The notes under the pieces are model-generated. The model ran no database searches and was not told where the DNA came from. It was given only the letters and a program-made list of their open reading frames with translations. From IMG/VR virus record IMGVR_UViG_3300034071_002561: a stretch of 64,000 nucleotides of DNA. One strand, 5' to 3'. Of this stretch, positions 1-64,000 are shown piece after piece (the first letter of the stretch is position 1; each line of letters starts with the position of its first letter). Source of the DNA: an uncultured virus (IMG/VR IMGVR_UViG_3300034071_002561). Taxonomy: Duplodnaviria > Heunggongvirae > Uroviricota > Caudoviricetes. Both the position numbers and the translations under genes were made by a program.

Positions 1-194
1 GAAAAGTAAAATGGTTTAACGACGCCAAAGGTTTTGGATTCATTACTCCGGACGATGGTGGCGCAGACTTATTTGCTCACTTTTCACAGATTAATTCGAG
101 TGGCTTCAAGAGCCTACAAGAAGGACAGAGTGTAAGGTTTGAAGTAACTCAGGGTCAGAAAGGACAGCAGGCTAGTAATATTCAGCCCGCCTAA
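1..194 (+). CDS. csp: Cold-shock protein (5' truncated by window)
   Basis: Frame from base 3 reads [30 protein letters not shown]...[11 protein letters not shown], with RNP1/RNP2 cold-shock motifs. Confidence 0.95.
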
Positions 195-199
195 GAAAT

Positions 200-262
200 T
201 GTTGTAATCCCTTCAAAGTGAAGGCATTCTGGACGCGGGTTCGACTCCCGCCAGGTCCACCA
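200..262 (+). ncRNA. ssrA: tmRNA acceptor piece of a circularly permuted (two-piece) tmRNA; 5' end approximate
   Basis: T-arm GCGGG-TTCGACT-CCCGC, then CAGGTCC-A-CCA (252-262), which pairs with GGGCCTG at 349-355 including the G3.U70 alanine determinant. Confidence 0.9.
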
Positions 263-275
263 TAAGGAGATTAGT

Positions 276-347
276 ATGGATAACGAATATAGCACATTAG
301 TTGGCTTTATTATTGTTACTGTAGTATTTGCTCTAGTCCTTTTATGA
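276..347 (+). CDS. 23-aa hydrophobic peptide in the tmRNA intervening sequence (MDNEYSTLVGFIIVTVVFALVLL)
   Basis: AAGGAG SD at 264-269, ATG at 276, TGA ending 1 nt before the coding piece; single TM-like stretch. Confidence 0.55.
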   Translation: MDNEYSTLVGFIIVTVVFALVLL

Positions 348-348
348 T

Positions 349-575
349 GGGCCTGCCATGGTTTCGACAGGGTGAGATAATAGAGACGGCAACACGGTAG
401 GCGATGACCGTAAATCAAGCAAAACTCGTAAATGCAAACGCAGATACATTCGACTTTAGCGCAATGAGCTTCACTGGTAACACCGTTCGCGGTGCTGCTA
501 ATGAAAGCAGATTTGCTCTAGCTGCCTAAAAAACAGCAGGTCCGGGGTAGGAAATACCTTGTAAACAAAACAACC
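349..575 (+). ncRNA. ssrA: tmRNA coding piece; 3' end approximate
   Basis: GGGCCTG-CCATGGTTTCGAC 5' tmRNA motif; CAGGGTG pairs with CATTCTG (224-230); tag frame 434-529 ANADTFDFSAMSFTGNTVRGAANESRFALAA*. Confidence 0.9.
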
Positions 576-604
576 AAAAAAGACTACTTCGGTAGTCTTT
601 TTTT
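576..604 (+). terminator. Rho-independent terminator
   Basis: AAAAAA-GACTAC-TTCG-GTAGTC followed by a T-tract. Confidence 0.85.
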
Positions 605-654
605 ATGATTACCTAAAATTTTTAGCTATATATTATAAGTTTAAAGGAAATATT

Positions 655-1515
655 ATGCCATCTAGGATTTTAATAATGGGATTGCCCGGCAGCGGTAAAA
701 CATATCTTGCACAGGCTCTAAAAAATTATTTAGAAACAAATGGTGATTTAATGAAAATTAATCCCCAAAAAATATCTAACTATGAAGGTATTCCGGGTCC
801 TGAGTTTTTCAAGATAGGAGTAGATTGGTTCAATGCCGACGATGTTCGTAGAAAATTCAACGATTGGGATTTTTCAAAAGAAGGTAGAATTCGCCAGAGT
901 CTGCGCATGCTCCAGTTTTCTTTAGAATGTTCGGGTGAATATGTTATCTGTGATTTTGTCGCACCATTGGTTGAAATGCGTAATAACTTTAAAGCAGATT
1001 GGACAATTTGGGTGGATACTATCCGTGAAAGCCGATATGCTGATACTAATGCAGCATTCGTTGAACCAGAAGTTTATGATTTCCGAGTTACTGAACAAAA
1101 TGCAGAAAAGTGGGCAGAATTTATCGGAGATCACATATTGACCAATCGTAGACGTCCTGCATTTGATTGGCAAAAAGAAACTGTGCAGATGTTAGGTCGC
1201 TGGCAACCTTGGCATGATGGACATCGTGCATTGTTCGAACGCTTAATAGCAAAAACCGGCCAAGTAGTCATTCAAGTTCGAGATGTGCAAGGCTGGCAAG
1301 GTAGCAATCCATTTGCTATTGAACAGGTAAAATCATTTATCAAACGTGATTTAGATCCTATATATCAAGGACAATATGAGATTCAAGTAGTTCCTAATAT
1401 TGTGCATATTGGATGGGGTCGTGGAGTAGGATATACTTCAGGTGAAGAATCATTCGACGAAACAGTAACAGATATTAGTGCTACAAAAATTCGCAAGGAT
1501 TTAGGACTTGAGTGA
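655..1515 (+). CDS. APS-kinase-like P-loop domain fused to a HIGH-type nucleotidyltransferase (cytidylyltransferase-like) domain
   Basis: GLPGSGKT Walker A and NADDVRR/DFSKEGR/VICDFVAP CysC-like motifs; C-terminal GRWQPWHDGH and SATKIR. Confidence 0.75.
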   Translation: MPSRILIMGLPGSGKTYLAQALKNYLETNGDLMKINPQKISNYEGIPGPEFFKIGVDWFNADDVRRKFNDWDFSKEGRIRQSLRMLQFSLECSGEYVICDFVAPLVEMRNNFKADWTIWVDTIRESRYADTNAAFVEPEVYDFRVTEQNAEKWAEFIGDHILTNRRRPAFDWQKETVQMLGRWQPWHDGHRALFERLIAKTGQVVIQVRDVQGWQGSNPFAIEQVKSFIKRDLDPIYQGQYEIQVVPNIVHIGWGRGVGYTSGEESFDETVTDISATKIRKDLGLE

Positions 1516-1720
1516 TACTGCTAGACGTAGTCTTGTAAAAACTATATCTTGGAGAATCACAGGATCCGGTGCGACATTTATAATTGCCTATAGCATATCG
1601 GGTAACTTTACAGTCTCCGGTATTATCGCTGCAATACAATTAGTGTGCAATACAATCCTGTACTTTATTCATGAAAGAGTTTGGAATAATATTGGTTGGG
1701 GTCGCAGCGACCTTCCTTAA
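1508..1720 (+). CDS. DUF2061-like small membrane protein
   Basis: RSLVKTISWR...YFIHERVWNNIGWG signature. Confidence 0.75.
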   Translation: MSDTARRSLVKTISWRITGSGATFIIAYSISGNFTVSGIIAAIQLVCNTILYFIHERVWNNIGWGRSDLP

Positions 1721-2457
1721 GATTTTTGATAGACAAAAAACAGTCGACCTAGTTCAGCAGGTTCACGTTTGAATTCTATCAATTTAAGATTGTAGCGTTC
1801 TGCGAACTCATTGACTATTTCAAATGTCCATGGGAATATATCAACATACGGTCCTGTTTTATGCGGAATACCCGGATTGGCTCGCAAATAGAATTTACCA
1901 TTAGGAGCCAATAAATTTACGCAGTGAGAAAACCGTTTTTCTATGTCATCTTTGCTGTTGAAATTAATCGATCCTAATGCTATTATGTGATCGTGTGTCT
2001 CAGGTCGAACTTTGTAGTCTAGAATATCGACTTCATAATCTGCGCAGTTATTATACGGATCAATGCCAATTAGGTTAGGAATACGTCCTTTAAACGGATG
2101 ATAACCGCAACCCACGTCTAGCACATTTTTAGGATTCTGTTTGGCAATTTCTTCTGCTAATGCCCAACCTGAATGATCGTATTCTCCTGTACGAGGTTTC
2201 CAAATTTCTGAGAAAAATCGTTTTATATAACGTTCGCTGAGGTCTTCTACTATACGTGCTAATGTGCCACGATATTCACAAGGTAACCCTAGTTCAGCTT
2301 CTACAGTATCTTTGAACTTTCGGTATCGTACCGGAGTCCAAGGTAGATCCTCAACTATGGTATCTGGGCCAATGCTGTCTCGCACAGAGCTGTATTTGGG
2401 CAAGGCAAAAGCAGTGTCCAAATTTTTCTTAATTAGTGCAAAAATTTTAGTATTCAT
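1717..2457 (-). CDS. Class I SAM-dependent methyltransferase
   Basis: VLDVGCG motif I, IGIDP, LAPNGKF. Confidence 0.75.
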   Translation of the reverse strand: MNTKIFALIKKNLDTAFALPKYSSVRDSIGPDTIVEDLPWTPVRYRKFKDTVEAELGLPCEYRGTLARIVEDLSERYIKRFFSEIWKPRTGEYDHSGWALAEEIAKQNPKNVLDVGCGYHPFKGRIPNLIGIDPYNNCADYEVDILDYKVRPETHDHIIALGSINFNSKDDIEKRFSHCVNLLAPNGKFYLRANPGIPHKTGPYVDIFPWTFEIVNEFAERYNLKLIEFKREPAELGRLFFVYQKS

Positions 2458-2544
2458 TAGAAATTTTCCGAGATTGATAAATAAATTTACAAAAATAGCA
2501 AAAATTTTTGCTATGTCTACAAATATTTATACAAAGGAACATTT

Positions 2545-3516
2545 ATGAAAAAATTATTGCTGGCCTTATTGATTATGCCCACCTTGGCCTGGGCACAATG
2601 GACACCTAACAAGTCCATAACCACCACCATTGGATTTGCTTCTGGAAGTGGTAATGAAATCAGCTTCCGCAAGGCCAGCGATATAGTTGCACGACAAAAT
2701 CCTGGCATCACGTTCATTGTGGAAACACGACCTGGTGCTGATGCTACTATAGCCAGCAATGGTTTCATGACAGCGCCCAGCGATGGCTTGCATCTCCTGG
2801 TGCCCAGTCATATGAGTCTATTTGTAACCAATGATATCTGGCAGCGAGACGCAAAGAAATTTGAATACAACAGCTTCAAGCCTGCTGTGACTTTGGGTAA
2901 AAGTCCCTTGGTATTAGTAGCATCTAGTAAAAGCTCAGTTAACACACCACAAGAGTTTGTGAAATATATCACCAATGGGAGTCCTATTAACATTGCTGTA
3001 GGTGGCGGCGCACATAGAATGGCCTATGAATACATCATACACCGCACCAAGGCAGATCCTCGGCAGATACAAAGCGTGGCCTTCAATGGCCCATTGCCGG
3101 CTGTGATTAGTGTGGCCAGTTATGATGGCAAATCCGGCACAGAATTTGGCATCATGCCCGTTGCCATTGCCAAACCCTTGATCGAAGCTGGCAAAGTCAA
3201 GCCCATTGGTCTCACTGGTGGTCCCAAACTAAAAGCATTACCAAATGTACCATTGCTCAGCGATATAATTCCAGGACTCAAAGTTTATGCTGGCTGGATA
3301 GTTGTATTACCACCACAAACCCCAAACACCATTGTGGACTGGTATGTGGACAAGTTCAGTAAAGCAATACTAAGCAAAGAATATCAAGACTGGGCAGAAC
3401 AGAACTATATAATTATAGATCGAGATGAACTTAACCCACGTGGTGTCATGGCCTACGCCGAAGAATTGCGTACAGCCTTTGCACCTATAGCTAAAAACAT
3501 CAAAATAGAGAAATAA
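2545..3516 (+). CDS. Bug/TctC tripartite tricarboxylate transporter substrate-binding protein
   Basis: Signal peptide; GFASGSGNE, VETRPGADATIA, PSDG, GKVKPIG, PPQTP motifs. Confidence 0.85.
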   Translation: MKKLLLALLIMPTLAWAQWTPNKSITTTIGFASGSGNEISFRKASDIVARQNPGITFIVETRPGADATIASNGFMTAPSDGLHLLVPSHMSLFVTNDIWQRDAKKFEYNSFKPAVTLGKSPLVLVASSKSSVNTPQEFVKYITNGSPINIAVGGGAHRMAYEYIIHRTKADPRQIQSVAFNGPLPAVISVASYDGKSGTEFGIMPVAIAKPLIEAGKVKPIGLTGGPKLKALPNVPLLSDIIPGLKVYAGWIVVLPPQTPNTIVDWYVDKFSKAILSKEYQDWAEQNYIIIDRDELNPRGVMAYAEELRTAFAPIAKNIKIEK

Positions 3517-4137
3517 TTGAAATATATTTTCGTAGCCGGAGCACCGGGTTCCAAGTGGAGCTCGGTAGTTAAAAACATTTATTATAGTTCTGACATTGAT
3601 AGATCCGATGACAGCTCCCAACGAAGCTACGCCCATCCAGGAGCCTATGCTGGTCAGCCCATGCATCTGGGCAGCTATTTTGATCCTGGCATGGAATTTG
3701 GTTCGTGGTTTGATCGGTTGGATCACTACACCAAAGATCAATGCGAAGACGAATTTGATCGCCCTTTCAGTGGTACAGGCGTACGAATAATCAAAAGTCA
3801 CATGTTCACTTATCACATAGGATTTTTAAAACAGACCTGGCCAGATTCGCCGATTATATTGGTGCATCGTGGAGATGACGCTTGTCTGGGTTGGTGGGTG
3901 CGCTGTGGCGGATTTAACATCACCTATCCAGATTACAATAGATATTATCGAGATTTCAATCACATGGCCGACCAAATTACTCAACAAAACAAAGGTTTAG
4001 TGCAGGCATGGCACAGTTACAGTGGAATTGAGCCACAAACAAATAGATTGTTGGCCAGTCTTTTGAAAATTAAATGCCCTCCGATTGAATACATACAGGA
4101 TTACTCAGCGAACGACATAGCAGTGAAAGTAATATGA
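3517..4137 (+). CDS. Sulfotransferase-like / P-loop protein
   Basis: TTG start; IFVAGAPGSKWS, IIKSH and IILVHR resemble sulfotransferase PSB motifs. Confidence 0.45.
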   Translation: MKYIFVAGAPGSKWSSVVKNIYYSSDIDRSDDSSQRSYAHPGAYAGQPMHLGSYFDPGMEFGSWFDRLDHYTKDQCEDEFDRPFSGTGVRIIKSHMFTYHIGFLKQTWPDSPIILVHRGDDACLGWWVRCGGFNITYPDYNRYYRDFNHMADQITQQNKGLVQAWHSYSGIEPQTNRLLASLLKIKCPPIEYIQDYSANDIAVKVI

Positions 4138-4156
4138 AATCTAACGCAAATATGCA

Positions 4157-4178
4157 GAAGGACCTAAGGTCCTTTTTT
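4157..4178 (+). terminator. Probable terminator
   Basis: GAAGGACC-TAA-GGTCCTTT followed by T-tract. Confidence 0.6.
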
Positions 4179-4181
4179 GAT

Positions 4182-4259
4182 ATTGAAAAAATCTATTGAC
4201 CCTATAAAAAAATATTTAGACAAAACCTATTGATTTTGTAGATCAATAGGATATATAAT
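4182..4259 (+). promoter_or_regulatory. ahpC promoter with putative OxyR (LysR-type) boxes
   Basis: ATTG-N7-CTAT (4182-4196), TTAG-N7-CTAT (4216-4230), TTGATT 4230-4235, TATAAT 4254-4259. Confidence 0.45.
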
Positions 4260-4313
4260 GTACGTATACAATAACAGATTGTTATTAGTTTTCAACACAC
4301 ACAAGGAGAAGAT

Positions 4314-4853
4314 ATGAAAACAGTTGGTGATAAATTAGCCCCATTCGCAGTAACAGGTGTTCGCCCAGGACAACCAGAAGACGCATTCTATACAATTACA
4401 GATCAAAGTTTTGAAGGCAAGTGGAAAGTAATTGTCTACTATCCAAAAGATTTTACATTCGTATGCCCTACAGAAATTGTAGCCTACGACAAACTAGCAG
4501 GTGACTTTGCCGACCGTGATGCAGTATTGCTAACAGGCAGCACAGACAACGAGTTCTGCAAAGTTAGCTGGCAGAACGCCCATGCTGATCTAAAGAAAAT
4601 CACACACAATCAATTCGCTGACACCCAACGTGGTGAAATGAGTTTGATCGAGCAGTTGGGCGTATTCTATGCTCCGGCAGGTGCAGCCCTTCGTGCTACA
4701 TTCATCGTTGACCCAGACAACGTTATTCAACACGTGACAGTTAACAACTTGAACGTTGGCCGTAGCCCAGAAGAGACACTTCGTGTATTAGATGCGCTAC
4801 AAACTGGCGAACTATGTGCTTGCAATCGTACAGTCGGCGGCGAGACATTGTAA
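4314..4853 (+). CDS. ahpC: Peroxiredoxin AhpC
   Basis: YYPKDFTFVCPTE, LRATFIVDP, GRSPEETLRVLDALQTGELC. Confidence 0.95.
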   Translation: MKTVGDKLAPFAVTGVRPGQPEDAFYTITDQSFEGKWKVIVYYPKDFTFVCPTEIVAYDKLAGDFADRDAVLLTGSTDNEFCKVSWQNAHADLKKITHNQFADTQRGEMSLIEQLGVFYAPAGAALRATFIVDPDNVIQHVTVNNLNVGRSPEETLRVLDALQTGELCACNRTVGGETL

Positions 4854-5266
4854 TGTTAGACTGCCTAATAGTAGGAGATAGCATAGCAGTAGGTACCGCC
4901 ATGGCTCGTCCAGAATGTGTCGCTTACGCAAAAGGTGGTTGGAACTCGTGGCAATGGAACAAGGACTACTTGGCCAAAGCCTCTGCTCAACCTGCTCGAA
5001 CTATAATCATTAGTCTTGGCGCCAATGACCACAAAGGTGTCAAGACAGAGGCGGAACTTCGTAAAATGCGACAAGCCATTAAAGGTGATCGAGTATTTTG
5101 GATTGACCCTGGACAAGATCGTAAACCCGTTCCACACGATGCAATCGTTCGCATTGCCAAGGAATACGGCGATACAATATTGCCTAGGCCAAAGAATCAT
5201 ATGAGTGCCGACGGCGTTCATCCTACAGGCCGTGGTTATAAGATTTTAGGAGAACAGACACGATGA
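4853..5266 (+). CDS. SGNH/GDSL hydrolase
   Basis: GDSI block I, SLGAND block III, DGVHP block V; start overlaps ahpC stop (TAATG). Confidence 0.85.
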   Translation: MLDCLIVGDSIAVGTAMARPECVAYAKGGWNSWQWNKDYLAKASAQPARTIIISLGANDHKGVKTEAELRKMRQAIKGDRVFWIDPGQDRKPVPHDAIVRIAKEYGDTILPRPKNHMSADGVHPTGRGYKILGEQTR

Positions 5267-5769
5267 GTTTTATTGACACAGTAAAAGGCGCATTACCAGA
5301 TTACGCAAAGGACACTAAGTTAAATCTTGATGCTGTACTAGTACGTAGTACACTAGATGCTGATGTTGCCTTGGGATGTGCTGTAGCTGCATTAGCCGCA
5401 ACTGGCAACGGAAAGATACTATCAGTAATTTTAGCAGATGCTCCAGTACATGCCGAGTCAGCAATGACTGCCGCAAGTATTATGGCACAGAACAATGTGT
5501 GGTATCCATTCGTTGAAATGGCTGACGATCCTAGTCTTAAGGGCTTGCCAGCGCAACTGCGTATGAATGCTATTGCTAGCCACGGTGGAACTACCAAGGC
5601 AAACTTTGAAGCATTTAGTCTTGCCGCAAGTATTGTTGGCAAGTGTCATTTCTGTGTTAAAGCACATTACGAAACATTGAAGCAAGAAGGTTATACTGTA
5701 GAGAACCTACGTGATATTGGCCGCATTGCCGCAGTTATGAATTCAGTAGCCAAAGTATTGAATAGTTAA
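5263..5769 (+). CDS. ahpD: Alkyl hydroperoxide reductase AhpD
   Basis: LPDYAKDTKLNL, LRMNAI, GKCHFCVKAH (CxxC). Confidence 0.93.
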   Translation: MSFIDTVKGALPDYAKDTKLNLDAVLVRSTLDADVALGCAVAALAATGNGKILSVILADAPVHAESAMTAASIMAQNNVWYPFVEMADDPSLKGLPAQLRMNAIASHGGTTKANFEAFSLAASIVGKCHFCVKAHYETLKQEGYTVENLRDIGRIAAVMNSVAKVLNS

Positions 5770-5786
5770 TTTAGTTGCAACAATAG

Positions 5787-5814
5787 ATAAACCCGCTCCG
5801 GCGGGTTTATTTTT
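5787..5814 (+). terminator. Rho-independent terminator
   Basis: ATAAACCCGC-TCCG-GCGGGTTTAT followed by TTTT. Confidence 0.85.
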
Positions 5815-5917
5815 GGTAATATTTCTAAATTATTGTGTCGAAGTTGTGCGTACACGCACATGTTCTGTTTGATAGTTCACGTATAATTGTAGGATCATAT
5901 CATTAAAAGGAAAACGT

Positions 5918-6814
5918 ATGACAACAACAATCACAATTAAAGACAAACCAATTAACGCAACCTATCAAAATGTTACAGGCCTAACAGGCGGTTCAGGAGA
6001 CGGTGCCACATTTGATGTTACAAAAACCAACGGAACATATTCTGTTGTTCTTGACTCATTAGTAGCCAGCGCAGGCACAGGTTATGTTGCAGGCGATACA
6101 ATTACCCTTGCCGGTACGGCACTAGGCGGAACAACAGCTAACAATCTAATAGTCACTGTTGCCACAGTTGGCGCCGCTGGTAAAGTTGCTACCTTTGGTG
6201 TAGTAGGTACAGGCCGTGTTGGCGATGGAACAGTAGACGTTCAAGTTGATGTTACTGGTACTACCGGAATTGATACCTACACATTCGGAGGCGCAAGCTC
6301 AGAATTCACAGTTGCTAAAGCTGCCGATGAGATCACAGCCACTAGCACACTAGCTACTAATGTTTCATATACACTAGCAGACCATGAACGTGTAGTGTTT
6401 ACGGATAAAGCTATTGCGTTTGATGCCGCAGGTCGTGCTGGCGATGTCTATGCTTTGTTAGCAGCCGCATTAGGTACCACTGATGTTACCAAAGCCTATA
6501 CAGGTGTCGGTATCCATCTTGCTGACGCAGGTTGGGCAAACAAACAATTAGCCGAAGCATTGTTAGCTACAGATGTTTATAAAACAGACGCAGGTGGTGT
6601 TAGTAATGAAACATTTATCAAACACGTTTACAAAAATGTCTTTGGTACTGATGCTACATTGCTACAGGTCGCCGAATACACCAATTGGATGACTGCTAGT
6701 AATCTAACTCAAGCTGATGTTTTAGTTGCCGCTAGCGAGCTGACAGCATTTGAAACTACAATTGGATTGGTAGGGTTAGCAACAACTGGTATTGAGTATA
6801 CTCCTGTAATCTAA
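5918..6814 (+). CDS. Thr/Gly-rich surface-type protein with C-terminal DUF4214-like region
   Basis: GTGYVAGDTITLAG repeat-like region; ERVVFTDKAIAFD and SNETFIKHVYKNVFG motifs. Confidence 0.6.
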   Translation: MTTTITIKDKPINATYQNVTGLTGGSGDGATFDVTKTNGTYSVVLDSLVASAGTGYVAGDTITLAGTALGGTTANNLIVTVATVGAAGKVATFGVVGTGRVGDGTVDVQVDVTGTTGIDTYTFGGASSEFTVAKAADEITATSTLATNVSYTLADHERVVFTDKAIAFDAAGRAGDVYALLAAALGTTDVTKAYTGVGIHLADAGWANKQLAEALLATDVYKTDAGGVSNETFIKHVYKNVFGTDATLLQVAEYTNWMTASNLTQADVLVAASELTAFETTIGLVGLATTGIEYTPVI

Positions 6815-6821
6815 TTTGAAC

Positions 6822-6850
6822 TTGACAACTTCCAAACCTTCTGTTATACT
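6822..6850 (+). promoter_or_regulatory. sigma70-type promoter
   Basis: TTGACA-N17-TATACT. Confidence 0.8.
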
Positions 6851-6883
6851 AGTTGTATAGTTTAACAAGTTTGGAGGTTTCTT

Positions 6884-7279
6884 TTGAGTATGCACTTAGA
6901 AGGTCCGTGGCTTTCAACCACAGGCAAGCGTAAAGGCAAGAAGAAATTCGCCTCGGCTGAACATGCTAGAAAGGCTAGAGAATTGGACGAATCGTGGAAA
7001 GAACTACAGAAGCGTTGGGCCGTCGAGGCTGAAGATAAAAAACGTAGATCTGGATTGGCTGCGGCTCCCCTTAAGGGATCTTACAGCCTTACCATTCCCG
7101 AAGGTAGAAACACTACTGCACACATTAAAAGTGTCGACACTGGCGGTAACGCCCTGTTGAAGCCCAGTCCTGTTTATACCGGAACCAAAGTTAAAGGAAT
7201 CGCTACAATGCACAAGAGCAATGCTGTGCCTGTGTTTTCAGATGAAGAAGCACAAGATATCTCCAAAATGCGTCGATAA
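6884..7279 (+). CDS. Hypothetical phage protein
   Basis: GGAGG SD; C-terminal GIATMHKSNAVPVF motif recalled from T4-like phages. Confidence 0.7.
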   Translation: MSMHLEGPWLSTTGKRKGKKKFASAEHARKARELDESWKELQKRWAVEAEDKKRRSGLAAAPLKGSYSLTIPEGRNTTAHIKSVDTGGNALLKPSPVYTGTKVKGIATMHKSNAVPVFSDEEAQDISKMRR

Positions 7280-7570
7280 TCACCAGTATAAGACTATGAA
7301 TCCAAAATATCGACTATATATTAAACGTTTCGCAAAGAAACTGAGATAGTAGAACCAAAGTATGTCAAAAGCTGAAACGGTTCCGCGGGTCTTGGCCAAT
7401 GAGAAACCCGTATTTTCGGGATGCCAAGGGTCGCCAAAGGCACACAATGTTATGAGCTTGTGCGTCCAATGGAGACAACTACACGAAAGTAGGGTTCTTT
7501 CAGAGCCTCGTGAAGTTAACTCCCTTAATGTATTGTGCAAAACATCGCACACTAAATGAAAGGAGGACTT

Positions 7571-8125
7571 ATGGAAAAGTCAATTCGTATTATATCCTAC
7601 ATCGTAGGATTTATTCTAGTAGTCGTGCTGGTTCAAACTTTAACCGCTACTAAATTTTTAGGTCTCAAAGAGAAAAATGGATATTATAGTCAAGATGTGA
7701 TATCTATCAAAACTCGAGAGCAACAGTTAGATTGTTTAGCCATTAACATTTATCGCGAAGCAGGTTATGAGCCGTTCGAAGGTAAGGTAGCAGTGGCTCA
7801 GGTCACACTGAACCGTGTACAAGCCGGCGTATTTGGTAAGGATGTCTGCGGAGTTGTGTACCAAAAAAATGTTGTTATGGAAAAAGTTGTATGCCAGTTC
7901 TCATGGTACTGCGACTCTACACATAAAAATCGTCCCATAAACAAGGAAGCCTACAATGAAAGCTATGAAGTCGCTAAGAAAGTTCTTTTGGAAGGATTTA
8001 GATTGTCTGTTCTCAAAGATGCTTTGTATTATCATGCCACCTACGTTAACCCAAGATGGAATTTACCAAAAATTGGACAAATAGGTCAACACGTTTTTTA
8101 TCGAGCAAAGGAATCTAAAATATGA
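7571..8125 (+). CDS. Cell wall hydrolase (Hydrolase_2/SleB-like)
   Basis: CLAINIYREAGYEP, VAVAQVTLNRV, CQFSW, YYHATYVNPRW, IGQHVFY; AGGAGG SD. Confidence 0.9.
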   Translation: MEKSIRIISYIVGFILVVVLVQTLTATKFLGLKEKNGYYSQDVISIKTREQQLDCLAINIYREAGYEPFEGKVAVAQVTLNRVQAGVFGKDVCGVVYQKNVVMEKVVCQFSWYCDSTHKNRPINKEAYNESYEVAKKVLLEGFRLSVLKDALYYHATYVNPRWNLPKIGQIGQHVFYRAKESKI

Positions 8126-8424
8126 TGACAAATATCAATCAACTGAAAGAATTTATCCAAACTAAAATTTCTGTGATTTCGGCAGAAACATTTGGATGGT
8201 TAGCAGTAATAGTATTGCATGCATCAACAATACCCAGTCTACTGGCAGTGATGGCAGGACTAACAGACAGATTACCGGGTGTAGATTTGGTGCTGTTGGT
8301 TTGGACAGGATTAACCTTGTTGTTTGTCAAAGCCACTATCCAGAAAGACATGTTAAACATCGTCACAATTGGGTTTGGATTCATTATTCAAGCAGTGTTA
8401 ATGGCATTGATCTTCTTCAAGTAA
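8122..8424 (+). CDS. Membrane protein (3 TM; holin-like candidate)
   Basis: Three hydrophobic segments; translationally coupled to the hydrolase. Confidence 0.55.
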   Translation: MMTNINQLKEFIQTKISVISAETFGWLAVIVLHASTIPSLLAVMAGLTDRLPGVDLVLLVWTGLTLLFVKATIQKDMLNIVTIGFGFIIQAVLMALIFFK

Positions 8425-8504
8425 TTTGGTAAACACCGTGGTTGACTTTGATCGGCCACGGTGCTATACTTGTACTGTATTAATTCACACACAGAAAGGT
8501 TTTT

Positions 8505-8984
8505 ATGAAAAAGGCACTAGCAGTTGGTTTGATGGCAGCAGCCATTTCTGGTTGTTCGTCAATGAAGAGTATTGACGATCGTAAAACTTATGCACAGCCA
8601 GACTGGTATCAAGAATGCCAGCAAGCAGGTGTTAAGGGTTGGTTTTGGTGGAAGAAAGAGTTTGCCTACGCCTGTGGTGGGGGCGAAAGCATTCATGCAC
8701 AGGCCGCAGAAGAACAGATGTATGCTATTGCAATGAATAATTTTGCAAAACGCATCAATTCAGAAGTCAACAGCGAAACCAAGATTGATTTTGTCAATGA
8801 TAAGAAGAACACAAAAACTTCTATCTCGTATGTGGTCAAGAGCACTACTATTCGCGAACATTTGAAAACTGAGACTGCACATTTTACCATGCAAGGTCGT
8901 CACTATACCTTTGTGCGTCTTGAAATGCCAAAGCCTGTGTTCGATCAGTTGATCGCTGAAGCTAAACAAGCCAAGGCACAGTGA
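8505..8984 (+). CDS. Lipoprotein (LPP20-like)
   Basis: Lipobox ISGC; QPDWY; promoter TTGACT-N17-TATACT at 8442-8470. Confidence 0.7.
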   Translation: MKKALAVGLMAAAISGCSSMKSIDDRKTYAQPDWYQECQQAGVKGWFWWKKEFAYACGGGESIHAQAAEEQMYAIAMNNFAKRINSEVNSETKIDFVNDKKNTKTSISYVVKSTTIREHLKTETAHFTMQGRHYTFVRLEMPKPVFDQLIAEAKQAKAQ

Positions 8985-9307
8985 TGAAAATTCTAGCTCT
9001 AACGATCCTTGCGGTATCGTTGGTTGGCTGTAGTTCTTCACCAAAGGTTTCAGCCAACAAGCCGCAGTACTGCTATACCAATCAAACCATTGTTACAGAA
9101 AATGGTGAGAGAGTTAACAGCCGTACCACTGTGGAATGCTCAGACGATCAAGTCAAGCGACTCACAGTGGCCAGAGTTGGAATAGGTTCTAACTGTGGAT
9201 ACTTTAATGGATGGATGAAGAAAGGTGGAACCGATGTTCAATACCGTGCGCTCAGTTGCCAGCTGCCTGATGGTAGTTGGGAAATTGTTGATACTCACGG
9301 CCAGTAG
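8981..9307 (+). CDS. Cys-rich lipoprotein
   Basis: Lipobox LVGC; ends CQLPDGSWEIV. Confidence 0.7.
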   Translation: MMKILALTILAVSLVGCSSSPKVSANKPQYCYTNQTIVTENGERVNSRTTVECSDDQVKRLTVARVGIGSNCGYFNGWMKKGGTDVQYRALSCQLPDGSWEIVDTHGQ

Positions 9308-9662
9308 TTCGGTACTGGCCAATGATCTAGAGAATCCCAGATTCTTTAACTACAGTTCTGCCGCTTGGTCTAATAGATTGGCAGACCTTACTTTTGGTTG
9401 GTTCAAGACTCTGGATGATGAACAAAAGACCGCTTATAATCAGGCCATACATCATGCAGTGATGTACGCAGACAATGGTGAAGTAGTGCGTTGGTACAAG
9501 AAAGATGCCAGCGGTATGGCTATGACATCTGCTACATGGCCCAGCGGTGCAGGCTACTGTCGTAGATTGCACGTACAGGCCATTGCCTACAATGTAGAAA
9601 AAACCATGAGAGCTACTGCGTGTTTTAACGACGTAGATAATCGGTGGACGTGGTCCAACTAA
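9234..9662 (+). CDS. 17-kDa surface antigen-like (RT0821/Lpp0805-like) secreted protein; start uncertain
   Basis: NGEVVRW...GYCRR...TAC...W pattern. Confidence 0.6.
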   Translation: MFNTVRSVASCLMVVGKLLILTASSSVLANDLENPRFFNYSSAAWSNRLADLTFGWFKTLDDEQKTAYNQAIHHAVMYADNGEVVRWYKKDASGMAMTSATWPSGAGYCRRLHVQAIAYNVEKTMRATACFNDVDNRWTWSN

Positions 9663-9672
9663 ATATTAGTTC

Positions 9673-11157
9673 ATGAGAATTCATACAAGCGACAAATTCA
9701 TTGCCTGGTCGGCCTTACTCAGCGGATTAACTGTATCCGCAGTGGCTATTTGGTATAGTGTGGCAGGACTAATGGCCATATTCTCGGCGGCAGTTATTCC
9801 TATTATCGTGATGGGTGTGGCCCTAGAAATCAGCAAACTGGCTGGCACCGTGTGGCTCAAACAAAACTGGTTTCGAGCACCATATTTTATTCGAGCCTAT
9901 CTGTTAGCTGCCATTGCCATTCTGATGTTGATCACTAGCATGGGCATCTTTGGGTTCCTATCAAAAGCACACAGTGATCAAAGTCTAGTATCAGGTGATG
10001 TACAGAGCAGGATCGCGATCTACGATGAAAAAATTCGAACAGCCAAGGATAATATAGATGCGAACCGTAAGGCGCTTAAACAGATGGATGAGGCTGTGGA
10101 CCAAGTCATGGGCCGAAGCCAAGATGAAAAGGGTGCTGACAAAGCAGTGGCAATTCGGAGAGGACAACAAAAAGAACGTACTCGTCTCCAATCTGAGATC
10201 ACTGCCGAACAGAAAATTATTAGTCAATTATCTGAAGAAAGGGCGCCTATTGCCGCTGAGGTACGTAAAGTTGAAGCAGAAGTAGGTCCAATCAAATATA
10301 TCGCTAATTTCATCTACGGCGATAATCCAGATGCCAACGTATTAGAAAAAGCAGTTACCTGGGTGATCATTATCATTGTCGTGGTGTTTGATCCACTGGC
10401 TGTTATTTTGTTATTGGCTAGCCAATATTCATTCCAGTGGTTCCGCAAACAGGAAGAAATCACGGAGGGTGACAGCCCTATAAGCAGTGTGTCCGTTGAT
10501 ACACCTACTGTCACAACTGAAGAGACAGAAAGAATAGATCCCCCACATCTAATGGCTAGTCCATATTGGCCGTTCCCAGTCAAAGCTGGGTCTGACCAAA
10601 TGGATCTGTTTGAAAACACAAAATATCAAGACAAGGCACAAGAAGCTCCTCATGATATCGCGGTGAAAGATGATGATGCTGGTATGGAATCTAGGCTGGA
10701 AGAATGGAACACCCTGATTGCCGAAGCTGAAAAAGCTGTGAATCAAGAACGTGAACTTGAAGATCAAGAATTATTAGAATCTGCTCCTCAGAATGAAAAG
10801 CAGGCCATGACTGCCTGGAAACATGATCATCCTGACATGAGTCTTAAATTACAAAGACGCCTTCTAGAAAAAGGAGTAATTGATCACCTGCCGTGGGAGG
10901 ACTATCTCAAACCTCGGGCAGATTTTCAAGACGCGGTCTCAGAGGCCAAGAAATGGGCAGAAGAAAATCCAGATATCGAAGAATCGGCCAAGGCCAAAGA
11001 ATGGGCTGAAGAAAAGGCTGATCCAGATACGTCTGTAAGCTGGATGGAACACGACGAACAAGGCAATCAGATAAAAAAAATCAAAGAAACCTACACACAA
11101 AACGCTGAACAGAATGAGCGCACTCTTTGGCAGAGAATACAAGAAATTAAAAAATGA
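9673..11157 (+). CDS. Membrane protein with coiled-coil and acidic C-terminal region
   Basis: N-terminal TMs, TSMGIFGFLSKAH, EVGPIKYIA, VFDPLAV. Confidence 0.7.
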   Translation: MRIHTSDKFIAWSALLSGLTVSAVAIWYSVAGLMAIFSAAVIPIIVMGVALEISKLAGTVWLKQNWFRAPYFIRAYLLAAIAILMLITSMGIFGFLSKAHSDQSLVSGDVQSRIAIYDEKIRTAKDNIDANRKALKQMDEAVDQVMGRSQDEKGADKAVAIRRGQQKERTRLQSEITAEQKIISQLSEERAPIAAEVRKVEAEVGPIKYIANFIYGDNPDANVLEKAVTWVIIIIVVVFDPLAVILLLASQYSFQWFRKQEEITEGDSPISSVSVDTPTVTTEETERIDPPHLMASPYWPFPVKAGSDQMDLFENTKYQDKAQEAPHDIAVKDDDAGMESRLEEWNTLIAEAEKAVNQERELEDQELLESAPQNEKQAMTAWKHDHPDMSLKLQRRLLEKGVIDHLPWEDYLKPRADFQDAVSEAKKWAEENPDIEESAKAKEWAEEKADPDTSVSWMEHDEQGNQIKKIKETYTQNAEQNERTLWQRIQEIKK

Positions 11158-11543
11158 CAGATAAGATACTGGTAGTAACTGCTCCAGATGACATACTGCA
11201 GAGTGGTATCAGAATTGCACACATTAATCTCTCTCAGCCACAATCTCAGATAATTTCACAGGCATTAATGCAGAGCACACTGCCACATATCATAATCAAC
11301 TACGTGTGGAATCAGGGAGATTCTAAACTGTGGTTGTTTGATAAGATTACAAAGACAGATTTAATACTGTTTAATGCTGAGTGTGATATAGAATCCTCAA
11401 TGTTAATTGGTTGGCTAAGTGCTGATCCGAGATCGTATTATTTTGGCGATCTTCGTGATTTAAACATCGTTAATGATCGTGTGCTATATAATAGTGATGA
11501 CATTTCAAAACTACTGGAGAAGACTTCGAAACCACATGGCTAA
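11154..11543 (+). CDS. Hypothetical protein
   Basis: ORF coupled to both neighbours. Confidence 0.6.
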   Translation: MTDKILVVTAPDDILQSGIRIAHINLSQPQSQIISQALMQSTLPHIIINYVWNQGDSKLWLFDKITKTDLILFNAECDIESSMLIGWLSADPRSYYFGDLRDLNIVNDRVLYNSDDISKLLEKTSKPHG

Positions 11544-11775
11544 AATCTACAATACACTCAAAGGCAACAGTGTTACTGTCAAAGAAAATGAGAACATAAA
11601 TCAAGCTCTGCGTAGATTCAAAAAGAAAGTAGATGAATCTGGCATGCTGGATACACTACGCACGAAAGAATTTTACGAAAAACCAACCACTGAACGCAAA
11701 CGCAAAAAAGGTGCTGCCAAAGCACGTTGGCGTAAAAAACTCCGCGATCAACAATTACCACCAAAACTTTATTAA
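11536..11775 (+). CDS. rpsU: Ribosomal protein bS21
   Basis: VTVKENENINQALRRFKKKV...EFYEKPTTERKRKKGAAKAR. Confidence 0.93.
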   Translation: MAKIYNTLKGNSVTVKENENINQALRRFKKKVDESGMLDTLRTKEFYEKPTTERKRKKGAAKARWRKKLRDQQLPPKLY

Positions 11776-11813
11776 TCATTGACCTAGAGTCAGAAAGGTA
11801 GTATAATAACTGT

Positions 11814-12395
11814 ATGAACACAGATATTATGATCGATTTAGAGACGCTTGACGTACTCCCCTCAGCAACTATTTTATCAATCGGAGCAGTTAAATTTGAT
11901 CCCTTTGGTGATGAAATTAATGAATCTTCTGCTATTAAATTCTACACCCGTGTAGACATTGACAGTTGCGATAGTATAGGAGCAACAGTTAGTCAAAGCA
12001 CACTGGATTGGTGGGCCAATCAAAGCAAAGAAGCACAAGAAGAAGCGTTTAATCCTGATGATAGGATTAACGTACATATTGCTCTTGACCAACTATATAA
12101 ATTCTGTTGGGGAGCCAAGCGTGTATGGAGTCACGGTGCTGGCTTTGACGTTACTATTCTAGAATGGTATTTCCGTAAAATTGGTAAAGCTATTCCTTGG
12201 CAGTTCTGGGAAGTTCGAGATACTCGCACAATCTTTGATGTAGGTATCAATCCCAATCGTCCTCCTGTGCTAAAACATCATGCACTGGAAGATGCATGGA
12301 ATCAGGCAGTGGGTGTACAAAATGTCTATAAAGCTCTGCGTACCAGTACAATGAGCAACGGTAATTATATTGCACCATTTGCAAATCAAAGGTAA
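11814..12395 (+). CDS. DEDDh 3'-5' exoribonuclease (Rv2179c/DUF5051-like)
   Basis: MIDLETL, WSHGAGFD, RDTRT, HHALEDA. Confidence 0.85.
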   Translation: MNTDIMIDLETLDVLPSATILSIGAVKFDPFGDEINESSAIKFYTRVDIDSCDSIGATVSQSTLDWWANQSKEAQEEAFNPDDRINVHIALDQLYKFCWGAKRVWSHGAGFDVTILEWYFRKIGKAIPWQFWEVRDTRTIFDVGINPNRPPVLKHHALEDAWNQAVGVQNVYKALRTSTMSNGNYIAPFANQR

Positions 12396-12398
12396 TAT

Positions 12399-12683
12399 AT
12401 GGACAGTCAGACAAAAGAAGTAATGGACATTCTACAAGAAGAATGTGCAGAAGTAATTCAAGCAGTAAGCAAAATCAGCCGCTTCGGTTTGGATAATTTC
12501 AAGCCAGGTAAACCTAAAACTAACAGGCAACACTTGGAAGAAGAGCTGGGCGATATGCTAGCTATGATTGATATCTTGCAGAGCATGGATATTGTTAGTT
12601 ACACTAACATAGAGCAAGCACAGGCAGCAAAAATTGAAAAATTGAAAAAATGGTCAAATATTCAGAATCTAGAGAATATCTGA
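12399..12683 (+). CDS. MazG-like NTP pyrophosphohydrolase
   Basis: LQEECAEVIQA...LEEELGD. Confidence 0.8.
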   Translation: MDSQTKEVMDILQEECAEVIQAVSKISRFGLDNFKPGKPKTNRQHLEEELGDMLAMIDILQSMDIVSYTNIEQAQAAKIEKLKKWSNIQNLENI

Positions 12684-12744
12684 TATAAATAAAATTGCAA
12701 ACTGCACCGTCAAGGGCGATTTGTAGAGCATAGTGCTCAAATAG

Positions 12745-12763
12745 ATCTTACTTTAAAGGAGAT
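12745..12763 (+). promoter_or_regulatory. ROSE-like RNA thermometer hairpin over the dnaK SD
   Basis: ATCTTACT-TTAA-AGGAGAT pairs with one bulged A. Confidence 0.5.
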
Positions 12764-12768
12764 AGAAC

Positions 12769-14673
12769 ATGTCTAAGATCATCGGTATTGACCTCGGCAC
12801 CACCAACTCATGCGTGGCTGTTATCGAGAATGGAAAATCCAAAGTTATTGAAAATTCAGAAGGTGCAAGAACTACACCCTCAATCGTGGCCTACACACAA
12901 GATGAAATCATCGTTGGCGCTTCAGCCAAGCGTCAGGCAGTAACAAATCCCAAAAACACAATCTATGCCAGCAAGCGATTGATTGGTCGCAAGTTCAAAG
13001 AACAGGCAGTGCAAAAAGATCTCGATCTAATGCCCTACGAGATCTATGAAAATTCTAATGGTGATGCGTGGGTTAGAGCACAGGGTAAAGAATTAGCACC
13101 ACCGCAGATTTCAGCAGAAGTTCTGCGCAAAATGAAACAGACCGCGGAGGATTATCTTGGTACAACAGTTACACAAGCAGTTATTACAGTGCCTGCGTAC
13201 TTTAACGACAGCCAAAGACAAGCTACTAAGGATGCTGGACAGATCGCAGGCTTGGAGGTACTCCGTATTATTAACGAGCCTACTGCGGCAGCTCTTGCTT
13301 ATGGTGTTGATAAAGCTGATAAGAAAGATAGGAAAATTGCTGTTTACGACCTTGGTGGCGGTACATTCGATGTTTCGATCATCGAGATAGCCAACGTTGA
13401 CGGCGACAAGCAGATCGAAGTACTAAGCACCAACGGTGACACATTCTTGGGTGGTGAAGACTTTGACCAACGCATCATGGATTTCTTGGTAGATGAGTTC
13501 AAGAAAGATCAAGGAGTGGATCTCAGCAAAGACATGTTGGCTCTGCAACGTTTGAAAGATGCTGCTGAAAAAGCCAAGATTGAATTATCAAGCTCAGCTC
13601 AGACAGACGTCAATCTTCCGTATGTCACAGCAGATGCCAGCGGTCCAAAACATCTGGCGATAAAATTAAGTCGTAGCAAACTAGAACAACTAGTTGCCGA
13701 ACTGATTACACGCTCATTAGAGCCATGCCGTATTGCTCTCAAAGATGCAGGCGTAAGTGCCTCAGATATCGACGAGGTTATCCTTGTTGGTGGTCAAACA
13801 CGCATGCCTAAGGTGCAAGAAGAAGTTGAAAAACTGTTTGGTAAAGCACCACGTAAAGATGTCAACCCAGACGAAGCCGTTGCAGTTGGTGCTGCTATTC
13901 AAGGTGCTGTGCTAGGTGGCGATCGTAATGACGTGCTGTTGTTAGACGTCACTCCACTCTCCTTGGGCATTGAAACCATGGGTGGCGTGATGTCAAAGAT
14001 CATTCAAAAGAATACAACTATCCCAACCAAGGGACAGCAGACATTCTCCACAGCAGAAGACAATCAACCCGCAGTAGATATCAAAGTATTCCAAGGGGAA
14101 CGTGAGCTTGTGCAATATAACAAGCTATTGGGCGAATTCAAACTTGACGGCATTGCACCTGCACGTAGAGGACAGCCACAGGTTGAAGTTACCTTTGACA
14201 TTGATGCCAACGGTATCATGCATATCTCTGCCAAAGACAAAGCCACAGGCAAAGAAAACAAGATCACTATTAAATCTAACAGCGGACTAACAGAAGCTGA
14301 AATTCAAGACATGATCAAAGATGCCGAATTAAATGCAGAAGCAGATAAAAAAGCACGTGAATTGATTGATGCAAGAAATTCAGCAGAGGCGCAGGTACAT
14401 GAAGTTAAAAAAGATCTTGAAGAATTCCGTGCAGAGCTCACAGAAGCAGAAATCACAGAAATTGAAACAGTGATCACTGCAGTTGAAACAGCAGCCAAAG
14501 GCGATGACACTGAAAAGATCACCGAAGAGCTTAATAAAGTTTTCCCGGCAATGAAAACATTGCTGGAAAAAAAGCAGGCTAAAGATCAGGCAACAGCACA
14601 AGCTGAAGCAGGACCTATGCCCGACCAAGATGATGTAGTTGATGCTACCTTCACAGAGAAGAAAGCAGACTAA
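12769..14673 (+). CDS. dnaK: Chaperone DnaK (Hsp70)
   Basis: [35 protein letters not shown]; full length, 634 aa. Confidence 0.98.
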
Positions 14674-14681
14674 TCATAAAC

Positions 14682-14726
14682 AAGGGTACTTTCGAGGCCC
14701 TTATTGTTCTTACTTTAAAAGGAGAC
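14682..14726 (+). promoter_or_regulatory. ROSE-like RNA thermometer upstream of hsp20
   Basis: Hairpin AAGGGT...GCCCTT, then GTTCTTACT-TTAAA-AGGAGAC sequestering the SD. Confidence 0.6.
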
Positions 14727-14730
14727 TACT

Positions 14731-15165
14731 ATGAACAATCAATTAGCTAGAATAGATGCTCTAAACAGAGCACTTGTGGGATTTGACACGATGTTTGATC
14801 AAATGGAACGCAGATTTGCCAACAGTGTATCAAATAACTATCCTCCACATAATATAATAAAATTAGACGAAAACGAATATGCGATTCAACTAGCTGTGAC
14901 TGGTTTTGATAAGACCGAGATTTCAGTAACAGTTGAAAGCAACGTTCTTGTTGTTAAAGGGGAAAGCCAAACAACAGACTATGCAGCAGATCAGTACATG
15001 CATCGCGGTCTCGCAACTCGTGATTTTGTCAAAGAATTTCCTCTGGCAGAACACATCGAGGTGGTAGGTGCGGAAACCAAGAATGGCATGCTAACCGTGA
15101 AGTTGATTCGTAACATTCCAGAATCAGCCAAGCCTAAGGTCATTGACATTGTTGATGTAAAGTAG
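14731..15165 (+). CDS. ibpA: Small heat-shock protein (IbpA/Hsp20)
   Basis: NYPPHNI, YMHRGLATRDF, NGMLTVKL. Confidence 0.92.
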   Translation: MNNQLARIDALNRALVGFDTMFDQMERRFANSVSNNYPPHNIIKLDENEYAIQLAVTGFDKTEISVTVESNVLVVKGESQTTDYAADQYMHRGLATRDFVKEFPLAEHIEVVGAETKNGMLTVKLIRNIPESAKPKVIDIVDVK

Positions 15166-15173
15166 TATACTAC

Positions 15174-15194
15174 AAGAGAGGGAAACCTCTCTTG
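15174..15194 (+). terminator. Hairpin / probable terminator
   Basis: AAGAGAGG-GAAA-CCTCTCTT. Confidence 0.55.
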
Positions 15195-15224
15195 TTAAAT
15201 ACATCAATAAACCCAGGATCGTAA

Positions 15225-15524
15225 ATGTCTACAGAAATTGAAGTCAAAGAAAAAACCACAGTTCAGTTAGCTCCCCCGAGGTTGTGGAAGGTGATATTTC
15301 TCAATGACGATAAAACTCCTATGGAACTAGTCATAGAACTACTCACAGGTATTTTTAAACACACAGAATCCAAAGCCAAAGAAATCACTCTAGAGATACA
15401 CGAAACCGGTAGTTCTATAGTAGGCATATATCCTTTTGAGATAGCAGAGCAAAAAGGCATCGAAGCCACAACAATAGCAAGACAGAATGGTTCGCCATTG
15501 CGAATCTCAGTGGAGCAGGAATGA
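15225..15524 (+). CDS. clpS: ATP-dependent Clp protease adaptor ClpS
   Basis: WKVIFLNDDKTPMELV, LEIHETG, FEIAEQK, PLRISVE. Confidence 0.92.
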   Translation: MSTEIEVKEKTTVQLAPPRLWKVIFLNDDKTPMELVIELLTGIFKHTESKAKEITLEIHETGSSIVGIYPFEIAEQKGIEATTIARQNGSPLRISVEQE

Positions 15525-16066
15525 GCCTGAGAGAAATTACCAAAGATCTGCATCACGAAGCAGAAACAACAAAGTTTGCCAAGATATTACTCAGCGGCAA
15601 GATTGAAAAACAAGACTACAGAAACTATCTCTATAATCTTTTGGCCATATATGATCCAATTGAATGGTATAGCAAGCGTCAAGGATTTTTTGCTAACATG
15701 CATGATCTACCAAGACTTAAGGCCATCTATGCAGACTTCACAGAATTAGATGAATGTGAATACTACTATCTAACTCCTGCTACACTAGAATACCAAGCAT
15801 ACTTACACAGGTTAGGCAATGATCAAGAACGCAAACATCTTATTAAGGCGCATTTATACTGCCGTCATATGGGCGACTTGTTCGGTGGTCAAATCATTAA
15901 GAAACAGGTAGCACATATTTCAAGCGGCAAGTTCTACGAGTTCGAAAACGCAGATTCTATGAAGATGGCTATCAGAGAATTGCTCACTGACGATTTAGGA
16001 GACGAAGCTCGTTTAGCATTTGAATATGCTATTAAGATGATGCGGGACCTATATCGTGGAGAGTAA
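15521..16066 (+). CDS. hemO: Heme oxygenase (biliverdin-producing)
   Basis: LREITKDLHHEAE, AHLYCRHMGDLFGGQII. Confidence 0.9.
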   Translation: MSLREITKDLHHEAETTKFAKILLSGKIEKQDYRNYLYNLLAIYDPIEWYSKRQGFFANMHDLPRLKAIYADFTELDECEYYYLTPATLEYQAYLHRLGNDQERKHLIKAHLYCRHMGDLFGGQIIKKQVAHISSGKFYEFENADSMKMAIRELLTDDLGDEARLAFEYAIKMMRDLYRGE

Positions 16067-16739
16067 GGTTTGGGACACACTAATTGAGATCCAACATCTA
16101 CTGGAAGATAACTTCAGCCGTACGGGTCAAGAGATTGATGAGCCTGGAATGGAAAGATTTAATCAGCCTGGCTGGGTTAATCGTGTGTGGACTAGTGATC
16201 GGTATCGTCGTGCTCACGTTGATGTAGTAGACGCTAGAGAAACTAAAGGCTTGTGGATGATGCACTGTTGTATCTTCCCGCATACGCACAATCCTGCTCC
16301 AATTTACGGCTTTGATGTTATTGCCGGCAAGAATAAGATCACAGGCTGTTTCCACGATTACTCAAAAGCAGGCGATGCTGACCATCCTATGATGCAATGG
16401 TTTGCAGATGAAGTGGCCAAACTGGAATGGCGCAAACAACGTGCATTACCTGAATGGGCTACTAATATATTCAGTGGCAGCATGGTAGCTGCGGGCAATG
16501 TCAGTGATGAAGAAGAATTAGAACAGATCACAGATCTAGCTCGAACTACCATAGAACACTATCTAAGCACAGTAGCGGAAACTAATAATACCGCTGAAAA
16601 TACCACAGAAGCACAGAACTACTACGCACAAAATCAAAAATGTAACCCGCATACACCACGGGTGATGGTAAGTTTAGGGTTAAGTGAGGATGATGTTCAG
16701 CATTTTATCCAGGAATGCCTGTTTCCAGAAATCCGCTAA
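16056..16739 (+). CDS. Ferredoxin-dependent bilin reductase (PcyA/PcyX-like)
   Basis: YRRAHV, MHCCIFP, PIYGFDVI, RALPEWATNIFS, YAQNQKCNPHT, ECLFP; adjacent to heme oxygenase. Confidence 0.85.
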   Translation: MESKVWDTLIEIQHLLEDNFSRTGQEIDEPGMERFNQPGWVNRVWTSDRYRRAHVDVVDARETKGLWMMHCCIFPHTHNPAPIYGFDVIAGKNKITGCFHDYSKAGDADHPMMQWFADEVAKLEWRKQRALPEWATNIFSGSMVAAGNVSDEEELEQITDLARTTIEHYLSTVAETNNTAENTTEAQNYYAQNQKCNPHTPRVMVSLGLSEDDVQHFIQECLFPEIR

Positions 16740-16747
16740 ATAATTGT

Positions 16748-17842
16748 ATGAGAAAATATGAATTTATAGCAGAAAAAATTAGTGCGAAATCGGCGAGTAA
16801 TGCTGGAGATTCTAGTGCATTAACAAATGTTAAACAAGCAATCATTAATAAAATTGATGTAGTAACTGATATAGACGAACTACATCAGATTTATTCTTAT
16901 GTCCGTAAAATTGATATTGGTGGTGGTGTAGACACCATTCTACAAAAAGATGAAGATCTGCGACAAGTTCATACGGTTGTATCCAGAGCAATAATTGATG
17001 CCAAAGCACCCTACGAAGAAAAAGAAGGGTTTGCTATGGAACTGGCAACAAAAGGAATTATCAATATTAAAAAATTGTTATCCCCGGGTGTTTCACTAAA
17101 TCTCGAATCTATAATTCAAACACAATTTCCTAATGTGTATAAACAAGTTGCTCCAGAGCTGATTGCCATTCAAGGACTATTTAAAACAGGTAAAACAAAA
17201 ACACAAAAAGGTCCAGGCGAAATGTTTTTGGCTATCTGTAGTCCTAATATTATGTTAAGCAAAGATGCAGGTGATTTAGTAATAAATGGAAAATTAATCG
17301 AGGTGAAGGGCAATGGCGGAAGGATAAAGGGAGTGAGAGGATATGGAAACAGTTCCTCTACTCTAACCGCGGTAAAAACTTCAGCAGCAGCACTTCCTAA
17401 GAAACTTAAATTGAAAACAGCAATAAATGCACCATCGAATGTAAATGTAGGAAAAACTTCAGATTTTTGGACCAATTTCGGACCATCGTTAATCGCTGCA
17501 GGCGCACCGGCCGCCGGGGTAGTGAAATTTATTAGAACTTCTCTAAGTGGCATTATTAATTCAATCTATCTTGATGCTACTCCTGCAGAACTTCAACAGT
17601 TAGTAGCACCTGTTAATAATAAAGGTATGGTTTTATTCGATTCATTTATTGCCGCACAAAAAAGATACGCATTTGATTACTACAAAAAACATGACGAATT
17701 CAAGGGCATACTGTTCATAAATACAGGTTCTGGAACCACTATCTATATCGAAACTGCTGAACAATTCGCACAAACGATGATCATACAAAAAATAGGGCTT
17801 AATGGTGGTGCTCAAAATGGTATGCAGGTTAAGGTACCGTAA
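16748..17842 (+). CDS. Hypothetical protein with PD-(D/E)xK nuclease-like motif
   Basis: GPGE...GDLVINGKLIEVKG. Confidence 0.5.
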   Translation: MRKYEFIAEKISAKSASNAGDSSALTNVKQAIINKIDVVTDIDELHQIYSYVRKIDIGGGVDTILQKDEDLRQVHTVVSRAIIDAKAPYEEKEGFAMELATKGIINIKKLLSPGVSLNLESIIQTQFPNVYKQVAPELIAIQGLFKTGKTKTQKGPGEMFLAICSPNIMLSKDAGDLVINGKLIEVKGNGGRIKGVRGYGNSSSTLTAVKTSAAALPKKLKLKTAINAPSNVNVGKTSDFWTNFGPSLIAAGAPAAGVVKFIRTSLSGIINSIYLDATPAELQQLVAPVNNKGMVLFDSFIAAQKRYAFDYYKKHDEFKGILFINTGSGTTIYIETAEQFAQTMIIQKIGLNGGAQNGMQVKVP

Positions 17843-17899
17843 TTAATTACCTTTTTAATCTAGATTAAACTCGTCACATAATTCTTCATCCTCACCGTG

Positions 17900-17936
17900 T
17901 AAATACTAATAGTAACTACCGGGAGCGAATCGATGG
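17900..17936 (+). promoter_or_regulatory. TAAATA late-type promoter plus conserved leader (inverted copy at 27778-27811)
   Basis: TAAATACTA...CCGGGAGCGAATCGATGG. Confidence 0.65.
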
Positions 17937-18415
17937 TTAAGTCTACAACCACCGCCGTGTTGATTATTGCATCATCAATGGTCGGCGCAGCAGAATTACA
18001 ACACAGTTTTAATAGTCCATCCTTTTCAGGCATTGGCTACAGTTCACACGTACTCACAATACATCAACTAGAAACACAGGCCAGAGACAAAAACAAAAAC
18101 GCCGCCGATGCACTTAAAGCAAAAGCAGAAAGCGATGCATTAAACACTCCACAGGCCAAGTTTCAAGCCAACTTGGAAAGCCGTATCTATTCACAGTTGG
18201 CAAAACAGATCACAGATAGTCTGTTTGGAGTCGACGGAGTGCCGGTGTGTTCAGCCAATAGTGCAGGAAATTGCGGACAAATGGAAGTTGCAGGCAACAA
18301 CATCACGTGGAAAGTAGTAGGAACTAACATTGTTGTTAGAATTGAAAACGTCTTGGATCCTAGGCAGTTTACAGAAATTACAGTGCCAAGTGGTACGTTT
18401 GGATTTGGGGGATAA
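17933..18415 (+). CDS. csgF: Curli assembly protein CsgF-like
   Basis: Signal peptide, then ELQHSFNSPSFSG; F..NLESRIYSQLAKQI; TEITVP. Confidence 0.85.
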   Translation: MVKSTTTAVLIIASSMVGAAELQHSFNSPSFSGIGYSSHVLTIHQLETQARDKNKNAADALKAKAESDALNTPQAKFQANLESRIYSQLAKQITDSLFGVDGVPVCSANSAGNCGQMEVAGNNITWKVVGTNIVVRIENVLDPRQFTEITVPSGTFGFGG

Positions 18416-18418
18416 GCA

Positions 18419-19723
18419 ATGAAACACACATTGATATCTCTAGCAGTAGTGGCAGTATTATCTGGTTGCGCATCAAGTTCAGCCGTACGTGAAAAAATAA
18501 CCAGCAATCAATTTGATGCACCTCGAGTCGAAGCCAGTAAGTTTCTAAAGCAAGAACAAAACAAACTACGACCACCACAAGGCGGGCCAGTGGCTGTGGC
18601 TGTTTATGGGTTCCGTGATCTAACAGGACAACGTAAAAGCCAGCCCTTGATTGCTAGTTTGAGTTCAGCTGTGACACAGGGCGCTGAAAACTATCTAATC
18701 AAAGCTCTGCAAGACGTAGGTGATCAACGTTGGTTCACTGTATTAGAACGTGGGGGACTGGACAATCTGATCAAAGAACGACAGATGATTCGTCAGATGC
18801 GTGAACAGTATCAAGGTAAGGATGCCAAATCGCTACCGCCAATGATGTTTGCTGGTATCATTATGGAAGGTGGTATTGTTGGCTACGATTCGAATACACT
18901 CACAGGTGGTTCGGGTGTGAGAATTTTTGGTATTGGTGCATCAACACAATATCAAAGCGACACAGTGACAGTGACTCTAAGAACAGTTAGTGTGGCCACT
19001 GGTGAAATACTCACAACTGTGACCGTGACCAAAACTGTGTTGAGCTACATGGACAAATTGACCTTGCTGCGTTTCGTGGGCGATGGCACCACACTAGGAG
19101 CCAATGCCAATGCCGTGGAAGGTGAGATTGGCGGCAGCATTAACGAAAGTATCAACCGAGCAGTGGACGTAGCTGTGCAGGCAGCAGTGGTCCAGACTAT
19201 TAATGAAGGTGCCCGTAAAGGACATTGGAGTTTCAAGGAGGAAAAGAATGAGTTGGTTCAAACACAAACCCCCAAAGAATCCGCCCCCACCAAAAGTGCA
19301 CCTAACCCCGCACCACAGCAGTCCAATGGCGGACAAGGCAATGGAACAGGCAAAGCTAACGAGCCCGCACCAGAAGTCAAACCTGAAATCAAGCCAGAAA
19401 TCAAGCCAGAAATCAAGCCAGAAGTAAAGAAGGAGGAACCTAAAAATGATGTCAAACCTATTACAACAGTTGTTCCACCAGCGCCAGCAGCAGTACCAAC
19501 AGTAACACCAAAAGAAGAAGTCAAAGTTGGTGACGTGAAATTTTTTAAAGAGCCGTATTATGTTAGAGCCAAAGCTATCGAAGCAAGCACAAGGCAATGG
19601 TTGTTTTTAAAAGGCACAGAAGTAAAAGTAATTGAAGTTGATAATAATTGGGTTAAGGTACAAACTCGAGATGGCAAAAAAGGATTCGTTCCAATTAGTA
19701 TGTTGAGTCCAATTAAGCCATAA
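18419..19723 (+). CDS. csgG: Curli secretion channel CsgG with Pro-rich linker and C-terminal SH3-like domain
   Basis: Lipobox LSGC; VAVYGFRDLTGQRK, SSAVTQGA, WFTVLERGGLDNLIKERQMIR, EGGIVGYDSN; C-terminal WVKVQTRDGKKGFV. Confidence 0.92.
   Translation: MKHTLISLAVVAVLSGCASSSAVREKITSNQFDAPRVEASKFLKQEQNKLRPPQGGPVAVAVYGFRDLTGQRKSQPLIASLSSAVTQGAENYLIKALQDVGDQRWFTVLERGGLDNLIKERQMIRQMREQYQGKDAKSLPPMMFAGIIMEGGIVGYDSNTLTGGSGVRIFGIGASTQYQSDTVTVTLRTVSVATGEILTTVTVTKTVLSYMDKLTLLRFVGDGTTLGANANAVEGEIGGSINESINRAVDVAVQAAVVQTINEGARKGHWSFKEEKNELVQTQTPKESAPTKSAPNPAPQQSNGGQGNGTGKANEPAPEVKPEIKPEIKPEIKPEVKKEEPKNDVKPITTVVPPAPAAVPTVTPKEEVKVGDVKFFKEPYYVRAKAIEASTRQWLFLKGTEVKVIEVDNNWVKVQTRDGKKGFVPISMLSPIKP
19371..19425 (+). 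repeat. 12-bp tandem repeat (CCAGAAATCAAG; KPEI units)
   Basis: PEVKPEIKPEIKPEIKPEVK in the csgG linker. Confidence 0.8.
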
Positions 19724-19879
19724 GTGTTGATATTTTTACATGTTGGAAAATACACATGTAAGAATTTTAACAGCGGCATTTAATTTTTGTGCAGTGAGTA
19801 TTAAATAAATTACAAGGAACATTAACGGTCTTAGACCAAGGAACTTGTTGGCAAATAATAAACCAACATTAGACACAAG

Positions 19880-20695
19880 ATGAAAAAAAGAATGACAGGC
19901 AATAGCGAGTTGTCGAGAAAATTACTCGCAGCAGTAATGGTTCTAGGAACCAGCTTAGTCTGGGCACAATCTGCTACAGGACCTAATAAGGTCTATATTG
20001 AGCAGGTTGGTAGCAGTAACGTTATTACCATTGAACAAGTTGGTGGCACCAACAATGTTGGCGGAGTGACCACAACCACGGCCACCGTAGTGGCTGGCAC
20101 AGGTATCACTACACTGACTCCAGACGCACCTAGTGCCAGTAACTATGGCACCATTACAGGCAGCAACAACATAGTAGGTATCACGCAGACCGGCAATGCT
20201 AACTCTGCGCAGTACAACATCATGGGCAATCTCAACACCTACAACAGCACTGTGACAGGCAACAGCAATCAAACTAGATTGACTGTGGGCAATGTCAATG
20301 CAGCGGCCAATCAGGACAATGTGATCACAGAAACTATCACTGGCAACAGCAACATGATCATACAGAATCTAGTGGGCAACGAAATTGTCACTACTACCAC
20401 GATCACTGGCAACAGCAATCAAATTACCAGTGACCTGCTCAGCAGTCGTGGCACAGTGACCAACGCTATTACAGGCGACAGCAATGTGTTTAACATACAG
20501 CAGATTGATGCAGCTGGCGCCAACGGTCATGTATTGGCCATGGCCACAGTGGGCGATTTCAATAGCATTACCACACAGCAACAAGGTACCAACGACACTA
20601 CTGTGAATATTCAAACACAAGGCAGCAACAACACTGTCACAGTGAGAACCAGCAGTTCAGCCATTGTGGCACCTGTGTCAGCCATAGCGAGATAA
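19880..20695 (+). CDS. Curlin-like secreted beta-solenoid protein
   Basis: Signal peptide; repeated I-x-Q-x-G-x-x-N / ITGNSN units. Confidence 0.75.
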   Translation: MKKRMTGNSELSRKLLAAVMVLGTSLVWAQSATGPNKVYIEQVGSSNVITIEQVGGTNNVGGVTTTTATVVAGTGITTLTPDAPSASNYGTITGSNNIVGITQTGNANSAQYNIMGNLNTYNSTVTGNSNQTRLTVGNVNAAANQDNVITETITGNSNMIIQNLVGNEIVTTTTITGNSNQITSDLLSSRGTVTNAITGDSNVFNIQQIDAAGANGHVLAMATVGDFNSITTQQQGTNDTTVNIQTQGSNNTVTVRTSSSAIVAPVSAIAR

Positions 20696-20697
20696 CA

Positions 20698-21795
20698 GTG
20701 CGGTGGCTGATGCTGGCACTGTTGTTGGCCGCAGTGAGTCCTGCATGGGCTGGCATTGGCACGGTGAGCGAAAACAAGGGCACTGCCTGCGAAGTTGAAC
20801 GCAACAAGAAAAAATTGTCTGGCATCAAAGGCGCTGCCATTGAAAGCATGGACACTTATACCACTGGTGCATGCGTCAGCAGCATTACGTTTCGTGATGA
20901 AACCAAAGTCAAGGTCACTGAGAATTCTAGACTAGTGATTGACGATTTTGTATACGATCCAAAAAACTCAGACGCAGGCAAGTTGGCTATGAAAGTAGGC
21001 ATGGGAACTGTGCGTTATGCGTCAGGGCAGATCGCCAAAAACAATCCCCAACAGGTCAACATCAAAACCCCCACTGCCACTGTGGCGGTACGCGGCACTG
21101 ACTTTACCATGACTGTGGACGAAACTGGACAGAGTCTCATTGTGTTGGTGCCCAGTTGCAAGGATGATCGCGACATCAAGACCTATGAGCTAGAGGAAAA
21201 CCGTTGCAAAGTAGGCAGTATTTTGGTCACCACGGACGCAGGTACAGTCACATTAGATAAGGCATTTGAAGCCACATTCGTGGCCAGTGCCAACAACATG
21301 CCCACTGCACCCACTGTGATCAACACTGTAGAAAGTAAAATCAGCAACAATTTGATCTTGCTGGCACCACCTGAGATCACACAGGCCATCCGAGAACAGG
21401 CACGCAGCAAACGAGACCGAGAAGCCGATGAAGCTGAGGCAGAAGCACAACGACAAATTGCACAGCGAGCACGTGAAGCAGACGAATCTATCGAACGTGC
21501 TAGACTATTATTGTTGGAAGAATATCTAGGTCGAGCAGGTTGCAATCCCAGCACATCAGTGTGTGTGGCTTGGGAAAAGTCAGATTCGCCGGACATTGAA
21601 AGTCGAGGACGCGGTATAGCCTATCGTACCAACATTGATCACTATGCTGAGGTGAAAACATCAGGCTACAATTCCAACACATTTGTCGCCATCAGTCATG
21701 ATGATCAATATGCCTACACTATTGTTGGCAGTGGCGATCCGGGTGGCAACGTTGTAAACATTGTACAGAAGACTGGAGTGTTGAGACGTCCATGA
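20698..21795 (+). CDS. FecR-domain secreted protein
   Basis: Signal peptide; VTENSRLVIDDFVYDP, IKTPTATVAVRGTDF. Confidence 0.85.
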   Translation: MRWLMLALLLAAVSPAWAGIGTVSENKGTACEVERNKKKLSGIKGAAIESMDTYTTGACVSSITFRDETKVKVTENSRLVIDDFVYDPKNSDAGKLAMKVGMGTVRYASGQIAKNNPQQVNIKTPTATVAVRGTDFTMTVDETGQSLIVLVPSCKDDRDIKTYELEENRCKVGSILVTTDAGTVTLDKAFEATFVASANNMPTAPTVINTVESKISNNLILLAPPEITQAIREQARSKRDREADEAEAEAQRQIAQRAREADESIERARLLLLEEYLGRAGCNPSTSVCVAWEKSDSPDIESRGRGIAYRTNIDHYAEVKTSGYNSNTFVAISHDDQYAYTIVGSGDPGGNVVNIVQKTGVLRRP

Positions 21796-23465
21796 AACGG
21801 TTCTTACTAATATTTTCATTCCTAATTACATTCTGTTTATCTGCACACAGTCAAGCAACAGGCCTTGTTGATCTAAAGTTTGGACGATATCAAATAGCAG
21901 ACAGTCAATGGAACGTTCAGGCTTGTATGTACACAACTACATGTCAAATCTACAGTAAAAACCCAGGTACAGCATATCAAATACCCTGGTACAACGGACA
22001 ATTAAGTTGGGCCGCTGGCGACTATGTTAAATTTGCCACCACTGGAGATGCTACAAATCCATGGAATGCTATTCAGTACACATCGGCAGGCACGCAAAAA
22101 GCAGTAATGGGCACTGGCCACATTATCAACATGGGCACGGACTATTTCTTCTTTGTGGGCAATGACAATAACACCGGACAGTTGTTTAGTATGACTCAAG
22201 GATTTGCCAACACAAGTGGTGTTACATGGACTGGTACATTGAACCCAACAGTAGCGCAGGTTAATAATTATGCTACTAACGGATCAACGACTCCCTTAGC
22301 CGCAGGTCAAACTGCCGCGCCGGCCGGGCCGCCACCGCCTGCTCCTACGGCAATCTATATGAATAACGCTACTGTAAATATTATAAGAGCAATTCCAACT
22401 AGTAATAACAGCCCTGGTAGCGAAGGACCTAACAACGCTTTTGACAATAATCCTAACACAAAATATCTAAACTTCGATAAAAAGAATGCTGGAGTCACAA
22501 TACAACTAACTTCTGGTAGAGTAGTCACACATTTTACAGTCACAACAGCAAATGATTTTAGTGGACGAGATCCTACTAGTTATAAACTTTACGGAAGCAA
22601 TGATGGCGCAACATGGACATTAATTAAACAAGATTCAATTTCTTTAAGTGAATCTCGCTATACAACTTCGGCCGTTATAGATATTGGCAATACTACTGCT
22701 TATGCTTATTACTTTATGTTATTTCCGACAACAAAGGCGGGAGATGGGTGTGGTTTAAACTGTGACAGTATGCAGATTGCTGAGATTACCTATTACTACG
22801 ATGCCAACAGTACAACAACATCAACTGCTTCTAGCAATACCATTGTTGATCCTGTAACTGCGGCCGCAAATACCCTATGTTGCGGAGGCAGTGCAGCGTC
22901 ATTTAACGCTACGACTACTAACACAGCCAAAGTTTTAACATTTGTCAATAGAACAACAGCAGATAGTCAGGTTCATATAGAACAAATTGGCACACAGAAC
23001 GTAGTTGAAGTAAATCAAAGCGGCACTAGAAATAATTATGTTGAATACTACGGCAATGGTCTAAGCAATGATATTAATATTACACAAACTGGAAATGCTG
23101 CAACACAAGCAAATTATGTCGACTTAAGAGTTGTGGGTAATTTTAACACAGTAGATTTACAACAAACTAGCACAGGTGGTACTAAAGGAATATTTGCTGA
23201 TGTCAGCGGTAATAATAATAGTTTGCTGGTACAACAAAAAGACAGCGGCAGCCATTATGCTGAAATTACTCTAAGTGGCGGTAATAAGAATGTTGATATA
23301 ACACAGCAGGGTTCAGCTGGACATATGGCCAAAGTTAATCTAAGCGGCACACCTACTGATCTAAGTCTAACGCAAAGCGGCAGCACACAGAATTATTACT
23401 CAATTACACATAACTGCACCACAGCAGGTGGCTGTGCCAAAATCACAGTGACGCAAGGCCAATAA
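21792..23465 (+). CDS. Secreted protein: F5/8-type (discoidin) domain plus C-terminal curlin repeats
   Basis: NAFDNNPNTKY...RDPTSYKLYGSNDGATW...MQIAE; C-terminal IEQIGTQN/ITQTGN/TQSG repeats. Confidence 0.75.
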   Translation: MKRFLLIFSFLITFCLSAHSQATGLVDLKFGRYQIADSQWNVQACMYTTTCQIYSKNPGTAYQIPWYNGQLSWAAGDYVKFATTGDATNPWNAIQYTSAGTQKAVMGTGHIINMGTDYFFFVGNDNNTGQLFSMTQGFANTSGVTWTGTLNPTVAQVNNYATNGSTTPLAAGQTAAPAGPPPPAPTAIYMNNATVNIIRAIPTSNNSPGSEGPNNAFDNNPNTKYLNFDKKNAGVTIQLTSGRVVTHFTVTTANDFSGRDPTSYKLYGSNDGATWTLIKQDSISLSESRYTTSAVIDIGNTTAYAYYFMLFPTTKAGDGCGLNCDSMQIAEITYYYDANSTTTSTASSNTIVDPVTAAANTLCCGGSAASFNATTTNTAKVLTFVNRTTADSQVHIEQIGTQNVVEVNQSGTRNNYVEYYGNGLSNDINITQTGNAATQANYVDLRVVGNFNTVDLQQTSTGGTKGIFADVSGNNNSLLVQQKDSGSHYAEITLSGGNKNVDITQQGSAGHMAKVNLSGTPTDLSLTQSGSTQNYYSITHNCTTAGGCAKITVTQGQ

Positions 23466-23498
23466 TACCGCTAAATACCATACAGGTACGGAGCGACA

Positions 23499-23654
23499 AT
23501 GGACCTAATTCTAAGCATATTTCTGGCAGGGTTAAACCCCAACGAACCTCGGTGCGTAAAATGGACATGGACTGGTGATGTTTATAGTAGAAAAGTCGTC
23601 TGCGTAGAATGGTCAAAACCGCAGCCCAAAGATAAGGATCCTAAGAAAACATGA
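23499..23654 (+). CDS. Small hypothetical protein (51 aa)
   Basis: GGAG SD; MDLILSIFLAGLNPNEPRCVKWTWTGDVYSRKVVCVEW...; stop overlaps next start (ATGA). Confidence 0.6.
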   Translation: MDLILSIFLAGLNPNEPRCVKWTWTGDVYSRKVVCVEWSKPQPKDKDPKKT

Positions 23655-24133
23655 TCGATCCTATCACAATTGGCCTTGCTTTCACAGCCGCACAACAATC
23701 AGTAGGTTATATTAAAAAAGCCATTGCTCTGGGCAAGGATGTCAACAGTCTTTACGGACAGTTTGCCAAGTTCTTTGAAAACAGCGATAAGATTCATAGT
23801 GCTAATGTAGCAGCACAAACCAGCAAAAAGATTCTCACAGACGGACAGATTAGAGCCATGTCAATAGAAATTGCCATGCAGAGCAAAGCACTTAGAGACG
23901 CAGAAAAACAACTGAAAGAATTATTGATATATTCCGGGAACAGTGATGTGTGGGATCAGATGATGGCCGAACGTGTGAGAATGTACAAAGAACGTGCTAA
24001 ACTAGAAGCAGACATAAAAAATGCCAGAATCCAAGCACAGTCCGACATGATAGATAGACTACTTATAGGTACAAGTTTTATGGCAATAGCCGTGCCTACT
24101 GTGCTTTTCACTTTTGCAATGATAACTAGATAA
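23651..24133 (+). CDS. Hypothetical protein with C-terminal TM
   Basis: MIDPITIG start, coiled coil, hydrophobic C-terminus. Confidence 0.65.
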   Translation: MIDPITIGLAFTAAQQSVGYIKKAIALGKDVNSLYGQFAKFFENSDKIHSANVAAQTSKKILTDGQIRAMSIEIAMQSKALRDAEKQLKELLIYSGNSDVWDQMMAERVRMYKERAKLEADIKNARIQAQSDMIDRLLIGTSFMAIAVPTVLFTFAMITR

Positions 24134-24162
24134 CTGGTAAATATTAGTTTAAGGAGCTGGTA

Positions 24163-24456
24163 ATGCGAATGCTTTTACTGGCGTTTCTTGTCTGCTTATC
24201 CAGCCCGGCCAACGCTCAATTCAGATATGACTATCCTATCGTCTGTGACGATACTCAAAAAATTATCTCAGTACTAGAGAAAGAATTTGAAGAAAAATTA
24301 TCCTGGAAAGGTTCACACGTCAACGATAAATCTGTATATTCTCTTTGGATCAATGAAAAAACTCAAAACTGGACATTGCTTAAAATGACTCCAACCACTA
24401 CGTGCATATTGGGAACAGGCTCTAACTCCGTTTCAAATTTTGGTACGCCTATATAA
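24163..24456 (+). CDS. Secreted hypothetical protein
   Basis: AAGGAG SD, signal peptide, C...NWTLL...CILGTG. Confidence 0.65.
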   Translation: MRMLLLAFLVCLSSPANAQFRYDYPIVCDDTQKIISVLEKEFEEKLSWKGSHVNDKSVYSLWINEKTQNWTLLKMTPTTTCILGTGSNSVSNFGTPI

Positions 24457-24597
24457 ATTAACTAAGGAACTCAATGACAGACGACGATTTTAAAAGACAC
24501 CTACATCGACAACTAGAAGCAGATAAAAAAAATCACGGACAGTTGACTAATAGAATTTTTGCTAAACCTAAAACGAATGGTTCAAATAAATATAGTC

Positions 24598-26649
24598 ATG
24601 CAAAAACTAATCAAAAAAATCCTAACTAGTCCGTGGACTGCACTGCTGACATTAGCACTTATTATAAGTATAAGAATCGCTGATCCTGTCTTTGTAGAAA
24701 GTGTAAGACTACGCTACTTCGATACCTTAATCACTGCCAAAGCACCGACAGCCAATAACATCTACGCAGTAAACATAGATGAAGCAGCCTTAGACAAATA
24801 TGGTCAATGGCCTTTACCGAGGGCAGAGTATGCAAAAATTATTAAAGATCTCTATAATCGTGGTGCTGGCCTTGTTGTGCTCAATGTTATCATGGCTGAG
24901 CCTGACCGCACTGGTGGTGATGCTGTTTTCGCAACGGCTCTAAAACAATATCCAGTAGTGCTAGGATCAGTGCCTAGCCAACGAACAAAAAATACGCCAC
25001 GCAATCCAGGTTCAGCAGTGCTAGGCCCAGAGTGGCAGGACCAAATCGTCCAATATCCGGGACTGATTGCTAACATACCCCAATTAGAAAATGCGGCAGC
25101 AGGCATTGGAATAGTTGGCACACTACCAGAAGTTGACGGCGTGAATCGTAGACTGCCGTTGATTGTGTCTGTAGACGGTAAACTGTATCCTAGTATCGCT
25201 ATGGAAACACTTCGTGTTGCTGCTGGCGACTCTACGTTCCAGGTTAAGCTCAACGAAGGTGGCGTTGAGAAAATGCGCATACCTAAGTTTGGTCCTATTA
25301 CTACAGACAACCTAGGTCGTGTATGGATCGATTGGAGTCAAGAAAACCAACAGGTGAGTCTAATGAACTTACCTAAAACTTTTAATGGTGCTATAGTTAT
25401 TGTAGGCCCAACAGCCGCTGGTATTAGTAATCCATTGCCTACGGCCAAAGGCGCAGTATTTCCACAAGATGCACAAGCTGCCGCAATTGGCACCATGATA
25501 AATGGTGTGGTAATACAGCGTCCCGACTATGCTGATGGTTTAGAAATCATTGCGATTCTAGCAGTGGGAATACTATTGTTATTTTTAACGAGGTGGGTAT
25601 ATGCGGGACTTGCGAGTGTTATCATTATATGTGTTGGTGTGGTCTTTGGTAGTCACTACGCTTTCTCTAATTTTCTATTCTTATTTGACGCTACTGCCAT
25701 TCTTGTTGGCACAATCTTGGTCGCTCTGCATGCCTACGGTGTCAAGTTTGTAAGTGAGTTTCTACAGAAACAGGCCATAAAGAAACAGTTTGCCGGATAT
25801 GCCAGTCCAACAGTTGTACGTATGCTTGCTGAGAATCCTGCACTCATCAAGGATGGAATGAAGCGTGAAGTTTCAATATGTTTTAGTGATCTACGTGGGT
25901 TTACACCATTAGGTGAAAGTTTCGGTGACGACGTTAAAGGACTAACACGTATCATGAACGGGTATATGGATGCTATTACACAACCTGTGTTAGATGCTGA
26001 TGGTATGATCATCAAGTATATCGGTGATGCCAGTATGCACATACACAATGCTCCTATTGAAGATCCTAACCATCCAAAAACAGCAGTTCGTACAGGACTT
26101 AACATGTTGAAGGCAGTAAAACAATTTAATGATAAGATTGTTGCAGAAGGCCGTCCTGCTATTGCTATGGGTGCAGGTATCAACACGGGCCTAGGCTACA
26201 TTGGAGAGATGGGATCTACTGCAAGGCACAGCTATGATATCCTAGGTGATGCTGTCAGTACTGCGGCACGTATTGAAAGCAAATGCAAAGAATATGGGTG
26301 TGTGCTATTAGTCGGTGGGGCCACAGTAGACCAGTGTGGTGATGATTTCTTCTTTCTAAAAATAGACGATCTAGCAGTCAAGGGCAAGACAGTAGGTATC
26401 GCTATCTATACAGTCTTAGACGACGTCACTCCTGACTACCATGTGTCTAAGAAAATACACAATGCCATGCATGGTGCATATAGATCACAGAATTTCAGTA
26501 CCGCAATCAGCATGTGCAAACAGCTGAGAGATCAGTTCGACGGCAGATTAAGTGGTTATTATGATATGTGGATCGAACGTTGCGAGTTCCAATCGACACA
26601 GAAATTGCCTGAAGATTGGGATGGAATTTTCCACGCTTCGACAAAATAG
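24598..26649 (+). CDS. CHASE2-domain class III adenylate/guanylate cyclase
   Basis: VNIDEAALDKYGQWPLPR, DGVNRRLP, TMs, FSDLRGFT, KYIGDA, GAGINTG, GDAVSTAARIES, VKGKT. Confidence 0.93.
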   Translation: MQKLIKKILTSPWTALLTLALIISIRIADPVFVESVRLRYFDTLITAKAPTANNIYAVNIDEAALDKYGQWPLPRAEYAKIIKDLYNRGAGLVVLNVIMAEPDRTGGDAVFATALKQYPVVLGSVPSQRTKNTPRNPGSAVLGPEWQDQIVQYPGLIANIPQLENAAAGIGIVGTLPEVDGVNRRLPLIVSVDGKLYPSIAMETLRVAAGDSTFQVKLNEGGVEKMRIPKFGPITTDNLGRVWIDWSQENQQVSLMNLPKTFNGAIVIVGPTAAGISNPLPTAKGAVFPQDAQAAAIGTMINGVVIQRPDYADGLEIIAILAVGILLLFLTRWVYAGLASVIIICVGVVFGSHYAFSNFLFLFDATAILVGTILVALHAYGVKFVSEFLQKQAIKKQFAGYASPTVVRMLAENPALIKDGMKREVSICFSDLRGFTPLGESFGDDVKGLTRIMNGYMDAITQPVLDADGMIIKYIGDASMHIHNAPIEDPNHPKTAVRTGLNMLKAVKQFNDKIVAEGRPAIAMGAGINTGLGYIGEMGSTARHSYDILGDAVSTAARIESKCKEYGCVLLVGGATVDQCGDDFFFLKIDDLAVKGKTVGIAIYTVLDDVTPDYHVSKKIHNAMHGAYRSQNFSTAISMCKQLRDQFDGRLSGYYDMWIERCEFQSTQKLPEDWDGIFHASTK

Positions 26650-26653
26650 ATTG

Positions 26654-26983
26654 TTACTTCTTTGATTGTTCAGTGCCGACCAATGCATCTTTGAACTTGG
26701 CGTTGGCTTCTTCTTCAGTTTTCTGTTGTTCTATCACACGCTCTGATTCGATGATCTTACCACGCAGATGTAGAACTGTATTGACCTTTTGATTCAGTCT
26801 GATTAAATCGTTGTCCAACATGCGGATTCGATCAATCAATGCTATCAATACAGTGTTGGCCTCACTAAGCACAGGCTTGACTTCTTTGGTGGCCCAAGTC
26901 CACACATAGAAAATCATGTAGCCCATACCGCCTGCTGCAACGATAGGAAACCCGTATTTGTTAATCAGCTCTACCACGTCCAT
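26654..26983 (-). CDS. Small membrane protein (YvrJ-like N-terminus)
   Basis: ELINKYGFPIVAA; paralog of 27500-27781. Confidence 0.6.
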   Translation of the reverse strand: MDVVELINKYGFPIVAAGGMGYMIFYVWTWATKEVKPVLSEANTVLIALIDRIRMLDNDLIRLNQKVNTVLHLRGKIIESERVIEQQKTEEEANAKFKDALVGTEQSKK

Positions 26984-27128
26984 TTGTCATCTCCTTTTCG
27001 TTCCAAACTTCACCCCAGGGGTTCCATATTTTCTTTGGTGCGGTTTTAGGCACATGATAGTACCAAACTGCCACAGAGATTAATACTAGGCATTCTAACA
27101 AATAGAATACCATAAATGCTTCAAACAT
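26961..27128 (-). CDS. Small membrane protein (55 aa)
   Basis: MFEAFMVFYLLECLVLISVAVWYYH...; coupled within the minus-strand operon. Confidence 0.5.
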   Translation of the reverse strand: MFEAFMVFYLLECLVLISVAVWYYHVPKTAPKKIWNPWGEVWNEKEMTNGRGRAD

Positions 27129-27319
27129 CATCCCACCAACGGCCTAAACACAGTAATTACAGGTTGATAGGCCCATTCAAAGCCGACCAATATCCCAACG
27201 ATGAACCCGATTACAGCACCCCAAAGCGATGATTTAAATAAATCTCTTCCATGGTATATAGGCTGTGACTCGAGGTAGGTCTTGGTATGTTCAGGAAGAT
27301 TATTATACCAGTTGCTCAT
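27128..27319 (-). CDS. Small membrane protein
   Basis: GGAGAG SD, single TM. Confidence 0.55.
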   Translation of the reverse strand: MSNWYNNLPEHTKTYLESQPIYHGRDLFKSSLWGAVIGFIVGILVGFEWAYQPVITVFRPLVG

Positions 27320-27503
27320 TGCGCTCTCCGTCTTTGATAAATTTTACTAAAGGATCTACTTTTTTGAGATAGCAGCGACCGTTAACATTTACCAATTGGA
27401 AGTAATCGCCGCCTTTCCATCCTAGTTTATCTACGTTAAGTTCTTCATCCAAGATTATCCCATTTGGACTTAAATCCCACGAATAGTCAAAATGTAACAT
27501 CAA
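27303..27503 (-). CDS. Hypothetical protein (AbrB-like fold possible)
   Basis: DKLGWKGGD motif; coupled ORF. Confidence 0.5.
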   Translation of the reverse strand: MMLHFDYSWDLSPNGIILDEELNVDKLGWKGGDYFQLVNVNGRCYLKKVDPLVKFIKDGERNEQLV

Positions 27504-27781
27504 TCTCTCCTTGCATCGTTCTTGCCATCTGCACGAGCTATGCGCTCTACATCTGGACGAAGACCCAAAGCATTAGACACCACTGCATCTATGCGTATGA
27601 CATCGTGATTCATGGTTTTTACACGGTTGTCTAAGGCTGTGATTATGCCGCTCAGACCTTTTACTGAACTCATAACAGAGCCCAACACCAATTTGAGAGT
27701 TAGAAATACAAAGTATCCACCTGCCAGCGCCGCAGCAATTGGAAATCCTAGTTCCGCTACTAGTTTGAAAAATTCGCCCAT
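27500..27781 (-). CDS. Small membrane protein (YvrJ-like N-terminus)
   Basis: LVAELGFPIAAA; LDNRVKTMNHDVIRID parallels LIDRIRMLDNDLIRLN in the paralog. Confidence 0.65.
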   Translation of the reverse strand: MGEFFKLVAELGFPIAAALAGGYFVFLTLKLVLGSVMSSVKGLSGIITALDNRVKTMNHDVIRIDAVVSNALGLRPDVERIARADGKNDARRD

Positions 27782-27816
27782 CGATTCGCTCCCGGGTTAT
27801 ACTAGTATTTAACTGA

Positions 27817-27845
27817 TTGACAACATCGTTAACTGATGCTATAAT
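27817..27845 (+). promoter_or_regulatory. sigma70-type promoter
   Basis: TTGACA-N17-TATAAT. Confidence 0.85.
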
Positions 27846-27874
27846 ATACACATAGAAAGTGAGTATAACCTGCC

Positions 27875-28678
27875 ATGAAAATCCAAATCGTATCCGATCT
27901 ACATCTAGAGTTCTCGGACATACTGATCAAAAACACCAATAACGCCGATGTATTGATTCTCGGTGGTGACATTATGATCGCTGAGAAAGTTCTCAAGCCT
28001 GAAAGTGAATTGGGTGTCCGTTTCAGAGATTTCTTGAAACGTTGCAGTTTTCAATTTCCGCATGTGATCTATATCGCTGGCAATCATGAGTTCTATGGCG
28101 GCTATTGGTCTAAAAGTCTAGAACAACTGCGCATGGCTTGTGGTGTTCACGATAACATCTACTTCCTTGAGCGTGATACTAAAATCATCGATGATGTGGT
28201 GTTTGTAGGTGGCACACTTTGGACAGATATGAATAGACATGATCCATTGACTCTGCACGGTGTTCGTGACATGATGAATGATTTCAGATCTATCACTGAT
28301 GACACCTTGGGCTATATCAAACTCAAGCCTGCTACCACTGCAGAACGTCATAGACAGACTCGACAGTATATCGAGTTAATTGTCAAAGAACACGCAGACA
28401 AGCGGGTAGTGGTAGTGGGGCATCACACTCCTAGTTTTCAGAGCTGTCACGAGATGTACAAATCAGACTATATCATGAACGGTGCGTATCACAGTGACCT
28501 TTCAGAGATTATGTTGGATCATCCGCAGATCAAACTGTGGACACATGGTCATACACATCATTGTTTTGATTATGTCATAGGTGAGACTCGAGTGGTGTGT
28601 AATCCACGTGGTTACCATCAAGCCAGTGGATGGAGTGAAGATACTGGATGGGATCCAGAGAAAGTAGTTGAAGTATGA
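27875..28678 (+). CDS. Calcineurin-like metallophosphoesterase
   Basis: SDLH, GGD, AGNHE, HHTP, HGHTH, CNPRGY. Confidence 0.9.
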   Translation: MKIQIVSDLHLEFSDILIKNTNNADVLILGGDIMIAEKVLKPESELGVRFRDFLKRCSFQFPHVIYIAGNHEFYGGYWSKSLEQLRMACGVHDNIYFLERDTKIIDDVVFVGGTLWTDMNRHDPLTLHGVRDMMNDFRSITDDTLGYIKLKPATTAERHRQTRQYIELIVKEHADKRVVVVGHHTPSFQSCHEMYKSDYIMNGAYHSDLSEIMLDHPQIKLWTHGHTHHCFDYVIGETRVVCNPRGYHQASGWSEDTGWDPEKVVEV

Positions 28679-29145
28679 AAAAAATCTATTACGAAAAAGT
28701 TGGGCGTAGGTATGTGCCTGTGAGTGAGTATGACAACGACTTTCTGGACAGCTTTACCAAAGGCAATCATCTCGTGATGAGCTATCCGGGAGGAACCAGC
28801 CGTAGGTACAACATCGATCCTGCGCTGGCTCCTATGATCGCTGCTGGCCGGTATGCTGAAGATGCTATGTGCAAGGCGCTGAATCGAGCCAGCGAAATGC
28901 GGCCTGCGAAGACCCCAATCACCCCAGGACAGCAACGAGCATGGAAAAAGTTGGCCAAAGAGTTTGGTGATGAATTGTGTACTCTCCACGGTGCCAGCAT
29001 ACACGATATCGCAGAAGCTGGGGTCAAGGCCATGCAAGTGGAGGCAGACAAGCTTCTGCAACACGAAGGTGTACGTAAGGCCTATGATCATTTCCAATTG
29101 ATGTGCAAATTAACCAAAGACAATCAACCTCGCATTGACAATTAA
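28675..29145 (+). CDS. Hypothetical phage protein
   Basis: Coupled ORF, 156 aa. Confidence 0.65.
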   Translation: MKKIYYEKVGRRYVPVSEYDNDFLDSFTKGNHLVMSYPGGTSRRYNIDPALAPMIAAGRYAEDAMCKALNRASEMRPAKTPITPGQQRAWKKLAKEFGDELCTLHGASIHDIAEAGVKAMQVEADKLLQHEGVRKAYDHFQLMCKLTKDNQPRIDN

Positions 29146-29190
29146 ACAGAAATATGCTATACTATAGTATCTTAATGAAAGGATTTAACC

Positions 29191-29751
29191 GTGATTACTC
29201 TTAAAGAATGGATGGAATTGGTAGACTATCGTATCACCGAGGGCAGTGAATACTGTTGGCAGTGCTATGGTCCCGATGCTTACTCTCTAGATAGTTGGAA
29301 TGGTGATCAAAATGGATATAGTTTTTGTATCATTTTTGATAATAAAACACAGGTAGTCTATGAAGTTCAGGCTCACGACTATGTGCATAATCGTGCCTAT
29401 CGACTTATCAATCCTGACTTCCAAAGTAACCATTCCGATGAAAGTGAAGAGCGTGGCATCAGTGTCAATAATGCCTGGGATGATGTTAATTACATCGATC
29501 TAGATGTAGATGACGATTTCTTCCAAAAAGCTCTGGCTATTCGTGAAGGTGAAGACTACGATACTCGTGTACAGATTCAGGTAGATTTCGACGATGCAGA
29601 ACTGTTAGAGTATATGAAGATCGCACACGATCGTGACATCACTTTTAACGAATTGGTTGAGATCGCTCTACAAGAAGCCATCGACCAACATCGCATGTTA
29701 AATGATATTGATTTTTCTGTAAAGAAGAAAAAGAAAAAGAAAGGCCGGTAA
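29191..29751 (+). CDS. Hypothetical phage protein
   Basis: Promoter TTGACA-N17-TATACT at 29135-29163; AAGGA SD. Confidence 0.7.
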   Translation: MITLKEWMELVDYRITEGSEYCWQCYGPDAYSLDSWNGDQNGYSFCIIFDNKTQVVYEVQAHDYVHNRAYRLINPDFQSNHSDESEERGISVNNAWDDVNYIDLDVDDDFFQKALAIREGEDYDTRVQIQVDFDDAELLEYMKIAHDRDITFNELVEIALQEAIDQHRMLNDIDFSVKKKKKKKGR

Positions 29752-30077
29752 TGGGCGAAACTCAAAAGTTTTTAGAAGATCTAAAAACTGGTATCAGACA
29801 TATAGTGATCAATGACTGCTATGGCGGGTTTGGTCTCAGTGATCGTGCTCGTGAAGAATATAAAAAACTTGCAGGCATCACAGATTCTGGATGGTATGAT
29901 CGAGATGTTGCTCGTGATGATCCCTATCTGGTCAAGGTAGTCAAGGAACTAGGCTCTGCTGCCAGCGGCGGCCATGCCAAACTCAAGATAGTAGAAATAC
30001 CCGGCGATGTGTCGTGGCACATTGGTGAGTACGACGGTGTAGAATGGGTGGCTGAAGATCATCGTACTTGGAAATGA
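29751..30077 (+). CDS. Hypothetical phage protein
   Basis: VINDCYGGFGLS...RDDPYLVKVVKELG...EYDGVEWVAE, a motif recalled from phage proteins. Confidence 0.75.
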   Translation: MGETQKFLEDLKTGIRHIVINDCYGGFGLSDRAREEYKKLAGITDSGWYDRDVARDDPYLVKVVKELGSAASGGHAKLKIVEIPGDVSWHIGEYDGVEWVAEDHRTWK

Positions 30078-30373
30078 CATTAGTAGCAGTAAACGGTGGA
30101 TGGGTAAAAATGCGCAAAACATCAGTGCACCATTGGCGGTTTGAAGATGGCAAGACCTGTCCTAATCCTGATAGTCAGTGGAAAATGGATCCGCCCCCTC
30201 GCGGTTGGTACTGTTGGGTATATCCTAGCGACCATCAAGAATTTCAAGAGTGGATGAGTAAAATGTGCCCTACAACAGATATCACGCATCGGTTTAACAG
30301 TGGTGATCCTATGTGGACTGTCTACATCAGCGACGATACTGAAGCAACATTATTTCAATTAAAGTGGTTATAA
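30074..30373 (+). CDS. Small paralog-array protein 1
   Basis: Ends ISDDTEATLFQLKWL. Confidence 0.65.
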   Translation: MTLVAVNGGWVKMRKTSVHHWRFEDGKTCPNPDSQWKMDPPPRGWYCWVYPSDHQEFQEWMSKMCPTTDITHRFNSGDPMWTVYISDDTEATLFQLKWL

Positions 30374-30681
30374 TGAGCAAACCTGTAGTTATGAGTTCTG
30401 ACCAGTGGAATGCGGTACTCGATCGTATCAAGCAACGAGAAAAGCCCAGCGTTTATCTTTCACGAACAAAGATGAAAGAAGTCCTGGGCTTCACTGTACG
30501 TGATCACAGAGAGTATGTCAAAGACCCAGATTATGTAAAATTACCATCAACAGGTGAATGGCACGATCTGGAACTTGGTTGGTATGAAGGCAAAAAGAAT
30601 GTACATACCGTTCGATTGGATTTCTACGATGATCAAAAACGCACAATGTTTCTATTAAAATATGGTAACGGACAAACTTAA
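30373..30681 (+). CDS. Small paralog-array protein 2
   Basis: Ends FYDDQKRTMFLLKYG. Confidence 0.65.
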   Translation: MSKPVVMSSDQWNAVLDRIKQREKPSVYLSRTKMKEVLGFTVRDHREYVKDPDYVKLPSTGEWHDLELGWYEGKKNVHTVRLDFYDDQKRTMFLLKYGNGQT

Positions 30682-30913
30682 AATTAGTTCGCTTAATGAG
30701 ATACTAGCCACCCGTGTTAGAACAGTTTACCCGTATCGTGTAAACTTTAATAATATCACACGTAATCAAATTGAAGAAATGTCCTCTTGGTGTATTAACA
30801 ACTGCAAAGAACTCTGGCGTGAAGAACATGTTCATGCACTATATTTTCAATTCACAGACGATCACGATGCCATGATGTTTATGTTAAAGTTTGGCGGAAG
30901 GGGTAACGTATGA
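30662..30913 (+). CDS. Small paralog-array protein 3
   Basis: Ends FTDDHDAMMFMLKFG. Confidence 0.65.
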   Translation: MVTDKLKISSLNEILATRVRTVYPYRVNFNNITRNQIEEMSSWCINNCKELWREEHVHALYFQFTDDHDAMMFMLKFGGRGNV

Positions 30914-31305
30914 TACCAGATTGGCAAACAAATGTGCTGAATAAACTTCAAGGCATCAAACCCAGTCAGCTGATATTGACCATGGCAGGCCGAGGGACTG
31001 GCAAGAGCGTGATGAATAGCCAAGCATTTCAGAGACTTTGGGATGACTTGCATGCTCGTCCAGTAGAAGATCTCAAACTCACAGAGGGCACAGTCTACGG
31101 CTGCCAATACTACTGTGTAGAACCAGTGGGCGGAGTTTGGCATGAAATGGAAGCGTGGTGCATAAAAACTTTTGATTCCACACAGGGATCTATCTGGGGA
31201 GAAAATCCTACGCTCGCACCTGCACAGCGTTGGTATATGAACAATCGCAAGTTTTGGTTCCGCGATGATGCAGATCGTTTGATGTTTGTGATGAGGTGGC
31301 GATGA
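30910..31305 (+). CDS. Small paralog-array protein 4
   Basis: Ends FRDDADRLMFVMRWR. Confidence 0.65.
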   Translation: MIPDWQTNVLNKLQGIKPSQLILTMAGRGTGKSVMNSQAFQRLWDDLHARPVEDLKLTEGTVYGCQYYCVEPVGGVWHEMEAWCIKTFDSTQGSIWGENPTLAPAQRWYMNNRKFWFRDDADRLMFVMRWR

Positions 31306-31559
31306 CTCTAGAAGAAGAAATGCTGAATAAGGCAGGTATAGAAATGGCTCGCGAAATTGACCGCGAGGTGCTTTGGGGCATGCTCAAGGATATAGGTTGG
31401 CGCAGAGTCATGTTGGATAGATTTACAGACAACAACCATGCTGTGGATATTACACATTGGTTAGAATCAAATTGTAAAAATCCCTTTGAACGCAGCGGTG
31501 CAGATTTTATCTTTGAATCTACAGTAGATGCTGTGAATTTTACACTAAGATGGAAGTGA
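31302..31559 (+). CDS. Small paralog-array protein 5
   Basis: Ends FESTVDAVNFTLRWK. Confidence 0.65.
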   Translation: MTLEEEMLNKAGIEMAREIDREVLWGMLKDIGWRRVMLDRFTDNNHAVDITHWLESNCKNPFERSGADFIFESTVDAVNFTLRWK

Positions 31560-31765
31560 TAATTAAAAATCTGTCCCCTAATGATGCTATAGATATTGTT
31601 AGAGACGTTCGAGAACAGGGCTTAGTGCAGGGGAAAGATTTTGATTTTGCATTTTATCAAACTCGTTGGGATTCAATGGTTGGAGAAATACCCAAATATA
31701 CAAAATTTATTTTCCATCAAGATAAATGGGCGGTTTGGTTTAGTTTAAAATATGGCGATACATAA
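31550..31765 (+). CDS. Small paralog-array protein 6
   Basis: Ends FHQDKWAVWFSLKYG. Confidence 0.65.
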   Translation: MEVIIKNLSPNDAIDIVRDVREQGLVQGKDFDFAFYQTRWDSMVGEIPKYTKFIFHQDKWAVWFSLKYGDT

Positions 31766-32108
31766 ATTCAAAGGATACCAGTTTGACCCTGCTCAGGGTT
31801 ACCTAGGGCCTGCACCCGAAGGAGATACATATAGGTATATGATAGTCAACGATCGAGTAGAGGAAATACGAGAAGTCGTTGTCCATTCGTTTACAATGGG
31901 CGACGTAGAAGATCCAGACCTGTATGCTGCAGAACCACTTTGGAAATGGCAACAAAGTGAAGAAGGTGCGTGGGTCATGTCTCACGCAGTGGAAACTCCT
32001 AGCTGGAATAGAATCCCAGATCAACTGCAATACGGATATCGGTACGAGATTCGAGCTAAACTGTCAGGTGCTAGACTCACAGAATATCTGTTAAGGCACG
32101 GAAAATGA
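31752..32108 (+). CDS. Small paralog-array protein 7 (divergent)
   Basis: Ends LSGARLTEYLLRHG. Confidence 0.6.
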   Translation: MAIHKFKGYQFDPAQGYLGPAPEGDTYRYMIVNDRVEEIREVVVHSFTMGDVEDPDLYAAEPLWKWQQSEEGAWVMSHAVETPSWNRIPDQLQYGYRYEIRAKLSGARLTEYLLRHGK

Positions 32109-32362
32109 TAGATCCGAATCCCACAGTGACAATTTTGCGGGCTCAGAAAGCAGAAGAGCATCTCAAGGTTGATGAAAGATTGATGCAGTTATTAGATACG
32201 TATCACGCCATTGTGCTCAAAGATGATGACTTTTCAGAAAAACTCACATGGTGTTTGGAAAACTGTCAAAGCAAGTTTCGTGACCTCAGTGATCCAAATG
32301 GCCGTGCTTGGTATTTCCAAAATGAACAAGATGCCATGCTGTTTGCGATGAGGTGGTCGTGA
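32105..32362 (+). CDS. Small paralog-array protein 8
   Basis: Ends FQNEQDAMLFAMRWS. Confidence 0.65.
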   Translation: MIDPNPTVTILRAQKAEEHLKVDERLMQLLDTYHAIVLKDDDFSEKLTWCLENCQSKFRDLSDPNGRAWYFQNEQDAMLFAMRWS

Positions 32363-32421
32363 TAATACTTGACATTTGACCTAGACGATGTTATAATATT
32401 ATATCATTTAGAAAGTATTAT

Positions 32422-32664
32422 ATGAACGAACAATTAATTGGTAATTTATTTGCAGAAGCACAACGTCAAATGACCGGTAGTTCAAGCAAAGAGTTTAGCG
32501 AAAAGTTTGCCGAGTTGATTGTTCGGGAATGTATTGACAAGATTGAAACACATCGTATTCCTGTTAGTAATAGTGCCGCAGGTGAGATGGCTTGCGAATG
32601 GACCTATGCCGCGTTGAAAGAGATTAGGGACGAGATTAAAGAACATTTCGGAGTTAAAGAATGA
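32422..32664 (+). CDS. Hypothetical phage protein
   Basis: EKFAELIVREC...IKEHFGV motif. Confidence 0.7.
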   Translation: MNEQLIGNLFAEAQRQMTGSSSKEFSEKFAELIVRECIDKIETHRIPVSNSAAGEMACEWTYAALKEIRDEIKEHFGVKE

Positions 32665-33065
32665 AAATAGGATTTAGTTTTGGTCGATGTATTCGTGATA
32701 TTGTTAACGGTGAAGTCGGCATCGATGATGTGGCATTTTTAATCACTGCCACCAACATTAAAGATGTCAGTCACTTAGACCATGTGATAGATGTGTATAT
32801 GGGAGAGCCCGGATATCTTCTAGGACTAGATCACCACAGTTGCAAAGAAGTCGCACATCTGCTTTGGAATTCTAATAGAGTGTTGCAACCAAGAGCACAG
32901 GGCATGCACAGACATGCACAGCCAGAAAATTCAGTTTGGGTAGATATGTTTCCCACAGAATGCAGTAAAAATCCTTCGGTCAAAACAGCCTGGGATCATT
33001 ACAGATTTATGCTACATATAACTGAGAACGTTGATAATGAAGCAGTAGAGATTTTTAAACAATAG
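32661..33065 (+). CDS. Hypothetical phage protein
   Basis: MKIGFSFGRCIRDIV; coupled ORF. Confidence 0.65.
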   Translation: MKIGFSFGRCIRDIVNGEVGIDDVAFLITATNIKDVSHLDHVIDVYMGEPGYLLGLDHHSCKEVAHLLWNSNRVLQPRAQGMHRHAQPENSVWVDMFPTECSKNPSVKTAWDHYRFMLHITENVDNEAVEIFKQ

Positions 33066-33073
33066 GAGATGCC

Positions 33074-33259
33074 ATGGTCAAAGAGGGATCAAGATGGGAA
33101 GGTAACGAAGGACAAAAATTTCATGTACTACATGTAATTGAAATCGACGGGCATACATGGGTTCATTATATCAAAGAAAATGCACCCGAAGATTCTAATC
33201 GTGAATATAGCTGTTACATAGAAAGCTTCTTACAACGATTCAGGTCACTGCCAGAATGA
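33074..33259 (+). CDS. Small hypothetical protein
   Basis: AGGAG SD; 61 aa. Confidence 0.65.
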   Translation: MVKEGSRWEGNEGQKFHVLHVIEIDGHTWVHYIKENAPEDSNREYSCYIESFLQRFRSLPE

Positions 33260-33525
33260 TTAGTTTTAGTTTTAATATTCGAGTACCCGGATCAAACAGG
33301 TTCAACAATATCAAATGTTGGCATGGATCTACGCCATTCAAGCACAAATTTTGGGAACTGCAGATCTATCAATCCGCTGATATCGTAGATCTGTTTGTGA
33401 GAATAACCCACAATCAAAGTCACGCTGGTCTACATATGGGTATTGGAATGGTGGGATATAATCTAGAATTCCAGGTCTATGATATAAGACATTGGAACCC
33501 TGAAACCCGCAGATGGCAAACTTGA
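33256..33525 (+). CDS. Hypothetical protein
   Basis: ATGA coupling; 89 aa. Confidence 0.6.
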   Translation: MISFSFNIRVPGSNRFNNIKCWHGSTPFKHKFWELQIYQSADIVDLFVRITHNQSHAGLHMGIGMVGYNLEFQVYDIRHWNPETRRWQT

Positions 33526-33581
33526 GATAATATACGCACTTAATTATGTTATAATACAACTAGGATAAGTAAAGTATACGC

Positions 33582-34157
33582 ATGGAGCAAAAAGTGAAAA
33601 AATCGGAATATTTCAATGCTGAGGATCAGATTGATCTCAAACTGCTAGAATCTAGCACATTTTTCCTTAACGGTGAAATCAACGAAGAATCTGTAGGAGA
33701 ATGTGTGCGGTGGTTTCTCTATGAGAATCTTGATGTAGCCAAGGAAAAAACACTGACACTTTATATTAATTCCACAGGCGGTGATCTTTATCAGGCATTT
33801 GCACTCATAGATGTCATGCAGGCCAGTCCTCATAAAGTACGATGTGTAGGCATCGGTGCAGTGATGAGTGCGGCATTCTTGATCTTTGCTTCAGGCACAC
33901 ACGGTGAACGATACGCTGCCAAAAACACCAGTTTCATGTGCCACCAATTTTCCGAAAGTATGGACAATAAATATCACGATCTCAAAGCCACTATGCGAGA
34001 AAATGACAGCTGTAATGAACGTATGGTCTCAGTTTTGAAAGCAGCCACTGGATTGGCACCCTCGGTGATCAAGAAACGCCTGCTGCCAGCATCAGACGTT
34101 TATCTAACCGCAGAAGAAACTGTGGAAATTGGCGTAGCAGATCATCTACTGGGATAA
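33582..34157 (+). CDS. clpP: ClpP-family protease subunit
   Basis: LYINSTGGD, GAVMSAA (catalytic Ser), FMCHQ (His), DVYLTAEE..G.AD. Confidence 0.88.
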   Translation: MEQKVKKSEYFNAEDQIDLKLLESSTFFLNGEINEESVGECVRWFLYENLDVAKEKTLTLYINSTGGDLYQAFALIDVMQASPHKVRCVGIGAVMSAAFLIFASGTHGERYAAKNTSFMCHQFSESMDNKYHDLKATMRENDSCNERMVSVLKAATGLAPSVIKKRLLPASDVYLTAEETVEIGVADHLLG

Positions 34158-34160
34158 TCA

Positions 34161-34409
34161 ATGAACAATGTCTATACCTTTGATCCCAAGGCCAAGGAAG
34201 ATGAAGAGCGCAAGCAATCACTTTTAGAAGTCATAGATGCTGTGCGAGATCAGATAGAGCGAGGCGAGATTCGAGAACTAGTGGCCTGCAGTTTAGACAA
34301 GGATGGCGAGGCACAGATACATGTCAGTGCCTTGGATCTACCAGGCAGTGTCGGACTGTTTGAAATTGGCAAGCATCTGCTGATCTCACAGACCAATGAT
34401 GTGTTGTAA
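34161..34409 (+). CDS. Hypothetical protein
   Basis: 82-aa ORF following clpP. Confidence 0.65.
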   Translation: MNNVYTFDPKAKEDEERKQSLLEVIDAVRDQIERGEIRELVACSLDKDGEAQIHVSALDLPGSVGLFEIGKHLLISQTNDVL

Positions 34410-34438
34410 AAAAGCCACATAAACAGAGATGATCTAGG

Positions 34439-34467
34439 TTGACACATAAATAAAAAGACCGTATACT
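34439..34467 (+). promoter_or_regulatory. sigma70 promoter P1 of the tRNA operon
   Basis: TTGACA-N17-TATACT; spacer also contains TAAATA. Confidence 0.85.
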
Positions 34468-34522
34468 AGCAGTTGTGTTTAGCAAAGAGTCAAAACTTTT
34501 TTGCCAGAAGTGCAAATAGAGG

Positions 34523-34551
34523 TTGACACAGAGACTAAATAAATGTATAAT
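34523..34551 (+). promoter_or_regulatory. sigma70 promoter P2 of the tRNA operon
   Basis: Perfect TTGACA-N17-TATAAT; spacer also contains TAAATA. Confidence 0.9.
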
Positions 34552-34602
34552 TAACACATGCACTAAAAATAGTGTGTGACTTTCAAGGAAATGAAGAAGA
34601 CA

Positions 34603-34746
34603 ATGAAACACGTATCATTACATATATCTTGTAAATCCGTAGCCCAGGTGGGAGGCTTTATGCCCTCATATTGGCTCGCGATTGATAGTATATCTAATGA
34701 TCGTACACCAGAGCTATTACCGGGGTCCGTGGAGATGTTAGTGTAA
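34603..34746 (+). CDS. Putative attenuator leader peptide (47 aa, all 20 amino acids)
   Basis: MKHVSLHISCKSVAQVGGFMPSYWLAIDSISNDRTPELLPGSVEMLV*; in-frame upstream ATG at 34591; last codons form the antiterminator 5' arm. Confidence 0.65.
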   Translation: MKHVSLHISCKSVAQVGGFMPSYWLAIDSISNDRTPELLPGSVEMLV

Positions 34747-34808
34747 ACATAAAATACACAGCTACTTCAAAGGACCCCAGGAATAAACACCCTGGGGTTT
34801 TTGTTTTT
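34720..34808 (+). terminator. Mutually exclusive antiterminator/terminator (attenuator)
   Basis: Antiterminator GGGGTCC(34722-28)/GGACCCC(34772-78) plus TGGAG/CTTCA and GTGTA/TACAC; terminator ACCCCAGG(34774-81)/CCTGGGGT(34791-98) followed by TTTTGTTTTT. Confidence 0.8.
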
Positions 34809-34820
34809 ATAAAGGAAAAA

Positions 34821-35000
34821 ATGGAACAGATAGATTACAAAAAATTAAATGAACGAGTCGTTGAACAGGCTTATGAAGCTGCTTTTAATCGAAATGAACT
34901 TTCGAAAGAACAACTTCAAAAACTTATTCAAGATAAGTTTGAACGTGCTAGAACATATCACGAATCGTTGGCAAAATTGTCGACGTTTAATGTAAACTAA
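34821..35000 (+). CDS. Small helical hypothetical protein (59 aa), first gene after the attenuator
   Basis: AAGGA SD; MEQIDYKKLNERVVEQAYEAAF...STFNVN*. Confidence 0.6.
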   Translation: MEQIDYKKLNERVVEQAYEAAFNRNELSKEQLQKLIQDKFERARTYHESLAKLSTFNVN

Positions 35001-35236
35001 TAGCACAAAGTGTGAATATCAGGAAACGAGGTCCTGGCTCCGCACTATAAACACGGAGCGAACGGGCGGCCTGTAGGATGAAACTCTTCTTCTAGAGCGA
35101 AAAATTACAGCGTATTAAAGAGCATAGACCTGACCTGGACTGAGATGTCGCAGACTGTGTTCTTTAATACACACTCTCCTACTCCACTTTACAAGGAGGA
35201 CAGATTGACATAGTCGATGGAGAGTGTTACAAATTT

Positions 35237-35325
35237 GGAGCTTGATCCCTACGGCGGACTGTAAATCCGTTGCCTTAATATGTAGGGTGGCTGGCAGTTA
35301 GGTTCGATTCCTTCAGGCTCCACCA
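35237..35325 (+). tRNA. Atypical tRNA-Tyr(GTA): no D-arm, 9/3 acceptor/T stems
   Basis: GCGGA-CTGTAAA-TCCGT anticodon arm, TTCGATT T-loop, ACCA end. Confidence 0.7.
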
Positions 35326-35331
35326 AGTTTT

Positions 35332-35407
35332 GCCTCGTTCATATAACGGTCTATTATATCCGCCTGTCTAGCGGAATACAGGGGTTCGACTCCCCTACGA
35401 GGCGCCA
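35332..35407 (+). tRNA. tRNA-Asp(GTC)
   Basis: Cloverleaf, loop CTGTCTA, GCCA end. Confidence 0.9.
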
Positions 35408-35413
35408 GTTTAT

Positions 35414-35489
35414 TCCCCAGTAGCACAGCGGTAGTTGCACTTGACTGTTAATCAAGGTGTCCGTGGTTCGATCCCACGCTGGGGAGCCA
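35414..35489 (+). tRNA. tRNA-Asn(GTT)
   Basis: Cloverleaf, loop CTGTTAA, GCCA end. Confidence 0.93.
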
Positions 35490-35497
35490 AGTTTTAT

Positions 35498-35572
35498 GGA
35501 CCGTTCGTCTATCGGTTAGGACACTAGGTTTTCATCCTGGTAAGAGGGGTTCGACTCCCCTACGGTCTTCCA
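35498..35572 (+). tRNA. tRNA-Glu(TTC)
   Basis: Cloverleaf, loop TTTTCAT, CCA end. Confidence 0.9.
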
Positions 35573-35578
35573 TATAAT

Positions 35579-35652
35579 GCGGGATTAGTTTAATGGTCAA
35601 ACGAAACCTTGCCAAGGTTTAGTCAGGAGTTCGATTCTCCTATCCCGCTCCA
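35579..35652 (+). tRNA. tRNA-Gly(GCC)
   Basis: Cloverleaf, loop TTGCCAA, TCCA end. Confidence 0.93.
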
Positions 35653-35658
35653 AGTTAT

Positions 35659-35733
35659 ATGCCCTTAGTGTTAACGGCAGCACAACGGTCTCCAAAACCG
35701 CTAGTGGGGGTTCGAATCCCTCAGGGTATGCCA
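35659..35733 (+). tRNA. tRNA-Trp(CCA)
   Basis: Cloverleaf, loop CTCCAAA, GCCA end. Confidence 0.9.
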
Positions 35734-35809
35734 ATTAGTATTATAAGTAATATGCTCGGCCCGGTAATTGCTATATTATGCTATCGAGCAATAATTTAGA
35801 GGATATTGC

Positions 35810-36394
35810 ATGAACGACATCATTATACTAGACAATTTCTTACCTAAGTCATATGAAGATGAAATTGAAAAACATTTTTCTTCATTGGAGTTTCCCTGGT
35901 ATTATAATCCGGGTGTTTCTTATTCACAAGAAGAGAACGCTAAATTTATTGCTAACGATAGCAATATAAAAGAAACCGACGGCTTCGTACATAGATTGAT
36001 CATAGAAAATGCAAAGGTAAGTGGGTATGGCGATCTAGTTAGGCCTATAATGTATTTTGTAGAAGACAAATTTAAAGTAAAGGTTAATTATATCATCAGA
36101 GCAAGAGCCGTAATGATTTATAAAAATTCAGTGTTTGGAGAATTTTATAATGTTCCTCATGTTGACGATATGAACAGGCATATGACATTAATTTACTATG
36201 TCAACGACAGCGATGGAGACACTGTTATCTTCAAAGAGAAATATGTAAATGATATTAGTTACAGTAAAAAGACTGTGGAACGTAGAGTTGAACCTAGAAA
36301 AGGTAGAGCTGTTTTGTTTGACGGGCACCGTTATCATACAGGATCTGTGCCAAAATACAATAACAGAATGTTAATTAATTTCAATTTCAATTAA
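35810..36394 (+). CDS. 2OG-Fe(II) oxygenase
   Basis: PHVD, LIYYVNDSDGDT, GRAVLFDG..YH, RMLINFN. Confidence 0.85.
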   Translation: MNDIIILDNFLPKSYEDEIEKHFSSLEFPWYYNPGVSYSQEENAKFIANDSNIKETDGFVHRLIIENAKVSGYGDLVRPIMYFVEDKFKVKVNYIIRARAVMIYKNSVFGEFYNVPHVDDMNRHMTLIYYVNDSDGDTVIFKEKYVNDISYSKKTVERRVEPRKGRAVLFDGHRYHTGSVPKYNNRMLINFNFN

Positions 36395-36395
36395 T

Positions 36396-36473
36396 AGTGC
36401 GGTGGCAGAGAGGCCCAATGCAAGAGTCTGCAAAACTCTAAAGCCGTGGGTTCAAATCCCACCCGCACTTCCA
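36396..36473 (+). tRNA. tRNA-Cys(GCA) copy 1
   Basis: Loop CTGCAAA, U73, CCA. Confidence 0.92.
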
Positions 36474-36478
36474 ACAAT

Positions 36479-36570
36479 GCCAGCGAGACTTGGTAGTCAG
36501 AGAGGTTTTATAAACCTTTTAGCGCCAGATTAGCGTTCTTGAGAGGGTTCGATTCCCTCCGCTGGTACCA
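36479..36570 (+). tRNA. Atypical tRNA with TAT anticodon (Ile AUA reader), long variable arm, tiny D-loop
   Basis: GCCAGCG/CGCTGGT acceptor, GACT-TGGT-AGTC D-arm, loop TTTATAA, AGCGC/GCGTT V-arm, ACCA. Confidence 0.75.
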
Positions 36571-36574
36571 TTAT

Positions 36575-36652
36575 GTGTCGGTGGCAGAGAGGCCCATTGC
36601 AACGGATTGCAAATCCGTAAAACCGTCAGTTCAAATCTGACCCGACACTCCA
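36575..36652 (+). tRNA. tRNA-Cys(GCA) copy 2
   Basis: Loop TTGCAAA, U73, CCA. Confidence 0.92.
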
Positions 36653-36663
36653 GTAGAGTAAAT

Positions 36664-37257
36664 ATGTCTATGCTACCTGTTTATGAAAAATATGCGTTAT
36701 TGTCTAATAATGAAAAATTATTTTTATTCAATTTCGTATCTGGATTAAAATCAAATTCAATAATTTTAGAAGTAGGAACTTTTCTCGGTGGAAGTGCTGC
36801 TATAATGGCATCTTCTAATCCACAAGTAATCGTTCATACTATAGATGATTATAATGACAGACACGACAGGCATAAGCAATCAGTAAGTCTTATGTTGCTA
36901 GAGTCTCTAGGTGAGAACCCTAGAACTAAAGAAAATGTAGAATTGTTATTAAAAGATTACAAAAATATATTTTTCCATAAAGGTAAAAGCCCTGATAATT
37001 TTAAAAATTGGGGAACACCGATTGATGTCTATTTCGAAGATGGTCTTCATAGAAATCCTACGTTAGAAAATAATGTAAATTACTGGACAAAATTCTTATC
37101 AAAAAATGGTTACGTGATATTTCATGATCATCGACCGTTTCTTGAAACAGATCATCCTAGTAGATTTGAAGACGTAATTGATATCGTTCAAAGATTATCT
37201 AGTAATTTTGAGATAATCTCACAAGAAGAATCTTTGATTATTTTACAACAAAAATAA
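36664..37257 (+). CDS. Class I SAM methyltransferase (Methyltransf_24-like); start 36664 or 36670
   Basis: ILEVGTFLGGSA, IDVYFEDGLH, GYVIFHD. Confidence 0.8.
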   Translation: MSMLPVYEKYALLSNNEKLFLFNFVSGLKSNSIILEVGTFLGGSAAIMASSNPQVIVHTIDDYNDRHDRHKQSVSLMLLESLGENPRTKENVELLLKDYKNIFFHKGKSPDNFKNWGTPIDVYFEDGLHRNPTLENNVNYWTKFLSKNGYVIFHDHRPFLETDHPSRFEDVIDIVQRLSSNFEIISQEESLIILQQK

Positions 37258-37264
37258 AATTTAT

Positions 37265-37342
37265 GCCCCTCTAGCCCAATTGGTATGAGGCGTTTCTCTC
37301 AAAAGGAAAATCGTCCCGGTTCGAGTCCGGGGAGGAGTACCA
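37265..37342 (+). tRNA. tRNA-Leu(CAA) with short variable loop
   Basis: TTTCT-CTCAAAA-GGAAA anticodon arm; one acceptor mismatch; ACCA. Confidence 0.75.
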
Positions 37343-37347
37343 AGTTT

Positions 37348-37438
37348 GGATGTAATAGTTGGTACGAGTGGGCATAAATTGCTTGCCCATGACATGTTTC
37401 GAGCATGAAGGTTGGTTCGATTCCAACAGCATCCATCA
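37348..37438 (+). pseudogene. tRNA-like element without a canonical anticodon loop
   Basis: GGATGT/GCATCC acceptor, GTTGG-TTCGATT-CCAAC T-arm, TGGGCA-9nt-TGCCCA arm, ends ATCA. Confidence 0.55.
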
Positions 37439-37444
37439 AGTTAT

Positions 37445-37534
37445 GGAAGTGTGGCTGAGTCTGGCTTAAGGCAGCAGTCTTGAAAACTGAAGTTCCGCAA
37501 GGGGCCGTGGGTTCGAATCCTACCACTTCCGCCA
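37445..37534 (+). tRNA. tRNA-Ser(TGA)
   Basis: Loop CTTGAAA, long V-arm, GCCA. Confidence 0.93.
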
Positions 37535-37540
37535 ATGTAT

Positions 37541-37614
37541 TCCCGGATAGTTAAATGGTATAACAGTCGGCTGATAACCGGCCATTACAAGTTCGATTCT
37601 TGTTCTGGGAACCA
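37541..37614 (+). tRNA. tRNA-Ile(GAT)
   Basis: Loop CTGATAA, ACCA. Confidence 0.88.
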
Positions 37615-37665
37615 ATTTTTAAAAAGGAGATCTGTCATGACAAGTGACAAGAGTGATAAGATGTC

Positions 37666-37740
37666 GGGGGTATAACTTAACGGCTAAAGTAGTAGGCTTT
37701 TAACCTATTAATCAGAGTTCGATTCTCTGTGCCCCTACCA
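37666..37740 (+). tRNA. tRNA-Lys(TTT)
   Basis: Loop CTTTTAA, ACCA. Confidence 0.9.
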
Positions 37741-37807
37741 TATAAAAACACATTTTTCTGAACGCCAGTCAGTTGCCGTGCAGAGTAAGATTAGTGTGTT
37801 TCTATAT

Positions 37808-37882
37808 GGTAATGTAGCATAATGGTAGTGCAGCACCTTCATACGGTGTACAGTGAAAGTTCGACTCTTTCCATTACCACCA
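37808..37882 (+). tRNA. tRNA-Met(CAT) elongator (Ile2 not excluded)
   Basis: GCACC-TTCATAC-GGTGT, ACCA. Confidence 0.85.
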
Positions 37883-37887
37883 ATTAT

Positions 37888-37963
37888 CTCTCTAAAGTGT
37901 TATCTGGTTGCATCCGCGGTTTGGGGCCGTGTGGTCTAGGTTCGAATCCTAGTAGGGAGACCA
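37888..37963 (+). tRNA. tRNA-Pro(TGG)
   Basis: Loop TTTGGGG, C1-G72, ACCA. Confidence 0.9.
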
Positions 37964-37965
37964 AG

Positions 37966-38180
37966 TTTTGTAAGTGTCAGCAAGTGAAGTCACGCTGTTC
38001 AGTATTCTTCGAAGGTACTGTGCAGTAGAAGGCAAGCGGGTTCGATGCCTGGCCTATCTGTAATGGATAGGCGATAGATGGAATCCACGCTGGATGAATC
38101 CCAAGTGACGTACCGACTCCCGTCCGGACTTGTATAATCGGGTGAATGGTGCTGATAACGTGGTAGCACTACTTACAAAT
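37966..38180 (+). ncRNA. Unidentified multi-branched structured RNA
   Basis: TTTGTAAGT/ACTTACAAA and GTCAGCA/TGCTGAT closing stems, GTCAC/GTGAC, several internal hairpins; no credible ORF. Confidence 0.5.
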
Positions 38181-38189
38181 TCAATCTGT

Positions 38190-38263
38190 TGGGGGTTAGT
38201 GTAGCGGTAACACTACAGACTTTGACTCTGTCATCACTGGTTCGATCCCAGTACCCTCTGCCA
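38190..38263 (+). tRNA. tRNA-Gln(TTG)
   Basis: Loop CTTTGAC, GCCA. Confidence 0.9.
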
Positions 38264-38267
38264 CAGA

Positions 38268-38352
38268 GTTCCGATCATCGCGGTAAGTGTAGCCGGCCGC
38301 CTATAAGGTCATCGATGATCGTGCCGTCGCGGGTAAGCGGCATCTCGGGAAC
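38268..38352 (+). ncRNA. Unidentified GC-rich structured RNA
   Basis: GTTCC/GGAAC, CGATCATCG/CGATGATCG, TGCCG/CGGCA stems. Confidence 0.45.
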
Positions 38353-38354
38353 AT

Positions 38355-38429
38355 CGGTCCGTAGCTCAGTGGAAGAGTTCTGGTCTTCGAAACCAGCTGT
38401 CGGGAGTTCGAATCTCTCCGGACCGGCCA
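38355..38429 (+). tRNA. tRNA-Arg(TCG)
   Basis: CTGGT-CTTCGAA-ACCAG, GCCA. Confidence 0.9.
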
Positions 38430-38442
38430 TTACAAGGAGATT

Positions 38443-38649
38443 ATGATGAAACCTATGACTTTTAAAAATCGTATGAATAATGAACGTTTTGTCTGTGATG
38501 ACGTCCGTGCTGTGGAAGTTATAGACGGAGAAGAATATCTCATAGTTCATCGACCCAATGAACATCGTGTTTTTAAGATGCGAAAAGATGCTTTGGAAAA
38601 AGATACCACTGTAGTGAAAGGGATATCACGAAACTTTGCGAAAGTTTAA
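38443..38649 (+). CDS. Small hypothetical protein (3' end overlaps tRNA-Arg(GCG))
   Basis: AAGGAG SD; 68 aa. Confidence 0.65.
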   Translation: MMKPMTFKNRMNNERFVCDDVRAVEVIDGEEYLIVHRPNEHRVFKMRKDALEKDTTVVKGISRNFAKV

Positions 38650-38678
38650 GTTCACGTTCGACTCGTGGCAGTGGTACC
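38605..38678 (+). tRNA. tRNA-Arg(GCG)
   Basis: ACCACTG/CAGTGGT acceptor, AAACT-TTGCGAA-AGTTT, CACG-TTCGACT-CGTG, ACCA. Confidence 0.8.
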
Positions 38679-38685
38679 AAACAAT

Positions 38686-38760
38686 GGAGTCTGTGATGTA
38701 ATGGTAGCATCCGAGATTGTGATTCTCGTCGCGTGGGTTCGATTCCCATCATTCTCCCCA
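38686..38760 (+). tRNA. tRNA-His(GTG)
   Basis: Loop TTGTGAT, G-1/C73, two acceptor mismatches. Confidence 0.85.
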
Positions 38761-38765
38761 AAAAT

Positions 38766-38841
38766 GCTGCTTTAGCTGATGTGGTCATAGCGGCGGTCTG
38801 AAGAACCGTTGAACCAGGTTCGATTCCTGGAGGCAGCACCA
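38766..38841 (+). tRNA. tRNA-Phe(GAA)
   Basis: Loop CTGAAGA, ACCA. Confidence 0.92.
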
Positions 38842-38929
38842 TATAACACTCTAGTGAAAGAACGAGCGTAGCTCTTAGGGCCTAGCCTGCGGCATTGCGG
38901 ATTGCGGTGGCTAGTGTGTTTTTATATAT

Positions 38930-39013
38930 GCGAGTGTGGAGAAATGGTATACTCAGGAGACTTAAAATCTCCCGTCTTAGGGCATGAGGGTTCGAGTCCC
39001 TCCACTCGCACCA
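38930..39013 (+). tRNA. tRNA-Leu(TAA)
   Basis: Loop CTTAAAA, V-arm, ACCA. Confidence 0.93.
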
Positions 39014-39038
39014 GAAATTTAGCATTGCTGTGTTAATA

Positions 39039-39674
39039 TTAATCAAAAATTCTAGCAGCTTCTTCAAAGCTACTAATTTGATTTATTGGAAATCTTAGAC
39101 TAAGGCTTAATCTCGAATAATATCCTCGATTATAATACACATTGTGAGGAATGTCTGTCCGAACCAATAAAGGGTGTGTAGCAGTTAGTTCACATTGATC
39201 AATACAGATTACATCTTCGGTGCAGTAGTTTTTATATGTAATACCACTACCATACAAGTAATCGAACATTGAAGATTTATATGGATTCGGTTGTAAAATC
39301 GGAAAGACTTCACAATTTTTTTTGAACGTCCACCACTTGAATGCAGATTCTGAATCTGTTAATTCAAAATTAATTGCAAACGGAGTTTTTATCCATTTAT
39401 TATTTTCTAAAAAAACATCAGTATGTATATGAGGATCTTCTTTGTGTTTGCTTGGATCACCTACGTGTCCAAAAATTATCATAACATTAGGAAATACGTT
39501 TTTTGATCTAAAAAAATGTTTCGCTTCGTTTGACAGAAAATATCCTGTTTTTAAAGATGTATACAAATATTGTCTTGAGTTTGGATGTTTGTTAGATTTA
39601 GATTGAATGAGCTCGTCGAGAACATTTTCCATTAATGGATTGAATGAAATAGATAGTTGTTTAAAACACTGCAT
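39039..39674 (-). CDS. Hypothetical cupin/2OG-oxygenase-like protein inserted antisense in the tRNA array
   Basis: HIHTD...AINF...LVRTDIPHNV...RLSLSLRF. Confidence 0.6.
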   Translation of the reverse strand: MQCFKQLSISFNPLMENVLDELIQSKSNKHPNSRQYLYTSLKTGYFLSNEAKHFFRSKNVFPNVMIIFGHVGDPSKHKEDPHIHTDVFLENNKWIKTPFAINFELTDSESAFKWWTFKKNCEVFPILQPNPYKSSMFDYLYGSGITYKNYCTEDVICIDQCELTATHPLLVRTDIPHNVYYNRGYYSRLSLSLRFPINQISSFEEAARIFD

Positions 39675-39696
39675 CTGATATTTATTTCTAAAACTC

Positions 39697-39725
39697 TTGA
39701 CAAGAGACTAAAATTGTCGTATAAT
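39697..39725 (+). promoter_or_regulatory. Internal sigma70 promoter of the tRNA array
   Basis: TTGACA-N17-TATAAT. Confidence 0.85.
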
Positions 39726-39739
39726 AGTTGTTGTAGTTA

Positions 39740-39823
39740 GCCCCGGTGGTGGAATGGTAGACACGTCGGTCTTAGAAGCCGATGTCGCAAGGCGTGAGAG
39801 TTCGAGTCTCTCCTGGGGCACCA
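39740..39823 (+). tRNA. tRNA-Leu(TAG)
   Basis: Loop CTTAGAA, V-arm, ACCA. Confidence 0.93.
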
Positions 39824-39991
39824 TTAAGAAATAGCATTAGCGGGTATCGTCTATGGACGCATAGACTTATGAAGAATAGGGCCATCTTACTCTTCTGAAA
39901 TAACCGTGGACAATGGCTGATGAGGAGAATCGAACTCCACTCAGAAATCCGTCTCATCCCATAGGGTGTAATGTTATTTTTTAATGGTTAT

Positions 39992-40065
39992 GCCTCGTTA
40001 ATTTAATGGTAGAATGCCCTCCTTACAAGTGGGATACGGCAGTTCGATTCTGTCACGAGGTACCA
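39992..40065 (+). tRNA. tRNA-Val(TAC)
   Basis: Loop CTTACAA, ACCA. Confidence 0.88.
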
Positions 40066-40072
40066 GTAATAC

Positions 40073-40158
40073 GGAAGACTCCCATAATGGTATTGGAGCG
40101 GCTTGCTAAGCCGTCGATCGGCAACGGTTTCGGGGTTCGAGTCCCCGGTCTTCCGCCA
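40073..40158 (+). tRNA. tRNA-Ser(GCT)
   Basis: Loop TTGCTAA, V-arm, GCCA. Confidence 0.92.
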
Positions 40159-40177
40159 AATTTTAAAAAGGAAATAT

Positions 40178-40357
40178 ATGAAACCTACTAAGAACTACAA
40201 GATGTCAAAGCCACTCAAGGCCAGCCTTGCACTGTCAACATTCCAAGATCCACATCAAAAGGGGCAGTGGAAACGTGCTATGATTGACGCTGAACTATGT
40301 GCGGCCATCCAACCTAAACGTGAAAAAGGTCGCAAGCCCGACGCAGTCAAGCAATAA
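40178..40357 (+). CDS. Small basic hypothetical protein
   Basis: AAGGA SD; MKPTKNYKMSKPLK... Confidence 0.65.
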   Translation: MKPTKNYKMSKPLKASLALSTFQDPHQKGQWKRAMIDAELCAAIQPKREKGRKPDAVKQ

Positions 40358-40363
40358 AATTCT

Positions 40364-40437
40364 GGGGGATTAGTTAAATGGGATAACATCGGCTTTGCAA
40401 GCCGAGATTGAGAGTTCGATTCTCTCATCCTCCACCA
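40364..40437 (+). tRNA. tRNA-Ala(TGC)
   Basis: G3.U70, loop TTTGCAA, ACCA. Confidence 0.93.
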
Positions 40438-40454
40438 GAGATATATAGTATTAG

Positions 40455-40528
40455 GCCCTTTTAGTATAATGGTATTACACCTGTTTTGTAATCAGGTTAC
40501 GGCAGTTCGATTCTGTCAAGGGGCACCA
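40455..40528 (+). tRNA. tRNA-Thr(TGT)
   Basis: Loop TTTGTAA, ACCA. Confidence 0.9.
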
Positions 40529-40544
40529 ATTTTACCAAAAAGTA

Positions 40545-40573
40545 TTGACAAACACAGTAAAGAATGTTATACT
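40545..40573 (+). promoter_or_regulatory. sigma70 promoter
   Basis: TTGACA-N17-TATACT with extended -10 TG. Confidence 0.8.
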
Positions 40574-40591
40574 TGTTTTGTTGCGTTAGAA

Positions 40592-40842
40592 ATAACGTGA
40601 CCGGCGAGATGAAGGGTAGATGAGAAAAGACACAAGGCGTGAGCTTCATGCTTACTCCGAACTTACAATCCAACTGAACATTGGAACGTGTTTGTGTGAT
40701 CCGATCCCTAATAGAATGTCATTTGTTAATCGGAAATATATGGACCTCTGTGTATTGTTAATTGCACATTGTCAAAGGAAGATTACAAACCTTCCGTTGT
40801 CCTTTGTCCGGTCTTTTACTTGACCTTTCGTCAAACCGTTAT
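40592..40842 (+). ncRNA. Long-range-paired RNA (ncRNA or structured 5' leader)
   Basis: ATAACG/CGTTAT, GATGAAGGGT/ACCTTTCGTC, AAAAGAC/GTCTTTT, ACAAGG/CCTTTGT nested stems. Confidence 0.5.
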
Positions 40843-40865
40843 ATTTTTAAAAAGAGAGAAAATCA

Positions 40866-41441
40866 ATGAACATCACACTGCGCAAGGCCAATGCTGTACA
40901 ACACAGCATCACAGAAGCAATCAAGAACATCAAAATTGATCTCACTGTAGAGATCAATGAGTTCCAAACAGTCGAGGACGTTATCACTAAAGCTAACTCC
41001 ACCTTGGTAGAAAATGACGGCCGCCGTCAGAAGCTGACCATGGCTCTGTACAATATCCGTGCTCTAGTAGGCACAGCCAATACCGCCAGTGGTATCGACA
41101 CTGCATTGGCCAAAGCAGCCTTTATCGACAAGCGTATTGGTCAGCTAGAGGAATTGGCCAAGGCCACAGAAATCACTGCTCTAGATGTAATCAAAGGCAA
41201 GCTGGACAAAATCCGCAACGACAAGAGCGAATCTACTCGCAGTCGCATCTACGGCTACAGCGACACAGTTACCACAGGTGTGCTAGGACTAGAACAGATC
41301 GCACAGGCCAAAGCAGAAGTGTTGAGTCTTAAAAAGCAGAAACAGAAGATCAACGACGAAGTGTTAGAACTCAACATCAAGACAGAGATTCCTCTTTCAG
41401 AAGATGTAGTTGCTGTATTGCAGGCCGAAGCATTAATTTAA
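40866..41441 (+). CDS. Coiled-coil hypothetical protein
   Basis: MNITLRKANAVQ...LELNIKTEI; helical. Confidence 0.7.
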   Translation: MNITLRKANAVQHSITEAIKNIKIDLTVEINEFQTVEDVITKANSTLVENDGRRQKLTMALYNIRALVGTANTASGIDTALAKAAFIDKRIGQLEELAKATEITALDVIKGKLDKIRNDKSESTRSRIYGYSDTVTTGVLGLEQIAQAKAEVLSLKKQKQKINDEVLELNIKTEIPLSEDVVAVLQAEALI

Positions 41442-41447
41442 AACTAT

Positions 41448-41521
41448 CGCGGGATAGAGAAACGGTAACTCACGAGTCTCATAAGCTCGAGATCCTGGTT
41501 CGATTCCGGGTCCCGCAACCA
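41448..41521 (+). tRNA. tRNA-fMet(CAT) initiator-like
   Basis: C1/A72 mismatch, loop CTCATAA; anticodon stem lacks the full three G-C pairs. Confidence 0.85.
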
Positions 41522-41535
41522 ACCATAAGGTACGT

Positions 41536-41763
41536 ATGAAAAATAAATCACTGAGTCGTGGTCCCGAAATTGACACAGAAAAATGTGTGGAAAATATAGG
41601 CGGTAATAGATTTGACTTGGTGCTGATTGCATCAGCTCGTGCCAGAGAGCTCAGTCGCAGACACAAGGCAGCTGAACTACAGACGCAGATGAACGCACCT
41701 GTGGCAGCACTGTTAGATGTGCAGTCAGGTGCGGTGGGTCGAGAATACCTGAAAAAAGTCTAG
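41536..41763 (+). CDS. rpoZ: RNA polymerase omega subunit-like
   Basis: EKCVENIGGNRFDLVLIASARARELS...PVAALLDVQSG. Confidence 0.85.
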   Translation: MKNKSLSRGPEIDTEKCVENIGGNRFDLVLIASARARELSRRHKAAELQTQMNAPVAALLDVQSGAVGREYLKKV

Positions 41764-41792
41764 TCTTAAGATTATAGATTAAATAAATCTAT

Positions 41793-41866
41793 GCGGGGTT
41801 CGTATAGTGGTAATACCTGAGCCTTCCAAGCTCATGCGGAGAGTTCGATTCTCTTACCCCGCTCCA
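41793..41866 (+). tRNA. tRNA-Gly(TCC)
   Basis: Loop CTTCCAA, TCCA. Confidence 0.93.
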
Positions 41867-41880
41867 AATAAAATAACAAG

Positions 41881-42417
41881 ATGAAAATAATCGTTACCGG
41901 ACATACGAGAGGTCTAGGAAAAGGCATTTATGATTATTTTTCTAAAGACAATGAAGTTGTTGGATTTTCAAAAAGTAATGGGTTTGATATCACTGACCCT
42001 GATTGTAGAACAGAAATAGTAAATGCATCTGAAGATGCAGATATTTTTGTGAATAACGCACATGTTAATGGAGATTCTGCACAACTGCATTTACTTAAAG
42101 ATATGCACGAACTTTGGAAACATCAAAATAAAATTATAATTAATGTAAGTAGTTTTAGATCCACTTTTGTAGATGGCAATTTTGAATTTTCAGAGTCTTT
42201 TCGAGTTAAGAAAGAGTTGGATCTTTTTTGTACAAAAAATCAACACGTATTAAAATATCCTTATCTAATAAATCTTAGACCCGGCCTTATTGATACAGAC
42301 AGAACACGCAATGAACAGGGTAAAAAAATGAATGTCCAAGACGTAATTGTGGTATTAGATTTTATTTTGAAAAACAAAGATATTTTTAAGATACTAGATA
42401 TAGGCTTTAAAGGCTGA
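41881..42417 (+). CDS. Short-chain dehydrogenase/reductase-like
   Basis: IVTGHTRGLGK, DIFVNNA, IINVSS, PGLIDT; catalytic YxxxK appears as FRVKK. Confidence 0.75.
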   Translation: MKIIVTGHTRGLGKGIYDYFSKDNEVVGFSKSNGFDITDPDCRTEIVNASEDADIFVNNAHVNGDSAQLHLLKDMHELWKHQNKIIINVSSFRSTFVDGNFEFSESFRVKKELDLFCTKNQHVLKYPYLINLRPGLIDTDRTRNEQGKKMNVQDVIVVLDFILKNKDIFKILDIGFKG

Positions 42418-42447
42418 AAAAATTATTAAATTCTCAGAAGACACATA

Positions 42448-43023
42448 ATGTACAAAACGATAGACAAAAATGAAATTTTTCAAAAATTTGATTTCTCATC
42501 GTTGATCACCAAGCAAGATGATCTCGAAGCCTGTGAAATTATCAAGACGATCATAGCTGACGGTAACTATTTTACTAATTCGCCTAAGTATCAAACCAAA
42601 GAAAACATCTTTGCTAGATCAGAAGCTGTATGGTTAAAATACCGTGTGAGTTTCATGATGAGTGCGTTCATGTATCTAGGCCGTGAAGCCAAAATATCTA
42701 ACATGATGGCCTGGAGTTTTATGACCAATCTCGAGGGTGCCGAAAACCGTGATAATCTCTGGCATCATCATTGGCATCCTACTACCCCCACCGCACAAAT
42801 ACTCAGTGGTATTTGGTATCTACACATACCCGAGGATGTTAAAGATCGAGACTATTGCGGTACAGAGATGGCACCGGGGGGTCCTCAATCTGATGACAGA
42901 TATTTTGTGCGTCCCGCAGATGGTAATTGGTTGATCTATCCCGGCAACATGTGGCATCGCCCCGGAATCGTACAGAGCGATCAATACAGATTTGTCTTAG
43001 CCGCAGACATTCAAATAGACTAA
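42448..43023 (+). CDS. Putative 2OG-Fe(II) oxygenase
   Basis: WHHHWH, LSGIWYL, LIYPGNMWHRP, RFVLAAD. Confidence 0.65.
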   Translation: MYKTIDKNEIFQKFDFSSLITKQDDLEACEIIKTIIADGNYFTNSPKYQTKENIFARSEAVWLKYRVSFMMSAFMYLGREAKISNMMAWSFMTNLEGAENRDNLWHHHWHPTTPTAQILSGIWYLHIPEDVKDRDYCGTEMAPGGPQSDDRYFVRPADGNWLIYPGNMWHRPGIVQSDQYRFVLAADIQID

Positions 43024-43024
43024 A

Positions 43025-43099
43025 CTGGCCATAGTATAATGGATAATACAGCGAGCTTCTACCTCGCGAATGTGGGTTCGATTCCTGCTGGCCGGACCA
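43025..43099 (+). tRNA. tRNA-Arg(TCT)
   Basis: GCGAG-CTTCTAC-CTCGC, ACCA. Confidence 0.92.
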
Positions 43100-43103
43100 C
43101 GCC

Positions 43104-43177
43104 GCTCTCATAGTATAAAAGCATTACACTACATTGGTAATGTAGAAACGGTGGAGCATTACCACCTGAGAGCACCA
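43104..43177 (+). tRNA. tRNA-Thr(GGT) with non-canonical T-loop and D-loop
   Basis: CTACA-TTGGTAA-TGTAG; T-loop AGCATTA instead of TTCRANY; ACCA. Confidence 0.7.
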
Positions 43178-43178
43178 C

Positions 43179-43207
43179 TTGACAAAAATTGATAAATGTA
43201 GTATAAT
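43179..43207 (+). promoter_or_regulatory. sigma70 promoter
   Basis: TTGACA-N17-TATAAT. Confidence 0.85.
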
Positions 43208-43235
43208 ACTAGTATACAAATTATCAAAGGCATAT

Positions 43236-43658
43236 ATGCAGATCATCATGGAAGGTAGGGCTAGTCCTACCAAATCAATCATAGAAACCTCCGCGAATTT
43301 CTTTGCCAAAGAACTGGGATTGAGCCGTAGCCGGTTCACTCTGTTGATCATGACTGAACGAGGAATGGCCCGTAAAGAAGGCATGCGAGGTGCGGTGCAT
43401 AAAGTAGGTCCAAAATTTCTTACCATGATCATAGACTCTGGGCTAGAGTTTGAAAGACTGATAATCACCCTGGCACACGAAATGATACATGTCAAACAAT
43501 ATGCTCGCGGTCAGATCAAATCCAGCCGCAGTTGCAAAACACACTATTGGATGGGCCGGCACATACGTAAAAGCTATTACGATCAACCTTGGGAAATCGA
43601 AGCCTATACCAAAGAACGTGTGCTAGCCAATAAAATTTTTGCGATAACAGGAGCATGA
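43236..43658 (+). CDS. Zinc metallopeptidase-like (HExxH)
   Basis: TLAHEMIHVKQY...PWEIEAY. Confidence 0.8.
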   Translation: MQIIMEGRASPTKSIIETSANFFAKELGLSRSRFTLLIMTERGMARKEGMRGAVHKVGPKFLTMIIDSGLEFERLIITLAHEMIHVKQYARGQIKSSRSCKTHYWMGRHIRKSYYDQPWEIEAYTKERVLANKIFAITGA

Positions 43659-43659
43659 C

Positions 43660-44199
43660 ATGAATCCATGGATACAAAACGTAGCACTCAGCGATATCCG
43701 TAAAGGACATCACATCGACGCAGGCATAAACTCTATGCTGATCCAGATCTGCGATCCGCCCGGAGATTTTCCTACTCCTAAACATCAGTTCAAAGAAGTC
43801 CATCAGTTCCAATTCTTGGACATCGAAGAAAAAGACTTTGCATTGGAAGAAGTCATGCGTTGCAGTCAATCACAGGCTGATGAGCTGGTTCGATTACTGC
43901 AACACGCACTAGAGAATCGTATGAATGTAGTTGTTCACTGTCACGCCGGCGTTTGCCGCAGCGGGGCGGTTTGCGAAATCGGTGTTATGCTAGGCTTCCG
44001 CGACACTGAAGCGTTTCGTTCACCGAACCTACTTGTCAAGCATCGCATGATGCGAGCATTGGGTTGGCTCTACGATGAACAGGAACCTCACTCGATCAAT
44101 GGAGTACCGGTTCCAGAAGATTGGACCAACGACAACGAGAAAGTCTTTATGCTAGCCGCTGAACGCAGAGCTCGAAGAGAAAGAGAAGGTGACATATGA
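43660..44199 (+). CDS. Protein tyrosine / dual-specificity phosphatase-like
   Basis: VVHCHAGVCRSGAV (CX5R). Confidence 0.8.
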   Translation: MNPWIQNVALSDIRKGHHIDAGINSMLIQICDPPGDFPTPKHQFKEVHQFQFLDIEEKDFALEEVMRCSQSQADELVRLLQHALENRMNVVVHCHAGVCRSGAVCEIGVMLGFRDTEAFRSPNLLVKHRMMRALGWLYDEQEPHSINGVPVPEDWTNDNEKVFMLAAERRARREREGDI

Positions 44200-44390
44200 A
44201 TATATCAAGTATCCAACGATATCAAATACAACAGTACAATCTGGAACAAAGAAATCTGCAAGAAAAGCGAGAAGAAGATTATCGTAAGTTAGTAGAACGA
44301 AAAAACTTTGAGCAGATTGTTGCAGAACGGGTGGCAAGAAATCTACGGTTAGATCTAGACAAAGGTAGAAACATTGATCTAGAATGTTAA
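44196..44390 (+). CDS. Small hypothetical protein
   Basis: Coupled ORF ending DKGRNIDLEC. Confidence 0.6.
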   Translation: MNISSIQRYQIQQYNLEQRNLQEKREEDYRKLVERKNFEQIVAERVARNLRLDLDKGRNIDLEC

Positions 44391-44413
44391 ACTGTTGTAA
44401 AAATACAACATCT

Positions 44414-44460
44414 AGACCCTGTTAATTTCGATTGACAGGGTTTCTTTTTGGTGCTATAAT
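44414..44460 (+). terminator. Terminator hairpin overlapping a sigma70 promoter
   Basis: ACCCTGTTAAT-TTCG-ATTGACAGGGT followed by T-tract; TTGACA 44432-37 and TATAAT 44455-60. Confidence 0.7.
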
Positions 44461-44466
44461 AGAACA

Positions 44467-44667
44467 ATGATAGAAGTAAAAAGCAAAACAAAAACACAAG
44501 AATTTGAAACATTAGCCCTAGCAATGACGTGGGCTAAGACTGTGAATGAGTTTGTTGTCATCACAGTTAACGGAATGGAAATAGTAGGGCGGTTTGGCGC
44601 AGACAGCGTTGTCAACGGCAAGTGCCCAGATGGTGTAGATTACACCTGGAAAAAACGTAGAATCTAA
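44467..44667 (+). CDS. Small hypothetical protein
   Basis: ATG 6 nt after -10 (leaderless); ends YTWKKRRI. Confidence 0.65.
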   Translation: MIEVKSKTKTQEFETLALAMTWAKTVNEFVVITVNGMEIVGRFGADSVVNGKCPDGVDYTWKKRRI

Positions 44668-44684
44668 AATGAAAGGAGGGCAAG

Positions 44685-45290
44685 ATGCCTAGTGTATTTT
44701 TAGTATCAGACACGCACTTTGGACACACAGGTGTTTGCCGCTTCACCCGTGATGATGGCACTAAATTGCGCCCTTGGGACTCTGCTGAAGAAATGGACGA
44801 AGCCATGGTCAAGGCATGGAATGAACGTGTAAAACCCACTGACAAGGTCTACCATTTGGGCGATGTTGTCATCAACCGCAAAGCGTTGAGTATTTTGCAT
44901 CGTTTAAATGGCGACAAGGTGTTGATCCGTGGTAACCACGATATTTTCAAAGACACGGATTATATCCAACACTTCCGCGAATTACGTGCCTATCATGTGA
45001 TGAACGGTATGATCTTAAGTCATATCCCTGTACACGAAGCCAGTTTGGGTCGATTTGGTGTTAACATACACGGACACCTGCACTCAAATCGTGTGCGTAA
45101 AGCTCGCGGGGTTGATGCTAGAACAGGTGCTGTGTTGTACGGTGATGAAATAGATGTTCGTTATCACTGTGTATGTGTGGAACAGACACCGGATTTTGCC
45201 CCTATATTGTTCGAAGATGTCATAGCACGTATACAAGCAGAAGGCGGCGAAGTAGGTTTCCGCAATGGCAACGGACCTACAGTGGATTAG
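44685..45290 (+). CDS. Calcineurin-like metallophosphoesterase
   Basis: SDTHFGH, YHLGD, RGNHD, SHIP, HGHLH. Confidence 0.9.
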   Translation: MPSVFLVSDTHFGHTGVCRFTRDDGTKLRPWDSAEEMDEAMVKAWNERVKPTDKVYHLGDVVINRKALSILHRLNGDKVLIRGNHDIFKDTDYIQHFRELRAYHVMNGMILSHIPVHEASLGRFGVNIHGHLHSNRVRKARGVDARTGAVLYGDEIDVRYHCVCVEQTPDFAPILFEDVIARIQAEGGEVGFRNGNGPTVD

Positions 45291-45338
45291 AACATAGTTC
45301 TATTTGAGCGTCAGCCCCTAGGCGCTATACAAAAGGGC

Positions 45339-45368
45339 AAAATAGCACCTTCGGGTGCTATTTTTTTG
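45339..45368 (+). terminator. Rho-independent terminator
   Basis: AAAATAGCACC-TTCG-GGTGCTA followed by T-tract. Confidence 0.88.
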
Positions 45369-45429
45369 GCTATATGTTCTGGACTCTGCGACATAAATAT
45401 ATGAGTAGGAATAATCCAGGAGTTTAAAC

Positions 45430-47478
45430 ATGCCCTTACAGATTCGCAGAGGCACAAACGCACAAAGACAAGCCATGACACAGGCCCTAGCTCAGGGCGA
45501 ACTGTTGTATGTTACTGATGAACAAAAATTATATGTTGGTAATGGCAGCACACTAGGTGGCATACAAATTACCGGTTATACTGATGAAAATGCACAGGAT
45601 GCTGCTGCAGGATTGTTTGCCAACGGCACACACAGTGGTATAACTTTCGCATATAATGACGCAGGCGCTAGTATATCTGCCGAATTAGATCTAACTACCA
45701 ACACAGGTACAATAGGCGGAGTATTTAAAGGCGACGTAGTAGCAGAAGATTCTACTCTACTCATAGATGCTACTTTGGGCAGAATTGTTGGACCTGTATT
45801 TTCTAATGTCACAGGCAATGTCACAGGCAATGTCACAGGCAATGTCACAGGCAATGTCACAGGTAATGCAGACACTGCTACAACAGCTACCACAGCCACC
45901 ACAGTAGCACTTACTGCTACTAATTTTACCGCAACTGGACACTTTATCACATTCGTTGATACCGCTACTGGCAATGAAACCTTAAGAACAGATACCGCCC
46001 TAACATATAACCCAAGCACTGATACATTAACTGCCGGCATTTTTTCGGGCACTTTATCCGGTAATACTGTCGGATATCATACAGGTGACGTTAAAGGTTC
46101 TGTATTTGCAGATGATTCAACTATGTTGGTAGATGCAACCGGCGGACGATTCTTTGGAGATCTAACAGGTAATGTCAGTGGTAACATTGAGACTAACTTA
46201 ATTTCTTCTGCAACATCTACTACCATTGTTGTAGATACCCCCGTTAATTTTCAGACTGCGGTAACTGTTGAGGGTGATTCGAATTTTTACAGTGAAGGTA
46301 CCTTCATAACCAATGAAACAAATCTTCGGACTATAGCATTAGATCAATTCCATGATGACTCTGTATCGGCTTCTTTTCTTAATCTAAGAAGAGCTCGAGG
46401 AAATGATTTATCCCCATTAAACGTGTTAGATGGTGACACAATAGGTGCAGTTATATCTAGTGCCAAGGTTACTGACGGATATGACACAGTTGCTGGTATT
46501 TTTACAAAAATTCAAGGAACACCAACATCATCTATAGCGCCAGCTGGTTTTGAATTCTGGACTAGATCATCTACCACAAACACGTTCGGACCGCGATTAA
46601 GAATAAGAAATGATGGGCAATTATTTCAAAATATCGATGACTTCTCTACAGCTCCTGCTTATAGATTGGTGCAAATTCATAACAACCAGGAAAGCAGAGA
46701 TTTTAGATTAACCAAGGCTAGGGAATCTGGAGGATTACCAATCGCTGTTCAACCCGACGACGTGCTTGCTAAATTTAATTTTGCAGGTTACGACGGTGCT
46801 GACTATTCAAATTCTGCTCAAATAAGATCAGTTGTAGAAACCGGATCTACGGTAACTACTGGCAGAGTGCCGGGAAGACTTGATTTTTATGTTGCGAATA
46901 GTGTCGGTACCTTGATAGAAAAAATGTCGATAGGCGCTGTTTCTACATTAATCAATGGACAATTGATCGTAGCTTCGGCAACTGCGAACTCATTACCATT
47001 GTATCTTCAAAATAATACCAGTTCGGTTACTGATGGTGCTAGATTAGGAATGCGTAGATCTAGGGGAACATATACTGCACCGACTGCTGTTCAAAACGGT
47101 GATGTGTTGTATAGACTAGGATGGGGCGGCTACGACGGATCGGTCTACAGAGACAGTGCCTTTATAACAGGTACCGTAACCGGAGCTGTGAGTTCAGGGG
47201 TAATACCGACTAAGTTGAGTATCTTAACTGAAAACTCTTCAGGAACTAAAACCCTTGCATTAGAAATCACAGACAGTCAGGTTGTAAAAATTGATACCAT
47301 AGCATCCTTGACCGGACAGTCTACTAATTTCAGTAATGCTGTTCGTTTAGTTGTATATGCTGATAATACAGCCAGAGATGCTGCAATAACTTCACCTACT
47401 GCTGGTATGATGGTGTTTAATACCACCGGAACAAAATTCCAAGGATATACAGGCGCAGCCTGGGTTGATCTAAATTAA
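45430..47478 (+). CDS. Tail fibre / virion structural protein
   Basis: MPLQIRRGT...LAQGELLYVTDEQKLYVGNG N-terminus; GNVT repeats; RRARG-type internal repeats; C-terminal GMMVFNTT..FQGY..AW; TAAATA upstream. Confidence 0.75.
   Translation: MPLQIRRGTNAQRQAMTQALAQGELLYVTDEQKLYVGNGSTLGGIQITGYTDENAQDAAAGLFANGTHSGITFAYNDAGASISAELDLTTNTGTIGGVFKGDVVAEDSTLLIDATLGRIVGPVFSNVTGNVTGNVTGNVTGNVTGNADTATTATTATTVALTATNFTATGHFITFVDTATGNETLRTDTALTYNPSTDTLTAGIFSGTLSGNTVGYHTGDVKGSVFADDSTMLVDATGGRFFGDLTGNVSGNIETNLISSATSTTIVVDTPVNFQTAVTVEGDSNFYSEGTFITNETNLRTIALDQFHDDSVSASFLNLRRARGNDLSPLNVLDGDTIGAVISSAKVTDGYDTVAGIFTKIQGTPTSSIAPAGFEFWTRSSTTNTFGPRLRIRNDGQLFQNIDDFSTAPAYRLVQIHNNQESRDFRLTKARESGGLPIAVQPDDVLAKFNFAGYDGADYSNSAQIRSVVETGSTVTTGRVPGRLDFYVANSVGTLIEKMSIGAVSTLINGQLIVASATANSLPLYLQNNTSSVTDGARLGMRRSRGTYTAPTAVQNGDVLYRLGWGGYDGSVYRDSAFITGTVTGAVSSGVIPTKLSILTENSSGTKTLALEITDSQVVKIDTIASLTGQSTNFSNAVRLVVYADNTARDAAITSPTAGMMVFNTTGTKFQGYTGAAWVDLN
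45805..45867 (+). repeat. 12-bp tandem repeat AATGTCACAGGC x5 (NVTG)
   Basis: Directly visible tandem repeat. Confidence 0.9.
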
Positions 47479-48444
47479 CTCTGACATAAGATTGTCAACT
47501 AGATCTTGAAGAGGTAATATTTTGTCGATAAAATCGACGGATGACCCCATACATATGTGACCAACATTGGAGTTTTTAATTCCTTGTTTCAAAGATAGAC
47601 TATGATTGATATCATCTTTATCTATTTCAGAAAAAATAATACTGTTCTGACCTGTTTGAAATCTTGATAAATCATGCCGTGTTGATCTAATAATTTTTTC
47701 TTTGACATCGGTTGATATCTCACATTCTATAGCAGTGATAAAATATGATCCTATTCCTATGATTTCTGCGCCGGCATTGATAAATTCTTTTACCTGCGAA
47801 CCAGAATGTATGCCACCAGTTGGAACAAAAACTTTATCAGGAGATGCAGTCTCTAGTTGTAAAAATTCTTCAATCAGTGTTTTTCTATCGTTGTGAACTA
47901 TGGTTTTTCCTGACGCATCACTTGATTTAATTATTGCTCCTGAAAACAAATCTTTAACGCGATCGGTTTTTTTAATCCAATGATCTGGTATTAAACATTT
48001 AAATAGACATTTTATTCCTGCTCTTTCTATATCTAAAAAAATAGATTCTAGTCTTGACATATTTTTTTCAAAAACATCTTTGTTGTCATCGATTTCAGAC
48101 CTGTAAATATGTCCTGTTTCGTCTATAACTTCTAGATGAGAAAATAACTTTTTAGAACAAATATTTAAAAATTCTGGCTTACACATGTCAAAAAGTTCTA
48201 CACTTACTATTAAATTATTTGTTCCGGTTAAGTTATTGAATATTGTTAGGTCTTTTTCGAACTGATGAACATCAAACAATTCCTTCCCATAATAATAGTT
48301 ATATGCTGATATAGAAGGAAAAATTCCAACCCGATTACATGCAACAGCGAAATTCATCGTTGAAACTTTATTCATAGCCGCTAGCATTATCGGATATTTG
48401 CTATCAAACAATTTCAACGGCCTAGATAGAAATCGTTGATTCAT
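47470..48444 (-). CDS. Nitronate monooxygenase / FabK-like FMN TIM-barrel protein
   Basis: YPIMLAAMNKVS, VPTGGIHSG, GAEIIGIGSYF...EC. Confidence 0.7.
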   Translation of the reverse strand: MNQRFLSRPLKLFDSKYPIMLAAMNKVSTMNFAVACNRVGIFPSISAYNYYYGKELFDVHQFEKDLTIFNNLTGTNNLIVSVELFDMCKPEFLNICSKKLFSHLEVIDETGHIYRSEIDDNKDVFEKNMSRLESIFLDIERAGIKCLFKCLIPDHWIKKTDRVKDLFSGAIIKSSDASGKTIVHNDRKTLIEEFLQLETASPDKVFVPTGGIHSGSQVKEFINAGAEIIGIGSYFITAIECEISTDVKEKIIRSTRHDLSRFQTGQNSIIFSEIDKDDINHSLSLKQGIKNSNVGHICMGSSVDFIDKILPLQDLVDNLMSELI

Positions 48445-49413
48445 CTATTTTTGAACCACTGTCCTTTCAGCCAACGGCTGATATAGTTTTTTGGCATCTA
48501 GTATAACTTTTTTGATTCCGTTGGGGCTAAGGTATTCTTTTTCTATTGTTTCAAAATTATCTTCGAAACTTTTAGATATTACCGGGTTTTCCAGAGCCAC
48601 TCGCATTTCTTTATTAAACCATGCTACGATTTCTGGTTTTGTCTTAGGAGGCAAAACAATCAGCCTGTAGATATAGAAATTCAAATCTTTAATTTCTCTA
48701 TTAAAAACTTGATACTGAGGGGAAGTCGCAAAAGGCGAATTTGCTGTGATGCCTATTATTTTAATTTTTCCAGTTGATTCTGCGGTCTTTATCAGCCCTG
48801 CAGGTATTACTCCGAAATCTAAATTTCCGGAAGCAACGTCCATCATTACTTCTCTTGCTGCTTTATATCTAATTTCTTTTACTTTAGACTTATCGGCTTT
48901 ACTGTGATGCATGATAGAATAATACGGTATTGCTTGCGTACCAGTGGCTGTGCCAAAATTTAAATTTTTATTATTCAAGTTTAAATATTGAATTAACTCT
49001 TTGGGATTGTTCACTGGACTATTAATTGGAGAGATAATAACTGCAGGATCAGATGGTAATCCAATTACATATTCAAAACTATCTGCGTTCCATTTAACTC
49101 TATCTTTGAATACAATTTCGCTCCAAATAAATACATCACCAAAAAAAGGCATCAACATATGATGTCCATCATTTGGCATAGATATGAAATTGTTTGTTAC
49201 CTCTACCTGTCCCGGACCTGGTTTATAGTGGTAACTAAAAGAAACGTTGGTTCTTTTGGTAATGTCATCTGTGACTCGCCTTAGTGCGATTTCTGCTGTG
49301 GTTCCTGGACCAGCACCTATGTAGATGTTTACCGGTTGATTCGGCTGCCATGCGTGAGCATTGATAACTCCGTTGCAGATTAAAAACAAAGTAAATAAAA
49401 TTTTTTTCATCAA
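48445..49413 (-). CDS. Bug/TctC substrate-binding protein
   Basis: Signal peptide; GAGPGTT, YKPGPG, PNDGH, DVASGNLD, PPKTKPEI. Confidence 0.8.
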   Translation of the reverse strand: MMKKILFTLFLICNGVINAHAWQPNQPVNIYIGAGPGTTAEIALRRVTDDITKRTNVSFSYHYKPGPGQVEVTNNFISMPNDGHHMLMPFFGDVFIWSEIVFKDRVKWNADSFEYVIGLPSDPAVIISPINSPVNNPKELIQYLNLNNKNLNFGTATGTQAIPYYSIMHHSKADKSKVKEIRYKAAREVMMDVASGNLDFGVIPAGLIKTAESTGKIKIIGITANSPFATSPQYQVFNREIKDLNFYIYRLIVLPPKTKPEIVAWFNKEMRVALENPVISKSFEDNFETIEKEYLSPNGIKKVILDAKKLYQPLAERTVVQK

Positions 49414-49432
49414 ATATACCTTTTAAAATTTT

Positions 49433-50680
49433 TCATTGTGTATAGCTTCCTATTTTGACAGGTATAGAAAATATAGGCTTATACCCTGTAGGAAGTCCGG
49501 CAGAATCGTGGTGTAGAAATTCAGAATCGATCCCACGTAAATAACTATATATGTGATGATTCCATTTGTCTCTTACTAATTTGGTTTCATGATGTTCCCA
49601 AAAAACCCAATCCTGTGGTTTTCCGTTGTGTATTCCGTTTAAAAACTTAATATCTTTGACTACCTGAAATCTATCAAAAGACCAATAAGGATATAATACC
49701 TTTTTGGAAATATCACTTTTCTTGTTAAATTTTAAACTTGCTATAGATAATGGATCGTATCCCTCTAGATTTTCATATTTGTATTTTTCTTCGAGCAACC
49801 ACCGATCTTCTGGATTATTCTTATAATACAGAAAATTCTGATATGCCATTTCTACAGCCAATAACGGCATGTCAGGAGTCCAATAAAAATATTCACCTCC
49901 ATTACCAGTGTAGGTTACATTGTGCTGCAACGTCCAATCAACAAAATGCATTTTCACTGTGTTCGGATCATCATCTAGAACTATCAAATTAGGTTTGTCT
50001 GCTCCCTCGATTAACCCAACTTTGAGGCCTTTGTTACTTAGATTTTTTTCATGATCTGAAAACCATTGCATCCTATAAAAACTAGTTGGACTGTGATAGT
50101 GATTTTGTTTTTCAAACATCGCATCTTCAACATTTTTTTCTCTAGTTATATCTGATAGCCAATCATCGATATGTATTTCTATCTCCGGATAATTTTTGGA
50201 GATCCAATCTAAGTCAGGCTTGATCACAAAGTCCCATTCACTCAACTCGTTTCGGGGAGAAAAGTCTATGTTATTAGGCTTGTACAACCCTTTTCCGATA
50301 GCAGAGACTGGCCAATTCACATAGATAGCATCTAATTTTATCTTGTTTTTAAGAAAGGTCATTAACACATTGTGGCTATCGGATCCTCCGCTATAACGTA
50401 AAATTAGATAATCATACTTGTCTCGCAGTTGTTGAGCTCTTTCTTTATAGAGATTTTCTAGGGGAGTAGTTCCCAACAACCTGTAATCTATACTTTTAAA
50501 TAGATCAAAATAATACATAAAAACTACACGAGCATTTATGCCTTGTTTTCTAAGACGAGTGGCCTCTAAAAGTGCTTCTACTTTATTAAAGTAATCATTG
50601 ATCTTTTGACGAGTAGTACAATTATAAACTCTATAGCATCCCGAAGGGGTTGCCGATAAATCTATTTCATTCATGATCAA
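49433..50680 (-). CDS. PP-loop (adenine nucleotide alpha-hydrolase) family protein A
   Basis: LYKERAQQLRDKYDYLILRYSGGSDSHN, GADKP, EYFYWTPD. Confidence 0.75.
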   Translation of the reverse strand: MIMNEIDLSATPSGCYRVYNCTTRQKINDYFNKVEALLEATRLRKQGINARVVFMYYFDLFKSIDYRLLGTTPLENLYKERAQQLRDKYDYLILRYSGGSDSHNVLMTFLKNKIKLDAIYVNWPVSAIGKGLYKPNNIDFSPRNELSEWDFVIKPDLDWISKNYPEIEIHIDDWLSDITREKNVEDAMFEKQNHYHSPTSFYRMQWFSDHEKNLSNKGLKVGLIEGADKPNLIVLDDDPNTVKMHFVDWTLQHNVTYTGNGGEYFYWTPDMPLLAVEMAYQNFLYYKNNPEDRWLLEEKYKYENLEGYDPLSIASLKFNKKSDISKKVLYPYWSFDRFQVVKDIKFLNGIHNGKPQDWVFWEHHETKLVRDKWNHHIYSYLRGIDSEFLHHDSAGLPTGYKPIFSIPVKIGSYTQ

Positions 50681-51987
50681 CCTTTTTCAAAAATTCCCAA
50701 ACAATGTTTATTCAGTAATTCAAAAACGTCAGGAAGAACTTCTTTCCACTTGGTGTTTCTTTTTAGATCTAGAATATCCATTTTAGTTACAAAATCTTTT
50801 ACATGATCTAAATTAACATGATCCATATATGTCTCAAGCATGTTTATTTCTATCCTAGCATACTTGAGGTATTGGGGATCATGTGAATAATCTAATAAAT
50901 TTTTTATGATTTCTTCTTTTGCTGATCTGGGTAAGTGCCTTATATTCAACCACTCTGGACCATCTAAAAATCTATATTGTTGTTGTTTGATTCCGTGTTT
51001 TTTACAAAATTCGTAAACTCTTTGAACGCTGTAAATACTGGCTATTCCTATGCAGGTGCTGAGATAACTAATGTCTATGTTGTGTTCTTTAATGTAAATT
51101 AAATTTTTTTCAAAGGTTTCAAAATTTCCCATGTAACGAATTAGATCATATCTTTCTTCAGTTTCGTCTATGCTTATGCACAAAAATACATTTTTAAAAT
51201 TTATCCATTTGTCTATAACTTTTTTGTTAATGACGCTGAGATTCGTATCATACCTCAATTGTATATTTTTGGATAATCCTCTTTCAATCAACTTATCTAG
51301 ACATTCCTGCATCTGAGGCACTAATAACGGCTCCCCGCCTGTGAAATAAATGTACTCGAGTTGCGGAGCAATTTTATCAAACATTTCCCACCATCTCTCT
51401 GATTCCCACCAAGGCTCGTATCCAGCCATCCGATATTTTCCGTTGTTGTCTTGATATATAGGAAATTCTTTTCTTTTGAGAACAAAATTGCTGCTACCAG
51501 TTAGAGCCACCCAATCTTCATACCACTGATTGCTGTGTAAAGGACTACACATGATGCATTTTTGATTACACAAATTTCCAAAGCGAAGATCTAAATTTAT
51601 CACTTTAGGATTCAATAATGTTCCGTCCGACAGTGTGACGTCTTTGGCCGTTTCAACATTTATATAATTTTTTAATTCTACGGCGGTCTGTTGAAGTACA
51701 CGTTGACGTTTGCTTGCACCATTAGCACATTCGACATCATAACAATTTGTACACCTCAAAGGTTGTATATTTCGAGACATGTCTCTTCTATGTTTTTTGT
51801 GTGTCTCACTGTTCATTGCTTCATCAATAGAATGCGTCATCACATTGAGAACTTTGTCGTTGATATCTCTGGCCATTCCGTAATCTGTGTCATAGTTAGC
51901 TAGACAACATATCTTGTAATCTCCTTGTCCATCTATTTCAATTTGGCTCCATGCCTCAGGACAAAAAGATTCTAAATTAAAGCTCAT
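50677..51987 (-). CDS. Radical SAM protein with N-terminal twitch/SPASM-like domain
   Basis: CNQKCIMC (CxxxCxxC), FTGGEP; N-terminal CPEAW..ICC..CTNC. Confidence 0.88.
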   Translation of the reverse strand: MSFNLESFCPEAWSQIEIDGQGDYKICCLANYDTDYGMARDINDKVLNVMTHSIDEAMNSETHKKHRRDMSRNIQPLRCTNCYDVECANGASKRQRVLQQTAVELKNYINVETAKDVTLSDGTLLNPKVINLDLRFGNLCNQKCIMCSPLHSNQWYEDWVALTGSSNFVLKRKEFPIYQDNNGKYRMAGYEPWWESERWWEMFDKIAPQLEYIYFTGGEPLLVPQMQECLDKLIERGLSKNIQLRYDTNLSVINKKVIDKWINFKNVFLCISIDETEERYDLIRYMGNFETFEKNLIYIKEHNIDISYLSTCIGIASIYSVQRVYEFCKKHGIKQQQYRFLDGPEWLNIRHLPRSAKEEIIKNLLDYSHDPQYLKYARIEINMLETYMDHVNLDHVKDFVTKMDILDLKRNTKWKEVLPDVFELLNKHCLGIFEKG

Positions 51988-52053
51988 GTGATTTCCTCCG
52001 CAATTTACTTAGCAAAAATTCTAAGTAGAAAAATGAATACTGATAAATACCTT

Positions 52054-52794
52054 GTGATTAAACTTGTCAATAATGAACTATTTGTAGGACTTGAATCTTT
52101 TTTGGATCTCAAAAAATTAGACGATTTGCATGATAAAATATCTTATGCTATCGGAAAGAGCGCAGATTCAATTTATCCTGCTAGCCCCCCTTCCTACTCG
52201 TTTGCTGAGTCTGAATTGATGTCTCATCATCAATTGAAAGAGGAATTGAGGAAGGAAACTCCCGAACTAAACAATTTTCAATTAGATTGGTATGCATTGA
52301 TGCATGGATGTGCTGGTCACGGATTTTGTCTTTTCCTTAGAAACATCAGCAACTATCCGGCAGATTTTAGATTTAAATGTTTAAATTCTTACACATCGTT
52401 AACTCCCGCCGGACATAATTTTGATTTTCTGTTTAATTGGATTGACGATCAAAATTGTTTCAAGGAATATGGTAGAGTGTTATTTTTTATATCACCTGCT
52501 GGATCCGAGGGAATCATACATCGTGACAACAAAGGTTTAGATGAATATGTAGATAATTTTATTTGGATAACTGGTAAACATCCTAAAAAGTTATTTTTAT
52601 TCGACACAGACACCGGCGAACGACACGTGTCTGATCATAGAGCAATGTATTTCATGAACCATAATTATCATGGCACTGTTAATGATTCGGATTACTGGAG
52701 TTGGAGTCTTAGAATTGACGGGGTGTTTACTGACGAGTTCTTAGAAAAAACTCATTTAAATAATTTTTTCGAAAATTCTAAACCCAATCATTGA
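52054..52794 (+). CDS. Hypothetical cupin/oxygenase-like protein (start uncertain)
   Basis: IHRD...NYHG...SLRIDG. Confidence 0.55.
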   Translation: MIKLVNNELFVGLESFLDLKKLDDLHDKISYAIGKSADSIYPASPPSYSFAESELMSHHQLKEELRKETPELNNFQLDWYALMHGCAGHGFCLFLRNISNYPADFRFKCLNSYTSLTPAGHNFDFLFNWIDDQNCFKEYGRVLFFISPAGSEGIIHRDNKGLDEYVDNFIWITGKHPKKLFLFDTDTGERHVSDHRAMYFMNHNYHGTVNDSDYWSWSLRIDGVFTDEFLEKTHLNNFFENSKPNH

Positions 52795-53291
52795 TGTTCA
52801 TTTACGGACATTACCAGATGAATTCTACCTAAAGTTTCATGTCCATTTAAAAAAGTATGTAACTTGGTAGTGTCAGTCGAATAGATTCTACCTTCTAGCA
52901 ATCTAAAACATTGTTTTTCAATCGGCCAAACCATCCAGCACTGATCGTTTGTTACAATAGGAATATGTATTCTTTTAAACGGATCAGCATGAACAGAATA
53001 GCATTTTCTTGGATCCATCAAAATAATTCTGCTTCTGAAACCTTTAAATCGTTGTATAAGACCTTCAATGGATGATCCCTTTAAAACTGAATTAATCACT
53101 TGATATTTGGTTTCATCTTGTTCACTCAAGGCCTTCAAGGACCCAGTATTATTGTACCAATCATCTTGTCCTTCATAGAGATTTTGTAATGATATTTGAT
53201 TATCTTTAAACCCTATGTTGGCAATGATATCGTTGATATCCTTGGTTAACTCAGAAAAATTTTCTAGTTTTTCAATATGTGTAAACAGCAT
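52788..53291 (-). CDS. Aspartyl/asparaginyl beta-hydroxylase-like 2OG oxygenase
   Basis: CYSVHAD, RIHIPIVTN, DTTKLHTFLN, RIHLV. Confidence 0.75.
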   Translation of the reverse strand: MLFTHIEKLENFSELTKDINDIIANIGFKDNQISLQNLYEGQDDWYNNTGSLKALSEQDETKYQVINSVLKGSSIEGLIQRFKGFRSRIILMDPRKCYSVHADPFKRIHIPIVTNDQCWMVWPIEKQCFRLLEGRIYSTDTTKLHTFLNGHETLGRIHLVMSVNEHQ

Positions 53292-53334
53292 GAATTTATT
53301 TATGACCAGGCAATTGCTTATAAATATTTGTAAC

Positions 53335-54522
53335 ATGGATTATCAGAAATACCCTAAACTTCTTTCAAAATACGGATGTTGGATTGTAGATAACAAGGGG
53401 TTTACAAAAAAATTCGACGCCTTTCAATACGCTTCGATACATAAAAAAGATCAAATTCATTTTTATTACCATAATCATATCTGGGAAAATTTTGATAGAT
53501 CTCTGTTAGGAAAAATTCCTCTACCCAATCTTTACAAGCAACGAGCTGAACAGCTGAGAGATCGATATTCGCATCTAGTTTTGCATTTCAGCGGTGGTTC
53601 GGACAGTTACAATATACTACATACTTTTTTAACACACAAAATAAAATTAGACGAAATAGTAGTGAAATGGCCTAAAATTTTATCTGACAAAAAATTTTAC
53701 ACGCCTAATGTCAACGACACCTCTGCTAGAAATAGTCTAAGTGAATGGGACTATGCTATTGAGCCTGTTTTAAAAAGAATATCAAAATCTAATCCAGAGA
53801 TCAAAATTACCATAGTCGATTATGTAGAAAATCTTATGTCTAAAAATATCACAGACATTATAGAGGAAAAATTAGATCACAACAACTATTTCTATTCTAA
53901 TTATACTCCGGCAGTTTTTTTTATGTCAGCGAACATAGATAAATTCGATGCTAGATATACACCAGAAAATACTGCCCACATTTTCGGAATAGAAAAGCCA
54001 GTGCTATCAGAAAAACCTGATGGAATATATTTACATTTTGCAGATCATGCATTTGATATGTTAGCTGTAGATCCTAACCTAGGTACCAAAGAACCTTTTT
54101 ATTGGACTGCAGATTTACCGATCTTACCTATGGAGCAGGCATATCAATGTGCCTTACATATGGTAGCTGATTCTAAATTTAATAATTTTTTGTATAAAAA
54201 TAGTTTAGTGAGTGCAGCCCGGGGCAACAGGATCATGAAAGCACAAAATAAAATTTTTAAAAAAGTTCTTTACGCCGAATCATGGAATGATGATATTTTC
54301 CAGGCAGAAAAACCCAATATACAAAGAAATGATTGGTACTACTGGATGTACGAGATTGCTGATTTAAGTTGTGCAAGAAACATTTTTTCCAATGTTGTAA
54401 AAGACATAACTATTGATGTAAACAGCAAATTTTTTCAAGATCCGACAAATATAAATTACGGACTAAGAAAACTTAAAACCAGAGCATTTAAGGTGTTAGA
54501 TTTAAAAATAAATAACTTTTAA
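53335..54522 (+). CDS. PP-loop family protein B
   Basis: LYKQRAEQLRDRYSHLVLHFSGGSDSYN, GIEKP, EPFYWTAD. Confidence 0.75.
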   Translation: MDYQKYPKLLSKYGCWIVDNKGFTKKFDAFQYASIHKKDQIHFYYHNHIWENFDRSLLGKIPLPNLYKQRAEQLRDRYSHLVLHFSGGSDSYNILHTFLTHKIKLDEIVVKWPKILSDKKFYTPNVNDTSARNSLSEWDYAIEPVLKRISKSNPEIKITIVDYVENLMSKNITDIIEEKLDHNNYFYSNYTPAVFFMSANIDKFDARYTPENTAHIFGIEKPVLSEKPDGIYLHFADHAFDMLAVDPNLGTKEPFYWTADLPILPMEQAYQCALHMVADSKFNNFLYKNSLVSAARGNRIMKAQNKIFKKVLYAESWNDDIFQAEKPNIQRNDWYYWMYEIADLSCARNIFSNVVKDITIDVNSKFFQDPTNINYGLRKLKTRAFKVLDLKINNF

Positions 54523-54535
54523 TTAAGGGGAAAAA

Positions 54536-54838
54536 ATGTCTTTTCAGGTTATACACATCTTTAGAAGAGTCGATGAGTCTATACCATGGCACATCGAATA
54601 TTTCAGCAAACTTCCTAAAAAAAGATTTGAATATATAAAGGCGCAGGAAACATTCAAAGTATCTAGAATCGTATTGGAATTAGATCCGTTAACATTAGAA
54701 GTTACACAGGATTGGGAAAGCGAGGCTTTATATGAAGATTATATGCAATACCCGGCGGTGGTCGGAATGCAGAAAGAGTTTGATTTATACAATCAAAATA
54801 ATGGAATATCCAAAGAATCAAAAATGTTAACAACATAA
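54536..54838 (+). CDS. Hypothetical protein
   Basis: AAGGGG SD; 100 aa. Confidence 0.6.
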   Translation: MSFQVIHIFRRVDESIPWHIEYFSKLPKKRFEYIKAQETFKVSRIVLELDPLTLEVTQDWESEALYEDYMQYPAVVGMQKEFDLYNQNNGISKESKMLTT

Positions 54839-54859
54839 CAGTGCTCAATTAATCATAGA

Positions 54860-55906
54860 ATGCCTTTTAGAATTACTAATTTAGAAACAGTCGTTATAAA
54901 AATTCCGCTGAAAAATCCTATGTTTCTTTCTGGTAGGTGCATAAGTCATGCAGAAAATATAATTGTCAAAATTGAATCAGATGGATTAGTCGGTTGGGGC
55001 GAATCAGCATCAGCTCCTAGAATGACTGGTGACACAGTTTCTGGCATGAACGAAATTATTAATCGTTGGTTCAAAACTTTTGTTATTGGTCAAGAAATTT
55101 CAAATTACAAAAAAATTATTTCAGACATAGACAAAATGTTCTATGGTAATACCGGAGCTAAATTTGCGGTATACTCGGCTTTACTAGATTTATATTGCAG
55201 AGCTAACGATGTGTCATTGCATCAATTATTAGGAAAAAAAATTAGAAATGATATTGCAAGTTTAAGAATATTAGCTAACGAAACCATAGAGGACGATCTT
55301 AACGAAGCTGAAGCATGTTACCTGTCCGGAGTTAAATTTTTCAAAGTTAAAATAGGCAAACACAATATTGACGATGAGATTTCGTTGATACATCGCCTAA
55401 GAGAAATTACACATAATTCCAATCTTTGTGTTGATTCAAACAGTGGAATTTCTACAGAATCTTTTCAAAAGTTTGTTCGAGAAACATCTAGAGATAACAT
55501 ACTCTTTATCGAAGATTGTAATTCTCTCGACCTAGGTGTAAGTGTGTGTCTAGATCAAGACATTTTTACCTGTAAAGATATTCGCGAAATGATGAATCTA
55601 GGCACTGGTCAGGGGGTAAATTTAAAACTAATGAAATTCAGTGATCCCTTCAAACTGGTCGAGGCCGCCAATCTAACAAACGATCTAGGATTGAATATAA
55701 ATTTGTCCGGTAAGATAGCCGAGACTGGCATTGCTAGTTCGGTTCTGTTAAACTGTGCTGCCGTGGCACCTAATATAAATTGGGGTGTAAGCACTACTAA
55801 TCAATATCTGCTTCAAGACATTATTACAAAAACAGACTCGTCAAACTTCGAGCCTGTGACTGTAGATGAATATCTTGTAAAGCAATTTAAGTATACCGAT
55901 GTATAG
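54860..55906 (+). CDS. Enolase-superfamily (muconate cycloisomerase / mandelate racemase-like) protein
   Basis: GLVGWGES, ALLDL, FKVKIG, VDSN, FIED, NLKLMK. Confidence 0.8.
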   Translation: MPFRITNLETVVIKIPLKNPMFLSGRCISHAENIIVKIESDGLVGWGESASAPRMTGDTVSGMNEIINRWFKTFVIGQEISNYKKIISDIDKMFYGNTGAKFAVYSALLDLYCRANDVSLHQLLGKKIRNDIASLRILANETIEDDLNEAEACYLSGVKFFKVKIGKHNIDDEISLIHRLREITHNSNLCVDSNSGISTESFQKFVRETSRDNILFIEDCNSLDLGVSVCLDQDIFTCKDIREMMNLGTGQGVNLKLMKFSDPFKLVEAANLTNDLGLNINLSGKIAETGIASSVLLNCAAVAPNINWGVSTTNQYLLQDIITKTDSSNFEPVTVDEYLVKQFKYTDV

Positions 55907-56660
55907 TATCTGCGGTACAGTCTTTTAGAATTTTATCGCTCTCGTCTGTACGAACTGCGGTTATAATCATTACCACTCTAGGTTTATAACTCATGTTTGC
56001 AGTACAGTGAGGAATATTTAACGTGTCAAAAATATGTACATCACCGGCACGCCACTGTGTTAGAACAGAATTACCATAAACCATTATCTGTCCCGGCTCG
56101 TAATCTTCTAAAAATATTACCATTCTAGACATTTTATGCGGAGCCAACGGATTCCTGTGCCAAAGTTTGTCTACGTGCCAAGTAAATAGCTGTCCGGGCA
56201 TTTGCACATGCACTCGAGTTCTTAATCTTTTGAACTTCCAATATTCTCCCATCTTCTGTAAGGAAGGAATATGACACATGTCTGGTTCCGGAACCATTTG
56301 AACAAAATCGTTTGTTACTCCGCTTTGTTCTAGATCGTAATCTTCTTGATTTTGAAGAGGACTCACTCCACCAGGGAACCCTGGATGGACACCGATTTTC
56401 GAAAGGTCTGACCAACCTACATCTTTGGATTTTTCAATCAGCCAAGGAATGATTTTTGGTATCTCTGGGTCTAATTCAAATCTTCCTAACTGATGATACC
56501 AATCTCCTTCTTCTTCTTTTTTCCATTTATCGAAATGATAACTGCTGAAATTTTCTTTGATATATTCTAAATTGCTTTGGTACTTTTCAGCCCCTTGATA
56601 TTGAAAATCAGCAGGCAAAGAATGATACCTAGCTCTCGATTCATAAATTTTTGGATCCAT
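55887..56660 (-). CDS. 2OG-Fe(II)/cupin-like oxygenase
   Basis: QMPGQLFTWHVD, WRAGDV, PHCTAN, PRV. Confidence 0.65.
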   Translation of the reverse strand: MDPKIYESRARYHSLPADFQYQGAEKYQSNLEYIKENFSSYHFDKWKKEEEGDWYHQLGRFELDPEIPKIIPWLIEKSKDVGWSDLSKIGVHPGFPGGVSPLQNQEDYDLEQSGVTNDFVQMVPEPDMCHIPSLQKMGEYWKFKRLRTRVHVQMPGQLFTWHVDKLWHRNPLAPHKMSRMVIFLEDYEPGQIMVYGNSVLTQWRAGDVHIFDTLNIPHCTANMSYKPRVVMIITAVRTDESDKILKDCTADTIHRYT

Positions 56661-56848
56661 TATTTTTCCTCTGTTTCATAAGCTATAACAATGAGCCAAT
56701 CCACAAAGTCTGTGTCATCCTCATCTAATACACCGGTTTTTCCATCGTAGCAGTACATGACTTTACATCTAGGACGCTTGGCATCTGGGGGTGGTAACAC
56801 TCCCTCTTTCCATGGTCGAATCTTCATGGTTGAAGAATCAGTATTCAT
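56660..56848 (-). CDS. Small hypothetical protein
   Basis: Coupled ORF, 62 aa. Confidence 0.45.
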   Translation of the reverse strand: MNTDSSTMKIRPWKEGVLPPPDAKRPRCKVMYCYDGKTGVLDEDDTDFVDWLIVIAYETEEK

Positions 56849-56850
56849 AT

Positions 56851-57777
56851 TTATTTGAATTCTATTTTATATTTTTTGATCAACTCACTCTGTCGGTTGA
56901 TAACTTCAAACACGTATTCACGATCTCCAACATCTTTTCCGAAATAAGCCTTAGTGTAGGTATCTTCTGTTTGTTTATCATTTAGATATTCTTTTAAAAG
57001 TGTAGACCATGCATTATGTACTTTTTTATCAGTCCCTGGTGGTAATCCAATAAAAAACAATTCGCCGTGTTGCCACGAAGGTATTTTACTTTTGAGATCT
57101 AAGACACCCGTCGGTAACCCAGACTTGCCTGCAGAAAAACCAAAGATAATTTTAACCTTCCCGGATTCTGCCAAAGGCAATGCCGTTGACATGGGAACCA
57201 ATGCCAACGGAATATGTTTTCCTGCCACATCTCTACTTGACTCGGTTGATGTTTTGTACGGTATTAGCAGAGGTTTAGGCGCTTCGAGTTTTTCTACAAG
57301 CTGATTTAGATTTATGAGATTGGCCACCGCATGCCAACCTATTTTTGTTTCTGGATCGTTGGATTTAAGAATACGAACGAAATCATTGTAATTTTCATAC
57401 CTGCTACCAGGAAATGTTATGAAAGCATTAGCATTTCCGCCAGTGGTCACAATCGGATCGATTACTTCTCTACTTAATCGTTCTTTAGCTAACCATGAAT
57501 TGCTGGTTGAATTTATCATCAACACAGATCCGTCTTTATTTGATGTTGCTAATTCATTTGCGGCTATTGTGCTGTTACCTCCAGGCTTGTAAATAGGATT
57601 CAAATTGATTCCTCTTTTTGCCAGCCACAGTGAAAGATGACGCACCTGTATATCTGAAATTCCGCCCGGACCATACGGTACTAAGATATTAACATCTTTT
57701 GGAATTTCTACGGTGGGGTTTGCCCACAGTGGATTTGTTACAAAAATCATCGCCAACCAAACTAAAATTCTTTTCAT
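56851..57777 (-). CDS. Bug/TctC substrate-binding protein
   Basis: VPYGPGGISD, YKPGGNSTIA, KDG, IPYK, DVAGKH, PPGTD. Confidence 0.82.
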   Translation of the reverse strand: MKRILVWLAMIFVTNPLWANPTVEIPKDVNILVPYGPGGISDIQVRHLSLWLAKRGINLNPIYKPGGNSTIAANELATSNKDGSVLMINSTSNSWLAKERLSREVIDPIVTTGGNANAFITFPGSRYENYNDFVRILKSNDPETKIGWHAVANLINLNQLVEKLEAPKPLLIPYKTSTESSRDVAGKHIPLALVPMSTALPLAESGKVKIIFGFSAGKSGLPTGVLDLKSKIPSWQHGELFFIGLPPGTDKKVHNAWSTLLKEYLNDKQTEDTYTKAYFGKDVGDREYVFEVINRQSELIKKYKIEFK

Positions 57778-57863
57778 TAGTATTTTCCTTGATGCCTTCA
57801 GTTGATATTTATAAAACGTTCATTTTTAAATTTTCAAATATGACACAATATAAATAGTCCACC

Positions 57864-59027
57864 ATGATAAAAAAAGCGTTAGGCTACTACAAGGTAGATA
57901 ATATAGAATTTGATTCCAAGATACAGGCATGTTTGTTTGCAACTAAATTTTCAAAACCAGTAACATGGATCTTCAACGACGACATATTTTCAAACTATGA
58001 TTGGTCCCTAGAACCTTCACTGTCATTAGATGCCTTGTATGATATGAGATCTAGATCTCTTAGAGAAAAATATGACTATATTATTATTAGCTACAGCGGC
58101 GGTGCCGATAGCCATAATATCGTTGAAAGTTTCCTAAGGCAGGGATTGCATATAGATGAATTGTTGATCAACACAATGTCTGAAGGAAATGGAAATTTTA
58201 TGAACATTTCCCAAGACAACAAAAGTTCTCATAATGCTGCTGCTTCCGAACATGTTCTACAGACATTACCCCGACTACAAGAAATACAAAATAGGTCTCC
58301 TAAAACTAAGATCACTATTGTGGATCTAACTAAATTTTTATTTTCTTTTTTTGATGATCACGGAGATGCCAGTTGGATTGAAACAAAGAGAGAAGGTCTG
58401 AATCCGTTAAATGTAACAAGATATAATTATCTGTATTTTTCAGAAATAAGAAAAAAATTCGATAAAGATAAAAAAATTGCTATCATTTTAGGAGTGGAGA
58501 AACCCCGCACATATATACACAGCCAGACCAATGACTTTTACATACGTTTCAATGATAGAGCTTCTAACATAGCCAGTGTAAATGATTTCGTTAAAGATTA
58601 TCCAAATTCGACCGTAGAATATTTTTATTGGAGTCCTGAATCTGTAGATATGTTGTGTAAACAGGCACATGTTATAAAACGTTGGCTTGAACTTACACCG
58701 ATGTATTTGGATCTATGGAGCGGGAAATCTTTATCTAAAGAAGTTTTTAGATTGGTTCATGAAAGGGTGCTTAGAAATCTAATTTATTCGACATGGAACG
58801 AATCCTGGTACCAGGCTGATAAATCAACAAGAGATTGGTATAGTGAATTTGATTCGTGGTTTATTCAAGGTCATAGGGGTACTAAAACGCATTCCATATG
58901 GTTAGAAGGGTTGTCTTATGTACAATCGAACGCAGGAAATTTTGTAAACGTAAAAAACGGCATCGCAGATGGACTCGTTATGTTTAATCATGATTATAAA
59001 ATAGGACCAATGAGTATTCATAAATAA
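57864..59027 (+). CDS. PP-loop family protein C
   Basis: LREKYDYIIISYSGGADSHN, GVEKP, EYFYWSPE. Confidence 0.75.
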   Translation: MIKKALGYYKVDNIEFDSKIQACLFATKFSKPVTWIFNDDIFSNYDWSLEPSLSLDALYDMRSRSLREKYDYIIISYSGGADSHNIVESFLRQGLHIDELLINTMSEGNGNFMNISQDNKSSHNAAASEHVLQTLPRLQEIQNRSPKTKITIVDLTKFLFSFFDDHGDASWIETKREGLNPLNVTRYNYLYFSEIRKKFDKDKKIAIILGVEKPRTYIHSQTNDFYIRFNDRASNIASVNDFVKDYPNSTVEYFYWSPESVDMLCKQAHVIKRWLELTPMYLDLWSGKSLSKEVFRLVHERVLRNLIYSTWNESWYQADKSTRDWYSEFDSWFIQGHRGTKTHSIWLEGLSYVQSNAGNFVNVKNGIADGLVMFNHDYKIGPMSIHK

Positions 59028-59045
59028 ACCCACAAAAGGTCAAAT

Positions 59046-59486
59046 ATGAAATTCAACGAAAACCATCCACGAAGTATTGCCAAGGTTATTTCCTGGCGGG
59101 TATTGATAACTGTATCTCACATAGTAAACGCCTTTGTGGTCACGGGTAGTTTGCTGATTGGAGTAAAGATAGCAGGGCTAGCTCTGGTAATTAACAGTGT
59201 AATGTTTTGGGTGCATGAACGTAGCTGGAACGTTATACAGTGGAATCGAAAAGAAAATGAAAAAATTAAATTCACAGAAGGACAATCGAGATCAATTTCA
59301 AAAGTTGTATCATGGAGAATTTTTATCACAGTCAGCAATTTTGTAATACCCTTTATTATGACTGGAAGTTGGGGGCAGGCTGCGTTATTTGCAGGAATGG
59401 CCACTGTTGTTAACATAGTCTTATATTGGAGTCACGAAAGATTATGGAACTGGATTCGATGGGGCAAACACTCAGTGATTGTTTAA
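59046..59486 (+). CDS. Tandem DUF2061 membrane protein
   Basis: Two RSI.KV.SWR...HER.WN.I.W repeats. Confidence 0.75.
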   Translation: MKFNENHPRSIAKVISWRVLITVSHIVNAFVVTGSLLIGVKIAGLALVINSVMFWVHERSWNVIQWNRKENEKIKFTEGQSRSISKVVSWRIFITVSNFVIPFIMTGSWGQAALFAGMATVVNIVLYWSHERLWNWIRWGKHSVIV

Positions 59487-59487
59487 T

Positions 59488-60477
59488 ATGAACATACCTT
59501 TTCAATCAACCGGTCTCGATAACGATTGGTATTACGGTTTCGAGGACGACAAATATATTCTTAAAATCAATCCTGCAGAACACACTAATCTTAATTTCAA
59601 AGAAGCATGTATGTTTCTTGCCGGCGAGTTACATAAAAATTTAAAATTTCCAGTTATTTCGCTGAGCGGCGGACTCGATGGTCAAATAGTATTAAATTCG
59701 TTCTATGATCAAAACCTAAAAGTAGACTGTGTGTTTAGACACTATCCTGGGTTTAATGATATAGAACTAGAATGGGTAAACGCTCTACAGAAAAAATACA
59801 ATTTTAAATTAACTAAAATTGTAATTAATCCATACGAAATTAGAGAAGAAATTTTAAAAGAACATCAAGAAACTAAGATCTTTCCTGGCGAATTGATGTA
59901 TAAAAAATTTGTTTCTATGCTCCCGGAAGACATGGATATCATACAAGGATATGAAGGTCCTATAATTGCACAGGGTTTTGGAAAATTATATTATCTTGAA
60001 TCATATAATACTTTCGAATTTGCTAGACGACGAGCAGTGGCTCTGCTGAATAGAAAGAGCAAATTTATTACCTTCGGCAAGAACAGTAATATACTGGCGT
60101 CTATCTTTCAAGAAGAACCGTTTCAATGTTTTTTAGATTCTTATGATTACTTTGCTGGTCACGACCTAACACGGTTTCTTAAAGACCTATTGCCTGATTC
60201 TTGGGATTTATACATAAAACCGTATCTCTATTATAAACATTGGAAACAAGATCTTATGTATTTTCCAAAATATCAAGGGTCAGAAAAAATTCACTGGCTA
60301 GGAGACTATAGGACCTATTATAGAGAACGGATGATTGTTATCGAAATCAATACTCTACGTAATCATATTTTCAGTCAAACGTCTCAATACACAAACTTCA
60401 CAGAAAGCAAATATTCTATCAAGAATTTTAGTAAAGACCTGCTCTCTGGTTTCAAATCTCTCTCAGAAAATATATGA
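59488..60477 (+). CDS. PP-loop family protein D
   Basis: ISLSGGLDGQ, IQGYEGP, WDLYIKP, FPKYQGSEK. Confidence 0.65.
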   Translation: MNIPFQSTGLDNDWYYGFEDDKYILKINPAEHTNLNFKEACMFLAGELHKNLKFPVISLSGGLDGQIVLNSFYDQNLKVDCVFRHYPGFNDIELEWVNALQKKYNFKLTKIVINPYEIREEILKEHQETKIFPGELMYKKFVSMLPEDMDIIQGYEGPIIAQGFGKLYYLESYNTFEFARRRAVALLNRKSKFITFGKNSNILASIFQEEPFQCFLDSYDYFAGHDLTRFLKDLLPDSWDLYIKPYLYYKHWKQDLMYFPKYQGSEKIHWLGDYRTYYRERMIVIEINTLRNHIFSQTSQYTNFTESKYSIKNFSKDLLSGFKSLSENI

Positions 60478-61400
60478 CACAAAACATTCATTCTGGAATA
60501 AATTTTGGTTTCGAGGACAAAAAATTTTATGTAGAATATAGTTGTTCTCGGCCAGTTGAAAATCTCAGAAAGGAATTTGATAGACGTGCTGTATCGTTGT
60601 ATGAAAAAAATCCTAAACTTATGCTAGGATTAAGTACCGGTCTAGATAGTCAAGCAGTATTACACAGTTTTTTTACTCAGGGGATTCCTATAGAAGTTGC
60701 CTTTCTTTATCTGAAAGGATCTAACGAAAATGAACTAGAACGTTTAAAATTTTTAGAAAAGAAATATAATTTTAAATCTATAATAATAGAAATGGATCCT
60801 TATCAAAAGAAAGATGAACTTTTAGAATTAACTAGACAAACCGGGCTGGCTCCATATCAACACATGCATACTCAGTTCCTAAATCAGCTGCCAGGAGATT
60901 ATGATTTTATACAAGGAATACATGGCCCAGACCTTTTGTACAAAAATGATAAATGGTACATGTTAGAAACTGCTAACTCTTTTGAAATCGCTAGATTAAG
61001 AGCACTACAATTGTCAAACAGAACAGGCGATATTATTGGTTGGGAAAGATTTGGAGAAATGCTACTCAGTTTACTAACCGACGATGTTGTGCAGGCGTTT
61101 TTGCATGCCTACCCTTACATCAAAGATAATGGGTTAAGAGATAGTAATGGAGAAAAAATTAGGATAATCGATCATTGGGATCTTTACATAAAACCATTCA
61201 TCTACGGTAAGTATTGGAAAGACGAATTAGAATATTATCCCAAGTATCAAGGTCCAGAAAAAGTTGATTGGATCATGAATACACAATGGCACAAATACAT
61301 GGAAAACTTGGTCCCGATACCATTATTTGATCTCGTAGATCATCTATCTAAATTTAATGGCGAAACTGCTAGGTTCTGGCAGAGATCCGACAATAGCTGA
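60474..61400 (+). CDS. PP-loop family protein E (paralog of D)
   Basis: LGLSTGLDSQ, IQGIHGP, WDLYIKP, YPKYQGPEK. Confidence 0.65.
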   Translation: MTQNIHSGINFGFEDKKFYVEYSCSRPVENLRKEFDRRAVSLYEKNPKLMLGLSTGLDSQAVLHSFFTQGIPIEVAFLYLKGSNENELERLKFLEKKYNFKSIIIEMDPYQKKDELLELTRQTGLAPYQHMHTQFLNQLPGDYDFIQGIHGPDLLYKNDKWYMLETANSFEIARLRALQLSNRTGDIIGWERFGEMLLSLLTDDVVQAFLHAYPYIKDNGLRDSNGEKIRIIDHWDLYIKPFIYGKYWKDELEYYPKYQGPEKVDWIMNTQWHKYMENLVPIPLFDLVDHLSKFNGETARFWQRSDNS

Positions 61401-62284
61401 TCATAGTTTCTATCGTAGTGTCTCCTGAACGTAAAACCGTTGTATTTTTTTTCTAAAAAGTTTTCAAATTCTAGTATTAGGTCTTGACAATTTTCAAACC
61501 CGGTTTTTTTCTTTCTTTCTAGCAAGTCCGGATAAGCTTCTCGATATCCTATAATCTTAGTTGAATTGGTTCCTAATTTTCCATAATATTCATCATTGAT
61601 CAGCTTCTTGATCCAGGTTGTGTTATTCCATGCTGTCATGAGACTCGGTGACCATTTAAAATATTCCATGACCGCTGGCCTATTTTTATAAATCATATAT
61701 TTTGACCAACCTATATCATGTTCCCAGCAACTCATTAACCATGTTCCTTGTTTAGAATAATCATTGTCTGTTCTATTCCATGACGGAACACCTTCGGAAT
61801 AGATTGGTAATCCGTCAGTGTATTCCATGAATTTCAATTGAGGTAACACCATGGCTCTGTCTATTTGCGCATTTTCAGAAATAGTTTCAGCTTCCTGTTC
61901 ATAATAATTTTTAAGACTGAAATCTATTATTCTGTATTTTACATCTAGCATGGAGCAGACAGTTACAGCATAACTCACATCGTACATGTTGTAATCGTTT
62001 TCGTATCTAAAGATACAGACTTCTGGATCGGCTCCTATTTCTAAAAACGATCTGAGAACTATCTCGCTGTCTATACCACCGCTAAACATTATACAAGGTC
62101 TTAGCCCGGGATAATGATCAAGTATATCTTTTGAAGCTAACAGTAGTTCTTGCCTAAAAGTTCCGACACTCACAGAGTCGACCTCGAAGGCTGTTGAAAA
62201 CACATCGTCCTTGGAAAACGATCTAGAAAATTTTTCTCCATTATAGGACCAATTGTACCAATTTTGAGAAGATGTATAGATCAT
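61340..62284 (-). CDS. PP-loop family protein F
   Basis: IMFSGGIDSE, RKKKTGFE. Confidence 0.65.
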   Translation of the reverse strand: MIYTSSQNWYNWSYNGEKFSRSFSKDDVFSTAFEVDSVSVGTFRQELLLASKDILDHYPGLRPCIMFSGGIDSEIVLRSFLEIGADPEVCIFRYENDYNMYDVSYAVTVCSMLDVKYRIIDFSLKNYYEQEAETISENAQIDRAMVLPQLKFMEYTDGLPIYSEGVPSWNRTDNDYSKQGTWLMSCWEHDIGWSKYMIYKNRPAVMEYFKWSPSLMTAWNNTTWIKKLINDEYYGKLGTNSTKIIGYREAYPDLLERKKKTGFENCQDLILEFENFLEKKYNGFTFRRHYDRNYDQLLSDLCQNLAVSPLNLDR

Positions 62285-62709
62285 TTTAATTCAGTTCCAA
62301 AAATTCTGTCCCATACTGGGAAAAATAAACCAAAATTCTTATCCGGTCGGCGATGGTGTTTCAAATGCCATTCTCCGCAGGTTAGTAATGGTAAATTAAA
62401 ACCTCGTCTATGTTCTAAAGGTTCTTGAAGAAAGGCCGCCCATATATAATAAAAAATCGCTATCCACCATTGACCAGTTATCCAGCTAAAAATTATTGTA
62501 GGAATAACTTCAGTAAACCATAGATCGATCGTGCTTGGCCAGTCATCGTTAAAAAGAAATAAATTATTCCAGTGCCATCCGGTTATTGTTTTAATCACAT
62601 AAACATGATGATGTCTATGAAATTCTTTTATATAGGGAGTTTTATGACCTATTCTGTGTATCCAGTACAAAACAAAGGTCCATAAGAAAAAATAAAAAAT
62701 ATATTCCAT
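62281..62709 (-). CDS. Sterol desaturase / fatty acid hydroxylase family
   Basis: YWIHRIGH, HRHHH, HLKHH, NFG..FPVWDRIFGT. Confidence 0.85.
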   Translation of the reverse strand: MEYIFYFFLWTFVLYWIHRIGHKTPYIKEFHRHHHVYVIKTITGWHWNNLFLFNDDWPSTIDLWFTEVIPTIIFSWITGQWWIAIFYYIWAAFLQEPLEHRRGFNLPLLTCGEWHLKHHRRPDKNFGLFFPVWDRIFGTELK

Positions 62710-62710
62710 A

Positions 62711-63499
62711 TTAATCTATTCTAATTATTTTTATTAGCCAAAAAGTCGGATCAAATTCCCACCACTTGCGACCATAATTAGGATTACGACCGTCGCCGTG
62801 ATGATTGTTGTGCCATGCCTCTCCCAGGATAATCGGAAACAGCCAAGGAACATTGACACTGTCGTCCACAAGATCATAATTCTTATACCCGACCCAAGAA
62901 AGATGTGTGCCGCTGGTCTGAATTAAAAAACTATGTAAAGTGATAAAGGCAGCAAACCCCATAAGGTATAACCATAATTCAAAATTTATCAGGGCCACAG
63001 CTAGGTGACTCAACCAGAATATTTTGATATAATGTTTGTGCGCAAAAATCATGTCGCTGTCTCTCAACAGATCTAATACTGATCTAATGCTCATTGCCCT
63101 CATTTTAAACATCCATAGAATGTAACTGTGCCAAAACCCGTGTCTAGGACTATGAGCATCCTTGTCAGTGTCTGTGTATCTATGGTGATATCCTCGGTGT
63201 ATTCCTATCCAATATATAGGACTTCCCTGTCCGGCGATTATCGCAAACCACAACAATAGACGTTTGGTTATTTTGTTGACTTTGTATCCGCCATGGCAAA
63301 ATAGACGATGATACCCTGCTGAAATTCCTAGCATTTTCATGCAGATGTAACCAATTAAGGTAGCAACCCACCACCAATCTGGTGGCGAACTAAAAAATAT
63401 CGAGTATAACGCATATACACCGACTGCCTGCATCGGAACAATACTGCCCCACAGGTTAGGAAAATGAACAATATTTTTAATTATAGACATCTTTTCCAT
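62711..63499 (-). CDS. Delta-9 acyl-CoA/acyl-lipid desaturase
   Basis: GYHRLFCH, HRGYHH, DAHSP, GEAWHNNHH, WWEFDP. Confidence 0.9.
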   Translation of the reverse strand: MEKMSIIKNIVHFPNLWGSIVPMQAVGVYALYSIFFSSPPDWWWVATLIGYICMKMLGISAGYHRLFCHGGYKVNKITKRLLLWFAIIAGQGSPIYWIGIHRGYHHRYTDTDKDAHSPRHGFWHSYILWMFKMRAMSIRSVLDLLRDSDMIFAHKHYIKIFWLSHLAVALINFELWLYLMGFAAFITLHSFLIQTSGTHLSWVGYKNYDLVDDSVNVPWLFPIILGEAWHNNHHGDGRNPNYGRKWWEFDPTFWLIKIIRID

Positions 63500-64000
63500 T
63501 CTTCTAAAATACTTTTATCTCCTTGATAGATTATTTTTTGCCAACAACTATCGTCAGATTCATTACTACAGGTAAGATATTTGAATTCATTTTTACAAAA
63601 TTGAATATCATAAACAGATTTGAATTGGTTTATCACCCAGTCTTCCCAGTTATTGCTTTGCCGACTGATAAAAATCAATCTGCATTCTGTGTTCTCTTTA
63701 AGCCAATTTATTTGACTGAGGGCTGTTTCTGCAAAACTAGGACTCATGATTTTAGGGTAGTTAATTCTATTGGAAGGTTTCCATAATCTATTTAATATTC
63801 TATAGGTTTCTTTAGGCCAACAATTTTTAATGGCTATGCTAGAACACATTTCCGGAATACCGTCATCATTATAGCATATAGTAAATGCTGATGCCTGAGA
63901 CAGTGTTTCTCTATTGTAGTTCTTCCATAGTTTGTGAGATACATCGTTGTATTGAATATTTCTCAAATATTCGAATTCATCATCTAATGTTTTGTTTGTA
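63481..64000 (-). CDS. Hypothetical protein (5' truncated by window)
   Basis: Frame stays open to the window edge; YRILNRLW, IFISR, CWQKI. Confidence 0.6.
   Translation of the reverse strand, partial: TNKTLDDEFEYLRNIQYNDVSHKLWKNYNRETLSQASAFTICYNDDGIPEMCSSIAIKNCWPKETYRILNRLWKPSNRINYPKIMSPSFAETALSQINWLKENTECRLIFISRQSNNWEDWVINQFKSVYDIQFCKNEFKYLTCSNESDDSCWQKIIYQGDKSILEEWKRCL

Follow-up and report, generated by a model that had tools for sequence, protein, structure and literature searches.

The region in front of the tRNA genes of an uncultured freshwater (lake) phage is probably a ribosome-mediated leader-peptide transcription attenuator, one that heads the phage tRNA operon and would sense the overall speed of decoding. 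This reading was reached by comparing the sequence of the window, which is the whole stretch of 64,000 nucleotides that was analysed, with those of its homologs. The window contains a tmRNA, DnaK, ClpP, a CHASE2-cyclase and about 30 tRNA genes, and the stretch is matched in lake-water metagenomes. Through the neighbouring cyclase gene, the nearest named relatives are Methylophilales phage Melnitz (52% identity) and pelagiphage HTVC008M (35% identity).

Promoters and the leader ORF

The part of the region that lies upstream of the switch consists of the following features.

34439-34467, + strand: distal sigma-70-type promoter, TTGACA-17-TATACT, 11/12 consensus matches
34523-34551, + strand: proximal sigma-70-type promoter, TTGACA-17-TATAAT, 12/12 consensus matches
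34558-34577, + strand: stem-loop of the 5'-UTR with an 8-pair stem in the minimum-energy fold, then a purine-rich unpaired stretch
34603-34746, + strand: leader ORF of 47 codons plus TAA, with all 20 amino acids (ATG 34603, TAA 34744-34746)
34610-34704, + strand: long imperfect hairpin within the ORF, codons ~3-34, z = -3.43 in the window

A preliminary description of this DNA had named the two tandem promoters, the 47-codon ORF with all 20 amino acids and, at the end of the ORF, the arms of a hairpin that overlaps a terminator. All of these are present to within a base or two.

Homologs were searched for in IMG/VR with the flanking proteins p82 (34161-34409) and p59 (34821-35000), which gave 71 loci; their 480-nt regions upstream of p59 comprise 41 unique sequences, that of the window included. 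An ORF of 35-51 amino acids that ends 74-86 nt before p59 is present in 41/41 of these unique upstream regions. The leader frame is open in all 41 and the +1 and +2 frames are open in none, with means of 3.1 and 4.7 stops, respectively, and the homologous leader ORFs differ in length by multiples of three. A conserved leader ORF with its stop codon in the same register, which had been proposed as a check, is found in 41/41 unique homologs. For a second sample, loci were picked solely for an 18-nt motif taken from the RNA switch. Of its 120 loci, three were chance matches and one was truncated at the end of its contig; each of the 116 intact loci has the ORF.

Near-consensus promoters are found in tandem in 36 of the 41 homologous regions and at least one is found in every region, the proximal promoter being kept at its aligned position. 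In the window the leader ATG lies 51 nt from the end of the proximal -10 box. In the alignment of the homologs a stem stands at the equivalent place of the 5'-UTR and is formed from different sequences, and the 22 nt upstream of the leader ATG are on average 76% purine. The Shine-Dalgarno-like AAGGA is located 13 nt before the ATG in the window and 11-18 nt before it in most homologs, and at this spacing it is too distant for a canonical Shine-Dalgarno sequence; a motif of this kind of at least 4 nt is missing in 8/41 homologs. Six divergent lineages have 7-10 nt between the end of the -10 box and the ATG, a spacing that points to leaderless mRNAs.

Comparison of the aligned homologs showed that the leader is not conserved as a peptide. 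Over 46 columns the entropy at codon positions 1, 2, and 3 is 0.91, 0.80, and 0.92, and since the three positions vary equally, with no excess at the third, ordinary purifying selection does not act on the peptide. Residues at the C-terminus of the leader shift together with the covariation of the hairpin described below. The hairpin within the ORF is also a property of the family, with a mean z of -2.97 and 32/41 members below -2. All 34 core peptides share an unchanging W, D, and R, and TGG and GATCG are invariant in the leader alignment; the latter, along with the hairpin within the ORF, were counted against the attenuator reading. From the codon-position entropy, the covarying C-terminus and the hairpin within the ORF, the constraints on the leader would be an open frame, RNA pairing and amino-acid completeness. 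The leader peptide has zero matches in Pfam or PHROGs. Among cultured phages, tblastn with the leader gave chance hits only (E of at least 7) and blastn of 34161-35340 gave no match, and the search of 34430-35240 in Rfam with E up to 10 returned nothing for the leader.

All 20 amino acids are maintained in the leader

Leaders that contain all 20 amino acids make up 37/41 of the first sample, the remaining ones having 18-19, and 69/87 of the new unique peptides of the motif-selected sample. In total, 106/128 unique leaders are complete, 17 have 19 amino acids and five have 18. This frequency was set against several null expectations. When 47-amino-acid windows were taken from the long ORFs of the window, 264/12576 (2.1%) were complete; random draws from the composition of the proteome or of the family gave 2.5-3.1%, open frames generated from the base composition of the leaders themselves gave 2.5%, and even a uniform amino-acid composition gave only 11.7%. 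Among the ATG-initiated ORFs of 42-51 amino acids in the window, 1/56 is complete and this one is the leader itself; a second complete copy was sought among the other ORFs of this size in the window and none was found.

The rare residues are kept and their positions are not. Cys occurs exactly once in 38/39 aligned leaders and is spread over 14 alignment columns, His is absent from none of the 39 and is found in 12 columns, and Tyr is likewise absent from none and is found in 11 columns. Among the 128 unique leaders, Cys is single in 114. Because the rare residues change position, shared ancestry fails to explain the completeness. Neutral evolution was simulated along the family tree from a complete root with per-column rates, in 300 runs for each of six settings and with 39 tips. 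The mean number of complete tips was 6-9/39 with per-column residue pools and 2-4 with family-wide pools, with a maximum of 30, whereas 35/39 tips are complete in the observed family, a number that was reached by 0/300 runs in each of the six settings. These results show that the property of containing all 20 amino acids is under selection and that the sequence of the peptide is not.

The preliminary description had gone further and proposed a pan-codon leader. The observation behind it is correct: the 32 codons from 10 to 41 comprise 31 different triplets, GAT being the sole repeat, and this is extreme when compared to real genes, because runs of at least 32 codons with at most one repeat are found in 0/1283 47-codon windows of the 53 long ORFs of the window (maximum 29, mean 18.2). 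However, the codons of the leader are no more diverse than its amino acids would lead one to expect. The leader has 33 distinct codons and 33.2 +/- 2.0 are expected given its peptide (p = 0.64), and a pan-codon leader is therefore rejected for the window. The extreme codon run of the leader is explained by its amino-acid diversity. Across the family there is a slight excess of codon diversity (mean z = +0.97 relative to the codon usage of the phage itself). Thus, the leader is pan-amino-acid and not pan-codon.

The possibility that the codons of the leader match the tRNAs of the phage was also rejected, in that the Lys codon AAG is present in 0/9 leaders that go with tRNA-Lys(CTT) and in 2/14 leaders that do not. 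The same was the outcome for a leader that mirrors the amino acids of the tRNA set, in the two cases that were tested: the L192 leader lacks Leu and Val and its array has tRNA-Leu, and the L193 leader lacks Asp and its array has tRNA-Asp.

The antiterminator and the terminator share a strand

The end of the leader ORF and the sequence that follows it can form two structures.

34715-34786, + strand: antiterminator hairpin, 5' arm formed by the last codons of the ORF and stop codon near the apex, -28.0 kcal/mol (RNAfold)
34774-34809, + strand: intrinsic terminator, G+C-rich stem of 8-9 bp plus U-tract, -15.9 kcal/mol (RNAfold)

The outer helix of the antiterminator pairs GGGGTCC (34722-34728) with GGACCCC (34772-34778), and the inner helices pair TGGAG (34730-34734) with CTTCA (34765-34769) and GTGTA (34741-34745) with TACAC (34755-34759). 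In the terminator ACCCCAGG (34774-34781) pairs with CCTGGGGT (34791-34798), followed by TTTTTGTTTTT, and ACCCC(AGG) is common to the 3' arm of the antiterminator and to the terminator. The terminator was not listed by the consensus scanner because its 9-nt loop exceeds the loop limit of the scanner, which is 8. The whole 255-nt leader RNA folds with a z of -5.04 compared to shuffled sequences.

This arrangement is found throughout the family. In 41/41 homologs the minimum-energy fold encloses the stop codon in the antiterminator, the antiterminator and the terminator overlap by 5-9 nt (median 8), and 24-32 nt separate the stop codon from the start of the terminator stem. The 5' arm of the antiterminator ends 5-16 nt before the stop codon (median 11), and the median free energies across the 41 are -27.6 kcal/mol for the antiterminator and -14.5 kcal/mol for the terminator.

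Covariation of both hairpins had been proposed as a check, and it was borne out for the antiterminator in the core alignment and for both partners of the shared strand in divergent lineages, but not for the terminator in the core alignment. In the 34-sequence core alignment 98.8% of the cells of the antiterminator are paired and compensatory changes are seen in 5/10 pairs, which is matched by 0/500 shuffles, and RNAalifold agrees. The terminator has 94.5% of its cells paired in the same alignment and shows little variation; its covariation there is not significant, as 30/500 shuffles reach it, with eight shorter-loop rows being misaligned, and the reason is that the stem is nearly invariant in the core. 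In divergent lineages the shared strand does vary, and the variants are GGACCCC, GGACCCT, GGAACCC, GAACCCT, AACCCCGGA, AGCCCCGGA, GGACCCTGGA, and GAAACCCCTGAAGA. For at least eight such variants, the upstream arm and the 3' arm of the terminator have both changed to match. Such matched changes in both partners are the signature expected of two helices that are mutually exclusive and both needed.

The distance of the stop codon from the terminator bears on the direction in which the switch would work. If the polarity were reversed, translation of the leader would promote read-through, for example with the coupled ribosome interfering with the terminator in the manner of pyrBI, and an untranslated leader would lead to termination. 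That coupled ribosomes suppress nearby terminators is indicated by the abstract of PMC4824070. Yet the spacing of 24-32 nt in 41/41 homologs is too long for a ribosome at the stop codon to reach the terminator stem. Naked RNA should read through already, since the antiterminator is made earlier than the terminator and is the more stable of the two by about 12 kcal/mol. Because of the spacing, reverse polarity of the pyrBI type is in our judgement very unlikely indeed, and a coupling attenuator of this type was rejected as a classification, as the ORF stops upstream of the terminator stem in 41/41 homologs and does not run into the hairpin.

The genes behind the terminator

The following features lie downstream of the terminator, the last of them being the presumed regulated output.

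34821-35000, + strand: p59, the first gene behind the terminator, 59 amino acids, with AAGGA 5 nt before its ATG
35001-35235, + strand: conserved structured RNA between p59 and the tRNAs, z = -3.93
35236-39013, + strand: first tRNA block, with a tRNA-Tyr-like gene, 20 called tRNAs and two enzyme ORFs

The p59 gene is conserved in the IMG/VR relatives, and no match to it was found in Pfam, PHROGs, or the protein Atlas, or by tblastn against cultured phages. In the structured RNA at 35001-35235, 24/38 consensus pairs have compensatory changes among 17 sequences; the Rfam search for it gave no match.

ARAGORN called 28 tRNAs for 19 amino acids and Rfam added one at 43104-43174. Tyr is covered solely by the tRNA-like gene at 35236-35325, which was not called by ARAGORN. 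The earlier count of about 30 tRNAs for all 20 amino acids agrees with 28 called genes and the one from Rfam, and for Tyr it rests on the uncalled tRNA-like gene. On the + strand no promoter site with 11 or 12 of 12 matches was found between 34551 and 39697; further consensus promoters of the array are located at 39697, 40545, and 43179, and the only tRNAs for Val, Ala, and Thr sit behind these promoters. Thus, the earlier claim of an attenuator before the tRNA array can be retained for the first block (34821-39013, about 21 tRNAs), whereas the rest of the array has consensus promoters of its own.

In the related phages, for which tRNA arrays downstream of the element had been proposed as a check, same-strand arrays are present in every locus with enough DNA; the loci without tRNAs are only L032, L051, and L071, which end 200-330 nt after p59. 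A near-consensus promoter stands directly before the first tRNA in 7/38 loci (37 relatives plus the window), and in the window the place before the first tRNA is taken by a degenerate copy, TTGACA-17-TACAAA. Contigs from four RNA libraries match the region: X17 (300 nt) spans 34512-34813, X18 spans 34476-34793, and others cover p59; these contigs are assembled, some are from relatives, and DNA carry-over is possible, so that they prove neither transcription nor RNA ends, strand, or level.

Several of these observations would also fit a self-contained unit, that is, an early gene for a 47-amino-acid micro-protein or a dual-function small RNA with strong promoters, in which the terminator merely ends the unit, the hairpins stabilise the RNA, and the tRNAs are expressed without regulation, through read-through or other promoters. 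In favour of such a unit are its own promoters and terminator, the unusual degree of structure in its 255-nt RNA, the W, D, and R shared by all core peptides, the promoter right before the first tRNA in the 7/38 loci, and the contigs from RNA libraries, which extend over the leader from the region of the promoters as far as the terminator. We consider this explanation improbable because a micro-protein is not expected from codon positions that vary equally and from C-terminal residues that follow the covariation of the hairpin, nor does the leader match any family in the searches given above (Pfam, PHROGs, and tblastn against cultured phages). Moreover, it leaves unexplained the upkeep of single rare amino acids at shifting positions and an antiterminator that is built from, and covaries with, the terminator's own strand.

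Proposed mechanism of the attenuator

The attenuator reading is preferred for what was found in the region, namely, a short open ORF, an intrinsic terminator, an antiterminator that excludes it, and an ORF whose end is placed so that a ribosome there would cover one strand of the antiterminator. A cluster of regulatory codons was not found, as the 20 amino acids are dispersed and most of the rare ones occur once. With regard to the preliminary description, its interpretation as an attenuator is partly supported: it stands for the ORF, the register of the stop codon, the covariation of the antiterminator and the downstream arrays, and it has to be given up for the pan-codon leader and for the gating of the entire array. 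The switch direction that it gave and the triggers that it named, starvation and anticodon nucleases, are inferred.

In the proposed mechanism the two strong promoters would drive a short mRNA that carries the 47-codon ORF, in which the last eight or so codons would form the 5' strand of the antiterminator and the 3' strand of the antiterminator would be the 5' strand of the terminator. In the OFF state the ribosome would not fall behind RNA polymerase and would cover GGGGUCC while 34772-34809 is being made, and hence the terminator would form and transcription would stop at about 34809. In the ON state the ribosome would lag at any codon, or the ORF would remain untranslated, and the antiterminator would form first and allow read-through. 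That naked RNA should read through follows from the antiterminator being transcribed first and being more stable by about 12 kcal/mol. Read-through would carry polymerase into p59, the structured RNA and the roughly 21 tRNAs of the first block.

The transit time of the ribosome would integrate the supply of all aminoacyl-tRNAs, each amino acid being sampled about once, and because all 20 are sampled, a shortage of any aminoacyl-tRNA or a general slowdown of decoding would be reported. The shortage could come from starvation, from a mismatch in codon usage with a streamlined host, or from anticodon nucleases of the host. Since the regulated product is tRNA, the circuit would amount to homeostatic feedback on the tRNA supply of the phage, in which more tRNA is probably made whenever ribosomes decode slowly. 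Whether the element is in addition a universal aminoacyl-tRNA sensor, such that a shortage of any charged tRNA opens the phage tRNA operon and the operon closes once decoding recovers, is in our estimate an evenly balanced proposition.

A related explanation is that the attenuator is coupled to translation but senses the general status of translation, for example, ribosome availability, host shut-off, or ribosome-targeting toxins and antibiotics, and that the completeness of the leader serves another end, such as avoiding dependence on one tRNA. Its geometry would be identical to that of an aminoacyl-tRNA attenuator, the leader does not reflect which tRNAs the phage itself encodes, and stall-sensing leader ORFs, such as the BmrCD leader as summarised in the abstract of PMC4191407, control transcription in a similar way. 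However, a sensor of general translation needs no full set of amino acids, yet completeness is strongly selected, and the regulated genes are tRNA genes in every locus examined. We therefore regard it as unlikely compared to a sensor of aminoacyl-tRNAs.

Relation to known attenuators

The phage element resembles the trpL/hisL type of attenuator in having a promoter-proximal short ORF, a terminator before the regulated genes, and an antiterminator that shares a strand of the terminator. In the trpL, hisL, leuL, thrL, pheL, and ilv leaders the position of the ribosome on a short ORF decides which helix forms. The phage leader differs from the trpL/hisL type in four respects: it has each of the 20 amino acids about once in place of a run of codons for one of them, its ORF is about three times longer, it lacks an anti-antiterminator (1:2-type) pairing that overlaps the antiterminator, and its output is tRNA genes and not biosynthetic enzymes. 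The lack of an anti-antiterminator again means that untranslated RNA should read through. The multivalent attenuators, namely, the ilvGMEDA and thr leaders, sense two or three related amino acids through clustered codons. They are like the phage element in that a single leader responds to the supply of two or more aminoacyl-tRNAs, and unlike it in that the phage leader disperses all 20 amino acids along the ORF. T-box riboswitches bind uncharged tRNA directly and need no ORF; as with them, the charging of tRNA would be tied to the choice between terminator and antiterminator, but a conserved ORF is the core of the phage element. A T-box riboswitch was rejected because Rfam gave no match for 34430-35240 (E up to 10) and only tRNAs for 33000-44000 (E up to 1).

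Leader-peptide transcription attenuators of amino-acid operons are the subject of PMC1183508 and PMC3082878, according to their abstracts. Also judged from abstracts, stall-sensing leader ORFs induce resistance genes in the case of the B. subtilis bmrCD leader (PMC4191407), and leaderless polycysteine short ORFs occur in mycobacteria (bioRxiv 10.1101/834739). As far as these abstracts go, the phage element is like both in that slowing of the ribosome on a small upstream ORF would switch the terminator off, and it is like the mycobacterial ORFs in that some divergent members of the phage family look leaderless. Again on the basis of the abstracts, these leaders respond to drugs or to one amino acid, whereas the composition of the phage leader points to all aminoacyl-tRNAs and its output would be tRNA. 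In the titles and abstract openings returned by a full-text literature search, with supplements and subscription journals lying outside it, there was no attenuation of tRNA genes and no leader with all amino acids.

If the element is a universal sensor of this kind, it would be the first known case of leader-peptide attenuation feedback on tRNA genes and the first attenuator to sense the whole amino-acid alphabet, and trp/his attenuation would thereby be extended to a new input, the whole alphabet, and to a new output, tRNA genes. To our knowledge, little is understood in the field about the control of tRNA genes in phages. Why large phages have near-complete tRNA sets is debated, with codon usage, host shut-off, and escape from tRNA-cleaving defences among the explanations proposed. 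A phage with such an attenuator would gauge decoding capacity directly and supply tRNA on demand. The element is about 260 nt long and might also be used as a compact translation-stress reporter; it is widespread, with more than 100 distinct versions in lake and other aquatic viral contigs.

A conserved RNA and a tRNA-Tyr-like gene behind the proposed attenuator

The segment that follows p59, the 59-aa ORF that is the first gene behind the terminator, carries these features:

35001-35235, plus strand: conserved structured RNA between p59 and the tRNAs
35205-35233, plus strand: degenerate promoter copy, TTGACA-17-TACAAA
35236-35325, plus strand: tRNA-Tyr-like gene

The RNA has a fold z-score of -3.93, and compensatory changes were found in 24 of its 38 consensus pairs (17 sequences). 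The motifs GGAAACGAGGTCC and CGAACGGGCGG are kept in it, as is a long helix, CGTATTAAAG/CTTTAATACACAC. Rfam has no family for this RNA. In the gene that comes next, the GTA anticodon loop, the T arm and the CCA all align with the tRNA-Tyr of relatives; the D-arm is aberrant, as is the variable region. ARAGORN did not call it, and the Rfam tRNA-Sec model gave only 28.6 bits. A near-consensus promoter lies 8-20 nt 5' of the first tRNA at 7 of 38 loci (37 IMG/VR relatives, found via the proteins flanking the leader, and the window), namely, L058, L070, L011, L063, L037, L041, and L062, and the degenerate copy in the window ends 3 nt before the tRNA-Tyr-like gene.

RNA-library contigs over the terminator

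In two RNA libraries, summed contig depth was 166-196 over the terminator region (34761-34811) as against about 6 across the rest of the leader. This may be because k-mers there are common to many related phages or because a stable 3' fragment accumulates, and the contigs, some of which are assembled from relatives, fit either explanation. One RNA-library contig, 300 nt long and spanning 34512-34813, has a loose end at 34808 where, past the terminator, it runs straight into sequence like that of 35008-35040. Since the terminator is thus joined directly to this sequence, some relative, judging from the contig, seems to be without p59.

Promoters of the proposed attenuator

In the divergent relatives L009, L034, L045, L046, L059, and L060 the leader ATG is only 7-10 nt past the proximal -10 box and therefore, as read from this spacing, their leader mRNA may be leaderless or nearly so. 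Many relatives have a palindrome, TGTGGC-N6-GCCACA, directly 5' of the distal promoter; its copy in the window (34400-34422) is degenerate. The palindrome may serve as an operator or may terminate transcription of the gene upstream.

Other genes and genome layout

The window also carries the following genes:

170-620, plus strand: permuted (two-piece type) tmRNA gene, 31-residue tag
12769-14673: DnaK gene
33582-34157: ClpP gene
35810-36394, plus strand: 2OG-Fe(II) oxygenase-like ORF
36607-37257, plus strand: SAM methyltransferase-like ORF

In several relatives (L038, L041, L044, L046, and L062) the tmRNA gene precedes the attenuator by 1-3 kb. The oxygenase-like and methyltransferase-like ORFs lie amid the first block of tRNA genes and might act in modifying or repairing tRNA. 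Over 48000-64000 the G+C, about 0.42 before, is down to 0.33-0.38 and the genes come to lie in mixed orientations, which suggests that this part is a different genome module.
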